Source of the DNA: Promethearchaeota archaeon
GTDB lineage: Archaea > Asgardarchaeota > Lokiarchaeia > Sigyniarchaeales > SOKP01
Direction: 5' to 3'
NCBI GenBank assembly: GCA_019057795.1
Contig: JAHLWS010000074.1
Location: forward strand, 1-64,000
Length of the DNA stretch: 64,000 nt
The position numbers were made by a program, and so were the translations under genes. Position 1 is the stretch's first letter, and every line of letters starts with the position of its first letter. Below are positions 1 to 64,000 of this stretch, piece by piece. Below the pieces are notes generated by a model. That model was not told where the DNA came from and searched no databases. It was given only the letters and a program-made list of their open reading frames with translations.

Positions 1-504
1 CATAATTTCATTTCCAATTATTTCTAGGGTTTCATCTTGATATCTCCACACGGCTAATATATGTGTAGTTGAGTTCTTTATGAAATTTTTCAGGTCGTTT
101 GTATAAGAACAAACTTCTTTCTTTAAATGGTCGTAAATTATAAATTTTTTATATTTGGCTACTTCAGCATAGAGAATATTCGATATAAGTTTTATTATGA
201 CAAAAATTGCATTATCAAGAATATTTGAATTAGATTGAATAGTATAATTCATTATAAACTTTTTTTCGCCATTTTCTACAAAAGAAACTGATTTTCCCCC
301 ATTCGCAACTACCATTTGAGCTAGTTCTTCCATGGAAACGTTTTTAATAAAAGAATCAACGTAAACTTTTTGTATAATTCCATTTCCTTCAGTTTCTATT
401 ATATTAAGCCAATCAAATTTGTTTTCGTTAATTTCACACTTATTGAATACCTGGTTTCCGTGTAAAAAAGGAGAGTAATTAATTTTGTTGGACTTGATTT
501 TCAT
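1..504 (-). CDS. Hypothetical protein, 5' part; runs off the window edge (MKIKSNKINYSPFLHGNQ...)
   Basis: Manual translation gives an open frame of 168 codons from ATG at 504 to position 1. An archaeal SD motif (AGGGGTGA) lies about 9 nt upstream. Missing from the ORF track because its stop is outside the window. Confidence 0.75.
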   Translation of the reverse strand, partial: MKIKSNKINYSPFLHGNQVFNKCEINENKFDWLNIIETEGNGIIQKVYVDSFIKNVSMEELAQMVVANGGKSVSFVENGEKKFIMNYTIQSNSNILDNAIFVIIKLISNILYAEVAKYKKFIIYDHLKKEVCSYTNDLKNFIKNSTTHILAVWRYQDETLEIIGNEIM

Positions 505-716
505 TTATATTATCACCCCTAAAATTATTATATCAATTTAACTATTTAAATTTTGCTAAAACTCATGTGATTATGAGATCTTAATATTTGTTCACTTTTT
601 ACCTAAAATAAGATAAAAAGAGAGTATAAGGTCCAGAGACGATTTTTTTATCTTACATTAAAAATTTTAATCCTTAAGAGTTTGTTTAAAATTAATTTAG
701 CACCTCTATTTTATAA

Positions 717-1286
717 TTGCTTTACCCAAAAAATATGTTGGTTTCAAATTTTTTGGCTTACCAAAAAATCCACCCTGAGTATAGGCGAGGCGGCGACCGA
801 AAGTCCAATGCCTACATAGAGACCAAAAAAAATCAAAGTGCAAATGCATCACTTAGGTTTTCGCAAACTCAAGCGCAATTATACGACGCTTCGGAGCGGA
901 CTATTAAAACTAAGAGGAAGATAGGCGCGTTCATCCTTGACGGCAAGTTAGAAAACAAGATAGTGGACCAATTTGGCAAGCGTAAGATCTCCCAGCGAAA
1001 AATACTAGAGCAAATTAGAGACGTTGAACAGGGAAGAAAAATCGAAAAGATCGCACTTGAGAAGGCGAACGATAAAAAACGAAACTTAGAAATTTTCAAA
1101 ACCTTAAAAAAACCTAAGAAAAAAGAAGCAGTAATTGTAGCTACTAAGAAAAAAAGAGAAGAAGCCGAAGATGAGGTTAGGCATTGTAAGATTTGCAAAT
1201 TGGGCGTTCAACTAACTTGTCCCGCCTGCAAGGAAACAATCGTTCTGTGCGAGAGGTATAAGAACCCCCTCCTTAAAGCGCCTTGA
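717..1286 (+). CDS. ParB-associated HTH-like protein lacking the ParB N-terminal domain, with a C-terminal Cys4 Zn-ribbon
   Basis: HPEYRRGGDRKS followed by AQLYDASERTI resembles the GGDR(K/R)S+HTH segment of phage/plasmid ParB-like proteins. Lys-rich middle, then CKIC..CPAC..C. The real start may be ATG 735. Confidence 0.55.
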   Translation: MLYPKNMLVSNFLAYQKIHPEYRRGGDRKSNAYIETKKNQSANASLRFSQTQAQLYDASERTIKTKRKIGAFILDGKLENKIVDQFGKRKISQRKILEQIRDVEQGRKIEKIALEKANDKKRNLEIFKTLKKPKKKEAVIVATKKKREEAEDEVRHCKICKLGVQLTCPACKETIVLCERYKNPLLKAP

Positions 1287-1358
1287 TTCGCTTGTTTATG
1301 AGATGTACAAAGAAAGGTATTAAAAAAACTCGAGTAAATAGCTCGCGCGTTATATTTA

Positions 1359-1370
1359 TTTTTTTTTTTT
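1359..1370 (+). terminator. Oligo-T (T12) archaeal terminator
   Basis: T12 run about 70 nt downstream of the 717..1286 stop. Confidence 0.5.
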
Positions 1371-1454
1371 AGATTAATTTTTTACGCTATTCTATTATGT
1401 CGACTTCTTAAAAGATAAAAAATAACTTAATTACAGAATAATCTTATTATTATT

Positions 1455-1793
1455 TTGGTAGTTAACACCATGGAAAATCGAAAGGCAGTCAATGAAGTCG
1501 TGTCCTTTGCTAAAAAATGTTTTAAGCAGACGAGACCGAAATCCTTGGAAGTACGAAGAGTTAAAGACGAAAAAGTAACGGAGTTCGGATTTCCTCCCGT
1601 TGTGCTAAAGTCGAAAGCGATAGTAAAATACATCGTGTGCGCAGATTACACCGATCAGTTGAGAGTTTACTTTTTTTCTAACTCGGGACAATCTTTAGGC
1701 GCCAAAAATTACGACATACCTAATGATATAAAGAACGATATAGCGAAAAAAAGCAATTTAATAACTAAATTCCCTCGAAAACGGCGTCCTTGA
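1455..1793 (+). CDS. Small basic hypothetical protein
   Basis: 112-aa ORF; in-frame ATG at 1470 is a likely start; no recognisable motif. Confidence 0.6.
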   Translation: MVVNTMENRKAVNEVVSFAKKCFKQTRPKSLEVRRVKDEKVTEFGFPPVVLKSKAIVKYIVCADYTDQLRVYFFSNSGQSLGAKNYDIPNDIKNDIAKKSNLITKFPRKRRP

Positions 1794-1814
1794 ACTTTTT
1801 GATAACGAGTATAA

Positions 1815-1934
1815 AATGTCGACAATTGTATAAATTTGTCTACTTTTGTCGACTTTCGTATAATTCTGTCTACCTTTACGCCCAAAAGTCGACCTTATTT
1901 GCTCTTTATCGACGATCTGTGTCAAAAGTAGACG
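1815..1934. repeat. 10-bp-phased array of GTCGAC/GTCTAC/GTAGAC/GTATAA hexamers, including an imperfect 30-bp tandem duplication
   Basis: Hexamers start at 1818, 1828, 1838, 1848, 1858, 1868, 1888, 1908 (ATCGAC) and 1928. Confidence 0.8.
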
Positions 1935-1956
1935 TTATAGAATTATTAAGAGATAT

Positions 1957-2643
1957 TTATTGAATGAGAGGAACTATTCTTAACAATTCCTTCAGTCCAA
2001 ATTCTATATACACCACTCCCAGTATAGATTCAACCAAGGTGCCTTTGATGTGTTCTAACGTCTCGATTTTGGGATCTTCTATCGGATTCGCTTTTAAGCG
2101 ATTCAAGCGACAAGAATACAGCCCCCATTCTTCGCAATATATCGCCAAGTTTTTGTTTGACGCCACATTCTTGCGTTTAGTCGTGAGCTCTCCCGTCGTA
2201 GACAAAGAAGAATCCCATAATATCTGTACTATCGCTAAATCAAGCGCAGCATCGCCAATCAAGGCAAGCACCACTGCTGCATCTCCCGAACTCGCTAATT
2301 CTATTAACTCTTCCTCTCTTAATGGGCGATTTGCGTCGTCCTTAAAATGAGTGCTGAGATCCTCGAAGATGTTTCGGATGCTGGGGCGTGCCAAAGCAAA
2401 CATTACCAGTTCAGGGGTTGGAAACGTTAACCGAAACAAATCTTCCAGCTTGGGAATGATAATCTTTTTGATTTTTTCCATTTGTTCTAAAATATGGTTG
2501 AGTTCCACTAAAAATCCTGAAAGCGTTGCGTATTTTTTAGTATGGTCAACGGGAACGTCGTTTCTTTCTATTTCGACGTATTTTTTTAGCGTCCTCGTTT
2601 TCTTGACCAATCCTATGGCGTTCCACTTGAGTTTATCTTGCAT
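1957..2643 (-). CDS. Ribonuclease III-domain protein without a dsRBD
   Basis: LEDLFRLTF..PEL..ALARPS N-terminal motif, signature-like LALIGDAALDL, GELT.KR.NVASN.NLA and GTLVESILGVVY. Confidence 0.85.
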   Translation of the reverse strand: MQDKLKWNAIGLVKKTRTLKKYVEIERNDVPVDHTKKYATLSGFLVELNHILEQMEKIKKIIIPKLEDLFRLTFPTPELVMFALARPSIRNIFEDLSTHFKDDANRPLREEELIELASSGDAAVVLALIGDAALDLAIVQILWDSSLSTTGELTTKRKNVASNKNLAIYCEEWGLYSCRLNRLKANPIEDPKIETLEHIKGTLVESILGVVYIEFGLKELLRIVPLIQ

Positions 2644-2831
2644 GATATCCTATTGAATTGCGTTTACTTAGATATAATAATTCCTTGTAATAAATGAAAG
2701 TAGTAAAAAAAATGTCTGTCGTATTGTAGTTGGAATTTGAAAAAGCGAGTAAAAATAATTTTGATGTAATTGATAATCAATTAAGAAATTTTTTAATAGT
2801 CTAAATAAAATTTGATATATTATTATCTTAC

Positions 2832-3134
2832 TTATTTATTATTTATTACATTACCATTTCCGGATTTGACTAACGACATTAGTTTTTCTTTGTTTTTTAT
2901 GGCGTACTTACGCGGAGAACGAGGGTTATTTTCGACCGATTTTAAGACCCCGTTGTCTTTCAAGTAGATCAATGTTCGGGTGTAGAAGTTGATGGCGCTC
3001 CGATTTGACGGTTGTACCCCGTGTACATACCTAATTTTTTTTACAGTGATTTTGCCGCCATTTTTGTTCGCAGTTATTTCTCGTATCGCGTATAGCGTCT
3101 GATCCAAATATTTTTTCCAAAAATCAGTAAACAA
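2832..3134 (-). CDS. Small winged-helix DNA-binding protein (putative)
   Basis: ITVKKIR..HGV..(recognition helix) RTLIYLKDNGVL..PRKYAI wing pattern; GGAGTGG SD upstream. Confidence 0.6.
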   Translation of the reverse strand: MFTDFWKKYLDQTLYAIREITANKNGGKITVKKIRYVHGVQPSNRSAINFYTRTLIYLKDNGVLKSVENNPRSPRKYAIKNKEKLMSLVKSGNGNVINNK

Positions 3135-3195
3135 TTTCGACCACTCCTCGCTTAGTAATTATTAGGCTTCATTTTAATTAAATCAAACTAATTTT

Positions 3196-3441
3196 TTAAT
3201 CTATTTTCTTTCGAGAATTTAATTTATAAAGTTTAAAAATGTATCCTCCTTTTTTCGTTTGAGGGAAGTTTCTTTCGTACGATTCTTTACATTTCGCTAG
3301 TTCAATAATAAAGCTATATAACCTGGTTTCTTTTGGTCTATAAGTGTTGACGAGCTCGATTAAAGCTCCTACTCTCTGATTGAGGTTTCGGAAAATCTCC
3401 CTCTCTTTGTCGAACCGACCTTTTTTGCTTTTGTTTTCCAT
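3196..3441 (-). CDS. Small basic hypothetical protein
   Basis: 81-aa ORF with GGAGTTGA SD upstream, co-oriented with 2832..3134. Confidence 0.55.
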   Translation of the reverse strand: MENKSKKGRFDKEREIFRNLNQRVGALIELVNTYRPKETRLYSFIIELAKCKESYERNFPQTKKGGYIFKLYKLNSRKKID

Positions 3442-3598
3442 TGTTCTATATCAACTCCTACGCTACTTTTTCGCTTTTTCTACCATGGAAAAACCTTGTT
3501 CTTATTACGACTGGGAAAAAATTTCAAAAAATCTTAAAAAGTCGAAAAAACCCAATTTTGATCGAAAAATTTGTTTCACACAATTAAAACCCGTTCGC

Positions 3599-3616
3599 AA
3601 AAGAATCGATTCTTTT
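3599..3616. promoter_or_regulatory. Perfect 18-bp palindrome AAAAGAATCGATTCTTTT (candidate operator) in the divergent intergenic region
   Basis: Read directly from the sequence; lies between divergent genes 3441(-) and 3934(+). Confidence 0.5.
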
Positions 3617-3933
3617 AAGAGTTCTCCATTTCAGCTCCACTTAAATCGATGGAAAACGATAGAGTTCCCTTGTATTGGACGATAGGTTTTGGGTAGTTTG
3701 TGGTAGAATTTTATTTTACAATTGTGTCCTAAAAATTGTTCATCTTCTTACATATCTAAAAGATTTTCATTTCTACTATATAATAAAAAAAGTTCATTTT
3801 TTGAGACGAACAAATTCATTTAAATACCCCTCACCCCATCTTAATTTTCTTAGTAAAATTAGCAAATGTTCTTCGAAAAAACTAAAAAAAAAGTTAGCGA
3901 TTAAAAAGGAAAATATTAGAAAAAGAGTAAAAG

Positions 3934-4509
3934 GTGAATAATATCGTTTTAAGTGCTGAATTATTTCGTAACGAATTTAACTTCAGGTTGTCTTCGTTGG
4001 CGGAATCGTTTTTAAAATTTATAATAAGTAAGTACGACCTTGGAAAGCCTACGTACTTTAGTGATATTAAGAAGCATTTCGGTTATAAGACCCATTCGAT
4101 GGTCTCTAGATATTTAACGAGGTTAGAAAATCTAGACCTGATAAAAAAATCAGTCGAAAAAGTAGATAATAGGTGGAAAAAAAGAATTGAAATTAACGAG
4201 AAAGGCATAAATTATTCGCATAAACAAGGTTTAAATTGTTTTTCTAAACTGGCGAAGAAACAAATAAAAATAATTCTAAAAAAAGGTAGACTTAAGTCGT
4301 CTTATACCTACGATTTAAAGGTTATTTACGAGTACAATAAATTGATGATGAGAGAACAACCGACTCATCATAAAATGACGGTTCTTCGCGAGTTGGGACC
4401 ATCATTGGTGCTAGAACCAACGTTAAATAATATATCTGAGGGAAATCGAGACTTCTTTATTGAAATGAACGATCGTTTTCTAAAAGAGCGCTATAAAAAC
4501 GCTCGTTAG
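3934..4509 (+). CDS. Winged-helix (MarR/ArsR-like) transcriptional regulator or DNA-binding protein
   Basis: FSDIKKHFGYKTHSMVSRYLTRLENLDLIKK..RIEINEKG is a classic wHTH pattern. Confidence 0.75.
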   Translation: MNNIVLSAELFRNEFNFRLSSLAESFLKFIISKYDLGKPTYFSDIKKHFGYKTHSMVSRYLTRLENLDLIKKSVEKVDNRWKKRIEINEKGINYSHKQGLNCFSKLAKKQIKIILKKGRLKSSYTYDLKVIYEYNKLMMREQPTHHKMTVLRELGPSLVLEPTLNNISEGNRDFFIEMNDRFLKERYKNAR

Positions 4510-4612
4510 AAAGTTTATGTTGGATCCTTCTTTTGATTCATAGTGTTGGCTATATAGCTCAATAGATTAATTATATTAATAAATTTATGAATAAATAATT
4601 AATTTTTTGGTT

Positions 4613-4683
4613 GTGACCATTTGGTTACATCGGATCCCACAATGCGACCATTTGGTTACATCGGTTGGGAAACATTTATATAG
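4613..4683 (+). promoter_or_regulatory. Promoter of the surface-protein gene: two exact 19-bp direct repeats (GACCATTTGGTTACATCGG at 4615-4633 and 4646-4664) followed by a BRE-like purine stretch and TATA box TTTATATA (4676-4683)
   Basis: Read directly. Repeat spacing is 31 bp, and each copy overlaps an imperfect palindrome G(T/C)GACCA-TT-TGGTTAC. Confidence 0.7.
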
Positions 4684-4777
4684 TAGAAATGAATCTATTT
4701 AAAATTATATACAGAATAAACAAAAAAAAAGAAAGACAAATTTGTACAAAGAAAAAAATAAAAGGTGATAAATAACT

Positions 4778-6628
4778 TTGAAACAGCTAAAAAAAGTAGA
4801 ATGTGGTATTGTAATTACATTATTAGTTCTTAACGTGCTTTTCTCTGTACTGTCCGTTGTTAACGTTCGCGCAGATATAGATCCAACAGATATAGATTAT
4901 GATTGGGAGTTAGATACTTTCTCCGCAGAGATTGGCAGGGTTTGGAACAACGACAACTTTTTGATGAACGAGACAGGCACCTATAACGAAGCATTCAATT
5001 ATTCGCAAGGATATGCGATTAGCGATACCGAGTGGATCGAAGAAGAATCCGTATTTACTTACAACGTAAATTACAGTTACTTTTCAAACCTTACCTTGTT
5101 AGGAGATTACGCTTTAAGCGTTTATTTTGACATATACAAAGTGGATATCTCTTACGGCTCTTCAGTAAAATTTATTTGGGTTGGCTTAAAAAACGGTACT
5201 TTTAGAGCAGAGTACAACATCTACGACATAACTCACGATTTTAAGCACGAAAATTCGTTCTACAAAAAGACAGAAACTACTTATAAAAAATACAATTCTA
5301 TTACGATGGAATTATTGGACACTTGGGACGAGACCATTGAAGATAACGGCAATTGGTTGTCTGAAGATGTACCGGAATCGGAGTACACGATCCATCAAAC
5401 GATAGATATGGAATTTTCCATGCCATTGATTTTAACTTTCCAAGTATACGAGACTCAGAACGGAGAGAAGGTTGCGTGGGCAGATATGATTTCTGATTTT
5501 TACATATTCGAAGATATCGACAAGAACGGGGTGTATTCCGTTGGGGAGACTAAGACAGCCCAAGATATGTTTCGGATGAGTACCAGCGACGAATTGCGCG
5601 GTATATTCATGCCTTGGGCGTTCAATTATACTTTGCATACCGATTATTGGTCCCCCGAATATTCCAGTAGCGATACTGATAACTATCAGTTTCCTGAAGA
5701 CATAGAAGTAGATTATTTTGCCGATAGTATTCAGTTTACGCCCCCTCAACTCGTAGACAACGTAATTGAATGGGACATCCTTTATCCTGATTTCCCTATT
5801 TTTGGGTTCGTTCAGACAGAAGAAGATTGGTTCACTTCTGGCCCAAATTACGTCGACTCATGTCCGGGTAATTTTTCGTTCGGGTATAATTACGAGATAA
5901 CGAACGAAACCGCCGATCTCGACCTTACAGCGCGCTTACCAAGACTTAGCGACGTCGACTTCTTCAACGCGGTTGATAATTTAAGCTTAGCGTTCCCACA
6001 CTATACATATTTCTTATCATCCGCAGATATTGAAGAATCTGGAGACTCTATTGTAACTATTCCTTCTAACGTTTTTCAATTCGATGTAAACGGTTCTCTA
6101 GTAGCTGAAATTAATATGGAAGAGGATAAAAAGTATTATTCTCTTATGGATTATCCCAACCTTGGAAACAACAGAACTTTTGAGGCGATCGGCTCAACAG
6201 TTAGCAGGTTAGTCGCGAACGAGTTAGAAAACAATCCTACAACGCCGAGAAATTGGTTTGTTGACACAATTTTTACGCTCGAAGACATTGATTTGGTAAA
6301 ACTCGACCCGCAATTTAGCAGCGCAATTTCCTTATACAACGTCGAGATACAGAACTATCCAACTTGGAGCGGATACGAACTTATTCACGACCCGACCCTT
6401 ACAATTTATCACGGACAGCAAGACTCCGATGATAACGACGACAATCCCATTGTTCCCAACGACCCAGACGATCCTAGCGACCCTGACGACCCCGAAGATA
6501 CACCCGATAATACTCCCGATCCCGTACCGACAACTATTCCGGGATACGATTTATGGATTGTCATAGCGCTTACAAGTGTAATTACAATACTTATTGCGAG
6601 AAAAAAAAGGTTGTATAAAAAATCCTAA
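4778..6628 (+). CDS. Secreted acidic cell-surface protein with Pro/Asp linker and C-terminal IPGY-TM-basic sorting signal (PGF-CTERM/Loki-CTERM-like)
   Basis: N-terminal signal peptide ending ...VNVRA; DIDKNG Ca-binding-like loop; HDP motif; (DPDD/TPD)n linker; IPGYDLWIVIALTSVITILIARKKR; GGTGA SD before the TTG start. Confidence 0.85.
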   Translation: MKQLKKVECGIVITLLVLNVLFSVLSVVNVRADIDPTDIDYDWELDTFSAEIGRVWNNDNFLMNETGTYNEAFNYSQGYAISDTEWIEEESVFTYNVNYSYFSNLTLLGDYALSVYFDIYKVDISYGSSVKFIWVGLKNGTFRAEYNIYDITHDFKHENSFYKKTETTYKKYNSITMELLDTWDETIEDNGNWLSEDVPESEYTIHQTIDMEFSMPLILTFQVYETQNGEKVAWADMISDFYIFEDIDKNGVYSVGETKTAQDMFRMSTSDELRGIFMPWAFNYTLHTDYWSPEYSSSDTDNYQFPEDIEVDYFADSIQFTPPQLVDNVIEWDILYPDFPIFGFVQTEEDWFTSGPNYVDSCPGNFSFGYNYEITNETADLDLTARLPRLSDVDFFNAVDNLSLAFPHYTYFLSSADIEESGDSIVTIPSNVFQFDVNGSLVAEINMEEDKKYYSLMDYPNLGNNRTFEAIGSTVSRLVANELENNPTTPRNWFVDTIFTLEDIDLVKLDPQFSSAISLYNVEIQNYPTWSGYELIHDPTLTIYHGQQDSDDNDDNPIVPNDPDDPSDPDDPEDTPDNTPDPVPTTIPGYDLWIVIALTSVITILIARKKRLYKKS

Positions 6629-6640
6629 ATTTAAATTTTA

Positions 6641-6652
6641 TTTTTTTTTTTT
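6641..6652 (+). terminator. Oligo-T (T12) terminator
   Basis: T12 run 12 nt after the 4778..6628 stop. Confidence 0.55.
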
Positions 6653-6655
6653 AAA

Positions 6656-6883
6656 ATGAATAAACTAAATTATAAAGAAATGACTCGTACGCAGAAAAAA
6701 ACAAAGAAAACCGATCCGATCCCTATAGATAGAATTTTAGAGTACAACGAAAAGGAGTTAAGGCCAATTGCCAACAGGCAAATTAAATCTCTTGAGAAAC
6801 GGAGGGATTTGACACGTAAATTTAGACTTTATAATTACTATATTAATCAAGTTATCTTAGATGAAAAAGGTGAAGTATCATAA
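6656..6883 (+). CDS. Small basic hypothetical protein
   Basis: 75-aa ATG-initiated ORF between the surface protein and the giant gene; no motif recognised. Confidence 0.45.
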   Translation: MNKLNYKEMTRTQKKTKKTDPIPIDRILEYNEKELRPIANRQIKSLEKRRDLTRKFRLYNYYINQVILDEKGEVS

Positions 6884-7147
6884 CCTTTCAAAAAAACGTT
6901 CAGGAAAAGGAAAAAAAATATATACAGGTAGTTGAAAAAAATTCCAATTATCATATTAATTACAATTTTTCGATTCCAACTATTTTGGATTTAAGTTCGT
7001 TTGTACATAACGAAGGTACGTTTTTTATAGCTCTTTATAATTCACATTTACCTAAGAAATTGTTAGATTTTCTCATAGAATTGAGAAATTACACTACAGA
7101 AGTAAGAAGAATATTTCAACAAAAAACAAAAATAAGATGAATCAAAA

Positions 7148-10100
7148 ATGATTGAAAATAGAACTGATTCCGCGGGTTTTTCCATTGTTCAAAAGGAAGA
7201 TTTAGAGATAATTCGCAAATTGAACAGAGGAAGCTCATTAAAATTGTTAAGAATATCCCAATCTTCTCCATACCACGACATTGAAAGTAGAGAAAAATAC
7301 GAAGAAAAATTATTTCGAGAATACATGGAGAAGCAAGGATTAACTGATGGTTTTCTCGTCTCAAACAAATTGAAGGAAATTCTTGACAATTGCCATCCTT
7401 TCTTAGTGAGATTTATCGAAAACACGTATCGAGAAAAATTTAATCGATATTTCGAGGAGCATCCTGCTATTTCTGAATTATTAGATTATACAGATAGTCT
7501 TAGTTTAGTTGAGATTGCAAGCGATAAAGACAAGTGGATGAAAAGCGTAAAAAACCACGGAATTGACAGAAAGCCAAGCTTTCGCTTATTTAGTTTACTA
7601 AACAAGGTAAGTAAATCAGCGCTAATCTTTGAATATATCGAAAGGCAACATAGGGTAGACATTGATATCTTCTTTTCTAATAATTCCGATATTCAAATGT
7701 TGATTCCTCAAGGCTTTTATCTAAATTTAATAGATTTTTCAGCGCATAATAAAATTATTAATAAGAATCTCAAATTTTGGCAAATTAATGGAGGAAGAAA
7801 ACAAGCCGATGAGGATAAATGGCAAGTCACCGAGGAGGGAAGGCAAGAACTCAATACTCTTCTTAACGATATTGGAACTTCTTACAAAATTTTGAAATAC
7901 CTCGATCTTATTGATATTGCTAAATTAGGAAATGATGAAAGCGAAGCTCAAGAGGTTATCAATGCATCAGAAACTTCTTTCAATATTCTTGAAAAGCGAG
8001 AAAAAAAATCGTCTAGTTCCTATAAAATAAATAGCGATAACACAATTTTTAAGATTTTGATGATTATTGGCTTTTTACTTATTTCTATCGTAATAATTAT
8101 CGCTCCGTCTGCATTCATGTTCACTAACGATATATTAATAGCGTTTAGAATTTTTCAGGTTTTTTTAATTATAATATGCTTATTTTTATTTTATAAAGCA
8201 ATTCCTATTATAGCCGCTTTATCGAAGCATACCACTTCAGAAAGGAAGAATAGAAAGTCATTTATCTTATCTATAGAGCTTGCGTTTCATCGATGCAAAT
8301 CTACCTTATTAGTAGTTTCAGTATTCTTCGTTTTTGGTCTATTTTACGTGTATTTTGTTTACGCGCCACAACATCTTTTTGTACCGGCTATTCTCATTTT
8401 AGTAATAATTTTCCTCGCAACTTTAGGGGACCCAAAGAAAAGAGCAGCGACAGTAATCGGTATTTTTCTGGTTCTTATGCCTATGTTGTTTGTGGTTAGC
8501 TCAATGATCCAGATTGAGACGCCTTTTATGGATTATGGCAGAGTTGATCAAAGCGCTAGGATTGAATCAAGTAACGTCGATTTCTCCACGCTCGATTACT
8601 CTCAAGATTTTAACGCGCTGGAAGAGCTTTCGATCAACAGCGAGTTTGTAGTCCACGCTATAATTAGCACCGAACTTGGAGAATCGGCTATAATGAGGAC
8701 AAGAATAATCCCTGAAGTTATACCAGGCGTTTACGATCATACAAAATCATATATAACAAATTACGATTTCAAGGAATTTATTGAGAGCGGTATGCGCTTG
8801 AAGTACGATGTCTTTTCTGATTATGTAGCTGGACCTTTGATTGACGTAGATTATTACGCTCCTGTCGAGCTAGACAAGCTAAACCTGCTTCCGGGACAAT
8901 ATAGCGTTGAGTTCTCTTACGGTATTAGGACCGGCTGGGGGATGAGAAGCGCCAATCCAGTACAATACACTTTAAATTTAGAGAAAGACAGTTTAGAAAT
9001 CTTGCCTACTAATCCATTCGATTTAGGCGTTGAATACGGCGCGGTATATACCTTCGAAAACATCGGAGAGAATTCTTGGGATTCGTTTTTCGATGGAAAG
9101 TTGGTGAATTCAATTCACGAACCAATTGCAGGTAAGGAAATAGATTTATTCCTCGAGATCGACGATAAGTACGAAAAAATAGCAACCGTAGAGACAGATG
9201 CTAACGGAAACTTTTATCACCACCATAAAATCTACGGTTGGGTCGAAGAAAGGATGCTAGCAAAAATCGAATATAAAAACGGAGAAGATCCGCTCTATAA
9301 AGAATTAGTCCACGAAGAATACGCGGGAATGGAAGAACCAGTAGATGGGAATTGGTTCTTTTTCGATCAGGACGGAGACGGTTACCCAGATTGGAATTAT
9401 TCCTTAATGGATTTGCTCGGACTCTACAGATCTGGAACTATAGGATATTCGATGCCTATACAACCAGATGATTTTACGTTTGTTATAGGTAATTTTTACG
9501 GTCCATATGGGGATCTTGAATTTTCAGATTTAAGCACTTCTACCCTTCAACCAACGAAAGTTGGCGCAAATTATAAAATCGACGTGGAAATAGAATGGAG
9601 CATAAATGACTACGTTGAAAGCGTGGAATATCTTAGATGGGATTATTCTACTTCTGGCTCTCCTTCCGTTGACTTTTCCATTTGGAATTATAATCTCCAA
9701 GTTTACGAGGTTAAGTCCAGTAGTCCTTTCGCGTTGACAAGCGATTATTACGACGAAGCTAATAATTATACCGTAAAGTCTAGAATCGAAAGCACTTTGA
9801 AGGGTTCTACTTACGATCTCTATTTAGATCAGTTAAGAATTGATTACATAATAGGTGCACCTCCAGAACCCCCTCCTGTACTGTTCTTTATGGCCTTATT
9901 TGACGAAAATCAGGGTAGCACGACTAACGATGTCGTTAATGACCTTGTAGGAACCTTGTATGGAAATACCTCTTGGGTTGATGGAAAACATAACTCTTCT
10001 CTCTTTTTTGACGGTTCTGGTCAAGTAATAACAGACGAAGGAACTCCTCAGACTAATTATTTAATGCCTATACAAGAAGCAACTCCTACCGGTGATTTCT

Positions 10101-13100
10101 CTTTTACTTACGGTGATTTTATTTCGACCGCAGATATTGAATTTGATGACGGAAGCGAGACCATTATAAAATCTGATAGAATTGATAATAGTTACCACGA
10201 GATTGGCGTAGTAGTTCAATGGGGACCAGAAGGAAGCGTAGATTCTATGGATTACCTTCATTGGGCCCATCGATATGAGTGGGTCGCAACTCCAACAACA
10301 AACTTTCAGATATGGAACTACGCACTTAACGGTGGAGCAGAAGGTTGGGAAACTGTCTCGCAAAATCCTTTTTCGCTTACAAGCGATTATTACGACGAAA
10401 ATTATAAAGTTAAAGTGCGATATTACGCTCACGCAGATGGTAGGACAAGCGCAATTGATCTGTTTATTGACCAACTTAAGTTAGAATATACAACCACTAG
10501 CGGTGGAGGCGAACCGCAATACCTTGATTTTGATTATGTAGACTTTGGAGACGTGTTAGACGATGTTTTGGGACCCGGAAGCCCCAACGATCAGTTTGTT
10601 ATAACGGGCTGGGTAAATCCAAGTTCGTTTACTTCTAATCAAAGTAGTCGCGGAATTAAAAACGTTTTCTTCTCCAAGGAAAACATAGAAATTGGGATAA
10701 ATGAAAGCGGGTACCTACAAGTATATATGAACACCAATGGCGTAGAAACAACCGCATATTACGGCATTGATAACGCTATAGGAACTAACGCTTGGGTTTA
10801 CGTTGCTCTTCGCTATAATAATTCTGATGTTGACGTCCTCTTAGACGATGTGTGGTACTACGATGCTGTTGGGGCGGTAGCAGAACCTTGGAGCGGAGGG
10901 GGTTCGCTTGTAGATGGAGGCTCGCTTATTATTGGCGCCGAATTATCCGCATATTCTTGCTTTTCAGGTAAGCTAGACGATATTTCGGTGTTTAGGGAAG
11001 CCATCAGCCATTTTGATATAGAAGCTCATAAAGGAGAATTAGGCTCTTTAGAGATAATCGCTACTGTTTCTAAAGAGGATGGTCTTGGTGGGTGGGAACC
11101 AATTACTACTTCAGGAGATATGATGGACGGATATCTGAATTTTGAAATGACCTCAACGGGAAGAGAGATAAATAACACTCAATTTTACCTGTCAGATATA
11201 GAACCTGACTTGCAAAATCCAACACCTCAAGATTGGTCTTTAATTACCGAATACAGTTACGATTCTAATTATTACTCCGCAATATTAAGCAGTCGCGATA
11301 TTCCGGACGACGACTCGTGGTATTTTATTGTGCGGGCAAACGACTCGGATTCAAACGTTTTGTACGACGCGTGGGAAATCTCTGAGACCATTGCATATTT
11401 TGAAATAAATCACTTTTTAGACTCGATTAATTTTACTTATTTAGATACGGATAATAGAATCAGTCAGTATTCTCAGATTGGCGTTATTCCTTTCGATGAA
11501 TTTGAGGAAAGAATTACCCAAATGAATGTTTTTGTGAATTATTCGGGAGATATCGATTACCTTACTACCGTTTCTTATAGCGATTTATATTCTAACTATT
11601 GGTTAATTTATCTTAACGAATTATCCTCTTGGAAATCGGATCAGGGACTTCCTGACGGGGAATACGAAATTAATTTTATCATCGAGGGAAATTTCAGCTT
11701 TTACGGATTTTCAGACGATTATTACTTTAACTATACTTTAGACACTATTACTTACGATTGCTTGGGGCCTACTATGTCTCTGGTTTCGACTTCATTTTTG
11801 GAGGTGACATATGACGATACTCAAGATAGTATAATTGATATAGAAGTGACTTCTCCTGATAACGATTTTTCACACGTTAAGCTATATTATCAATATCAAG
11901 GGCCAAATCAACAATCTTGGAATTATTACGACACCTTTGAAGCAAATAATTCTATTGCCCAAGTTCCTTTCAATTTAATTAATTTAAGGGACGATAACAT
12001 TTCGATCCAGATATTAGGCTTTGATAGCGTGTTGAATAGTAAAATCTTGTACGAATCTAATTACTGGGTCGTAAAAGATATGAACAATCACATGAGTTTT
12101 ACCTTAGAAGGAATCGAGCACGATAAATTGTACGGTTTGGAGGAAAACAAAAGCATCAGGTTAGACGCTAAAATCCAACCTTTCGATAACGACATCACGC
12201 GAGTTGTCGTAGGCACCAATTACGAGACTTTTACCATTTTTAATCCTACCTCGGAAAACGACCATATATATTTTGAAGACGATATTTATCTTAATTCAAC
12301 CTATTACGGCGTTTTTGGTGCGGATTTTGTATATATTCCGATAAACGTAAAATTATACCAGGACGATATATTAATCTCCTCAAAAGAAATAGTAATTACC
12401 GTAATTGAAAATACTTTTGAAGACCAAGTTCAAATTTCAAATATTGTCATAACTACTGATCCTCAAAATAACGTTTTTATGTCTTTTATTTCAGGACTAA
12501 ACGCGTATAACAATTCCCATTCGATCCCTTACGTTATTAGCGGTGCATTCCCTGTCGTAAAGTTATACAACCCCGACGGGATTTTAATTCAAACGATTGC
12601 TTTAAGAGCAAATAACGATACCTACGGGATTGAAACTTATAACACGGGAGCAATAGAAATTAAGAATAATCGATTTACCGTCCCCTTACCAGTTCCCGCA
12701 TCGGGAGAATTGTGTTCCATAGGCGTCGTAAATGTGAACGGAACTGTTTATCCATTTACCTATTTTATTAACAACGACGAACTCTTAATAACGCTATCGA
12801 CCGAGACATCTCTCGATGGAATATACGGCGCTACAGGAGGAGATATTACTATAACTTACGGCGTTTCGTTATCTAACTTACTTGAAAATCAATTTATTGG
12901 AACCTTTGATTTGCAAACACTACCCCAGAATAATTACACTGTTATTGGAGAGTTTTACGAGCTCTCTGGAGATGTGATTACCTATCAAGCATTGGAAGTA
13001 CTCTCCGTTGATTATGATGGACCGATTATGTTTAAACAGTTTGGACACGAAGGTTCTGTTGATTCCTATATTAATCCGGAAGGAGGCTCGATATCGTTTA

Positions 13101-16100
13101 TCGTTAACGACTTTTCGGGAGTTCTTAGCTACGATTTTAACGTTTCAATTAACGGATACTGGGTAATATCAGGCGATTTATTTACATTTTATTTCAACGA
13201 TCCTTCCATTGCAGAAGGATTGACCGATATAGAACTAAATTGTAGCGACGTTAATGGATACTGGAACTTGTTAGCGTTTACGCTATTTATAGATAGGACT
13301 GAGCCTTCATTCGTTTCGGTTGTAAACGATTTAGAGACCTTTAACGCGCTATACTCCGTCATTGTCGAGATTGGTGAGGCATCTACATCTTACGAATTAT
13401 ATCTAACGTGCGTGAACTTTGTATCGGGTATTACATATTCCAATTTAGAGTATACTTTAATCGAAACTGATGCGAATATTTGGCAATTTTTAATGGATAC
13501 CGCTCAATTACCTGACGGGAGGTATAACGTATGCATTACAGTTATTGATGAGGCAGGAAACATAAATCAATATACTTTAGAAGATAGATATTTTGACAAC
13601 TCGCCTCCTGAAATCGAAGATATTTTGGATGTTGTATATGTAAATAGCGATATAAATTATAATACAACTCTTTCCGATCTGGCGTATTTCAACGATGGAA
13701 AGAATATAACCGTTGCGGCAACGGATATAGTGTTTGATGAGTTCGATTGGGCTAATGTAAACCCAACTTTAGGAACTCAAAGCGGCGTAGATTCTATTTT
13801 TCTTTTCTTTACCAATCCATTATCAACTCAAAGACTTGTTATAGAAGGTCAGTTAAATTTTGAAAAACTGACCTATAAAATAGTTGGCTTTGGCAATGAG
13901 ACTGTAAATTACGATACATCTTTAATAAAAGCAATTCAATCAATTACTATTGGAGGATATTCCGTCGATAGATTTGTAATTTTAATCGAAGAAAACGACT
14001 TAATATTACAGATAGACGAACTTTATAGGTATTTATTGTCTTCAAGTAAAACCGATGAAATTTACGCCGAGTTTTTCCAAGCTGAGACTACCGGAGTACC
14101 ATTAGTATTTGATACCGAAAAATTAATTTGGAAGTTAGAAAACTTTAACATTTCGAGTTATCTAAATATCTCGGATGGACAACAATTCCTCTTTTGGTTT
14201 GAGATTAAGGACGGTATGTATACTGCGACAGCAGGAGAAAGGGATGCCAATACAATAATCTCAAGAAAATATCGAGGTATTTACGATAATTTGATTCAGA
14301 AGAATGGAGGTTCCTTGTATGAATGGAGTCTAGGCACAGATGCCCAAGAAAACGGAATTATTGTTTTCGGAACGGATGCTAATATAGATGCAACAATTCA
14401 GTTTAACGGAGCAATGATTCAAGAAAGAATTGCCGGAGAGAGCGACATTGACAAGATTTTCATTTACGGTTCCGAGACGGGCGCTAACTGGGAATTTATA
14501 GGAAGAGCCTATTTCTCGGGAGAAAATATGTTGTGGAATTATTATTGGAATTACGATCTCTTAGGCACAATCCCGCCCCAAAACTACATGTTAAACGCGT
14601 TCTTTTTTGATAAAGCGGGAAATTTCATCAACGAATCTATTAGTATAAAAATTTACGATTTTGCAGATATTGAACTTATAACCGACCTATTGTTCGGAGA
14701 AATTTTCGAGTTTGACGCAAATAAGCAAACTAACATTCAACAAATTGCCGGAACTATAGCAAATTACACGGGTCAAACTAACTTATGGGAGATAATAGCG
14801 GAATATTATAATCCCACTGAAAAGATATGGATTCCGCTCCAGACCGATGCTGCGGCGATCGATGCTGGCGATTATTCCATAATTTGGGATATAAATCAAG
14901 ACGAGTTTATGGACTACATGTACAATTTTACGTACGAATACTTACCCCTTCAAGTAGCACCCGTTACCGGCTTTACAATGTGGGGCTCTTGGGGCACATT
15001 CACAATTGATGGCGAATGGCAACCAATCGTATTAGTACAAGATGGACTCTATGTCGATATTATAATATATACTTTCAACGATACAATTGGTTGGGAAATT
15101 AATAGTACCCTAAGTGGCGAAAATATCTTCACTTACATCGATAACCAATTATTCAGACTCCACGATATCGATAACGACGGTATTTTCGAGATTATCCGCG
15201 TTACATCTTCTCAGGTCGATGTAATCTATCTCGATCAAGGAGTTTGGAAGATTAAAGAGGATGTTGCTCAAATTAGCGACTATTACTATCGTTCGTTTGA
15301 TCTTTTCTTCGACGATGATATAAGCGCGTCTATGATGGTTGCTGTTCAAGAAGACCAATCAGGGCAGCTATTTTTATGGAAATACCAATTTAATTCTACT
15401 TTCTCATTAATTAAGAGTTTAAGCGTTGTTGCTCCCCAAAACTTTATTCCGACCTCAATTAAAATGCTAACAGAGTTTTCGTCCACCTCAAGTAAGGTCA
15501 TCTTAGTAGGTGGCTTAATGGAAGGCTCGTATCATTCTCAATTGTTTGAATACGATTTTAATTTTAATTTACGCAATATTATTGCCGAAGTACTTCTCGG
15601 CAAGATTTCGATCATCGAATATGATTTTATAAACGAAGCGTATACAATTCTACTCGGATTGGAAAGGTTATCGATCGGGAAAATGGACGCCATCGTATCG
15701 CTCACGTATAGCGAAGCTTCCAATTCGTGGAACGCCTTTGAACTCTCGGGATTTGACGAGATTAGATTTAACCTATTAGATTTACTTGTAATTTCCGAAA
15801 TAAACGCCAAAAAACTCATAATCGCTTCCGATTCAGGTCTTTTCGAAACCAAGATTTCTTACGTGGTGGACAAGAGTCTAATTACGAGTCCTGTCTGTTT
15901 TGCAAGCGTTACCGTTTCAAAATATCAGTTACAACAATATATGTCGGGATACGTGTTAAAATTAGAAGAAGAATCCATTAGTTCGATCACTAAAATATCG
16001 TACAAAGAAAACTTACAATGGAAAACTTTGTCTTCTAATCAATACAGATTTTATACAAATTATATTTATATGGTTTTAACAGGTATTTCGTGGAATAATT

Positions 16101-19100
16101 TAGACTTGATTAAAGTGGACTACTCGTTTTTGTCCTATTATGACGAGCAAGTTACATCTATTGACCCTTCTTTAAACGAGGTTGAGGGAACTCCTGACCG
16201 CTCTGGTACGTCCGCTTTTGCTAAGTTCTACGGAAGTTCCGCGCTCCCCTTGTTATGGCTTAACCCCGCCACCTCGTACTTCGATATGAACGCAAATTGG
16301 CTAAGCCTTCCAAATGGAATGACTTATAATCAAAAACCAGTGATCTCCGGTCTTGGAAGCACTGCGTTTTATCCCACGATCTCGACAGTTGGATGGGGTG
16401 CCCCAAATCATTATTACGGTCCCGAATATACCAATATGCCCGAGCTTGACAATAAATTGATAAGTTACGGCGATGGATACGATAACGGATTTTTGGCACA
16501 AAATTTAACCGGAAGGGAAAGTTCAATAGATGATTATAAAGAAGACGAGTTTGCCGGTAGGTTTGAGAGTCAAAGCGATTACATAGATCGGGTCTTAATT
16601 AGCAACCCATTTATAGGAGAGAGCTATAATTTTCCAGATATGTACTTTAGCGGCGTTCACGATACAACTGGAATTTATCACGAATACGATGGGTCTCAAA
16701 AAGTTTTGGTTAGAACCGAACTTACCGATTATAATTTAAATATTGGTGGTATCCTCCAACCAGATCTGTCTCAGAGCGGTCTCTCTATTCAAGGTTCGCT
16801 CCCTGATTCACTCCCTAGTTCTATCTATAAGGATTTTGATTTATTAACTCTTGAAGAACTTGAGAGTTCTTTAGTTAATTGGACCGAATATGTTTCAATA
16901 AACATGGATTCTCCAGGAATTTATGGCGTTGAGTTGACAAGCAAGCTTCCGCTCGTTGATAGAGACGGGTTAGAGTCGATTCAGGTGGCTTTTGACGCTT
17001 CGATCGTTTCAAGTTTTGGAGGCGACGAATATCCACTTTCGTTGCAAATGTACGATTTTATCGATGGAGATTGGGAATCTATTCTTATTACCGACAATTA
17101 CCCTTTCTGGGAGTGGGAGCGCGCATTTGATACGGACTTCGGTGGTTTCAGACCAGGATGGAGAACTGTTCCTAACTCAATGGATAACATGCAAACAATC
17201 AGCTTTGGAGATAACTTCCCTCACACGCTTGTAAGCGGTGATTTTGAGTTTGATAGCACTATTATAGATGGAGGCAACTTTTTGGATAACGATTATAACG
17301 GTGCTACTTTCCAAAGAAACAATTATTATAGTTCTGATAATCAGTTTATATTTTACGATGCTATCACGCACGAATCAAATAGATATCAAATCAATAACAT
17401 AATTATAAATCCTAATAATTTTTATATTCACGAATCTGATGATTTTCCTGATCCAGACCCCGCATTATTTTCCTTAATAAGCGATGAAGATGTTTTTTAT
17501 GCAAATTACATAAACAATGATAATGAAATCAAGATTCGCTTAATAGTTGACAAAGAATCACCCGTAAACGATGAATTTTTCTGTATTGGAAACATGGGTG
17601 TATTCGTTCATACCGATCCCAACTATTTGAATTATGATAATTTTGATTCGAATGTATACGGTTCGGAATCTTCTACGTATCACGTATCCGATAAGATTGA
17701 TTTTGATGTTAACGGTTTAAATCTGTACGGAAATAGCGCCTTTAATTTTAAAGATAGTAGTTATACCAAATACAAGTTTTATGAATCGTTTGAGGGTGGT
17801 ACGCCTTGGAGTTTAAATAGGGTTTCCGAAACAACCTTCCAAGTGTCGTCTACTCCTTCCGATGACGCTTATTCTCTTTTATTTGACGACAGAAATTGGG
17901 GTTCAGAAAACCTTTTGAATGTAGAATATGACAACCCATCAGTGCAGTACTGGACTTGGATTAAGGATAATATTCCTTATTTATACGACGGTTATTATAG
18001 CGATTCAATCCTAACTTTGTACCGACCAACAAACACGGGAAGTGGAGAATTTAGAGTTTACACGGGCGGAGATTTTGACGAGAGCAAGATTAATTGGAAT
18101 AGCGCCCCACCATTACAAGAGTATATCGACTCTTACGCTTTTGGTCAGCAAACGGGTTCGATACAGATTACTTTAGGAGAGCCTTATCCGTATTACGTTC
18201 TCAAACCGATTGACGGAGAAATTTCGTTCGCAAGCTCGGAAAGCTCGTTATATCCAAAACCTCAGTTTGACCATTACTTAACAAAAAGTTATTACGGAAA
18301 CGGAATTACTTACATGCAAACAAACGCGCAGGAAATGCTTTATCTAAAAAGCCCTCTATATGAAGAGGCGATAACGCTAATTTCAGGCGATGTTATTAGA
18401 ATAAAATGTCAAGCAAAAACTTCCAGTGAAATTAAATTAAATCTGTATTATCAGGGAGGAGAACTACCAGAAAAATATATCATTATAAACGGCGGAAACG
18501 ACAATTTTGGCACTCAAATAATTGAAATTAATAACGATAATCCAAATCCTGTAACTTTCGATCGACTTGAGTTTTCTGGAGAATTTAACGCCCAAGATTA
18601 CTTTATTGTAGAAGAAATGACTATTTCTGATCCGACCGACGTAAATCAACTTATTTCGACAGTTTCCAAATACAATTTTATCGACCAAGAAGTTGAGTTA
18701 ATTAATTACAACGAGGGCACTTACCTTGTAGGTAGCGAAGTCGAAGGACACATCGAGGACGACCAATATTGGCAAATTGACGCGGAATTCGTTAAACTTC
18801 AAGATTATCGTATGGAGATAAACATTCCATTTGCAGGGACAGCTTCCCTTGACGATATAGACAATTTAAAAATCAGAATGAAAGCTACTTCTTCGATTAA
18901 CTTAGATCAATTCGTTTTTGAATATTCTACCCCTCAAGGCTATGAAGAACTAGTTCCAGATATTCAAGGAAATGTGGTCACGCTTACTATTTACGATAAA
19001 GACTTTTATAAATTATACGATATTTCTACTCAAGAGTTTTCAATAAAGTTAAAAATACGCGACAACGCTCAACAGACTTCCACTTTTGATTTACATATCG

Positions 19101-22100
19101 ACAGTTTGCACGCAAATGGATTTGCTCAATGGACGGCTACTCACGATCTCTATAGATTAGAAGTCAATTTTAAGCGAACTCATGCCGATTATCCAGACAA
19201 CGAAAAAATCTATTTCATGTTAAACGACCATATAGGTTTTGAAATTGAGGATTGGCGATTAGAGGAAACCGCTAATAACATTGTTGTAGTAGGATACGAT
19301 TATTCTACTAAGATGTGGGAAGCCTATCTTAACGGAGACCTAATTTGGCAGCAGCAAGATTTAGCGCCTTTGAAAATTTCACCCCGAATTAAAACTTCCT
19401 ATACCCATGAACAAAATCACGGGATTTGTATAACCTCGATAGATTCTCAATTTTACAAGCGTATTCGAGACGAGCGAGATTTCGAGACTTATAAATCGTT
19501 GATAGCTCTGTACGACGAGGGGTACGTAAATTCCAGAGATATTACCTACGATAGTTTTCTTACATCGCCTCAGAATACTTTTGCTCATTTATCCTCTAAT
19601 ATTAACGTTATTTATTCGTTTAACGACGAGATGGAAAACAACAACATTTTTAGCTCGCAATTAATCAATCTTGACGTCTCTTCTTCTCAAGACGACGCTT
19701 TTGACGACGTTAACGGATACGACTACAAGGAAGTGGGCATAATTCCCGACCAAATAAGTGAATTAGCTAAGTCTATCGTGGACGGAACTACAGGGTCAGG
19801 ATATTCTCCCGGATACGATCCAGTGACGGGAGCGTTAGTCGGTGATAACGATGATAAATACGGGCCCGTATATGGTACTGGTGATTATGGTACTTATACT
19901 TATCCGGACGATTGGCACGATTCTACGGCGTTCTCCGGTACCGATAATTACGGCGTTAGATTATTTGAAAATTTTATACAAGACATCGTTTATCTCAATA
20001 GCCCCCCTTGGGGAGTAGAAGACGGTACATATAACGATATTTTGTATACCAGGGTAAATAATGGAGAATTCTATAGAGCAAGAAGTACATCTATTGCCCA
20101 TTTGGGACAACAAATTGCAATGCGATTCGATTTCCAAAAAGAATTAGGGGGTATTAATTACAATATCGGTGCTCGTATCGAGACGAGCGACCCTAGTATC
20201 TCAGGTTCGCTTAGAGTGAACGGTGGCGCAATTGCTTCGGGACCCGTTATACAACTTGGTTTAGCTGGAGATAACACGGGTTCAGCAACTATTATAACAT
20301 ATACTGCTGGAGATTTGGATCCTTTCTATGTAGATATTTATTATTTTGAGTTAAAAGCCGATCCTCAAGCAGGTGGTTCATATGGCGTGACGGAACACTC
20401 TGGTTGGAATAATGCCGTAGATGGTTTTGTCCGCAATGGTGGCTATGCTAGAAGCGAGAGCACATTCGCACAAACATACGATTATTATTATTTTGATCTA
20501 ATTTCAACTGATCCTTATAATTTCGGGAGACCCCATTCCGTATATCTTGATATTAATATGTATTATTATTTCGAACCTCGTCAAGGTGCCGAACATTGTT
20601 ATATAGAAGCTTATAATTGGTTCTCACCTGGATGGGAGAATATACAAACCGTTTCCAGACAAGCCAGTTATCAGTACTTTCATAAGGCTATCAATAATGT
20701 ATATATATCGAATAATGGAAATGTTGATATTCGTATTAATGCTTATAGGCGAGACGATTCTGGTTGGTATTCTCCTAGATTTGAGTTGGAAGTAGATATG
20801 ATTAGAATGGATTGGGCCATAGAATGGGAATATTTACCTAGCTCATGGTTCGCATTCGATTTAATTCATCCAGACGGTTCGTTTAACGCGACAAACGATT
20901 ATTACCTTTTCTTTGAAGGGGATGCCAATTACGATTCCGAATTAAGGCTCAATTCTGACGATATTTTTACCTTTAACGGAGAAGATTTAAAATTTGACGA
21001 ATATTTCTATAATTTACAATCGGGCTATGAGTTTAAAATTTGGTTTACTGATGGAAACGATCGCAATCAGTGCGGTAGATATATCAATTCGGATTATCTC
21101 TATCTTTATTGGATAAATCAGAACGTTGATGTAACTATTAATAATCCAGGATTAATCCATTTAGATGATTCACTTTCAGATGATGAGACCCATAAATATA
21201 CAGAGCCGATTAGCTCGGGAGTTTACGACGACCCAATTTTCGGCAAAAACACGGTTCAATTTACCTTAGAAAATTATTTTTCTACTCCAACTTTTGGAAG
21301 GGGTGAATTAGCTGCCGAAACAATTTACAGCGATTTAACATTAAACGACTTTGATTTCACGTTCGACGTATACGGTATCGGTGACCAAGAAGGTTATCCC
21401 GATCCTACAAAAGTGGAAGGGGGAGATCCCTTAAAATACGATCCTGAAGTGCTTCAAGACTCTACATTTTACGATAATAGCAGGTTTAAACTGTCCGCCA
21501 TTGACGACATTCAGATTCCTCTGCTAACCCCAATTGAATTGTATTTTGGCGATGTTAACCCTGAAGATTTTGTTGATATGGATTTAAAGCTTGTTTTCGA
21601 TTACGACCTCTCTCTAAACGGACGGTTAGATCCTAACGCGGAATGGTTGTGGAGATATCGATTCCTTTATTATAACTACGCGACAGAGACTTGGGAGGAC
21701 GTTAACACTATTCTTCAAGCAGAAAATTTTGGAACTACGAGAACAGTTTGGAATTTAGGAGGCACCCATACTTTAAATCCTATACCTTACCTTCAGCAAC
21801 CCAACTTGAATACCTTTATTCCGATAAAGAATTCAAACGATATTCATTTAAATCCGATAACAATTGACAATCTTAACGAGGATACTATAAAAGACGGCGT
21901 TATTAAGTTGGCTCTCATTTCCTACGTTCTTCCAAGTAATGGAAGTTCGTTCTCGTTTGATCGCGCTGATCCGTTTACTCCCATTAGCGTGAGTCAAAGT
22001 ATTGACCTTGTTGAATCGTTATTTATCGGAGAATCCGTTCAGTTGATGCATCCTGATTCAAGCATAGAAACCTCTTTGGAACTTGACTCCGGGACTTATC

Positions 22101-37100: not shown

Positions 37101-40100
37101 AAGGCACAGAATTTTCAATCGTTTACAAGCTAAAATTTGATTTCGAATCAAAAAGTTTCGGAAAGATTACTTTAGGTTATACCAATAATTACAATGAAAG
37201 TTCGATCGAGCTTCAATTACCGGACGGATTCTTACCGGATAGCGATGAAGCCGTAGCTCCTATGTTTACTCGATTTTCAGATAATTTTACGGGCGATGGA
37301 ACCCAAACTCAGTTTATCATGAGCTATGGACTTAGCGGAGTATCTCAATGGGACGGAAATTTCGTTATATATAACGAGGAAGAACTAATCTCCCAATTTG
37401 GAGCCTTTGATGAAGGAGTTTCTTCAGGACATCCTACTATCACTTTTACTGTAAAACCTCCTCCTGCCCAATCAAAGATTAACGTCACTTACGGAGTTAA
37501 ATCTCAATACGATCTTTCTTACGGATTCCAGAAAATCAATAAGTCTTATAGCGATTCAATAAGGCTAATGAGTAACGATGACACATCACCTCAAATAATT
37601 GACGAAGCTGATAGCGGACTGTCCACCCGAGTTCTTGACAATTCGTCTTTGTATATTTCATTGGATAATTCGGAAGAAAAAACAACTCTTAAATTATTAC
37701 AGGTACCTTTATTGTTTGCTCCTGAACTTAATCTTACTTTTACTTTTGATCAAATAGTACTGGATTATATCGAATCTTTTGATAACGATTTTAACAACCT
37801 TACTATCGAATTTAAATATATTACGAAGGATGGATATTACGAATTTTATTCCGACCCAAAAATAATCCCTCTGAATTATTCCGAAATTTCGCCTGATATT
37901 ATAGGTAATAGTTATTCTATTCTGTATAACAAAGACCTTCAGCCAATTTACGACATGGTTGGGACTGATAGTATCGATATTGAAATAACGCTATATCAAG
38001 CGGGAAATAGTGTTAATTACGCTCCATATATAATTTTAGAAGAATTTGAATATCTATCCGATACCCACATTGTTGAGATGTACGATAGAATGCCTCGTGA
38101 TTATTACGGAAACATGGATATAGACGCCGTAATTAATACGCCTCATTACTTCCAAGTATTCTCGAAACCATTAGTCGATTGTGAGTGGGGAGATTCGCCG
38201 TTTAATCTAATAGACGGAAGCGAAGTTACGGTAGGGCTTAAAGGCTTGCCTAACTCTTCCTTAGTTTCTTTAGATTACGATGGAGAGACTTATGGCATAG
38301 ACTATTGGGGTTCGGAGAAAACGCTTCCAGTAAATCTTGAAAATTTCTTTATGATCCCTAACTTGGGAATGTATACAGATACTTACAACATAGAAGAGAC
38401 TTCTTATCAAGACGGATATTTAGACCTCTATTACGGCTCAGGTACGGAAATCGATGGAGAGAAGCTTTATACCTCGACAATCTATATGGATTACGAAAGT
38501 AGTCCAGTCGCCGATTATCGTTCGAGTATTTTAGATAATACTCCAACTTCATGGGCAACAACATTTGATTTTGCTGATAAATTTTTAACCACTTATGAAA
38601 TGGAAGTAGAAGGACGCGTATTCTATCATCAAGTATTTGATTTAGATACGGATATAAACACCACTTCCGAGATGAACGATATCTTCCCTGATTACAATAC
38701 AAATATCTATTTCGGTCTGCAATTACCTTCCGACCTTGATATTGATGAGATTAGAGAGATCGGTTTACCCTATTCGTACGCGTTATCCATTCAAGGATTT
38801 CCAGTCGGAGATTATAAAGACGAATATTGTTTCGCACTCCCAACGGATAGCGGAGATTTCAATCCGACCACCGACCCATATCTACTCGAGAGTGATACGG
38901 AATACGCTTTAGAATTTGACGAATACGGAGCGCCATACATTCTATTCTTTAAACCGGTTGGAGATTTAAGCACTTATACGGACGCTCAAAATAAGATCAT
39001 GATCGATTATTGGGCAAATCACGAATTTATCGATAATCGCGATTATTACATCCACGAAAACCCAATAGACACATTTATTTCGCAGATCGAATGGGATTAC
39101 AGCTACGTAGATACTGACAATTTTAACCTCCACCCCGACTTTACATACGATACCAGCTTTACCGTGAATTATTACGCCTTAGAATGGGAAATTTTCAACG
39201 AGGACTATATTAAAGACGGCGACGATATATTTACCTTCCAACAGAGAGAATTTTACAACATTTCTGTGTTATATACGGGAGATACAAGCACCGATGAATT
39301 TAGCGTACAATATATCGTACCCGAGGGTCAATATTTAGAAGATCATATAATCTTCCCAACTATCTATGCATTGGCTCAGATTGATGACGATGAGGAAACA
39401 ATGAGAGTAATTGAAATTTACAATAGTTTGTTGCAAAATTATATTTCTCAAAATGCTCCTGATTCGTACAATTATACCGTTGATTTCGCCGAAATTGAAA
39501 CTTATATTAATACCTATTTCCCAAGCTATCAATTGGTTGAAAATTCTTTTATGTATATAACCACCGAATATAACTCTACTCTACTGCGATATCCAATGGG
39601 CCATACGCCGTTCAATTACGACTATTTAGGACCAGATCATTACGCCTACCATATCGCTCTATATATCAACGGTGAGTTTATCGCATATTCAAACGAAACC
39701 TTATTTAACGATTACGTGTTAAAAGTTGAAGATAATTATATTTATTTCAATAATAAGTCAAGAGGTCAAGCAGGTTATATCGACCCCGATAGTGAAATTC
39801 AACTAACTTATAAATTTAAACTTCAACCTGGATTACTTGATAGAAAACATTTTATGATAATTACCTATCCGTGGACGAATGTTTTTGAAACTGTTTTTGA
39901 TCCAGTCTTAGGTGACGAACAATTAACTTATAGAGAAAAATATAGAAAATTAAGCGGAGGCTCCATAATTACGCCTTTTGAATATAGCCTTTCTATTAAT
40001 ACGAAATATACCCTTTACTTAAGTTATCGCTTAAATCAGAGAGAATATTACGAAGAACGGTTTGAGATAAAATCCGAGTACTATGACAGCGCTGAAGGCG

Positions 40101-43100
40101 GCTACGTGTATAAATTTATTTCCCAAGAGCTCGATAATTACATCGATGTGCTTGAGGATGAAAAAGGGGATTCTGTTAACGTCTTTTATTTCGATGCTCA
40201 AGGCAAAATGATATTCTTAGACGCTTCTCATTACAAAGTTACTATTGGTTCGAGACAAATAGTTATTAAAAACGATGGAAACGAATTAGTAGCTTCACAC
40301 GGAGAATTTTACGTGTCCTTTATCTCGGACTACAACGATAAAGAACTTTTAAATTATCGCTTTTCTTACGACCCCGCAACGGATATAACAGCAACCTTAG
40401 ATGTAAATTATTGGGATGTTATTGACGCAGAGGGTATAGGCGTTATTCCAAATTTAGACGCGCCTTACTTCATGAACGAAGGAGAGACCACTCTGCAAAA
40501 CGTTGTGTGTCAAGCTTCTCAAATTGCTGCGTATCTTAGCGAAGGAACCAAATTAGAATTTAATTTAGAAGCAGAATTACAGGGATACGACCAACAATTG
40601 CTTGATGGAATACGCGATGGCAACTATTCAGCGCTCTATATTGATACAAATATTAAAAACATAGATAGTTTAGATAATCTTACTATTGAACTCTACGACT
40701 CTTCAGGTATAATGTCTGAATTTTCTCAGAACATGACCAGAGATGAGTTGATAATGTACGACTACAACATCAAAATTAACTTGCCAACAGATACAAATAC
40801 GCTAAAAAAGATTAGACTCGTTCCATTTTTCAGATCAGATAACGAATATAACGCGGATAATACTATAGGCATTAGCAGAATTCAAGCAATGGTCTGGGAT
40901 AATGAGCTTGTTTCCTTCATGGAAGACGATCAAGAGTATATGCACGTGAATTTAGAGCACGATTTAAAGACAGATATAAGCGGATACAAATTAGCTTACA
41001 TTTATAACGATAAATTACAATACCTCGCCTACCCTGACGGTGTTTCGATTACATATACCAAGGATATGGATATATACACTTTACATATTCCAAGCGTCTA
41101 TCTTAACCCTGACACGAACGAAACTACGAGATTTCTGGAAGGGCAAGAAATTGTTTTGCGATACAATTCGCCCGTAAAGAAAGGCATAGCTGTCGGTATT
41201 GGTAAATTATACTTTGAGAACAAAGGATATAATTACGACTCGCATCCAGATATTCCTAAAGCAGAATTATTACTGGTTAACGCTAATTCTTCGGATACCA
41301 ACACTTACGCTTACTCCGAATTTATTAACGATTATTATTATCAAGCCCCAATACAGATAACTCCGTTTGATACCGAATATAACGGCAAATATAAAGCTAT
41401 AAAGATCGATTTGAATATATCCGCTTTATTAGAAGCAGAAGGTCGTTTTGAACTAGATCTCAGTCATATCGTCTTTTCGGTACCGAATCCTTCTTACGAA
41501 TTAACCATTAGTGAAGTACTTATCTTGGAAGAATCGTACAAACCAAACTTACAATATGGAAGTATGGACGAACGGGTATGGCAATATACCGAGGTCGAGA
41601 TGTTTACCGCAAGCGCTAATCCGGAAGAGGATTCTTATCAATTAGCCCTAGAAAACGCCCCGTTATTCTATCCTGATACGGAATGGTTAGATTATCTCAA
41701 TATTTTTGACGAGGATGGCAACTACTATACAGCAGGAATCACAGGAGACGACCATCAATTACATTTCGAACCTTCAACTAACACGTTTACTTGGAACCCA
41801 TCGTTTAACCAGTACCCCGAATATTTCGGCATGGAATTCGAAGAGCCGTTATCGATTGAGCCTAATAAAACGCTTTATTTCGGATACGTCACCAATACCT
41901 CTTGGGCAGAACCGATCCTAATCGAAGCGGAGAACATTGATCTCGATTCTATTCGCGTAATTTACGATTATAACTATCTACTGAAACCGGAGTTTTACGA
42001 TTGGTACGCTACATTGAACCTTAGTGCCCAACATTCCTACGAGAATATCGCGTATTCCTTTAAAGAAGAATCCGAATATAAGGTTGTTCAGTATTATTAC
42101 GAGGAGTTTACCGTATATAGCGACGCTTCTCAATACACCCATACGTTTGATATAGGCGGGCTTTCTTTTGAAAACGATTTTGTCAACTTAAGCGTGTTTA
42201 AAGTGGTTGGTTTAACTCCCACTTTAGAAACCGAAATTTTGACAAATAACGACAATTTTTCGATTAAATTTAATGCAAATACGAAAGAATTAAATATAAC
42301 AGATTTGAACTTAGAAAACGGTTTATTGAATGTTTTTGATCAAATTACTGCTATTTTAAATTATTCATACGGTCCAATTTCTAGCTTTTCCGAGATTTAT
42401 TTATCGCCCGAATTTAACATTACTTACTTAACCGATCCGGAAGAAACCTTCTTTAGCAATGTCGATATCGATTATAACTATCGATCAAAATCGGGCACAG
42501 CTCTATTTGGAGAAGGTTCTGCAACCATTAATAGCGACGATACTTCATTTGTTCCTATTGATTTCTGTCGAAATCCCGATATGAGCACCGATTATCAATT
42601 AAACGGCTACGGTTCGGAGTTATTTGATAATTTTGAGATTTACCAAGACGAAAGCTCTATAATCTACGTAGCAGACATAGATATGGACGGGGAACCTGAC
42701 TATAAGCACACGATCGATGTAGACAAAGACGGAAAGATCGATGTTATTAGATACGGCCTTGACGATCCGCAGGGTTCCGGTGAGATTTATTGGCATACGG
42801 TTATTCAAGATTTTGAAAGTCGAGAAATTAAAGTAAAGCGAGAATTAGAAGAAGAGAAAAGAACCGAATGGTTTGACATAGATGACCGCGCATTTGCCTA
42901 TTACGATTTTAATGTTTTGAAATTACTATCAATTGTACTTGGATTACCTTTGTTATCGTATCATATTGCCAAAATGATGCTTCCCGACGTAGACTATTGG
43001 GCTCAAAAATCTATTCAGCAATTAGTCCAGAAACAGGAGTACGTAAAATCTTCCTTCTACAGCGTGACGATTGATAACGACAGGGATGGCTACACCGATT

Positions 43101-46100
43101 CTCAGATAAATTACGAGAAAACAGACGTTAACATATATTACGATATTAGCGAATATAAGAAAACAATTATTGCTGCCAAGCATCAAGATATCGTTACCTA
43201 TTTAGGAGAGTACATTGCCAAAAGTATAAGTTCCTTATTCACGGGCTCCCGAGACGATCCGATTTTTAACGACCAGTTAACCGAAGCCCATCTCGACTCT
43301 TCCGATTTTGGCTCTTGTAATTTATATACCCAGATGAATGCAGCTGTTTTGAACGCGACATACAGAAAATTCTCTGAATATACCCTCTCGTCTTATATCG
43401 ATACACTTGAGCGCTCCACATTGACCGTAATCGGCTGGAACGAAGGAGAGATCGAAGAGCAAAGGATTTATACGGACGATTTTGAGAACGGAGAGATTGA
43501 AAATGCGGACGACTTTTTCTCGAGCTTATCGGCAGAGCATTCGGTCACCGACATTGACACGGGACAAGAAGTTACCGTTGATTTCGACTCAGAATTTCCA
43601 TACACTCATCCAGCTAATATTAGTTGGGATTGCGAAACATGGGGTCCCGATAACGTTCCTATTAAATACGACTCCTTGCAGGTGATAGGAGAAGATTATT
43701 ATTATGCTACAAATAAATTCGAAAAAGAAATTATTATTAGAATTCCGAATCGATTCTCGTTATACAACGATTTTGGTAAAGTTAGTAAGTTCAGCGTGGA
43801 AGACGGCGGTTGGGTTGAGTTTAAAGTTAAAGGTATGCTTATAACCCCTCCCGATGGTCAAGTATATTATACTTCCGATGTCGATTCCTTTGTTTCCGAT
43901 TCAGCAAAAGTTAGCGGGTTTTACTTCTACGTGGATTCTGATTTGAATGGATTTTTTGAAACAGTTTATATTCTAAACGATTACTATACTTTGGATGCTT
44001 CAGGTACTCCAGTATATACCGTTATGTCAATAGGAATGAATTACGATGGTATTCACGATTTTGCACCCTACGAACGATTATACGACAGAGAGCTCGTAGT
44101 CTCTAATTTCGAGACGTTGACGCAAGAATCCGTCATGTTTGGAAGCGATTGGATTTACAATTTCAGGCACTTAAAGGACGAAGATCTTTTGAAAGAAACC
44201 GAATCTAAATTGGAAGAAAACAACTTAAAACCAAAAGACCAAATATTTGAGATTTACAAACTCGTACAAATGAGCGAGCAAAACAGCGAATTTTCCGAGT
44301 TATTCTACGAAATTAGGCACAAGACTTATTCAACCGCGTGGGAGCAATATAAAGAGCAATTAATAGGAGATATTGCCGAACAAGTGTTCATGTCGGTCAC
44401 TGCCTCCCTTCTTAGCGCGACGGTGGAAGCCATCCTTACCGGAGCCACATTTGGTTTCGGATGGCCAGCTGCTAAAGCTGCTGCGACTTTAACTTATATG
44501 GGAGTCTATACTTTAATGACTAAATTTTACGTCGACATAGACCTCGCCAAAGCAGAAGCTGAAAAGCGCTCTCAATCGTTCTACTCGGTTTCGAGCGAGA
44601 CTCGTGAGCCTACTTCCCTTAACGAAAAAAACGCCTTGGATAGGGTTCTCGGCGATAGCATGGCGGCAGCACTTATAGGACATCCTGGCGGATATTACAC
44701 CGAGGTGAGTGGAGGAGAACCGGGTAATATGTATACAGGTCAGCTACTAGTAAGTCCTCCCAATCTTTTACGCATGCTTTATTCGTTTGAAGGCTTTTTA
44801 GATTTACTTTGGGAAAACCTCTGGAGCATGGGAGAATCGGACCCCGATGTTTACGCCGCTCTCGATTTTGACGACATTAATTTGGATTACTTTTTACTCA
44901 CTAGCGAATTACCCTCTTACAATCAGAACCCCTATTACACCTACGAGAACGCGGACGGTATTTTTGATTTGTACAACATGTATGCCCTAAACACCTTAGG
45001 CTACCTCGAAACTCAAGTAAGTCAAGCTTCTAACGGGCAGTACGACGCAATTCGAGCGACCTGCATAGACGGAAGACCACAATACGAGTTTATTAATAGC
45101 ACCTTGTACCAAGCAGTAAGACCGCAAAGCGTGTTATATAGACCGATCGTGTTAAGCCAAGAAAGGTACGACCAACTACAACCAGCGCCCGGTAGTTTAG
45201 TAGTAAAAGCCCGATGTAAAGATTATAGCAACACTATCGGAATAGACGCTTACGCAATGGGCGATGTGGAGCGCGAGGTGTACGCGGCAAAAGTTCCGCT
45301 CAACGACAACGGTTTTGAGTACCCTATTCGACACATTTCAATTGACGTGGTAAAGTACAACATTTACACCGGCTTCAGTTATTTTGTTAAGGGTCTTATC
45401 GTGAACGAGTCGGATTATTCTATCGATCTTGGCAACCTCTATTTCGCGAAATCCATCGAAGCGATCGTATCGGAAAAACATAGCGGGTTCGAAGACTTTT
45501 TAAGCTACGCGTTAGCACACGAAATAATAGAATCGAAAATTTACTTTAACATTCACATAGTTTTTGACGTGTTTATCCCCGACACCACTGAAGAGACAAG
45601 CAGGTTGGCTTTAGCCCAAGCAACATCCCATACAATCATGGATTATTTTAATCAGTACGTTTTTGCGGAAGTTTCGGCTAATTCTATTTCAGAGATTGCC
45701 TACACAGAGACTATGACTTTCTGGTCTACTTTAATCAGCGCTCCCCTCGTGTATTTCGGCTCCTGGGCTATAAAAGGCACGGATAAGATGATGGGCGAGG
45801 CATCAGTAAAGTTAATTAAAGCGGGGGAAATAACTAGAGGACAAGCGATTAAACAAATGCTACTTAAATCATTTGCCGGCATGGCTCTAAGCCCCATTAA
45901 AGAAGTATTTGAAGAAATCATTAAAGACGGGTTTACTGAAGCGTTAGCAGAGAATCTCATCGACATGGCGGGAGGAACGGACGACTTAGGTTTCTGGGTC
46001 TCTTCCTTTATTACTTCCAGAAGAGAAACTACGGGAGCGTTAGGACAATTAGCGCTCGGAGACGCCAGCGTAGCTTTCGGGGACGCCAACCTAAAGACAA

Positions 46101-48451: not shown

Positions 48452-48457
48452 TACTCC

Positions 48458-48470
48458 TTTTTTTTATATA
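48458..48470 (+). promoter_or_regulatory. T8 terminator of the giant gene overlapping a TATA box (TTTATATA) for the LRR gene
   Basis: T8 at 48458-48465, TTTATATA at 48463-48470, GGTGA at 48494-48498, ATG at 48514. Confidence 0.5.
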
Positions 48471-48513
48471 AGAATAAGAAATTCTTTTTTATTGGTGATA
48501 AAAAATTCATATT

Positions 48514-49434
48514 ATGTCGGAAGAACATTATTATTGGAACGAAATATTTTTTGAAAAATGCGGCATTGTATTATCAGAATATCAAAACGATAGAAACATG
48601 CTAAATAAAGCGATTTTAGAGAGACATTTAGACGATCTTATTAATCTTGCAAACAGGTCAGGCGATATATCCGCCCATCAGACGCTTACGGTTTTAATCC
48701 TTCAAGTAGGCGCGAAATTGCCGAACGATTTAAAAGAGAAAGTCTTAGAATCTTTAGAGTGGGAAAACGACAACAAAAGATATCACTGGTCTTCTTTCGT
48801 TGTTAACGTTAGAAAAGTTTATTTAGAAGATTTCAGGCAAAAAATTCTTAGTTACAGAAATAATAACATATCTTTTTTAATTAATCTAAGAAGAATCCAC
48901 GACGATAAGAAATTAGAAAAGACATTAATAGGCTTAGAACAGCTTAACTCTTTCTCAAGGTTAAGAACATTCGAAAAGATAGATTATATAAATTTGGATA
49001 GTTGTAGATTGGCCGACATGCCCGAAGAAGTATTTAGGTTTTCAAATCTTTCTGCTTTAAGCTTAGATAATAATTTCCTAACCACATTGCCGGACTCAAT
49101 AATAAATTTACATAATTTAAAAAAATTGTATTTAATAAACAATAAGATTAAAATCCTTCCATCTAGTATAGGAAGTTTAACTTCATTGGAATCGATTTAT
49201 TTGTCCTATAATCAGATAGAAAGTTTACCCTCTTCACTTGGAAATCTTAAGAATCTTAGATCGTTATATTTAAATAATAACAATTTAAAGTCAATTCCAG
49301 ATACATTCAGAACTTTAAATTTGAATATCTTTAATTTGCGAAATAATCGTATAAAAGATATTCCTGTTTTTTTAAAGGAGAGTTCTAAATATAAAAAAGT
49401 ATTTTCTACTAAAGCTTTCTTAAACAAAGAATAA
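48514..49434 (+). CDS. Leucine-rich repeat protein with an N-terminal helical domain (candidate immunity protein)
   Basis: About 6 LRRs of 23 aa (LxxLxLxxNxLxxLPxSIxxL) in the C-terminal half; no signal peptide; 62 nt downstream of the giant gene. Confidence 0.85.
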   Translation: MSEEHYYWNEIFFEKCGIVLSEYQNDRNMLNKAILERHLDDLINLANRSGDISAHQTLTVLILQVGAKLPNDLKEKVLESLEWENDNKRYHWSSFVVNVRKVYLEDFRQKILSYRNNNISFLINLRRIHDDKKLEKTLIGLEQLNSFSRLRTFEKIDYINLDSCRLADMPEEVFRFSNLSALSLDNNFLTTLPDSIINLHNLKKLYLINNKIKILPSSIGSLTSLESIYLSYNQIESLPSSLGNLKNLRSLYLNNNNLKSIPDTFRTLNLNIFNLRNNRIKDIPVFLKESSKYKKVFSTKAFLNKE

Positions 49435-49497
49435 GAAATCCTTCCATGTGTTAAATGTTGCTCATATATTAATATTGATTTTAGGCGTAGTTCTGCT

Positions 49498-49923
49498 TTA
49501 CTTAGGATATTTTAATATCTTTCCTTGATAACTTTCATCCGCTTCTATGTATATTTTTGACGTATTTGAAATTAGAATATATCCCTGTTCAATTTTGTTT
49601 TTATTATGCAAAAAATCATCAAAATTTAATTCAGGAAAGTTTTTCTTACAAATCTCTATAACTGATTCACTTTGAGGGAGCTTTAGATTTTCTTGGACAT
49701 AATTAATTTCTAATTCTCTTTCAAATCCAAAAATTTCTAATTGTTTTTGAAACTGGTCAATAATAAAGGAATCTTTTCTAGGTAAATTAGAAATAATTGA
49801 AGATTTTTCACTGAATTTTAATAATTGAAGATTTATTAAATTGAAATAACGTGGTTCTGGAAGTAATAAAACTTCTTCGTGATTTAATTCAGTTCGAATT
49901 AAGTTATCAAGACAAATGAACAT
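49498..49923 (-). pseudogene. Truncated N-terminal fragment of a GH20 (beta-hexosaminidase) domain-2-like protein
   Basis: LLLPEPR at the N-terminus and EQGYILISNTSKIYIEA match GH20 domain 2. The frame ends where GxFYG.QTL and the catalytic domain would follow. Confidence 0.6.
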
Positions 49924-50253
49924 AATTATAATGTATTATTAACAAATAATAAGATTTCTCAATCATATTTTTTTCTTGCCCTATTTAAAAAACCTTATCA
50001 TTATTTGAGAATAACAAGCTTGTCCCTTTTATATAGTTCCAATTGAAACTTAAGATTGATTTTTCTAGTTTCTCTAATCTCATCTTCAAAGAATTTGCTA
50101 TTGTATTCTTAAAATCAATAAATTCAAGTTGATTCAGGGGCTTAAATCTTTCAAAAAAATTACGCTTCTTTAATCATTACAATAAATTTACTACCTTTTG
50201 TATGATTCCCTTTAACTTTATCTTCGACCCATATCTTTCCTTGATAACTTTCA
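49515..50253 (+). repeat. Exact 23-bp direct repeat ATATCTTTCCTTGATAACTTTCA at 49515-49537 and 50231-50253
   Basis: Read directly; both copies encode ESYQGKI on the minus strand. Confidence 0.85.
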
Positions 50254-51704
50254 ACCAACTTTCTTACTAATGACAAGCCTAAACCTAGCCTATTAAAACT
50301 ACTGTGTTCCAAAGTTCCCCTTCGAAAAATAGTGAATTTCTGAGCATCGGGTATTCCTAATCCGTTATCTATGAATTCTAATCTGATATAATTCATTTTA
50401 TCTTGAACTTCTTTTAAAACATTTACTTGGATTTCAATTATAGAGTTTCTATTGTGTTTCACCGCATTATGTAAGATATTTTCGATGACATCTTGTAAGA
50501 GACTATTTGCTTTAATATAAATCTCATCGGATTCTGTAATGCATTGCGAAACAATTTGTTTTTTTGGAAACATCTTACGAATATTATCTAAAGAGATATC
50601 AATTAGGTTACAAACATTAATCGGAGTAATTGTGTTCTCAATATCATTAATCGAAGATATTTTTCTAATATTTGAGACGAGTTTTGCTCCACGATTTACC
50701 TGATCTTCAATCATGTCATATAAATCTTCTAAACTTATTTGGGTTTGAGCATTTTTTAAGCTTAACTTACACAACTCGATTGAAGAGAGTATCCCTTGTA
50801 AGATGTTGCTTACATCGTGAGCAAACACATCTTTATAAAATTCTGCTCTATTATATGCGTCCTTATATTTCTTTTCTGATTTTTTAAGAATTTTTTCTGT
50901 TTTAATTCTTTCTGTGATATCTTCGTAAGTGCAAAGCAATCCAACAACTTTTTTCTTTATGTCATGTAAAGGGACCTTATTAGCATCAAGCCAAGCTTCT
51001 TTCCCATCTGCTTGGAGTTGAGGTAAAATTATGTGATATTCTGGCTTGTTAGTGTCCATGACTAATTGATCGATTTCAAAAAATGACTCTGCTTCCGAAA
51101 CTTTCCAAGGTAATTCATAATCTGTTTTATTTATTATCTCCTCGGGTGTACTAAGACCTGCAACTTTAGCAAAATTAGTATTACAACCCATATATGTAGA
51201 GTTAATATCCTTCCAAGAAATAAGTTGCGGAATATTATCTATTACTAACTGGAACATTTGTTTGTTTTCTCTTAATTCGCTTTCTATTCCTTTTTGATTC
51301 GTAATATCCCGTATTATCCCTATAAAGAAATTTGGTTCGTTTTTTTTATTTTTAATTAAACTTAAACTTAATTCTCCAATAAATCTCGAATCATTCGCTC
51401 CAGAGAAGTTATATTCTACCATTTTTAAAAACCCTTGATTTATGGCTTTTTCAAGATCTTCTTTAAATGGCTCTCGGTCTTCTGATATTACGAAATCTAT
51501 GATATTTTTTCCAATAAAATCTTCTATACTTTTTGTAGCATAAAAATTTTGTATGTTTCGTGAAATATTTATGATAATTCCTTCTAAATCTAGAATTACG
51601 ACTAAATCTGGGAATGTTTTCATTAAAGCATTGTATAAATCGATAATCATTTCGAATAGATTGTCAATTTCCATTCCATCCTTATTATCGTTGGAAAAAA
51701 CCAT
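50160..51704 (-). CDS. PAS-PAS sensor histidine kinase
   Basis: Two PAS/PAC domains; H-box FAHDVSNILQ; N-box ENILHNAVKH; G1 DNGLGI; G2 GLGLSL. Confidence 0.93.
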   Translation of the reverse strand: MVFSNDNKDGMEIDNLFEMIIDLYNALMKTFPDLVVILDLEGIIINISRNIQNFYATKSIEDFIGKNIIDFVISEDREPFKEDLEKAINQGFLKMVEYNFSGANDSRFIGELSLSLIKNKKNEPNFFIGIIRDITNQKGIESELRENKQMFQLVIDNIPQLISWKDINSTYMGCNTNFAKVAGLSTPEEIINKTDYELPWKVSEAESFFEIDQLVMDTNKPEYHIILPQLQADGKEAWLDANKVPLHDIKKKVVGLLCTYEDITERIKTEKILKKSEKKYKDAYNRAEFYKDVFAHDVSNILQGILSSIELCKLSLKNAQTQISLEDLYDMIEDQVNRGAKLVSNIRKISSINDIENTITPINVCNLIDISLDNIRKMFPKKQIVSQCITESDEIYIKANSLLQDVIENILHNAVKHNRNSIIEIQVNVLKEVQDKMNYIRLEFIDNGLGIPDAQKFTIFRRGTLEHSSFNRLGLGLSLVRKLVESYQGKIWVEDKVKGNHTKGSKFIVMIKEA

Positions 51705-51841
51705 AGACAGAAATACCTCTTTTTTTAAAGAAAAAAATTCCTAATAATTATACTTCGATATTAAGAAATTATCTAAAAAAATAATAGAAATTGTTTAATT
51801 TATATGTTTCTTAGTGTCATTTTGTTTTAAGAGAAAACTTT

Positions 51842-51895
51842 TATATAAGATGAAAGTTGTATATAAGTTGAAAGTTATATATAAGTTGAAACTTA
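51842..51895. repeat. 3 x 18-bp tandem repeat (TATATAAG[A/T]TGAAA[G/C]TT[G/A]) in a divergent promoter region
   Basis: Units at 51842, 51860 and 51878, each starting with TATATAA. Confidence 0.8.
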
Positions 51896-51908
51896 TAAAC
51901 TTAAATAA

Positions 51909-52538
51909 GTGCTTAAAATAATGGAGAGTAAAAGATCGAAAAGGAATCGGGATTTTCTTGGATATTATCTACCAAAAAATCCTTTTTCAATTGCTATCAC
52001 TAGCATTTTTGCTGCTCTTACATGTGTATTAACAATGCTTATTTCGATTCCTGTTCCAGCTACAGGAGGCTATATAAATATTGGAGACGTCGGAGTGATG
52101 TTAACAGCTTTAATATTTGGTCCGGTTATCGGTTCATTAGCTGGAGGAATTGGTTCCGCTCTAGCGGATATATTTCTAGGATATCCAATTTGGGCACCTG
52201 CCACATTTATCGTGAAAGGCTTGGAAGGGTTAATAGTTGGTTTAATTGCGAACCCAAGAAAAGTTCGTACTTACTTTAATTTCTATGATATCATTGCTGT
52301 TATTATTGGGGGTCTAACAATGGTTTTTGGTTATTTTATTGTTGAAGTGTTTATATTCAATTTTGGAATAGCAGCAGCTCTAGTTGAGCTCCCTGGAAAC
52401 TTATTTCAATCCATAATAGGGGCAATAATTTCAATAAGTTTCATAGTTGTATTGAGAATCGTAATTAAAATAAGCAATCCTCAAGTTTTTGATCTAATTT
52501 TCATCCCTATTGAGATTGATGAATTAGGATCCTCTTAA
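51909..52538 (+). CDS. ECF transporter S component (substrate-binding subunit)
   Basis: IPVPATGGYINIGD..FGP..GGIGSALADI..WAPATFIVKGLEG; about 6 TM helices. Confidence 0.9.
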   Translation: MLKIMESKRSKRNRDFLGYYLPKNPFSIAITSIFAALTCVLTMLISIPVPATGGYINIGDVGVMLTALIFGPVIGSLAGGIGSALADIFLGYPIWAPATFIVKGLEGLIVGLIANPRKVRTYFNFYDIIAVIIGGLTMVFGYFIVEVFIFNFGIAAALVELPGNLFQSIIGAIISISFIVVLRIVIKISNPQVFDLIFIPIEIDELGSS

Positions 52539-52539
52539 G

Positions 52540-53970
52540 TTAAAGGAGCGTAATAAGGATATCTAAAGCATCAAAAACTTTTTTACCTTTATTGGTAATA
52601 AAATATAAAACGATTTTTCCTTCTTTCTTACGAGAAATTAAACTATTCTCTTCTAACTTTTTTAAATGCTGATAAATTGCCGCTAAACTTATGTTTCCTA
52701 TTAATTCTTGAATTTTAGTACCACTTATTCCCTTAATGCTTGTTAAGGAAATTTGTGATAAAATTTTTAACTTAGTAATTATAATTGAACCCTTTCCAGT
52801 AGTTTTAGTTTGAGATGATATCGCTTCTAAGACATATGGTGCTTTTAATCCGCTTCCTGTGATTAAACATACTATTTTATCGTCAGAGTCGAATTTCTCT
52901 TCCTTATTCAAAATATGAACTGCTGCTAGTGTTAAAGCCGATGAGGGTTCCGCGAATATGCCCTCATTTCTGATAAGTTCGTCAATCGAATTTAAAATCA
53001 TACTTTCAGGAATAGCAATCACAGTACCTTTACTTTCTCTTATAAATCTAATGGCAAGCTCTTTATATAAAGGATCTTTTACCAAAACTCCTAATGCGTG
53101 CGATTTAGAATTCTTTTGTTTTGGCAATTTTTCTTGCTTTTTTCTAAAAAAGTCGTTTACTATTGGTGAGGAGAATTCTGATTGCACTCCAACTAATTTT
53201 GGTATTTGTTTAATTATATCACTCTCCTTAAGTTCATTAAAACCTTTCCATAAACTAACTAATAACTCTCCACTCCCCATTGGAATTAAAACCCAATCAG
53301 GAGGTCCCTTTTGCAAATAAATTTCAAATGCTATAGTTTTTTGAGCTTCTATCGTAAGAGGATTATATTCTGGAGTACCTTGATAATAAATATTATATTT
53401 TGGCTCTAAAGCGTGAATTATTGCGTCGTCAATTAAATCCCCCATTATTTCAATTCTTGAGTTGTAAGCTATCATCTGTGCTCTTTTTCCAGTATCAATT
53501 TCATTTGGAATAATATTTAGGCATTCAATTCCTTCTAATGAGGCATAAGCAGCGAGAGAAGCACCTTGATTACCGTTTGAGGCACAAATAACCCTTTGAT
53601 ACCCCCAACTTCGAGCATGTGAAATTAATAGAGCCCCAACACGATCTTTAAATGAGTTTGTTGGATTTATTGTTTCATCTTTAAAACTCAAATTACTTAG
53701 TTCTAATGTTTCACCGATTTGTTCAGAATCTTTACAAGGAGTTCCACCCTCTCCCAAAGTTACAAGAAATTTTTTATCAATCTCTGGTAAGGCGAAATAA
53801 AAATCCCAAAAATTATGGATTTGTTTAATTTTAAGAAAAGAGGTCTTGTAGTTGTTAATATTTGATTTAACCCAAAGTAAACCATTACAATCTGGACATC
53901 TGTATTCTATCGAGTCAAGATTATATTCCTTTTCACAATCAGTACAAATTAATGGAAGTGGTTCGCGCAT
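52540..53970 (-). CDS. thrC: Threonine synthase-like PLP enzyme with an N-terminal Zn-ribbon and a C-terminal winged-helix domain
   Basis: TLGEGGTP, NPTNSFKDR (PLP lysine), PMGSG, EGIFAEPSSA, ITGSGLK; C-terminal ISLAAIYQHLKKLEENSLI..YFITNKG. Confidence 0.8.
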   Translation of the reverse strand: MREPLPLICTDCEKEYNLDSIEYRCPDCNGLLWVKSNINNYKTSFLKIKQIHNFWDFYFALPEIDKKFLVTLGEGGTPCKDSEQIGETLELSNLSFKDETINPTNSFKDRVGALLISHARSWGYQRVICASNGNQGASLAAYASLEGIECLNIIPNEIDTGKRAQMIAYNSRIEIMGDLIDDAIIHALEPKYNIYYQGTPEYNPLTIEAQKTIAFEIYLQKGPPDWVLIPMGSGELLVSLWKGFNELKESDIIKQIPKLVGVQSEFSSPIVNDFFRKKQEKLPKQKNSKSHALGVLVKDPLYKELAIRFIRESKGTVIAIPESMILNSIDELIRNEGIFAEPSSALTLAAVHILNKEEKFDSDDKIVCLITGSGLKAPYVLEAISSQTKTTGKGSIIITKLKILSQISLTSIKGISGTKIQELIGNISLAAIYQHLKKLEENSLISRKKEGKIVLYFITNKGKKVFDALDILITLL

Positions 53971-54145
53971 AATAAATTACCTTTAAGGATTTATGACGAT
54001 TCCAAAATGATGGCTATATAAGTAATAATTGTTAATATGAGTTATTATATTTTTTTTATTTCTTAAATTTACGATTGGTCGTAAAATTTATATTCAAGAA
54101 ATCATCATTTTAATAATTAATTTGGAATTATTTGGTGAATAGAAA

Positions 54146-54901
54146 ATTCTTATATGGATAATTTTATTTAGTATTTTAAGTAGTCTTGGAGCAATTTCAG
54201 CTGCCGCTATTTTTGTATTATTAGGAGAAAAAATCCAGAAATCATTAATCTCAATGTTGATCTCCTTTGCGACTGGAACTCTTCTCACAGCTGCATTGTT
54301 TGGGTTAATTCCAGAGGCAATAGAGAGCGCTGGCGGAGAATCACATACTGTAATGCTCTTTGTTTTAGGCGGAATTCTTTCGTTCTTTTTTCTTGAAAAA
54401 TTAATTATCTGGCGAAATTGTACTGACGAGGATTGCGACGTTCACTCAGCAGCGGGACCTATTGTACTGATAGGGGACGCTTTACATAACTTTATAGATG
54501 GAATTGTCATTGCAGCGGCTTTCCTTACAAGCTTTTCCGTAGGTATAGCTGTAGGTCTTGCAATAATTGCTCATGAAGTTCCTCAAGAGACAGGGGATTT
54601 TGGGATACTTTTGCACGGGGGGTTTTCTAAAAAGAAAGCATTCGCCTATAACGCTCTATCAAGTGTAACGACCATTCCTGCAGCAATTATTAGTTATTTT
54701 CTTTTAGGAGAGATCTCGTTTATCATACCATTTGCCCTTGCAATTTCAGCAGCAAGCTTTTTATACATCGCGTTATCAGATTTAACACCAGAGTTACATC
54801 AAAAGTGGGGATTTAAACACACATTAAAACAACTAACCCTAATCCTGGCTGGAGTGACAATGATGATTTTAATCATGGCTTCTATGAACCATAGTCATTA
54901 A
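54146..54901 (+). CDS. ZIP family (ZupT-like) zinc/iron transporter; start extended upstream of the track's 54254
   Basis: GDALHNFIDG, AHEVPQETGD and SDLTPEL motifs. TM1 (ILIWIILFSILSSLGAISAAAIFVLL) is in frame upstream of ATG 54254. Confidence 0.85.
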   Translation: MLIWIILFSILSSLGAISAAAIFVLLGEKIQKSLISMLISFATGTLLTAALFGLIPEAIESAGGESHTVMLFVLGGILSFFFLEKLIIWRNCTDEDCDVHSAAGPIVLIGDALHNFIDGIVIAAAFLTSFSVGIAVGLAIIAHEVPQETGDFGILLHGGFSKKKAFAYNALSSVTTIPAAIISYFLLGEISFIIPFALAISAASFLYIALSDLTPELHQKWGFKHTLKQLTLILAGVTMMILIMASMNHSH

Positions 54902-54938
54902 TATATTGAAATATTGAAATAATAGCTAAAATTCTAAT

Positions 54939-55367
54939 ATGCAAGATTTAGATTATATTGTTGTTAAACTTTTGTATCGACAGAGAACTCCCTTAAAAAT
55001 CGGAAAGATAGCAAAAGAACTTAGAGTTCCTCATTCTACTTTAGGGAGTTGTATCACAAGATTAAAAAGAAAGGAAATCGTTAATTATGAAGCTTATCAC
55101 GAAGTAGAGTTGACCTCTAAAGGAAGAAATTTGGCTATAGAATTAATTAGGCACGCAAGGCTCATAGAAATGCTATTACATTACGAATTAGGGGTAAAAC
55201 CAGAACTTGCACATAGAGAAAGCGAAAAGTTAAATCTACTTTTTTCGTGTGAAACTATAAATAAAATTTGTAAGAAGTATGGACATCCCAAAAATTGCCC
55301 TTGCGGTGAAGAGATCTTAAGTTCAAGTCACTGTATATGTGAAACTGAGATGAAAAATAAAGGTTAA
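54939..55367 (+). CDS. DtxR/MntR-family metal-dependent transcriptional regulator
   Basis: DY..IAKELRV HTH, VELTSKG, RHARLIE, GHPKNCPCG. Confidence 0.88.
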   Translation: MQDLDYIVVKLLYRQRTPLKIGKIAKELRVPHSTLGSCITRLKRKEIVNYEAYHEVELTSKGRNLAIELIRHARLIEMLLHYELGVKPELAHRESEKLNLLFSCETINKICKKYGHPKNCPCGEEILSSSHCICETEMKNKG

Positions 55368-55376
55368 AAAGCTGAA

Positions 55377-55856
55377 TTATTTTATTATTTCGTTTGAAGC
55401 GTAAGCAGTTAATATTTGGCCAAAAAATAAGTGATGGGAGGCCATACTTCCAGATTTACACGAATGAACAATTTTACACTCGTATGTTAATATGCAATCC
55501 TTAAGAGTAGGAACTTTTGTTCGTTTCCCTTCGATAGTTTCTAATCCCGTTTCCTTAAATTTATCAACATCCCTCCCTGATAATGAACCGGTAATGTCAA
55601 TTGTATCGGCTATTTTAGATGAAGGGATGTTAATCGTAAATTCTTGCACGCCTTCAGTTAGCAACTTGAAAGTATAACGAGAAGGTGATACTGCTATTGT
55701 TATCATGGGGAGCATCCAGAGTTCTCCAATTGTCTTCCATAGGAGTGCCATTACATTTATTTTTCCATTGGTATCCATAGAAACTACATGTGCGGCCCGA
55801 GACATAAAGAATTCCATATATTCATATGATCCAATTTCCCTCCTATTGTCGGTCAT
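55377..55856 (-). CDS. Flavin reductase-like (FMN-binding) protein
   Basis: NVM..SPSRYT..EFTINIP..GSLSGRDVDKF..YECK..HHLFFG. Confidence 0.88.
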   Translation of the reverse strand: MTDNRREIGSYEYMEFFMSRAAHVVSMDTNGKINVMALLWKTIGELWMLPMITIAVSPSRYTFKLLTEGVQEFTINIPSSKIADTIDITGSLSGRDVDKFKETGLETIEGKRTKVPTLKDCILTYECKIVHSCKSGSMASHHLFFGQILTAYASNEIIK

Positions 55857-55897
55857 TTCATTCAGATTTTAATATAATTAAAGTAAATAAATAAGGT

Positions 55898-56149
55898 TTA
55901 AGGCTTAAAGGGGCTATCATGAATAAGTTTATCTATTGCATCTAAGCATTCTTCCTCCCAATTATCATCGGGATCAATATTTTTGCAACAATCAGGACAC
56001 CAATCGGCAGAATAGCCATCGTCAAAATCGTCAGCCTCCAAATCACCATTTAGAGTTGCTCCGCAGTAAAAGCAAGCACCATCGTCATACCTATCTAAAA
56101 TTTCATTAATTAGCTCAATTTTTTTCCTTGATTTCATTTTATCTCCCAT
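55898..56149 (-). CDS. Small acidic Cys-rich (Zn-finger-like) hypothetical protein
   Basis: CFYC..WCPDC in an 83-aa ORF. Confidence 0.6.
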   Translation of the reverse strand: MGDKMKSRKKIELINEILDRYDDGACFYCGATLNGDLEADDFDDGYSADWCPDCCKNIDPDDNWEEECLDAIDKLIHDSPFKP

Positions 56150-56232
56150 TTTTAATAAATCTTTATTATATTATGGAATGATATCTTAAAAAAAAGTTTG
56201 GTAAATAAAAAAAATTACTTTGATTAAAAAAT

Positions 56233-57267
56233 TTAAATAACAATTTTTGAAGCTTTGATCAAAGATTTTTCAGCGTTCTTTATGATGTTCTCCATAATAT
56301 CTTTAACGCTCTCAATAGAGTGAATAAGACCAATGCTTTGGCCTAATAAAACTGCACCATCATCTATATTTCCTTCATAAGTCATTTCGTAATGTTTTTG
56401 GTCTTCTAGAGCCTTTTGTGGGGTAAGCTCAGCTTCGAGCGCCATTTTTTCTTCTTTACTTGAAACGACACCATGGTGCATCGAATAATTATTTTTCCAA
56501 AGCCTTATAGGACCTAAAACGCCAGTAACCCATGTCGTATCGCTTGCTTTGCCAGAAGGTACGATATTTTTGTAGTTTTCGTGAAATTCACTCTCTTTTG
56601 AGGCAATAAATCTAGAACCCATAGCAACCCCTCCAGCCCCTAGGGTTAATGCTGCTGCTACACCCTCTCCAGTAGCAAAGCCACCACAGGCTATCAATGG
56701 GAAATCAGGATGCTTTTGTTTAACTTGCTGAAGAAGTACTAAAGTGCTTATTTTTTCATACGATTGATGCCCGCCCCCTTCCCAACCTGTAATTGCCATA
56801 CCATCGCATCCTGCAGCAACGCACTTATCAGATAACCATAGCGCAGGTGCCACATGAAAATGCTTAATATTTGACCCACCATCTTTAAGCTTTTTAAACG
56901 CATTATTGTGAATCATTTTAGGCGTTCCAGCGCTAGTGATTACGTAAAGACATTGATCTCTCAATTTGACGTTATCTCGAATGAACCGAGGAATTGCCCG
57001 ACAGAGCCCTGGTGCATCAATCTGCATTCTTGAAGTTCTTATATTAAAGCCAAAGGGCTTATCAGTATGCTCAATAACATATTTCATATTTTTCTTCATT
57101 TCAGATAAACTACTTTTTCCAAACAAATTAGTATGACTTAATACTCCTAATCCTCCCGCTTCTGAAACTGCTACTGTTAAGTCTGTAGTATAAAACGGAC
57201 CCATTGGAGCGGCTATAAGGGGATATTTAATCCCAAACATTTCTGTTATAATAGTCTTTAAACCCAC
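56233..57267 (-). CDS. Nitronate monooxygenase / FabK-like flavin oxidoreductase
   Basis: YPLIAAPMG, VSEAGGLG, TDKPFGFN, GWEGGGH, ACGGFATG, MGSRF, GQSIGLI. Confidence 0.9.
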   Translation of the reverse strand: MGLKTIITEMFGIKYPLIAAPMGPFYTTDLTVAVSEAGGLGVLSHTNLFGKSSLSEMKKNMKYVIEHTDKPFGFNIRTSRMQIDAPGLCRAIPRFIRDNVKLRDQCLYVITSAGTPKMIHNNAFKKLKDGGSNIKHFHVAPALWLSDKCVAAGCDGMAITGWEGGGHQSYEKISTLVLLQQVKQKHPDFPLIACGGFATGEGVAAALTLGAGGVAMGSRFIASKESEFHENYKNIVPSGKASDTTWVTGVLGPIRLWKNNYSMHHGVVSSKEEKMALEAELTPQKALEDQKHYEMTYEGNIDDGAVLLGQSIGLIHSIESVKDIMENIIKNAEKSLIKASKIVI

Positions 57268-57341
57268 TGTTTTTCCCTATTATTTAATTTATATTCTTGT
57301 TATTATTATGAAAGTATTATGAAAAGTATTAAATAATCTTT

Positions 57342-57530
57342 TTGATCCAAACCTCTGTAGGTTTTGGAATTACTCTATTCTCTATAAGTTTATTGCCTTC
57401 TTTTGTGCATATGGTAAGTTGGTCTTTAGGTTTTATGTTTTTAGCTTTAGGACCTTTAATAGGAATTTTATCTTTGTTCTTACTCCGCAAAGAACCTGAT
57501 TCTATAAAAATAGGTCAAGGTAAAAAATAA
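57342..57530 (+). pseudogene. C-terminal remnant of an MFS transporter
   Basis: QTSVGFGIT..W...F.FLALGP.IG..L..LR..P.S.KIG.GKK matches the last two TM helices of MFS permeases; the rest of the gene is absent. Confidence 0.6.
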
Positions 57531-57604
57531 GATATAGCTTCTAAAATATTAAATTCTATTATTTACTCTGTTAAATTAATGTATTTTAATGGTATAAATA
57601 GAAA

Positions 57605-58573
57605 TTGATGAAAATGAGTCCTAATATCATTTGTTTGGGAGAAATTTTAGTTGAAATTATGAGATCTGAAAAGGATACTCATCATGGAATAATTGGGGCT
57701 TCTTATAAGGGACCATTTCCAAGTGGAGCTCCTGCTATATTTATAGACTCGGCTTCTCGAATGTCTAAATCATTTAATTTATCTACAGGGTTTATTGGTG
57801 TTGTTGGAAACGATGAATTTGGAGAAGTAGTTCTTAAAAAATTAAAATCTGATGGGGTTGATATTTCTAAAATACGGATCGATAATTCAAAAACTACTGG
57901 AATAGCATTTAATCAATATAATTCAGATGGCACTCGAAAATTTATTTTTGCTGCTGGAGCGGCAGGCCAAACTTCTCCAGATGATATTGATGAGGAATAC
58001 TTTTCAAATATAAAATGCCTTCATATTATGGGTAGTGCTCTTTCTATAAGTGAATCATCAAGAGAAGCTTGCTATAAAGCGATTGAAATTGCTAAAAATC
58101 AGAATCCAAAAGTAGTTATCTCATTTGATCCAAATCTAAGACCGGAAATGCTTGAAATTAAGACAATTATTACTATCTCTAAACCTGTCCTTGAGAATAC
58201 GACTATATTACTACCAAGTGGTGAAGAAGCAAAAATGCTAGCTGGTATTAAAAGTGCTGAAAAAGCTTGTAAAAAATTGCTTAAAATGGGACCCAAATTA
58301 GTAGTCTTAAAACAAGGAAAAGATGGTTGTACCATATATTCTTCAGAAGAAACGAATGGAATAAAAATAGAAGGTTTTGAAGTAGAAGAAATTGATCCTA
58401 CTGGAGCAGGAGACTCATTTGATGGCGCCTTTATAGTTGGATATTTAGCAGGATGGAATTTAAAGATGATAGGTAAATTCGCTAACGCTGTTGGTGCCTT
58501 AAAAGTGAAATGTTTTGGACCAATGGCTAATAATTCATATGAAGAAGTATTGAAATTAATGGAAAGCGCTTAA
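57605..58573 (+). CDS. PfkB-family sugar kinase (KDG kinase-like)
   Basis: LGEILVE, SGAPA, GVVGNDEFG, FDPNLR, DPTGAGDSFDG. Confidence 0.92.
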   Translation: MMKMSPNIICLGEILVEIMRSEKDTHHGIIGASYKGPFPSGAPAIFIDSASRMSKSFNLSTGFIGVVGNDEFGEVVLKKLKSDGVDISKIRIDNSKTTGIAFNQYNSDGTRKFIFAAGAAGQTSPDDIDEEYFSNIKCLHIMGSALSISESSREACYKAIEIAKNQNPKVVISFDPNLRPEMLEIKTIITISKPVLENTTILLPSGEEAKMLAGIKSAEKACKKLLKMGPKLVVLKQGKDGCTIYSSEETNGIKIEGFEVEEIDPTGAGDSFDGAFIVGYLAGWNLKMIGKFANAVGALKVKCFGPMANNSYEEVLKLMESA

Positions 58574-58575
58574 AA

Positions 58576-60561
58576 TCATTTTAAATGTAATGAAAAGACC
58601 TTAGCTCTAACCATTTGATTATTTTTAATAATGTAATATCTAAAACCTGGTGGCTTAAATTTGAACTTTGCTGAAAGCGGGCCGAGTGCTTGTGTTTGAA
58701 ATACAAAGGGTTTATTTACGTCAAACCAAGCCTTTAGTTCAAAAGGATCTTTAATTTCTTTAAATTTATCTCGATACCGGGAAGTGTAAATTTCACAAGG
58801 TGCTTCGATATAAATTGGGAAAAACCAAAAACCAAAATTTATTCTATCGGTTTCTTTTGCTTCTTTTAATCTATACTCTTTTAAAGTATGTGTGTGGCCA
58901 CACATAATGAAATCTACTTTCCTCCTAATGACTTTATCTGATCCAGTAAAGATTCTCAAAAGCGTAGCCCAATTATACATTATTGTTTGATACTTTAGGT
59001 TTAAAACCATATCTAACCTTCCAGTATCATTGCATTTTCTTAAATTACTTTCGTAAAAATCTGACCAACTTAGCGGTCTACCTTTAATCTTTAATTTTTT
59101 TCTATATTTTCTCTTTTTAAGATAACTAAGATTGGGAGAAACTGGAGGTGTATGCATAACAACAATAATTTTCTCATTATGAGCCAATCTTATATATGCA
59201 CGTAATAAGTCAACTTGATATTCTTTAATTCCCTTGGTACTTGGTCCACCTTTTAACAAGTCATGCATATCTGCGAGTGAGTCCTGACCTGTATCAAGAA
59301 ATATGAAATTATATTGATCTCCTATTTTAAGCTTAAAATTAAGATTAGGGTTTATATACCGAAAATAATCTTTTAAAAATTTATCTTTAGATCGAAGGGC
59401 AGTAAAGTAATTAAAAAATTTGATGTCGTAATATCCTTTCACATCTGAATGCGTCAAACCAAATATTTTATGAATCTGGCCAAATTTAATGCCGTAGTGC
59501 GATTTACGATAATCGTGATTTCCAATAGTGGTAAAAACCGGAACCATAATTTCTTGTTTATTAACGAACTCCTGATCATTTCCTAAATAGGGAGGTTCTT
59601 TTAAACCCTTATTCAATCCAAGTAATATATCAATAAAAACATGAAAATTATTCTTGTAATGATAATTTCCTCTCGCGATGTTAAGATAATCTATTAAATC
59701 ACCCGTCATTAGAATGAAATCTAAATTTTTTTGCGAAACTTTATTATTGGCAAAATTAATTAATTTTCTCAGATTATAATTAAAATTATATTTTGCTGTT
59801 CTTAATTCCTCGTATCTATCATCTTGGAATTCTTCCTTGAGTTCAAAATCTCGCGTTAAGATAAATTGGTTTATTTTTGATTTCTTTTTTTCGTTACCGC
59901 TACAATTTTTTACTTTCGCTTCTACACTCTGCCTTAGATAATTTAAAATAAAGTCATTTCTCCTAGCAATATGAAAATCTGTAGCGTGAATAAAGCTAAA
60001 ATCTTTCCAATCTTTATCGTAAATAGCGATACTATGGTAATTAACTTTATTTTCGCTCAAGTTTGGGACATCATGAACGATATCAAACAATAAACAATCT
60101 CTTTTAGAAACTTTTAACAAATTTTCAATAATTTTAATATCTTGTATTTGAAACCTTACTCTGTAAAGCTCGCTTCTTTTTCCAAAAACATCGTCAAATT
60201 GAAAAACACAATTATTAATATCCCATACTACGCAATTTAACTCCTCTAAAACTGGCTGATCTCTAAAATCTAACTTTTTAATTTTTTCTATTTCAACCAT
60301 ATGTAAAGCTATTAGATCTCCTCGTCTTTCCGAAAAATCGCCGTTATCTTTTAAAATTGGTTGGATATAGATGTTCAAATGAAAGTGTTCTAAAATTTTT
60401 TTTGTTGAATGAGATGGAAATGCTATTACTAGAGCTTCGAACGACAAGTTCTTAAATGGAACTTGGTCTCGATTTTTGTAATCTCTTAAATTTAATAAAA
60501 TTGGATTTCCTAAATTTGGTTTAATAATAATTGGATAATTTCCAAGTTGTATATCAATCAT
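58576..60561 (-). CDS. Calcineurin-like metallophosphoesterase with a long N-terminal extension
   Basis: DFH, GDLID, GNHD, MHTPP and GHTH motifs. Confidence 0.85.
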   Translation of the reverse strand: MIDIQLGNYPIIIKPNLGNPILLNLRDYKNRDQVPFKNLSFEALVIAFPSHSTKKILEHFHLNIYIQPILKDNGDFSERRGDLIALHMVEIEKIKKLDFRDQPVLEELNCVVWDINNCVFQFDDVFGKRSELYRVRFQIQDIKIIENLLKVSKRDCLLFDIVHDVPNLSENKVNYHSIAIYDKDWKDFSFIHATDFHIARRNDFILNYLRQSVEAKVKNCSGNEKKKSKINQFILTRDFELKEEFQDDRYEELRTAKYNFNYNLRKLINFANNKVSQKNLDFILMTGDLIDYLNIARGNYHYKNNFHVFIDILLGLNKGLKEPPYLGNDQEFVNKQEIMVPVFTTIGNHDYRKSHYGIKFGQIHKIFGLTHSDVKGYYDIKFFNYFTALRSKDKFLKDYFRYINPNLNFKLKIGDQYNFIFLDTGQDSLADMHDLLKGGPSTKGIKEYQVDLLRAYIRLAHNEKIIVVMHTPPVSPNLSYLKKRKYRKKLKIKGRPLSWSDFYESNLRKCNDTGRLDMVLNLKYQTIMYNWATLLRIFTGSDKVIRRKVDFIMCGHTHTLKEYRLKEAKETDRINFGFWFFPIYIEAPCEIYTSRYRDKFKEIKDPFELKAWFDVNKPFVFQTQALGPLSAKFKFKPPGFRYYIIKNNQMVRAKVFSLHLK

Positions 60562-60683
60562 AGTTTAGTCGTAAAATATTAAGTGAAATTAACCTAATAA
60601 TTATTATTTGATTTCCTATATTAAAATTATATATTTACAGAATTTAATAATAATACATCGACTATTAAAGAAAGGATTTTAAA

Positions 60684-62153
60684 ATGGAAAGGTTATACCA
60701 ACCGGATTTTAGTTCTATTTTTGGAGCAAGATACGCAAACGCGTTTATCTACGGTCAAATAGACTCGCTAATTTGGCCAATTTTTAGTGATATCGGGCGC
60801 TCAGACGCTTTAAAAAAACTATTAGAACTTAAGAATAAGGATGGGCACAATTACTTCTATCACAGGCAAATTAGTTTAGAAGACGAAAAAGTAGAACTTT
60901 TTAGCTCAGATATAACATATGGATTAGTTCAAGCTATGAATTTACAAAGATCTTACGGTATTACTAATGAAGATGCAATCTCAGTAGTAAAAAAAGAACC
61001 AGATTTATTTAAAGCAATATTATCTTTTGATCTTAACAGTAATGTGATTTCAGAGATAAAAACTATCGAAAATCAAATTCCAGTTGTCGGTGTAGTTATT
61101 TATCCTTCTTTTATTAAATTAGATATTAATAACCCAAATAATCAAAACTTAAACGCCTTAATCAATTATTGCAAAGACAATGATTATTTCGTAAAAATTG
61201 ATATTGGAAATATGAATTTTCAAGAAAATCATCCAGAATACACTACATATGACAAAATAAAGGCGTTTTTATCAAATAATTCTGATATTATTATAATTTT
61301 GAGTGGGCTAGATTTTTCTGGAGATTTTATGTTATACTATCAACTTTTAAAGCTATACAATAACTTATGGATTGAAATCGAGCCACGATGTTTTGGAGGT
61401 ATGACACCAACTAGTTGTTTTAAACAAATTTTTTCGCTAAAAGGTTTTATTCAAAACACATGGCATAGAATTACAATAGGAAGCGCCACTCCAACCTTGG
61501 AAATTGCTCAAATGAAAAGAGGATTATTAGAAGCTACTGAAGTGTTAAATTTTTCTCATAAGCATATATTAAGGACATGGGCTTTTAGAAATGTAAACAG
61601 ATTAAATCTTATTAATTTTAAAAGTGAAATTGAACCTAATTTATTTAAACCAATTAAAGAAATCAATCAAATTAACAGAATTGAAAACAATAATGAATTG
61701 ATTATTGAATATAAATTAAAATTGAGAAGCTATGCGATAACTCAATTATTATTTTTAACTGATATTATAAAAGAAATCTTTAAAAGAAGTTTAGAAGAAA
61801 ATCCAGATTTAAAAAGTGGAGAATTATTCATTAGATCTTACCATACTACCACCAGTTTAATTATTAATGAACATGAATATGGGAATTATCTTGATTTACA
61901 TTACATGTTTGCTGAAATCTCTTCCAGAGACAGCGCCCCATTCCTGCATACCGTAAGAGCACTCGAAAATCGTGCGGATTTTAATCACTACGATCACGAA
62001 TTGGCAAGCACTTATGGAAGCCGACAATTGACATTACCAATAGTCGATGGAAGGTTGGAAATTGGCGGACGCGAAAACCTCTATATCTTAGTAACCTTTG
62101 GTCCAAGAACATTTCACATATATATTAAGATTAAATTGATTAAGGAAAAATAG
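60684..62153 (+). CDS. Fusion of a degenerate amidohydrolase-like TIM barrel and a YjbQ/UPF0047 domain
   Basis: C-terminal HTTTSLIINE..N...H..LPIVDGRLEIG..GPR is YjbQ-like. The N-terminal part shows amidohydrolase_2-like strands (GVVIYP, VKID.G, NLWIE, RITIGS) without the His metal ligands. Confidence 0.65.
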   Translation: MERLYQPDFSSIFGARYANAFIYGQIDSLIWPIFSDIGRSDALKKLLELKNKDGHNYFYHRQISLEDEKVELFSSDITYGLVQAMNLQRSYGITNEDAISVVKKEPDLFKAILSFDLNSNVISEIKTIENQIPVVGVVIYPSFIKLDINNPNNQNLNALINYCKDNDYFVKIDIGNMNFQENHPEYTTYDKIKAFLSNNSDIIIILSGLDFSGDFMLYYQLLKLYNNLWIEIEPRCFGGMTPTSCFKQIFSLKGFIQNTWHRITIGSATPTLEIAQMKRGLLEATEVLNFSHKHILRTWAFRNVNRLNLINFKSEIEPNLFKPIKEINQINRIENNNELIIEYKLKLRSYAITQLLFLTDIIKEIFKRSLEENPDLKSGELFIRSYHTTTSLIINEHEYGNYLDLHYMFAEISSRDSAPFLHTVRALENRADFNHYDHELASTYGSRQLTLPIVDGRLEIGGRENLYILVTFGPRTFHIYIKIKLIKEK

Positions 62154-62758
62154 ACATCATGCTTTCAAGTAGCTCTGCCATAGCAACTGAAAAAGGTCTA
62201 ACTAAAGATCAGCAAAGACTTATTTAGACTATAAAACATGCTATGAGATGGATTCAAAAAAAAAATCCAAAATATCATTCTAACCTAGAAAATTTATTAG
62301 GAAAAAATTATATACTCTATTTTAATGAAAAGCGAAATAAACGCGCAAATCCACCGAAAGTTGTTTGAAAATCGAGCTAAATATTCCCCCCATTTTGCTT
62401 TCATCGTAATTTATGCTAAATCTTAAGTGTTTTATAATAATTGGGGCAACATATTCTGAGTTTAACGATGAAAAAAATCAGAGAAAATTTATCTTTCTAA
62501 AGACACTAATATATAAATTTATTGCTCGAAATTTAGGCTATAGAGTAGTAAAATAAAATGAAGTCAAAAGTTTAAATAGGTGAAATAAGTATATTTTATA
62601 AAGAAATTAAGTTGAGCTAGAAAATGGTTATTTATTTATATCAACATTTATTTGAACAAAAAGTAATCAATTTTCTATATTTAAACAAAAATTAAATTTA
62701 ATTTCATATTCTAATTTTAATTATATGAAAATAAAAATTTTAAATTAAAAAATCTAGT

Positions 62759-64000
62759 ATGACTGACGAAATCAAAGAAGAACCGGAAAAAACAGAAGAT
62801 AAATCCGAAAAAGACATTGAAAAAGTTGATAAAGAGTATTTATCAAAAGCTAAAGATTCAAGAGATTTAATAGATAAAAAACTTAGAACTTTTGAAAATA
62901 GTATTGAAGATATTTCTGATACAATAAAAAATGGTGAAGCTGAACAGGATAAAAAAGAAATAGAAAAAAAAGATTATGAAGAGATTGACGAAGAAATTCG
63001 AGATGCGCAAGAAAAACTAGACTCAACTAAAAAAAAATTAGATGATAAGGAAGAGTATTTAACTGCAATTGAAGAAACTATTAAGGCACTTGAAGAGAGA
63101 TATAATCGAAAGAACGAAGAAATGAAAAATTTAGAAGACCGTTTAGAGATAATTACAGAGAGTAAAGATAATTTAGAGGAAGAATATAAAGAACTATTAA
63201 AAATTAACGAACAATTAGTCAAAACCTACGAAACTAGACAAGTAGATTTGATTGTTTTAACTGATAGTGTAAAAGAAAAAGTATCTAAACAAGAAGAACT
63301 ACGAACAATAACTTCAAAACTCAATCATGAAATTCGAGAAAAAGAAAACCTAATTAATAAACAAGAAGAAAATACTGAGGCTTTAAATAAAAAAATCAAA
63401 AGCCTAACAGCTGAAAACGAGACGCTAAAAGTTTCAATAGGAAAAAATAAATTTGAATTAGACCATACAAACAAAGAAATTGAAGTAAAAGGAGAAGAAA
63501 AAAAGTTATTATCAGAACAAATTGAGAAAAAAGAAATTCGAATTAAAACTATTGAACAAGAAATTCAGGATTATCGAGATGGATTTCCTGAGATGGAAAA
63601 ACAAAGAGAAACATATGAAGAACTTCTAGCGAAATATAAAATCCAGCTAACAGAAAAACAACAACTATTAATTGAGATAGAATCACGAATACAGCAATTA
63701 AATGATAATTTACAATCAATAGATGAGCAAATTACAAGTAAAGAGAGTTTGTTTAAGGCTAACGAAAAGAGATTAGAAGACATCAAACAAGATATTGAAA
63801 CTTCCAATCTTGAATATATTGAAAGAGAAGGGCGACTAAGCTCTCTTACAGAAAAAGTAGAATATTTGCAAATAGAACACGATAAACTTATTAAATCAAA
63901 AGAAGTAATAGACCAAAGTACAAATGATGCTAGGACTATCCTTCAAAAACTGAAGTTAGACCTCGAGACTCAAGAAGAAGAAATTAGAGATAAAGAAAGT
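62759..64000 (+). CDS. Long coiled-coil (E/K-rich) protein, 5' part; runs off the window edge
   Basis: Frame from ATG 62759 (MTDEIKEEPEKTED...) has no stop seen to the window edge (414 codons), with heptad E/K/L/I-rich composition and no Walker A motif. Confidence 0.8.
   Translation, partial: MTDEIKEEPEKTEDKSEKDIEKVDKEYLSKAKDSRDLIDKKLRTFENSIEDISDTIKNGEAEQDKKEIEKKDYEEIDEEIRDAQEKLDSTKKKLDDKEEYLTAIEETIKALEERYNRKNEEMKNLEDRLEIITESKDNLEEEYKELLKINEQLVKTYETRQVDLIVLTDSVKEKVSKQEELRTITSKLNHEIREKENLINKQEENTEALNKKIKSLTAENETLKVSIGKNKFELDHTNKEIEVKGEEKKLLSEQIEKKEIRIKTIEQEIQDYRDGFPEMEKQRETYEELLAKYKIQLTEKQQLLIEIESRIQQLNDNLQSIDEQITSKESLFKANEKRLEDIKQDIETSNLEYIEREGRLSSLTEKVEYLQIEHDKLIKSKEVIDQSTNDARTILQKLKLDLETQEEEIRDKES

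Follow-up and report, generated by a model that had tools for sequence, protein, structure and literature searches.

The giant gene and its neighborhood

The window analyzed here is a 64,000-nt stretch of contig C74 from a genome of the Lokiarchaeia, and it is dominated by a single giant gene that is followed, after 62 bases, by a gene for an LRR protein. The features of the locus are listed in Table 1, together with two related loci of the same genome (G000). Upstream of the giant lie what may be the remnant of a mobile-element block, a small gene of HTH type, and a gene for a surface protein. Homologs of the latter (32–37%) occur upstream of nine other giants, and small HTH-like genes occupy the same position in relatives. 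The remnant block is 48–60% identical to one upstream of two giants of genome G127, in which ParB_N is intact and preceded by a primase-like ORF. The first 618 positions of the window match the end of contig C55 at 96% identity and occupy the place expected for the N-terminal half of ParB, and an RNase III-like gene (1957–2643, minus strand) is located inside the upstream block. Beyond the LRR gene, positions 49498–62153 encode a PAS histidine kinase, an ECF S-component, a PLP enzyme with an HTH tail, a ZIP transporter, and a metallophosphoesterase.

Table 1. Features of the giant locus and of two related loci in the same genome (window positions unless a contig is named).
Feature	Location	Strand	Basis or remark
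Putative mobile-element block remnant	717..1793	+	ParB-like C-terminal half 717-1286; 112-aa gene 1455-1793
Small HTH-type gene	3934..4509	+	weak Pfam HTH_5, E 0.04
Surface protein, ~600 aa	4778..6628	+	NCBIfam Loki-CTERM
Giant gene	7148..48451	+	13,767 aa; open frame, relatives, unitigs, dN/dS
N-terminal charged head, aa 1-299	7148..8044	+	K+R 14.7%; sequons 3 vs 2.8 expected
Membrane anchor, five helices, aa ~300-455	8045..8512	+	hydropathy 2.4-3.1 at 300, 329, 386, 409, 436
Acidic body, LamG and Ig-like domains, insertable modules	8513..42611	+	Pfam; colinearity with relatives
Likely gene-conversion tract	39250..39750	+	92% identity to C77 paralog
Conserved pre-tip module, aa ~11823-13170	42612..46639	+	87% DNA / 88% aa identity to C66:22359-26362
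Tip linker, aa 13171-13415	46658..47392	+	common to G117, G108, G143, G057 tips
GIY-YIG (URI) nuclease domain, aa 13416-13529	47393..47734	+	model pLDDT 86; I-TevI superposition
Helix-turn-helix array, last pair AraC-like	47747..48406	+	structural match to AraC domains
Candidate immunity gene, helical N-domain and LRRs	48514..49434	+	306 aa; Pfam LRR_8 1e-27
Orphan cassette (L071)	G000:C66:22283-29309		pre-tip, HNH-motif tip, 286-aa LRR
Second family giant (L072, L073, L090)	G000:C77:67769-102305		11,117 aa from first Met

Reading frame, assembly, and selection

The frame of the giant gene contains no N, and the odds of its being free of stops by chance are ~1e-425 from base composition; each of the five remaining frames contains 723 to 1292 stops. 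The encoded protein is acidic and rich in D, S, I, L, Y, E, and N. A search for tandem DNA repeats within the gene found none, and a repeat artefact was rejected; modules of ~200 aa do recur in diverged form at aa 6346–6955 and 7336–7939.

The assembly was checked with Logan contigs against positions 30,200–50,199, the tested half of the gene region. Two unitigs of run X1 agree with the window with zero differences: one of 30,008 nt over positions 30200–39290 and one of 3,160 nt over 46108–49267, the latter bridging the pre-tip, tip, and LRR gene. Run X2, from another sample of the same study, yields identical pieces, although either run may include the source sample of the assembly. None of the unitigs covers the gene end to end, and their ends coincide with words of 31–65 nt that are common to two paralogs. 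Read depth is even. Runs X3 and X7, with small shares, contain diverged relatives and were excluded from habitat claims; there was no RNA run among the sequencing runs listed for the gene.

Colinear giants of 12,455–20,615 aa from six other genomes cover 90.5% of the chain at 28–62% identity. Because dS is saturated against other genomes, dN/dS could be measured only against the orphan copy on C66, the sole close copy, where it is 0.03–0.27 and indicates purifying selection. One tract stands out for its similarity to the C77 paralog against a background of ~70% identity, and it likely reflects gene conversion with that paralog.

These results confirm the observation, and in part the interpretation, of the sequence-only reading, which had proposed an uninterrupted, single-chain giant of 41.3 kb under purifying selection, not a repeat artefact, and possibly an independent giant-gene family. 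Such a giant-gene family does exist, with colinear relatives in one Lokiarchaeia family, 53 of whose 134 genomes carry the pre-tip. Chimeric joins had been named as the danger, and the unitigs of two runs match without difference, none spanning the whole gene. The alternative of a fusion of tandem giants was not supported, as the locus has a single gene instead. At 13,767 aa the window giant is not the largest: relatives span ~11,000–20,600 aa, and one (G085:C13; L087–L089, L046) has 20,619 codons. What that reading overlooked was the main point, an exchangeable nuclease tip with a cognate LRR gene.

Architecture of the giant protein

The head lacks a signal peptide, aligns from aa 41 with the giant of G085, and is predicted to be cytoplasmic. 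It is followed by the membrane anchor and by a body of ~11,400 aa with DxDxDG Ca-type motifs and Pfam matches to Laminin_G_3 (E 3e-9 to 3e-24), Big_13, and a Sialidase-like CBM. The body is colinear with those of relatives except where modules have been gained or lost, and it would be extracellular.

Between body and tip is the conserved pre-tip, in which DxDxDG motifs occur with moderately hydrophobic, Gly/Ala-rich helices (hydropathy 1.6–1.9 versus 2.4–3.1 in the N-terminal anchor). Searching 1.8 billion representatives with a profile retrieved 302 pre-tip clusters at 50% identity. The profile matched no entry in Pfam, NCBIfam, or PDB sequences and no known translocation domain, and the ESM Atlas gave no usable match for the pre-tip or the tip linker. 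Profile searches with Pfam, NCBIfam, and PDB likewise found no T5SS, T6SS, T7SS, or PVC markers and no HINT or caspase-like modules in the window giant, nor was a processing peptidase found in it. On sequence grounds, the scaffold appears unrelated to known delivery systems. The pre-tip may serve both as a delivery module and as a handle for recombination.

A GIY-YIG nuclease fold at the tip

The final 600 residues of the giant are basic. The linker that opens the tip is shared with tips of four other genomes, yet those tips end in different domains. A model of the tip built from an alignment (a single-sequence fold gave a pLDDT of only 39) superposes with VIA-align, by its residues 13416–13529, on I-TevI (1ln0; Z 9.8, rmsd 2.3, 90 of 92 residues) and on T4 EndoII (Z 6.9), while a Foldseek search with the model returned no match at E 0.001. 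Pfam GIY-YIG was matched in 10 of 32 relatives. The catalytic-motif positions are occupied by Y13420, G13440, R13449, E13509, and N13526, and the Arg, Glu, and Asn positions are conserved. With respect to the Tox-URI1 motif (Y, YxG, R, [RK]xxE, N), the Y, R, RxxE, and N are present and conserved; the second GIY-YIG motif reads x-Y-G in the window subfamily and Y-x-G in some relatives. Residues 250–369 of the model, in the helix-turn-helix array, match AraC DNA-binding domains with Z ~10. From its modeled fold and residues, the GIY-YIG domain would be expected to cut DNA. The tip is in-frame with the giant and the junction is bridged by one unitig, so it is not a stand-alone nuclease gene.

Exchange of tips and partner genes

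The clearest view of tip exchange comes from the same genome, where the C66 orphan begins abruptly at the pre-tip and is 88–89% identical to the window giant over 1,348 aa. Beyond the pre-tip, it turns to an unrelated tip with an HNH motif and to an LRR gene of its own. The C77 giant, which has 61% identity to the window giant across their last 5,000 common residues, also bears an HNH-motif tip and has two tandem partner genes of 113 aa. Its 5′ end is apparently split from a 122-aa ORF upstream.

A pre-tip tree of 32 rows, from which ten loci were excluded as too short or too distant and which was midpoint-rooted merely for drawing, contains six sister pairs with 100/100 support that bear different tips. 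Three of the five members of the clade containing the window giant carry the C66-type tip, so the GIY-YIG tip is probably a newcomer there. The tips represent 26 classes in 42 loci and 50 in a wider set of 71. Pfam domains in relatives' tips include a toxin deaminase (PF14424, E 3e-6), LAGLIDADG, and an S24-like peptidase, and reading by eye suggests HNH-, PD-(D/E)xK-, and EndoU-like motifs. Tips of the window type occur at five other loci (60–72% identical), all of them truncated, with differing 5′ cut points and unrelated surroundings.

Partner genes follow the tips. For instance, the window-type tip is accompanied by a 75–84% identical LRR gene at all five other loci, and in three genomes the C66-type tip is paired with an LRR gene of 65% identity. 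Even the distant GIY-YIG tips of loci L033 and L124 have partners that share the same N-terminal domain. An LRR neighbor is located beside 21 of 42 tips versus <1% of ORFs, and a small-protein family beside six of the 42. Some partner genes are convergent with the tip, not co-oriented. The genome also holds tip-less partners, 60–72% identical to the partners of other genomes' tips, as well as several decayed tip–partner pairs. Judging from these alignments, tip and partner are exchanged as a unit through recombination in the pre-tip.

The 306-aa LRR protein has neither a signal peptide nor a TM segment and is a candidate immunity partner of the tip. Complex prediction for tip and LRR protein gave a score of 0.01, which is uninformative either way, and a promoter and terminator scan at the tip–LRR junction stayed at chance level. 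Positions 49114–49421 of the window share 87% DNA identity with C68:51127–51434, a lone LRR fragment.

Several tips carry additional modules. At L043 (9081–11864), a clear ubiquitin domain (Pfam E 1e-7) is found ahead of the enzyme part, and other tips have weaker ubiquitin- or ThiS-like linkers. The idea that tips are released at a ubiquitin-like linker common to them was set aside, given an hhalign probability of 14% elsewhere, no PDB hit, and no such linker in the window giant. At L052 (5324–6853), L049, and L050, an S24/S26-like peptidase precedes the nuclease and could possibly act as a self-release module.

Sequon loss and membrane side

The 42 tips contain one N-glycosylation sequon versus 301 expected, and a second set, 80 tips retrieved by profile search, contains five versus 440; the two sets may overlap, and their related members are not independent samples. 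In the tips, the non-glycosylated motif N-P-S/T and six shifted motifs occur as often as expected or more often. Among soluble ORFs of the genome, sequons stand at 0.94 of expectation, partner proteins have 86 versus 93 expected, and free-standing GIY-YIG relatives without an LRR have 44 versus 51. Those with an LRR have none versus 15.6 expected. STT3/AglB is encoded in the genome. Such near absence beside normal controls implies that the tip meets the oligosaccharyltransferase and must stay bare; statistically, and at the level of the family, the tips appear to be exported yet kept free of glycans. Evidence for export is indirect and consists of the N-terminal membrane helices and this controlled sequon purge. 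The simplest reason for a bare tip would be passage through another membrane.

The body behaves differently, and the claim that it has many sequons is borne out only in parts of it. Over its whole length the count is at chance (119 observed, 117 expected), with enrichment at aa 9001–11920 (44 versus 27) and in eight giants pooled (378 versus 246). The body also includes a stretch of 1,336 aa without a sequon (aa 3244–4580; 16877–20887), roughly double the longest such gap in its relatives. The sequon signal is therefore strong at the level of the family, not for any one copy.

Distribution and the question of a mobile element

The named relatives are Promethearchaeota/Lokiarchaeia MAGs. The pre-tip was found in 55 of 161 genomes of the class, 53 of 134 of the family, and 2 of 239 of other classes. 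This patchiness, and neighboring genes that change from locus to locus, mean that the giant is not a conserved core gene, the outcome that would have spoken against the sequence-only reading. One 11,809-aa member (G237:C57; L146–L148), with the same upstream surface gene, comes from a genome placed in a different Asgard class and represents either transfer or mis-binning (genome contamination 8%).

The suggested connection with mobile elements survives in part. The truncated ParB-like gene and its synteny with the primase-like/ParB block suggest a mobile-element origin of the giant, and the locus resembles an integrated element that has decayed. Membership among the aloposons was not supported: the locus has one gene, a tRNA search of contig C74 came up empty whether or not introns were allowed for, and positions 1–7147 gave no match to ParA/MinD, the contig starting 7 kb upstream of the giant. 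A tRNA is located just after the LRR gene in G127, and directly adjoins one of 47 giant loci overall. The DNA examined showed neither an integrase nor a transfer ATPase. Two giant segments match 2 of the 239 genomes outside the class, and no match is named Heimdallarchaeum.

Free-standing GIY-YIG+HTH genes occur elsewhere (L108, L110–L113; L122, L125, L126; G000:C21:95932–97677). These are very variable in length, have the same conserved neighbors across several genomes, and lack an LRR. Such a pool of homing-endonuclease-like genes may be a source of tips.

Proposed mode of action and competing explanations

Taken together, the giant and its LRR partner probably constitute a contact-delivered, membrane-tethered polymorphic toxin–immunity system. 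The N-terminal helix bundle would anchor the chain, with the long acidic LamG/Ig body threaded out to a neighboring cell, where lectin-like modules may bind surface glycans. The tip, purged of sequons, is on statistical grounds exported past the N-glycosylation machinery, and the pre-tip helices would then enter the membrane of the target cell and let the glycan-free tip cross it. Inside, the HTH repeats would keep the GIY-YIG domain on the DNA, and this domain is predicted to cut the target chromosome; the co-inherited LRR protein would block the tip in the producing cell and in its kin. Targets are likely related Lokiarchaeia, since the genome keeps partners for tips that it lacks. Tip and partner are swapped together via the pre-tip, with orphan cassettes and partners accumulating.

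The same mechanics could serve another beneficiary. It is unlikely, though conceivable, that the giant is the spreading device of a mobile element that delivers a homing-type, sequence-specific nuclease to neighbors, with the LRR protein as addiction antidote; the device would then, with equally low probability, kill or cut cells without the element and favor its spread. Consistent with this are the ParB-like, primase-like, and small genes upstream in relatives, the tRNA in G127, insertion into a different neighborhood each time, the resemblance of tips to homing endonucleases (I-TevI fold with HTH array, LAGLIDADG), and the related GIY-YIG genes free-standing in many genomes. Against it, the upstream block is truncated here, integrase and transfer ATPase were not seen, the tRNA is exceptional among loci, and deaminase and RNase-like tips suit killing, not homing. 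It is doubtful that an Asgard mobile element threads homing-type nucleases into archaeal neighbors via a surface protein of 11,000–20,600 aa, cutting or killing antidote-less kin, and just as questionable that the giant would be, for such an element, a protein-delivery machine made of one chain and without kinship to known secretion systems.

Alternatively, the giant could be a surface sensor whose C-terminal helices span its own membrane and whose LRR-restrained tip acts inside, in regulation or in suicide upon attack. Hydrophobic helices between body and tip, a basic tip with transcription-factor-like HTH pairs, and a cytoplasmic partner fit this switch. It is nonetheless quite improbable, because a cytoplasmic tip needs no avoidance of sequons, and the tips, unlike cytoplasmic proteins, are purged ~100- to 300-fold. 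The pre-tip helices are also weak compared with the anchor, and rampant tip exchange with orphan partners is ill-suited to a regulator. The only surviving variant has the tip leave its own cell by export and then re-enter it. Tip export and the LamG/Ig body would agree as well with a giant adhesin whose surface nuclease digests extracellular DNA, which is very unlikely given that it leaves unexplained the tip-tracking cytoplasmic partner, ~50 tip classes, the hydrophobic pre-tip, and the near-total loss of sequons. Finally, a chimera of paralogs might have created the long frame or swapped the tip. Two paralogs do share identical 31–65-nt words and no single piece spans the gene; the same unitigs in two runs, one of them across pre-tip, tip, and LRR gene, the even depth, and full-length relatives colinear over 90.5% of the chain make this extremely improbable. 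At worst, tips would have been exchanged between giant and orphan, still leaving a gene for ~13,800 aa.

If the toxin–immunity reading is correct, these Asgard relatives of eukaryotes engage in contact-dependent combat, ~40% of genomes in one Lokiarchaeia family carry the means for it, and a single-chain delivery machine, its fold unknown, moves large domains across an archaeal membrane. Some of the largest proteins of archaea would thereby gain a function, and ~50 nuclease- or deaminase-partner pairs would become testable in laboratory hosts. The sequon purge could also be a general, alignment-free marker of domains exported and then re-imported in glycosylating prokaryotes. Polymorphic toxins are a hallmark of bacteria, and none were found described for Asgard archaea in literature searches. 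The searches, which reached few subscription papers, also found no published description of the giant family.

Comparison with known systems

Huge archaeal proteins with Laminin_G_3 domains have been surveyed, and the accessible part of that survey lists 12 Lokiarchaeota entries with a function “not understood” (PMC11573180). The window giant resembles these in its domains; that part of the survey reports neither tip polymorphism nor a partner gene.

Aloposons are defined by tandem giants of 3,000–6,000 aa (Otus/Ephialtes) with a tRNA downstream (Wu et al. 2022, PMC8813620) and four genes upstream, including a MinD/ParA ATPase (PMC8813620), and they also encode ParB-like proteins (PMC11529989). 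Shared features are an Asgard giant at variable sites, a partition-type gene upstream, and, in one relative, a downstream tRNA. In contrast, the window locus has one gene of 13.8k aa and neither the tRNA nor a detected ParA/MinD, and its family is almost confined to one Lokiarchaeia family; a toxin–immunity layout is not reported for aloposons. By the published definition (PMC8813620), the giant is set apart from them on gene number, size, and tRNA.

With I-TevI, the tip shares the catalytic fold, the Arg/Glu/Asn catalytic positions, and C-terminal DNA-binding modules. It differs in being fused to a presumably exported giant, LRR-paired, and sequon-free, and AraC-like HTH pairs replace the I-TevI binding domain.

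Bacterial polymorphic toxins combine a constant body, a variable C-terminal enzyme, and toxin-then-immunity order (Zhang et al. 2012, PMC3482391); such systems are rare in archaea (PMC3482391), and their nuclease toxins lack arrays of DNA-binding domains (Zhang et al., PMC3482391). Unlike these toxins, the giants have no T5SS, T6SS, Rhs, or filamentous-haemagglutinin parts but a membrane anchor of their own, reach 11,000–20,600 aa, carry a pre-tip of no known family, show the sequon purge, and belong to an Asgard host. Their tips are 500–1,800 aa with HTH arrays, and in the window tip, unlike Tox-URI1, such an array follows the nuclease. The body, enzyme, and gene order are nevertheless like those of CdiA/CdiI and Rhs (PMC3482391), and the likeness extends to standalone cassettes, orphan immunity genes, URI, HNH, REase, and deaminase tips, and LRR partners (Tox-URI1, Imm-LRR). 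A constant body, exchanged tips, partners that track them, and orphan partners thus correspond to the layout defined for polymorphic toxins (PMC3482391).

Follow-up and report, generated by a model that had tools for sequence, protein, structure and literature searches.

A giant anchored protein with exchangeable tips suggests a polymorphic toxin system in Loki-type Asgard archaea

Contact-dependent inhibition by CdiA/CdiI is built on a cell-tethered filament with a receptor-binding region, a pre-toxin VENN boundary motif and orphan CT/immunity modules. Little is known about Asgard archaea fighting or recognising one another. Among bacterial polymorphic toxins, Tox-URI1 carries the signature Y, YxG, R, [RK]xxE, N and is paired with Imm14/26/44/51, not LRR; LRR proteins (Imm-LRR) are listed as immunity proteins beside T5SS toxins (Zhang et al. 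2012, PMC3482391). In archaea, the VARTIG module of Thermococcales has an Ig domain as its variable end (PMC8416519), and the haloarchaeal contractile injection system, a phage-tail machine, establishes that archaeal contact-dependent antagonism exists (PMC11566945). The aloposons of Heimdallarchaeia carry the giants Otus and Ephialtes, tandem genes of 3,000-6,000 aa, with tRNA integration and a MinD/ParA ATPase, and the accessible part of that report describes no toxin tips for them (Wu et al. 2022, PMC8813620). Asgard giant genes are listed without function in the accessible parts of two reports (PMC8813620, PMC11573180).

We analysed a 64,000-nucleotide stretch of a Promethearchaeota genome (contig JAHLWS010000074.1, positions 1 to 64,000; hereafter the window) that holds one giant gene followed by an LRR gene. 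Named relatives place its host among the Promethearchaeia (Loki). We are largely confident that in these Loki-type Asgard archaea the two work as a polymorphic toxin system, whose targets are most likely related cells. The CDI-like polymorphic toxin layout of the original prediction is supported by variable tips, a co-varying partner, standalone cassettes and an export signal; contact dependence, toxicity and LRR binding we infer. Because a predicted DNA-cutting, exchangeable tip comes with an antidote-like partner gene and family-wide sequon avoidance in tips, our data suggest that archaea related to our own ancestor inject toxins into kin next to them through a previously undescribed delivery scaffold. 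A literature search, whose coverage did not extend to a 2019 mBio survey of archaeal polymorphic toxins, returned no description of this giant/tip system.

The anchored carrier and its proposed delivery module

The carrier and its upstream neighbours comprise the following features.

3934-4509, + strand: winged-HTH regulator-like gene (weak HTH_5)
4778-6628, + strand: 616-aa accessory protein with hydrophobic segments at both ends, conserved upstream of giants
7148-48451, + strand: giant gene, one open reading frame of 13,767 aa, carrier plus exchangeable tip
7148-8044, + strand: N-terminal domain, aa 1-299, preceding TM1, probably cytoplasmic and not conserved family-wide
8045-8509, + strand: five-pass membrane anchor, aa 300-454, hydropathy peaks 2.4-3.1
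8510-42600, + strand: extracellular stalk of about 11,400 aa, acidic in composition, with LamG/ConA-like lectin, Ig-like and CBM-like modules and with sequons
42674-43108, + strand: three DxDxDG loops, probably Ca-binding, where an N-truncated paralogue on contig C66 starts
44297-44575, + strand: Gly/Ala-rich long helical hairpin 1 of the conserved delivery module (AlphaFold model H45-137, pLDDT mostly 80-90)
44693-45574, + strand: conserved alpha/beta domain between the helical blocks, no fold match
45590-46327, + strand: long helices and hairpins 2 (AlphaFold model), with mildly hydrophobic segments, sequon-free
46787-47089, + strand: helical pre-tip domain whose end is the boundary motif ERIIMDVASFYMGG (47048-47089), the site of tip exchange

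The 13,767-aa frame and the LRR gene 62 nt downstream were both found as predicted. Homologues of the giant are open frames of 9,240-20,619 aa across the family; because many genomes have equally long frames, we reject a frameshift or assembly artefact as the source of this one. The N-terminal domain carries sequons at chance level (3 vs 2.8 expected), and BLAST matches of the giant to homologues mostly start past aa 290. The anticipated membrane anchor resolves into five strong TM segments at aa 300-454, and their odd number and basic inner loops point, under the positive-inside rule, to an N-in, C-out topology. To call it an ordinary multi-pass anchor is accurate for the window giant but not as a fixed trait, one homologue having a single N-terminal hydrophobic segment and others many. 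The long adhesin-like modules foreseen for the stalk appear as LamG and Ig-like Pfam matches along it (Laminin_G_3, E 1e-46 and 9e-9; Big_13, weak).

Hairpin 1 is sequon-free family-wide (about 1 vs 18 per bin). The second half of the alpha/beta domain (aa 12600-12800) tolerates sequons and therefore probably stays outside, while the hairpins 2 block may be a membrane-inserting or translocation block. Of three hydrophobic segments originally proposed here, 44371-44527 (KD 1.6) and 46244-46327 (KD 1.7) hold up; 45716-45773 is only mildly hydrophobic, falling under the 1.4 KD cut-off with a family mean of about 0.8. An extra segment lies at 42914-42979 (KD 1.8), and all pre-tip segments are weaker than the N-terminal TMs (2.4-3.1). 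Membrane entry by the module is thus a proposal from hydropathy, helical hairpins and sequon avoidance. Searched whole as a 771-aa model of aa 12340-13110, the module had no match in PDB sequences, PDB folds or Atlas folds, translocation domains such as those of colicin, diphtheria T, TcdB and CdiA (FHA-2/PT) included; the best Z of the fold search was 7.5, from generic hairpins.

The 616-aa protein lies upstream of 7 of 14 giants examined (30-37% identity, E<1e-78) and has no Pfam or Atlas match. Small HTH-like genes sit beside many giants. Genes resembling ParB and primase adjoin several giants, and one giant has a tRNA at its end; a tRNA occurs in one of four homologue downstream flanks examined and none on the giant's contig. 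A search upstream for a MinD/ParA-like ATPase returned a ParB-like gene only, on a contig that starts 7 kb upstream. We saw no conjugation or DNA-transfer genes near the locus, and PADLOC gave no match there.

Window tip, partner gene and cassette exchange

The tip and its partner are laid out as follows.

47393-47725, + strand: GIY-YIG nuclease domain (Y13420, Y13439-x/G13440, R13449, E13509, N13526), from fold, alignment and Atlas features
47744-48397, + strand: DNA-binding part, a single HTH and then an AraC-like double HTH (48065-48397), from fold matches
48452-48513, + strand: 62-nt tip-partner spacer, conserved in all close cassettes, with a T8 run and TATA-like and GGTGA-like motifs
48514-49434, + strand: cognate partner and candidate immunity protein, 306 aa, with a tip-specific helical N-domain of about 140 aa followed by LRRs

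Residues 22-130 of the tip model superpose on the I-TevI catalytic domain 1ln0 (Z 8.0, rmsd 2.5 A, 88/92 residues), with T4 EndoII and UvrC also among the fold matches. This I-TevI match (Z 8.0) came from a wider structural aligner; Foldseek, one of the tools first suggested, gave no significant match by itself. The GIY-YIG-like domain of the original prediction accordingly has the I-TevI fold with catalytic Tyr, YxG, Arg, Glu and Asn all in place, and the residues singled out there, Arg(47492) and Glu(47672), are R13449 and E13509, conserved across the family. Pfam did not reach GIY-YIG on the window protein, and none of the Pfam, NCBIfam, PADLOC or PDB sequence searches names the tip. The expected HTH-like repeats are indeed HTH, but comprise a single HTH at aa 13533-13582 followed by an AraC-like pair of HTHs at aa 13640-13750 (Z about 10-11); fold matches across this DNA-binding part included AraC-family chains at Z 8.5-10.9 and a resolvase HTH at Z 5.5. 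Rather than a minimal colicin-like nuclease, the window tip seems to be a protein of homing-endonuclease type that was captured, and its modelled fold suggests that it cuts DNA.

The tip is 37-40% identical to free-standing GIY-YIG/HTH genes that occur sporadically in housekeeping operons. They sit in r-protein and other operons of relatives, and the same sites are empty in this genome, a sporadic occurrence at conserved sites as in homing endonucleases. The window tip is kin of these genes of its own lineage. A tree of tips and free-standing genes places tips in several positions (5 changes), with weak support and one row (L035) mis-cut, and is also compatible with a single origin of the tips.

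This kinship makes a kin-signalling or gene-drive role conceivable: a delivered tip acting as a site-specific nuclease or DNA-binding regulator, whose single break aids recombination or island spread, or which alters sibling gene expression. The tip has the full homing-endonuclease layout (GIY-YIG, HTH and AraC-like HTH pair) and its free-standing relatives, and the ParB-like and primase-like neighbours of several giants and the giant that ends at a tRNA would suit such a role. We think it improbable, as other tips on the same scaffold, BECR-type RNases among them, are not of the DNA-homing kind, genes for conjugation or DNA transfer are not seen nearby, and the hoarding of lone partner genes described below implies that being hit carries a cost.

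The polymorphic toxin reading draws on the family at large. Within one Promethearchaeia (Loki) family, 50 of 135 genomes carry the scaffold, as do 3 of 265 other genomes of the phylum. Its tips (130, in 49 clusters) include GIY-YIG, HNH-like, PD-(D/E)xK, LAGLIDADG and BECR RNase classes; the LAGLIDADG match is above cut-off, PBECR1 reaches E 3e-4, and the PD-(D/E)xK and GIY-YIG matches are weak. Motif HMMs marked 15 tips as HNH-like, 6 as Cas4-like and 3 as Vsr-like. Tips are 450-1850 aa long with several DNA-binding domains each, and many long ones have no recognised enzyme domain. An S26 peptidase or ubiquitin-like linker lies within some other tips, and the window tip has neither.

The boundary motif is found in 12 tips and the helical pre-tip domain in 14, and DNA similarity to other loci ends at 47088 or begins at 47055-47115. 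On C66, in the same genome, the DNA match to the giant begins at window 42612 and is 87% identical up to 46639, after which tip and LRR both differ; assembly contamination is 7.5%, which means that some same-genome paralogues may come from a co-binned strain. As the original prediction expected of homologues, the pre-toxin helices are kept while the C-terminus and downstream gene vary, the gene going with its tip. Forty pairs are alike in both tip and partner versus 7.4 by permutation (maximum 22 in 2000 permutations), a test that overstates the association because the genomes are related. The window tip's five close relatives all have an orthologous LRR gene 60-62 nt downstream, in five unrelated neighbourhoods, and four of them are orphan cassettes beginning at or just past the boundary motif. 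Also present in this genome are tip remnants accompanied by partners (C43, C31, C5), and lone partners (C34, C46, C56, C58, C82) that are 44-73% identical to other species' partners and whose own tips were not found in it. Tips and partners are therefore exchanged as cassettes at a fixed junction, with orphans and lone partners piling up.

An LRR gene follows 31 of 55 tips versus 27 of 4012 genes of this genome (same pattern), which rejects chance adjacency, and none of 15 free-standing GIY-YIG/HTH relatives has an LRR neighbour. The partner matches LRR_8 (E 1e-27) and, as predicted, its sequence shows neither a signal nor a TM segment. Homologues of its N-domain adjoin other GIY-YIG tips and are absent elsewhere in this genome. 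The spacer motifs suggest that the partner gene has its own promoter. The proposal of an LRR adjacent immunity gene is upheld for adjacency but not for LRR as the general partner, which is one of several types; moreover, a single LRR family follows many unrelated long tips, often in convergent orientation, so pairing is not always one-to-one. A complex prediction of tip with partner scored 0.00, which we count neither for nor against binding. The linkage of the two is plain, and the LRR protein may neutralise the tip.

Sequon avoidance and the proposed route into neighbouring cells

N-glycosylation sequons are nearly missing from the tips. A set of 57 tips has 2 where 471 would be expected, and both lie at the very C-terminus; a set of 72 that overlaps the first in part has 4 versus 470 expected. 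Observed/expected ratios were 0.93 for cytoplasmic ORFs, 0.87 for partners and 0.86 for free-standing relatives, control motifs were normal, and exported proteins here are sequon-enriched (1.34). An STT3/AglB gene is present. The avoidance, its controls and AglB are indirect evidence that tips leave the producer yet stay sugar-free, which fits threading into another cell.

The alternative once offered for this locus, re-entrant helices that hold the nuclease in the producer's cytoplasm, is contradicted by these counts, and we reject a permanently cytoplasmic nuclease (2 vs 471 in tips; 0.93 in the cytoplasmic control). It is a sub-case of self-directed defence, in which the producer, on meeting a virus or predator, would take its exported tip back in as a form of abortive infection, and the LRR protein would serve as a tunable antitoxin. 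The tethered receptor-like stalk, the hydrophobic helices ahead of the nuclease, an effector diversity like that of defence systems and the island location would agree with it; even so we hold it very unlikely, given that a permanently cytoplasmic tip would not shun sequons, a cognate cytoplasmic inhibitor would cancel self-delivery, PADLOC found no match, and this reading explains neither the orphan cassettes nor the lone partners for foreign tips. We give least credence of all to a stalked extracellular enzyme (DNA/RNA scavenging, biofilm remodelling) or an adhesin end collecting selfish homing-endonuclease insertions. Export is indicated and mobile nuclease genes abound in the lineage, but exported proteins here are sequon-enriched (1.34), not depleted, exchange occurs at a fixed in-frame junction, and a dedicated cytoplasmic partner goes with the tip and not with free-standing relatives.

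Under the polymorphic toxin reading, Sec would thread the giant out co-translationally while the N-terminal anchor holds it, and the glycosylated lectin/Ig stalk would reach and bind a neighbour cell. The helical module and tip, kept sequon-free, would pass the exterior oligosaccharyltransferase; the sequon-free helices would enter a membrane and, probably after cleavage near the boundary motif, the tip would thread into the neighbour's cytoplasm. There the GIY-YIG/HTH tip could cut the recipient chromosome, and the co-inherited LRR protein would neutralise it in producer and siblings. Cassettes are exchanged at the fixed junction, and orphans and lone partners accumulate.

A broader picture, for which we see the case as evenly balanced, is that Loki-type Asgard archaea wage contact-dependent war on kin through a membrane-tethered injector that is particular to their lineage and can reach 20,000 residues. 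Its self-contained helical module would be a new protein-translocation fold. The host's own homing endonucleases would repeatedly have supplied its warheads, with glycosylation sites removed, and a diversified set of LRR proteins inside the cell would sense or inhibit foreign proteins that come in. Our analysis offers a testable job for a large share of Loki giants and a delivery module that resembles no known secretion system. In the lineage nearest eukaryotes, cells may thus deliver proteins to one another and tell self from non-self. Dozens of nuclease/partner pairs are open to E. coli tests, the LRR scaffolds being candidate nuclease inhibitors. The sequon-avoidance signal is reusable to find exported-then-imported proteins in any N-glycosylating organism.

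Comparison with described systems

Like CdiA/CdiI, the Asgard giants have a predicted tethered filament, which cleavage may release, a boundary motif in a VENN-like role and orphan cassettes; unlike it, the giant belongs to a single-membrane archaeon and we detected no sequence relation. Pfam and NCBIfam matches to TpsB/CdiB, haemagglutinin repeats or VENN were absent along the giant and its neighbours, and the host is an archaeon, which together speak against CdiA/CdiB two-partner secretion. The tip shares its catalytic fold and nuclease-linker-HTH modules with free-standing GIY-YIG homing endonucleases (I-TevI, phage Seg type) but is fused to an exported carrier, sequon-stripped and LRR-paired.

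As far as the accessible part of the aloposon report goes (PMC8813620), both are giant genes on Asgard islands with ParB-like neighbours, and one homologous locus ends at a tRNA; ours is one 13,767-aa gene, not tandem genes of 3,000-6,000 aa, on a contig without tRNA, and on those grounds we reject aloposon membership. Like VARTIG (PMC8416519), the system has an archaeal hypervariable C-terminus with variable downstream genes, but here the variable end is a nuclease. The phage-tail machine of the haloarchaeal contractile injection system (PMC11566945) is absent from the Asgard locus.

The differences from bacterial polymorphic toxins are the Asgard host, the N-terminal multi-pass anchor, the glycosylated LamG/Ig stalk and a delivery module that has no homologue. 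The tips, 450-1850 aa long and equipped with DNA-binding arrays, contrast with compact bacterial warheads, as does the LRR partner of the Asgard GIY-YIG tip with bacterial Tox-URI1 pairings (PMC3482391). The overall plan is nonetheless that of the bacterial systems (PMC3482391), with a trafficking N-terminus, a long repeat body, a variable C-terminal nuclease, an adjacent partner and standalone cassettes, and the window tip bears their Tox-URI1 signature.

The giant protein and its topology

Both predicted ORFs are present in the window, the giant as a single unbroken frame with the LRR gene 62 nt beyond it. The features of the region are:

1-618: repeat shared at 96% identity with C55:42010-42627 of this assembly, probably the cause of the contig break
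717-3134: ParB-like, RNase III-like and small HTH genes upstream of the giant
4778-6628 (+): 616-aa protein with hydrophobic segments at its N- and C-terminus
7148-48451: giant ORF, 13,767 aa
47102-47221: micro-domain of ~30 aa directly past the boundary motif of the giant, with ~9 further occurrences across the genome, among others in free-standing nuclease-like genes and an LRR protein
from 62 nt after the giant: 306-aa gene, its partner

The predicted order of membrane anchor and adhesin-like modules is borne out by five strong TM segments at aa 300-454 (hydropathy), followed by an acidic stalk with LamG, Ig-like and CBM-like matches. Because the inner loops of the anchor are basic, the positive-inside rule would place the remainder of the giant outside the cell. 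Of the three hydrophobic helices proposed before the exchangeable C-terminal part, or tip, two exceed a KD cut-off of 1.4 and one is milder.

Oligosaccharyltransferase modifies N-x-S/T sequons on the outer membrane face, so a cytoplasmic protein has no reason to avoid them; an STT3/AglB gene is present in the window's genome. The expectation for the 57 tips analyzed (64,307 aa) is 471 sequons; they contain 2, each no more than five residues from the C-terminus. Reversed and shifted control motifs are as frequent as expected, and N-P-S/T, which cannot be used, is overrepresented (36 vs 15). Sequons are absent from 55 of 57 tips compared with 4 of 248 long cytoplasmic proteins, and observed/expected ratios are 0.93 for cytoplasmic ORFs, 1.34 for membrane ORFs, 0.87 for partner genes and 0.86 for free-standing GIY-YIG/HTH relatives, which do not avoid them. 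For 72 tips, some of them shared with the first set, the count was 4 against 470 expected. The window giant has no sequon past aa 12820, and avoidance along the module, the conserved helical region before the tip, extends over the two helical blocks and the tip and spares aa 12600-12800. Most simply, this pattern is read as export of helices and tip, which must remain bare to enter and thread through a membrane. The original prediction had offered the alternative that the helices re-enter the producer's own membrane and hold the nuclease permanently in its cytoplasm; the scarcity of sequons in the tips contradicts it.

A conserved module and exchangeable tips

Two paralogues in the window's genome keep the module: a giant of 11,241 aa (C77) and an N-truncated gene of 2,033 aa (C66). 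It is present in 50 of the 135 genomes of the family, with open frames reaching 20,619 aa; outside the family, just 3 of the phylum's 265 further genomes have it. Locus L174 (G211:C57), from a different family of the phylum, has an open frame of 11,809 aa that contains the module, and a tip that runs past the contig end. Named relatives belong to Promethearchaeia/Promethearchaeota, that is, Loki-type Asgard archaea; a short contig binned with an actinomycete is probably misplaced. A profile search of 1.84 billion proteins recovered 282 relatives. The same kind of search found no relatives in the PDB. The module model (pLDDT 78) comprises a long hairpin, an alpha/beta domain and more long helices, and returned no fold match.

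DNA of C66 is 87% identical to the window up to 46639, beyond which the tip is HNH-like and the LRR gene differs. Another species' locus tracks the window at 84% to 47088, the end of the conserved boundary motif ERIIMDVASFYMGG found in 12 tips, and then departs. At the sequence level, these alignments show tips exchanged at a fixed junction. As anticipated for Asgard homologues, the module is conserved and tips and partners vary; 130 tips group into 49 clusters. Tip classes include GIY-YIG, HNH-like (15/57), Cas4-like and Vsr-like PD-(D/E)xK, LAGLIDADG and BECR-type RNase, several assigned from a motif alone, and many are unnamed. An S26 signal-peptidase-like domain with Ser and His intact occurs in five tips (L045, L043, L057, L083, L087), one exceeding the TIGR02228 cut-off, and a ubiquitin/ThiS-like domain followed by Ala-rich motifs in five (L038, L039, L047, L049, L069). 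Their placement between scaffold and warhead suggests built-in processing in those tips, with these domains as candidate release mechanisms.

At motif level only, two tips (P0058, P0155; last 100 aa) end in a P/AxCxxC motif reminiscent of deaminase toxins, L087 has HExxH and L053 a Cys/His pattern. Nine tips of 1550-1850 aa (L051, L060, L063, L068, L074, L076, L078, L079, L084) have no recognised enzyme domain; after them, mostly convergent, sits an LRR family with a conserved HCSN-containing N-domain, which has many lone copies in the window's genome.

The tail of the window giant received no Pfam name, and GIY-YIG + HTH proteins rank top by Atlas features. The proposed GIY-YIG-like domain is upheld by the predicted model, which superposes on the catalytic domain of I-TevI (Z 8.0, rmsd 2.5 A, 88/92 residues), and by Y13420, YxG, R13449, E13509 and N13526, which match the Tox-URI1 signature defined in PMC3482391 and include the Arg and Glu proposed for mutation. 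HTH domains are present as well, more precisely one HTH and then an AraC-like double HTH rather than simple repeats. Free-standing genes embedded in ribosomal-protein, oxidoreductase and other operons encode relatives with 30-40% identity across nuclease and HTH parts; these sites are mostly insertion-free in the window's genome. All 15 lack an adjacent LRR gene, and their behaviour is that of homing endonuclease genes. One of the free-standing relatives lies on C21 (95932-97677) between 2-oxoacid oxidoreductase subunit genes, and is probably a homing endonuclease gene because the same site is filled in genome G132. The tree of tips and free-standing nucleases is compatible with several recruitments without proving them. 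Should the window tip have retained a preference for certain sites, cleavage within a conserved operon might be lethal to a neighbour that lacks immunity.

Partner genes and genomic context

The downstream 306-aa protein is an LRR protein, as predicted, with an additional N-domain of ~140 aa that recurs by two other GIY-YIG tips, one convergent. An LRR gene follows 31 of 55 tips, compared with 27 of 4012 genes genome-wide; a small two-CxxC protein follows 9 of 55 tips and other small families the remainder. Similar tips have similar partners in 40 pairs vs 7.4 by permutation, an excess overstated because the genomes are related. An orthologous LRR gene lies 60-62 nt downstream of each of the window tip's five close relatives, behind a conserved spacer. 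The five sit in unrelated neighbourhoods; four of them are orphan cassettes starting at or just past the boundary motif. The window's genome also holds tip remnants with partners (C43, C31, C5) and lone partner genes (C34, C46, C56, C58, C82) with 44-73% identity to other species' partners. By analogy with bacterial orphan immunity genes, these lone genes suggest that the targets are related Loki cells.

The two-CxxC family is Zn-finger-like and partners most HNH-like tips, with lone copies on C46 and C82; a tandem pair of 113-aa paralogues follows the second giant of the window's genome (C77:101570-102302). Six other giants have, directly upstream and in either orientation, a homologue of the 616-aa protein, which has no match in Pfam or Atlas; it is possibly an accessory, receptor or surface-exclusion protein. 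In a comparison of the window with loci L164, L166, L172, L178 and L181, several of the ParB-like, RNase III-like and small HTH genes recur at two giant loci of genome G105; elsewhere a primase-polymerase-like and small exonuclease-like pair is added. Giants seem often to ride on integrated elements. At L183:18534-18602 (G105:C24), tRNA-His comes directly after the LRR gene that partners a giant of 13,858 aa, and is a possible integration site.

Proposed system and known analogues

We consider it quite likely that the locus is a polymorphic toxin system of Loki-type Asgard archaea. The giant would be exported via Sec, its stalk would adhere to a neighbour, the module would insert into the membrane and the tip would be freed by cleavage. 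Delivery would be contact-dependent, the delivered tip would kill the recipient, and the LRR partner would neutralise it. What the analysis shows is the gene itself, its nuclease fold with the catalytic residues, conservation of the scaffold, exchange at the junction, tip-partner linkage, the orphans and sequon avoidance. Counting against the toxin model, tips are unusually long, a single LRR family is common to many unrelated long tips, and we found no homology of the module to known translocators.

Two earlier papers (PMC8813620, PMC11573180) note giant proteins in Asgard archaea without a function, and our literature search, which did not extend to the 2019 mBio survey, found no published description of this system. 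The predicted polymorphic-toxin layout holds in that the locus has the features of the genomic definition of such systems (PMC3482391), but membership of CDI, Rhs and aloposons was in each case rejected; the giant would work similarly to CdiA/CdiI as a system apart. Among archaea, VARTIG (PMC8416519) and the contractile system of haloarchaea (PMC11566945) are analogous.
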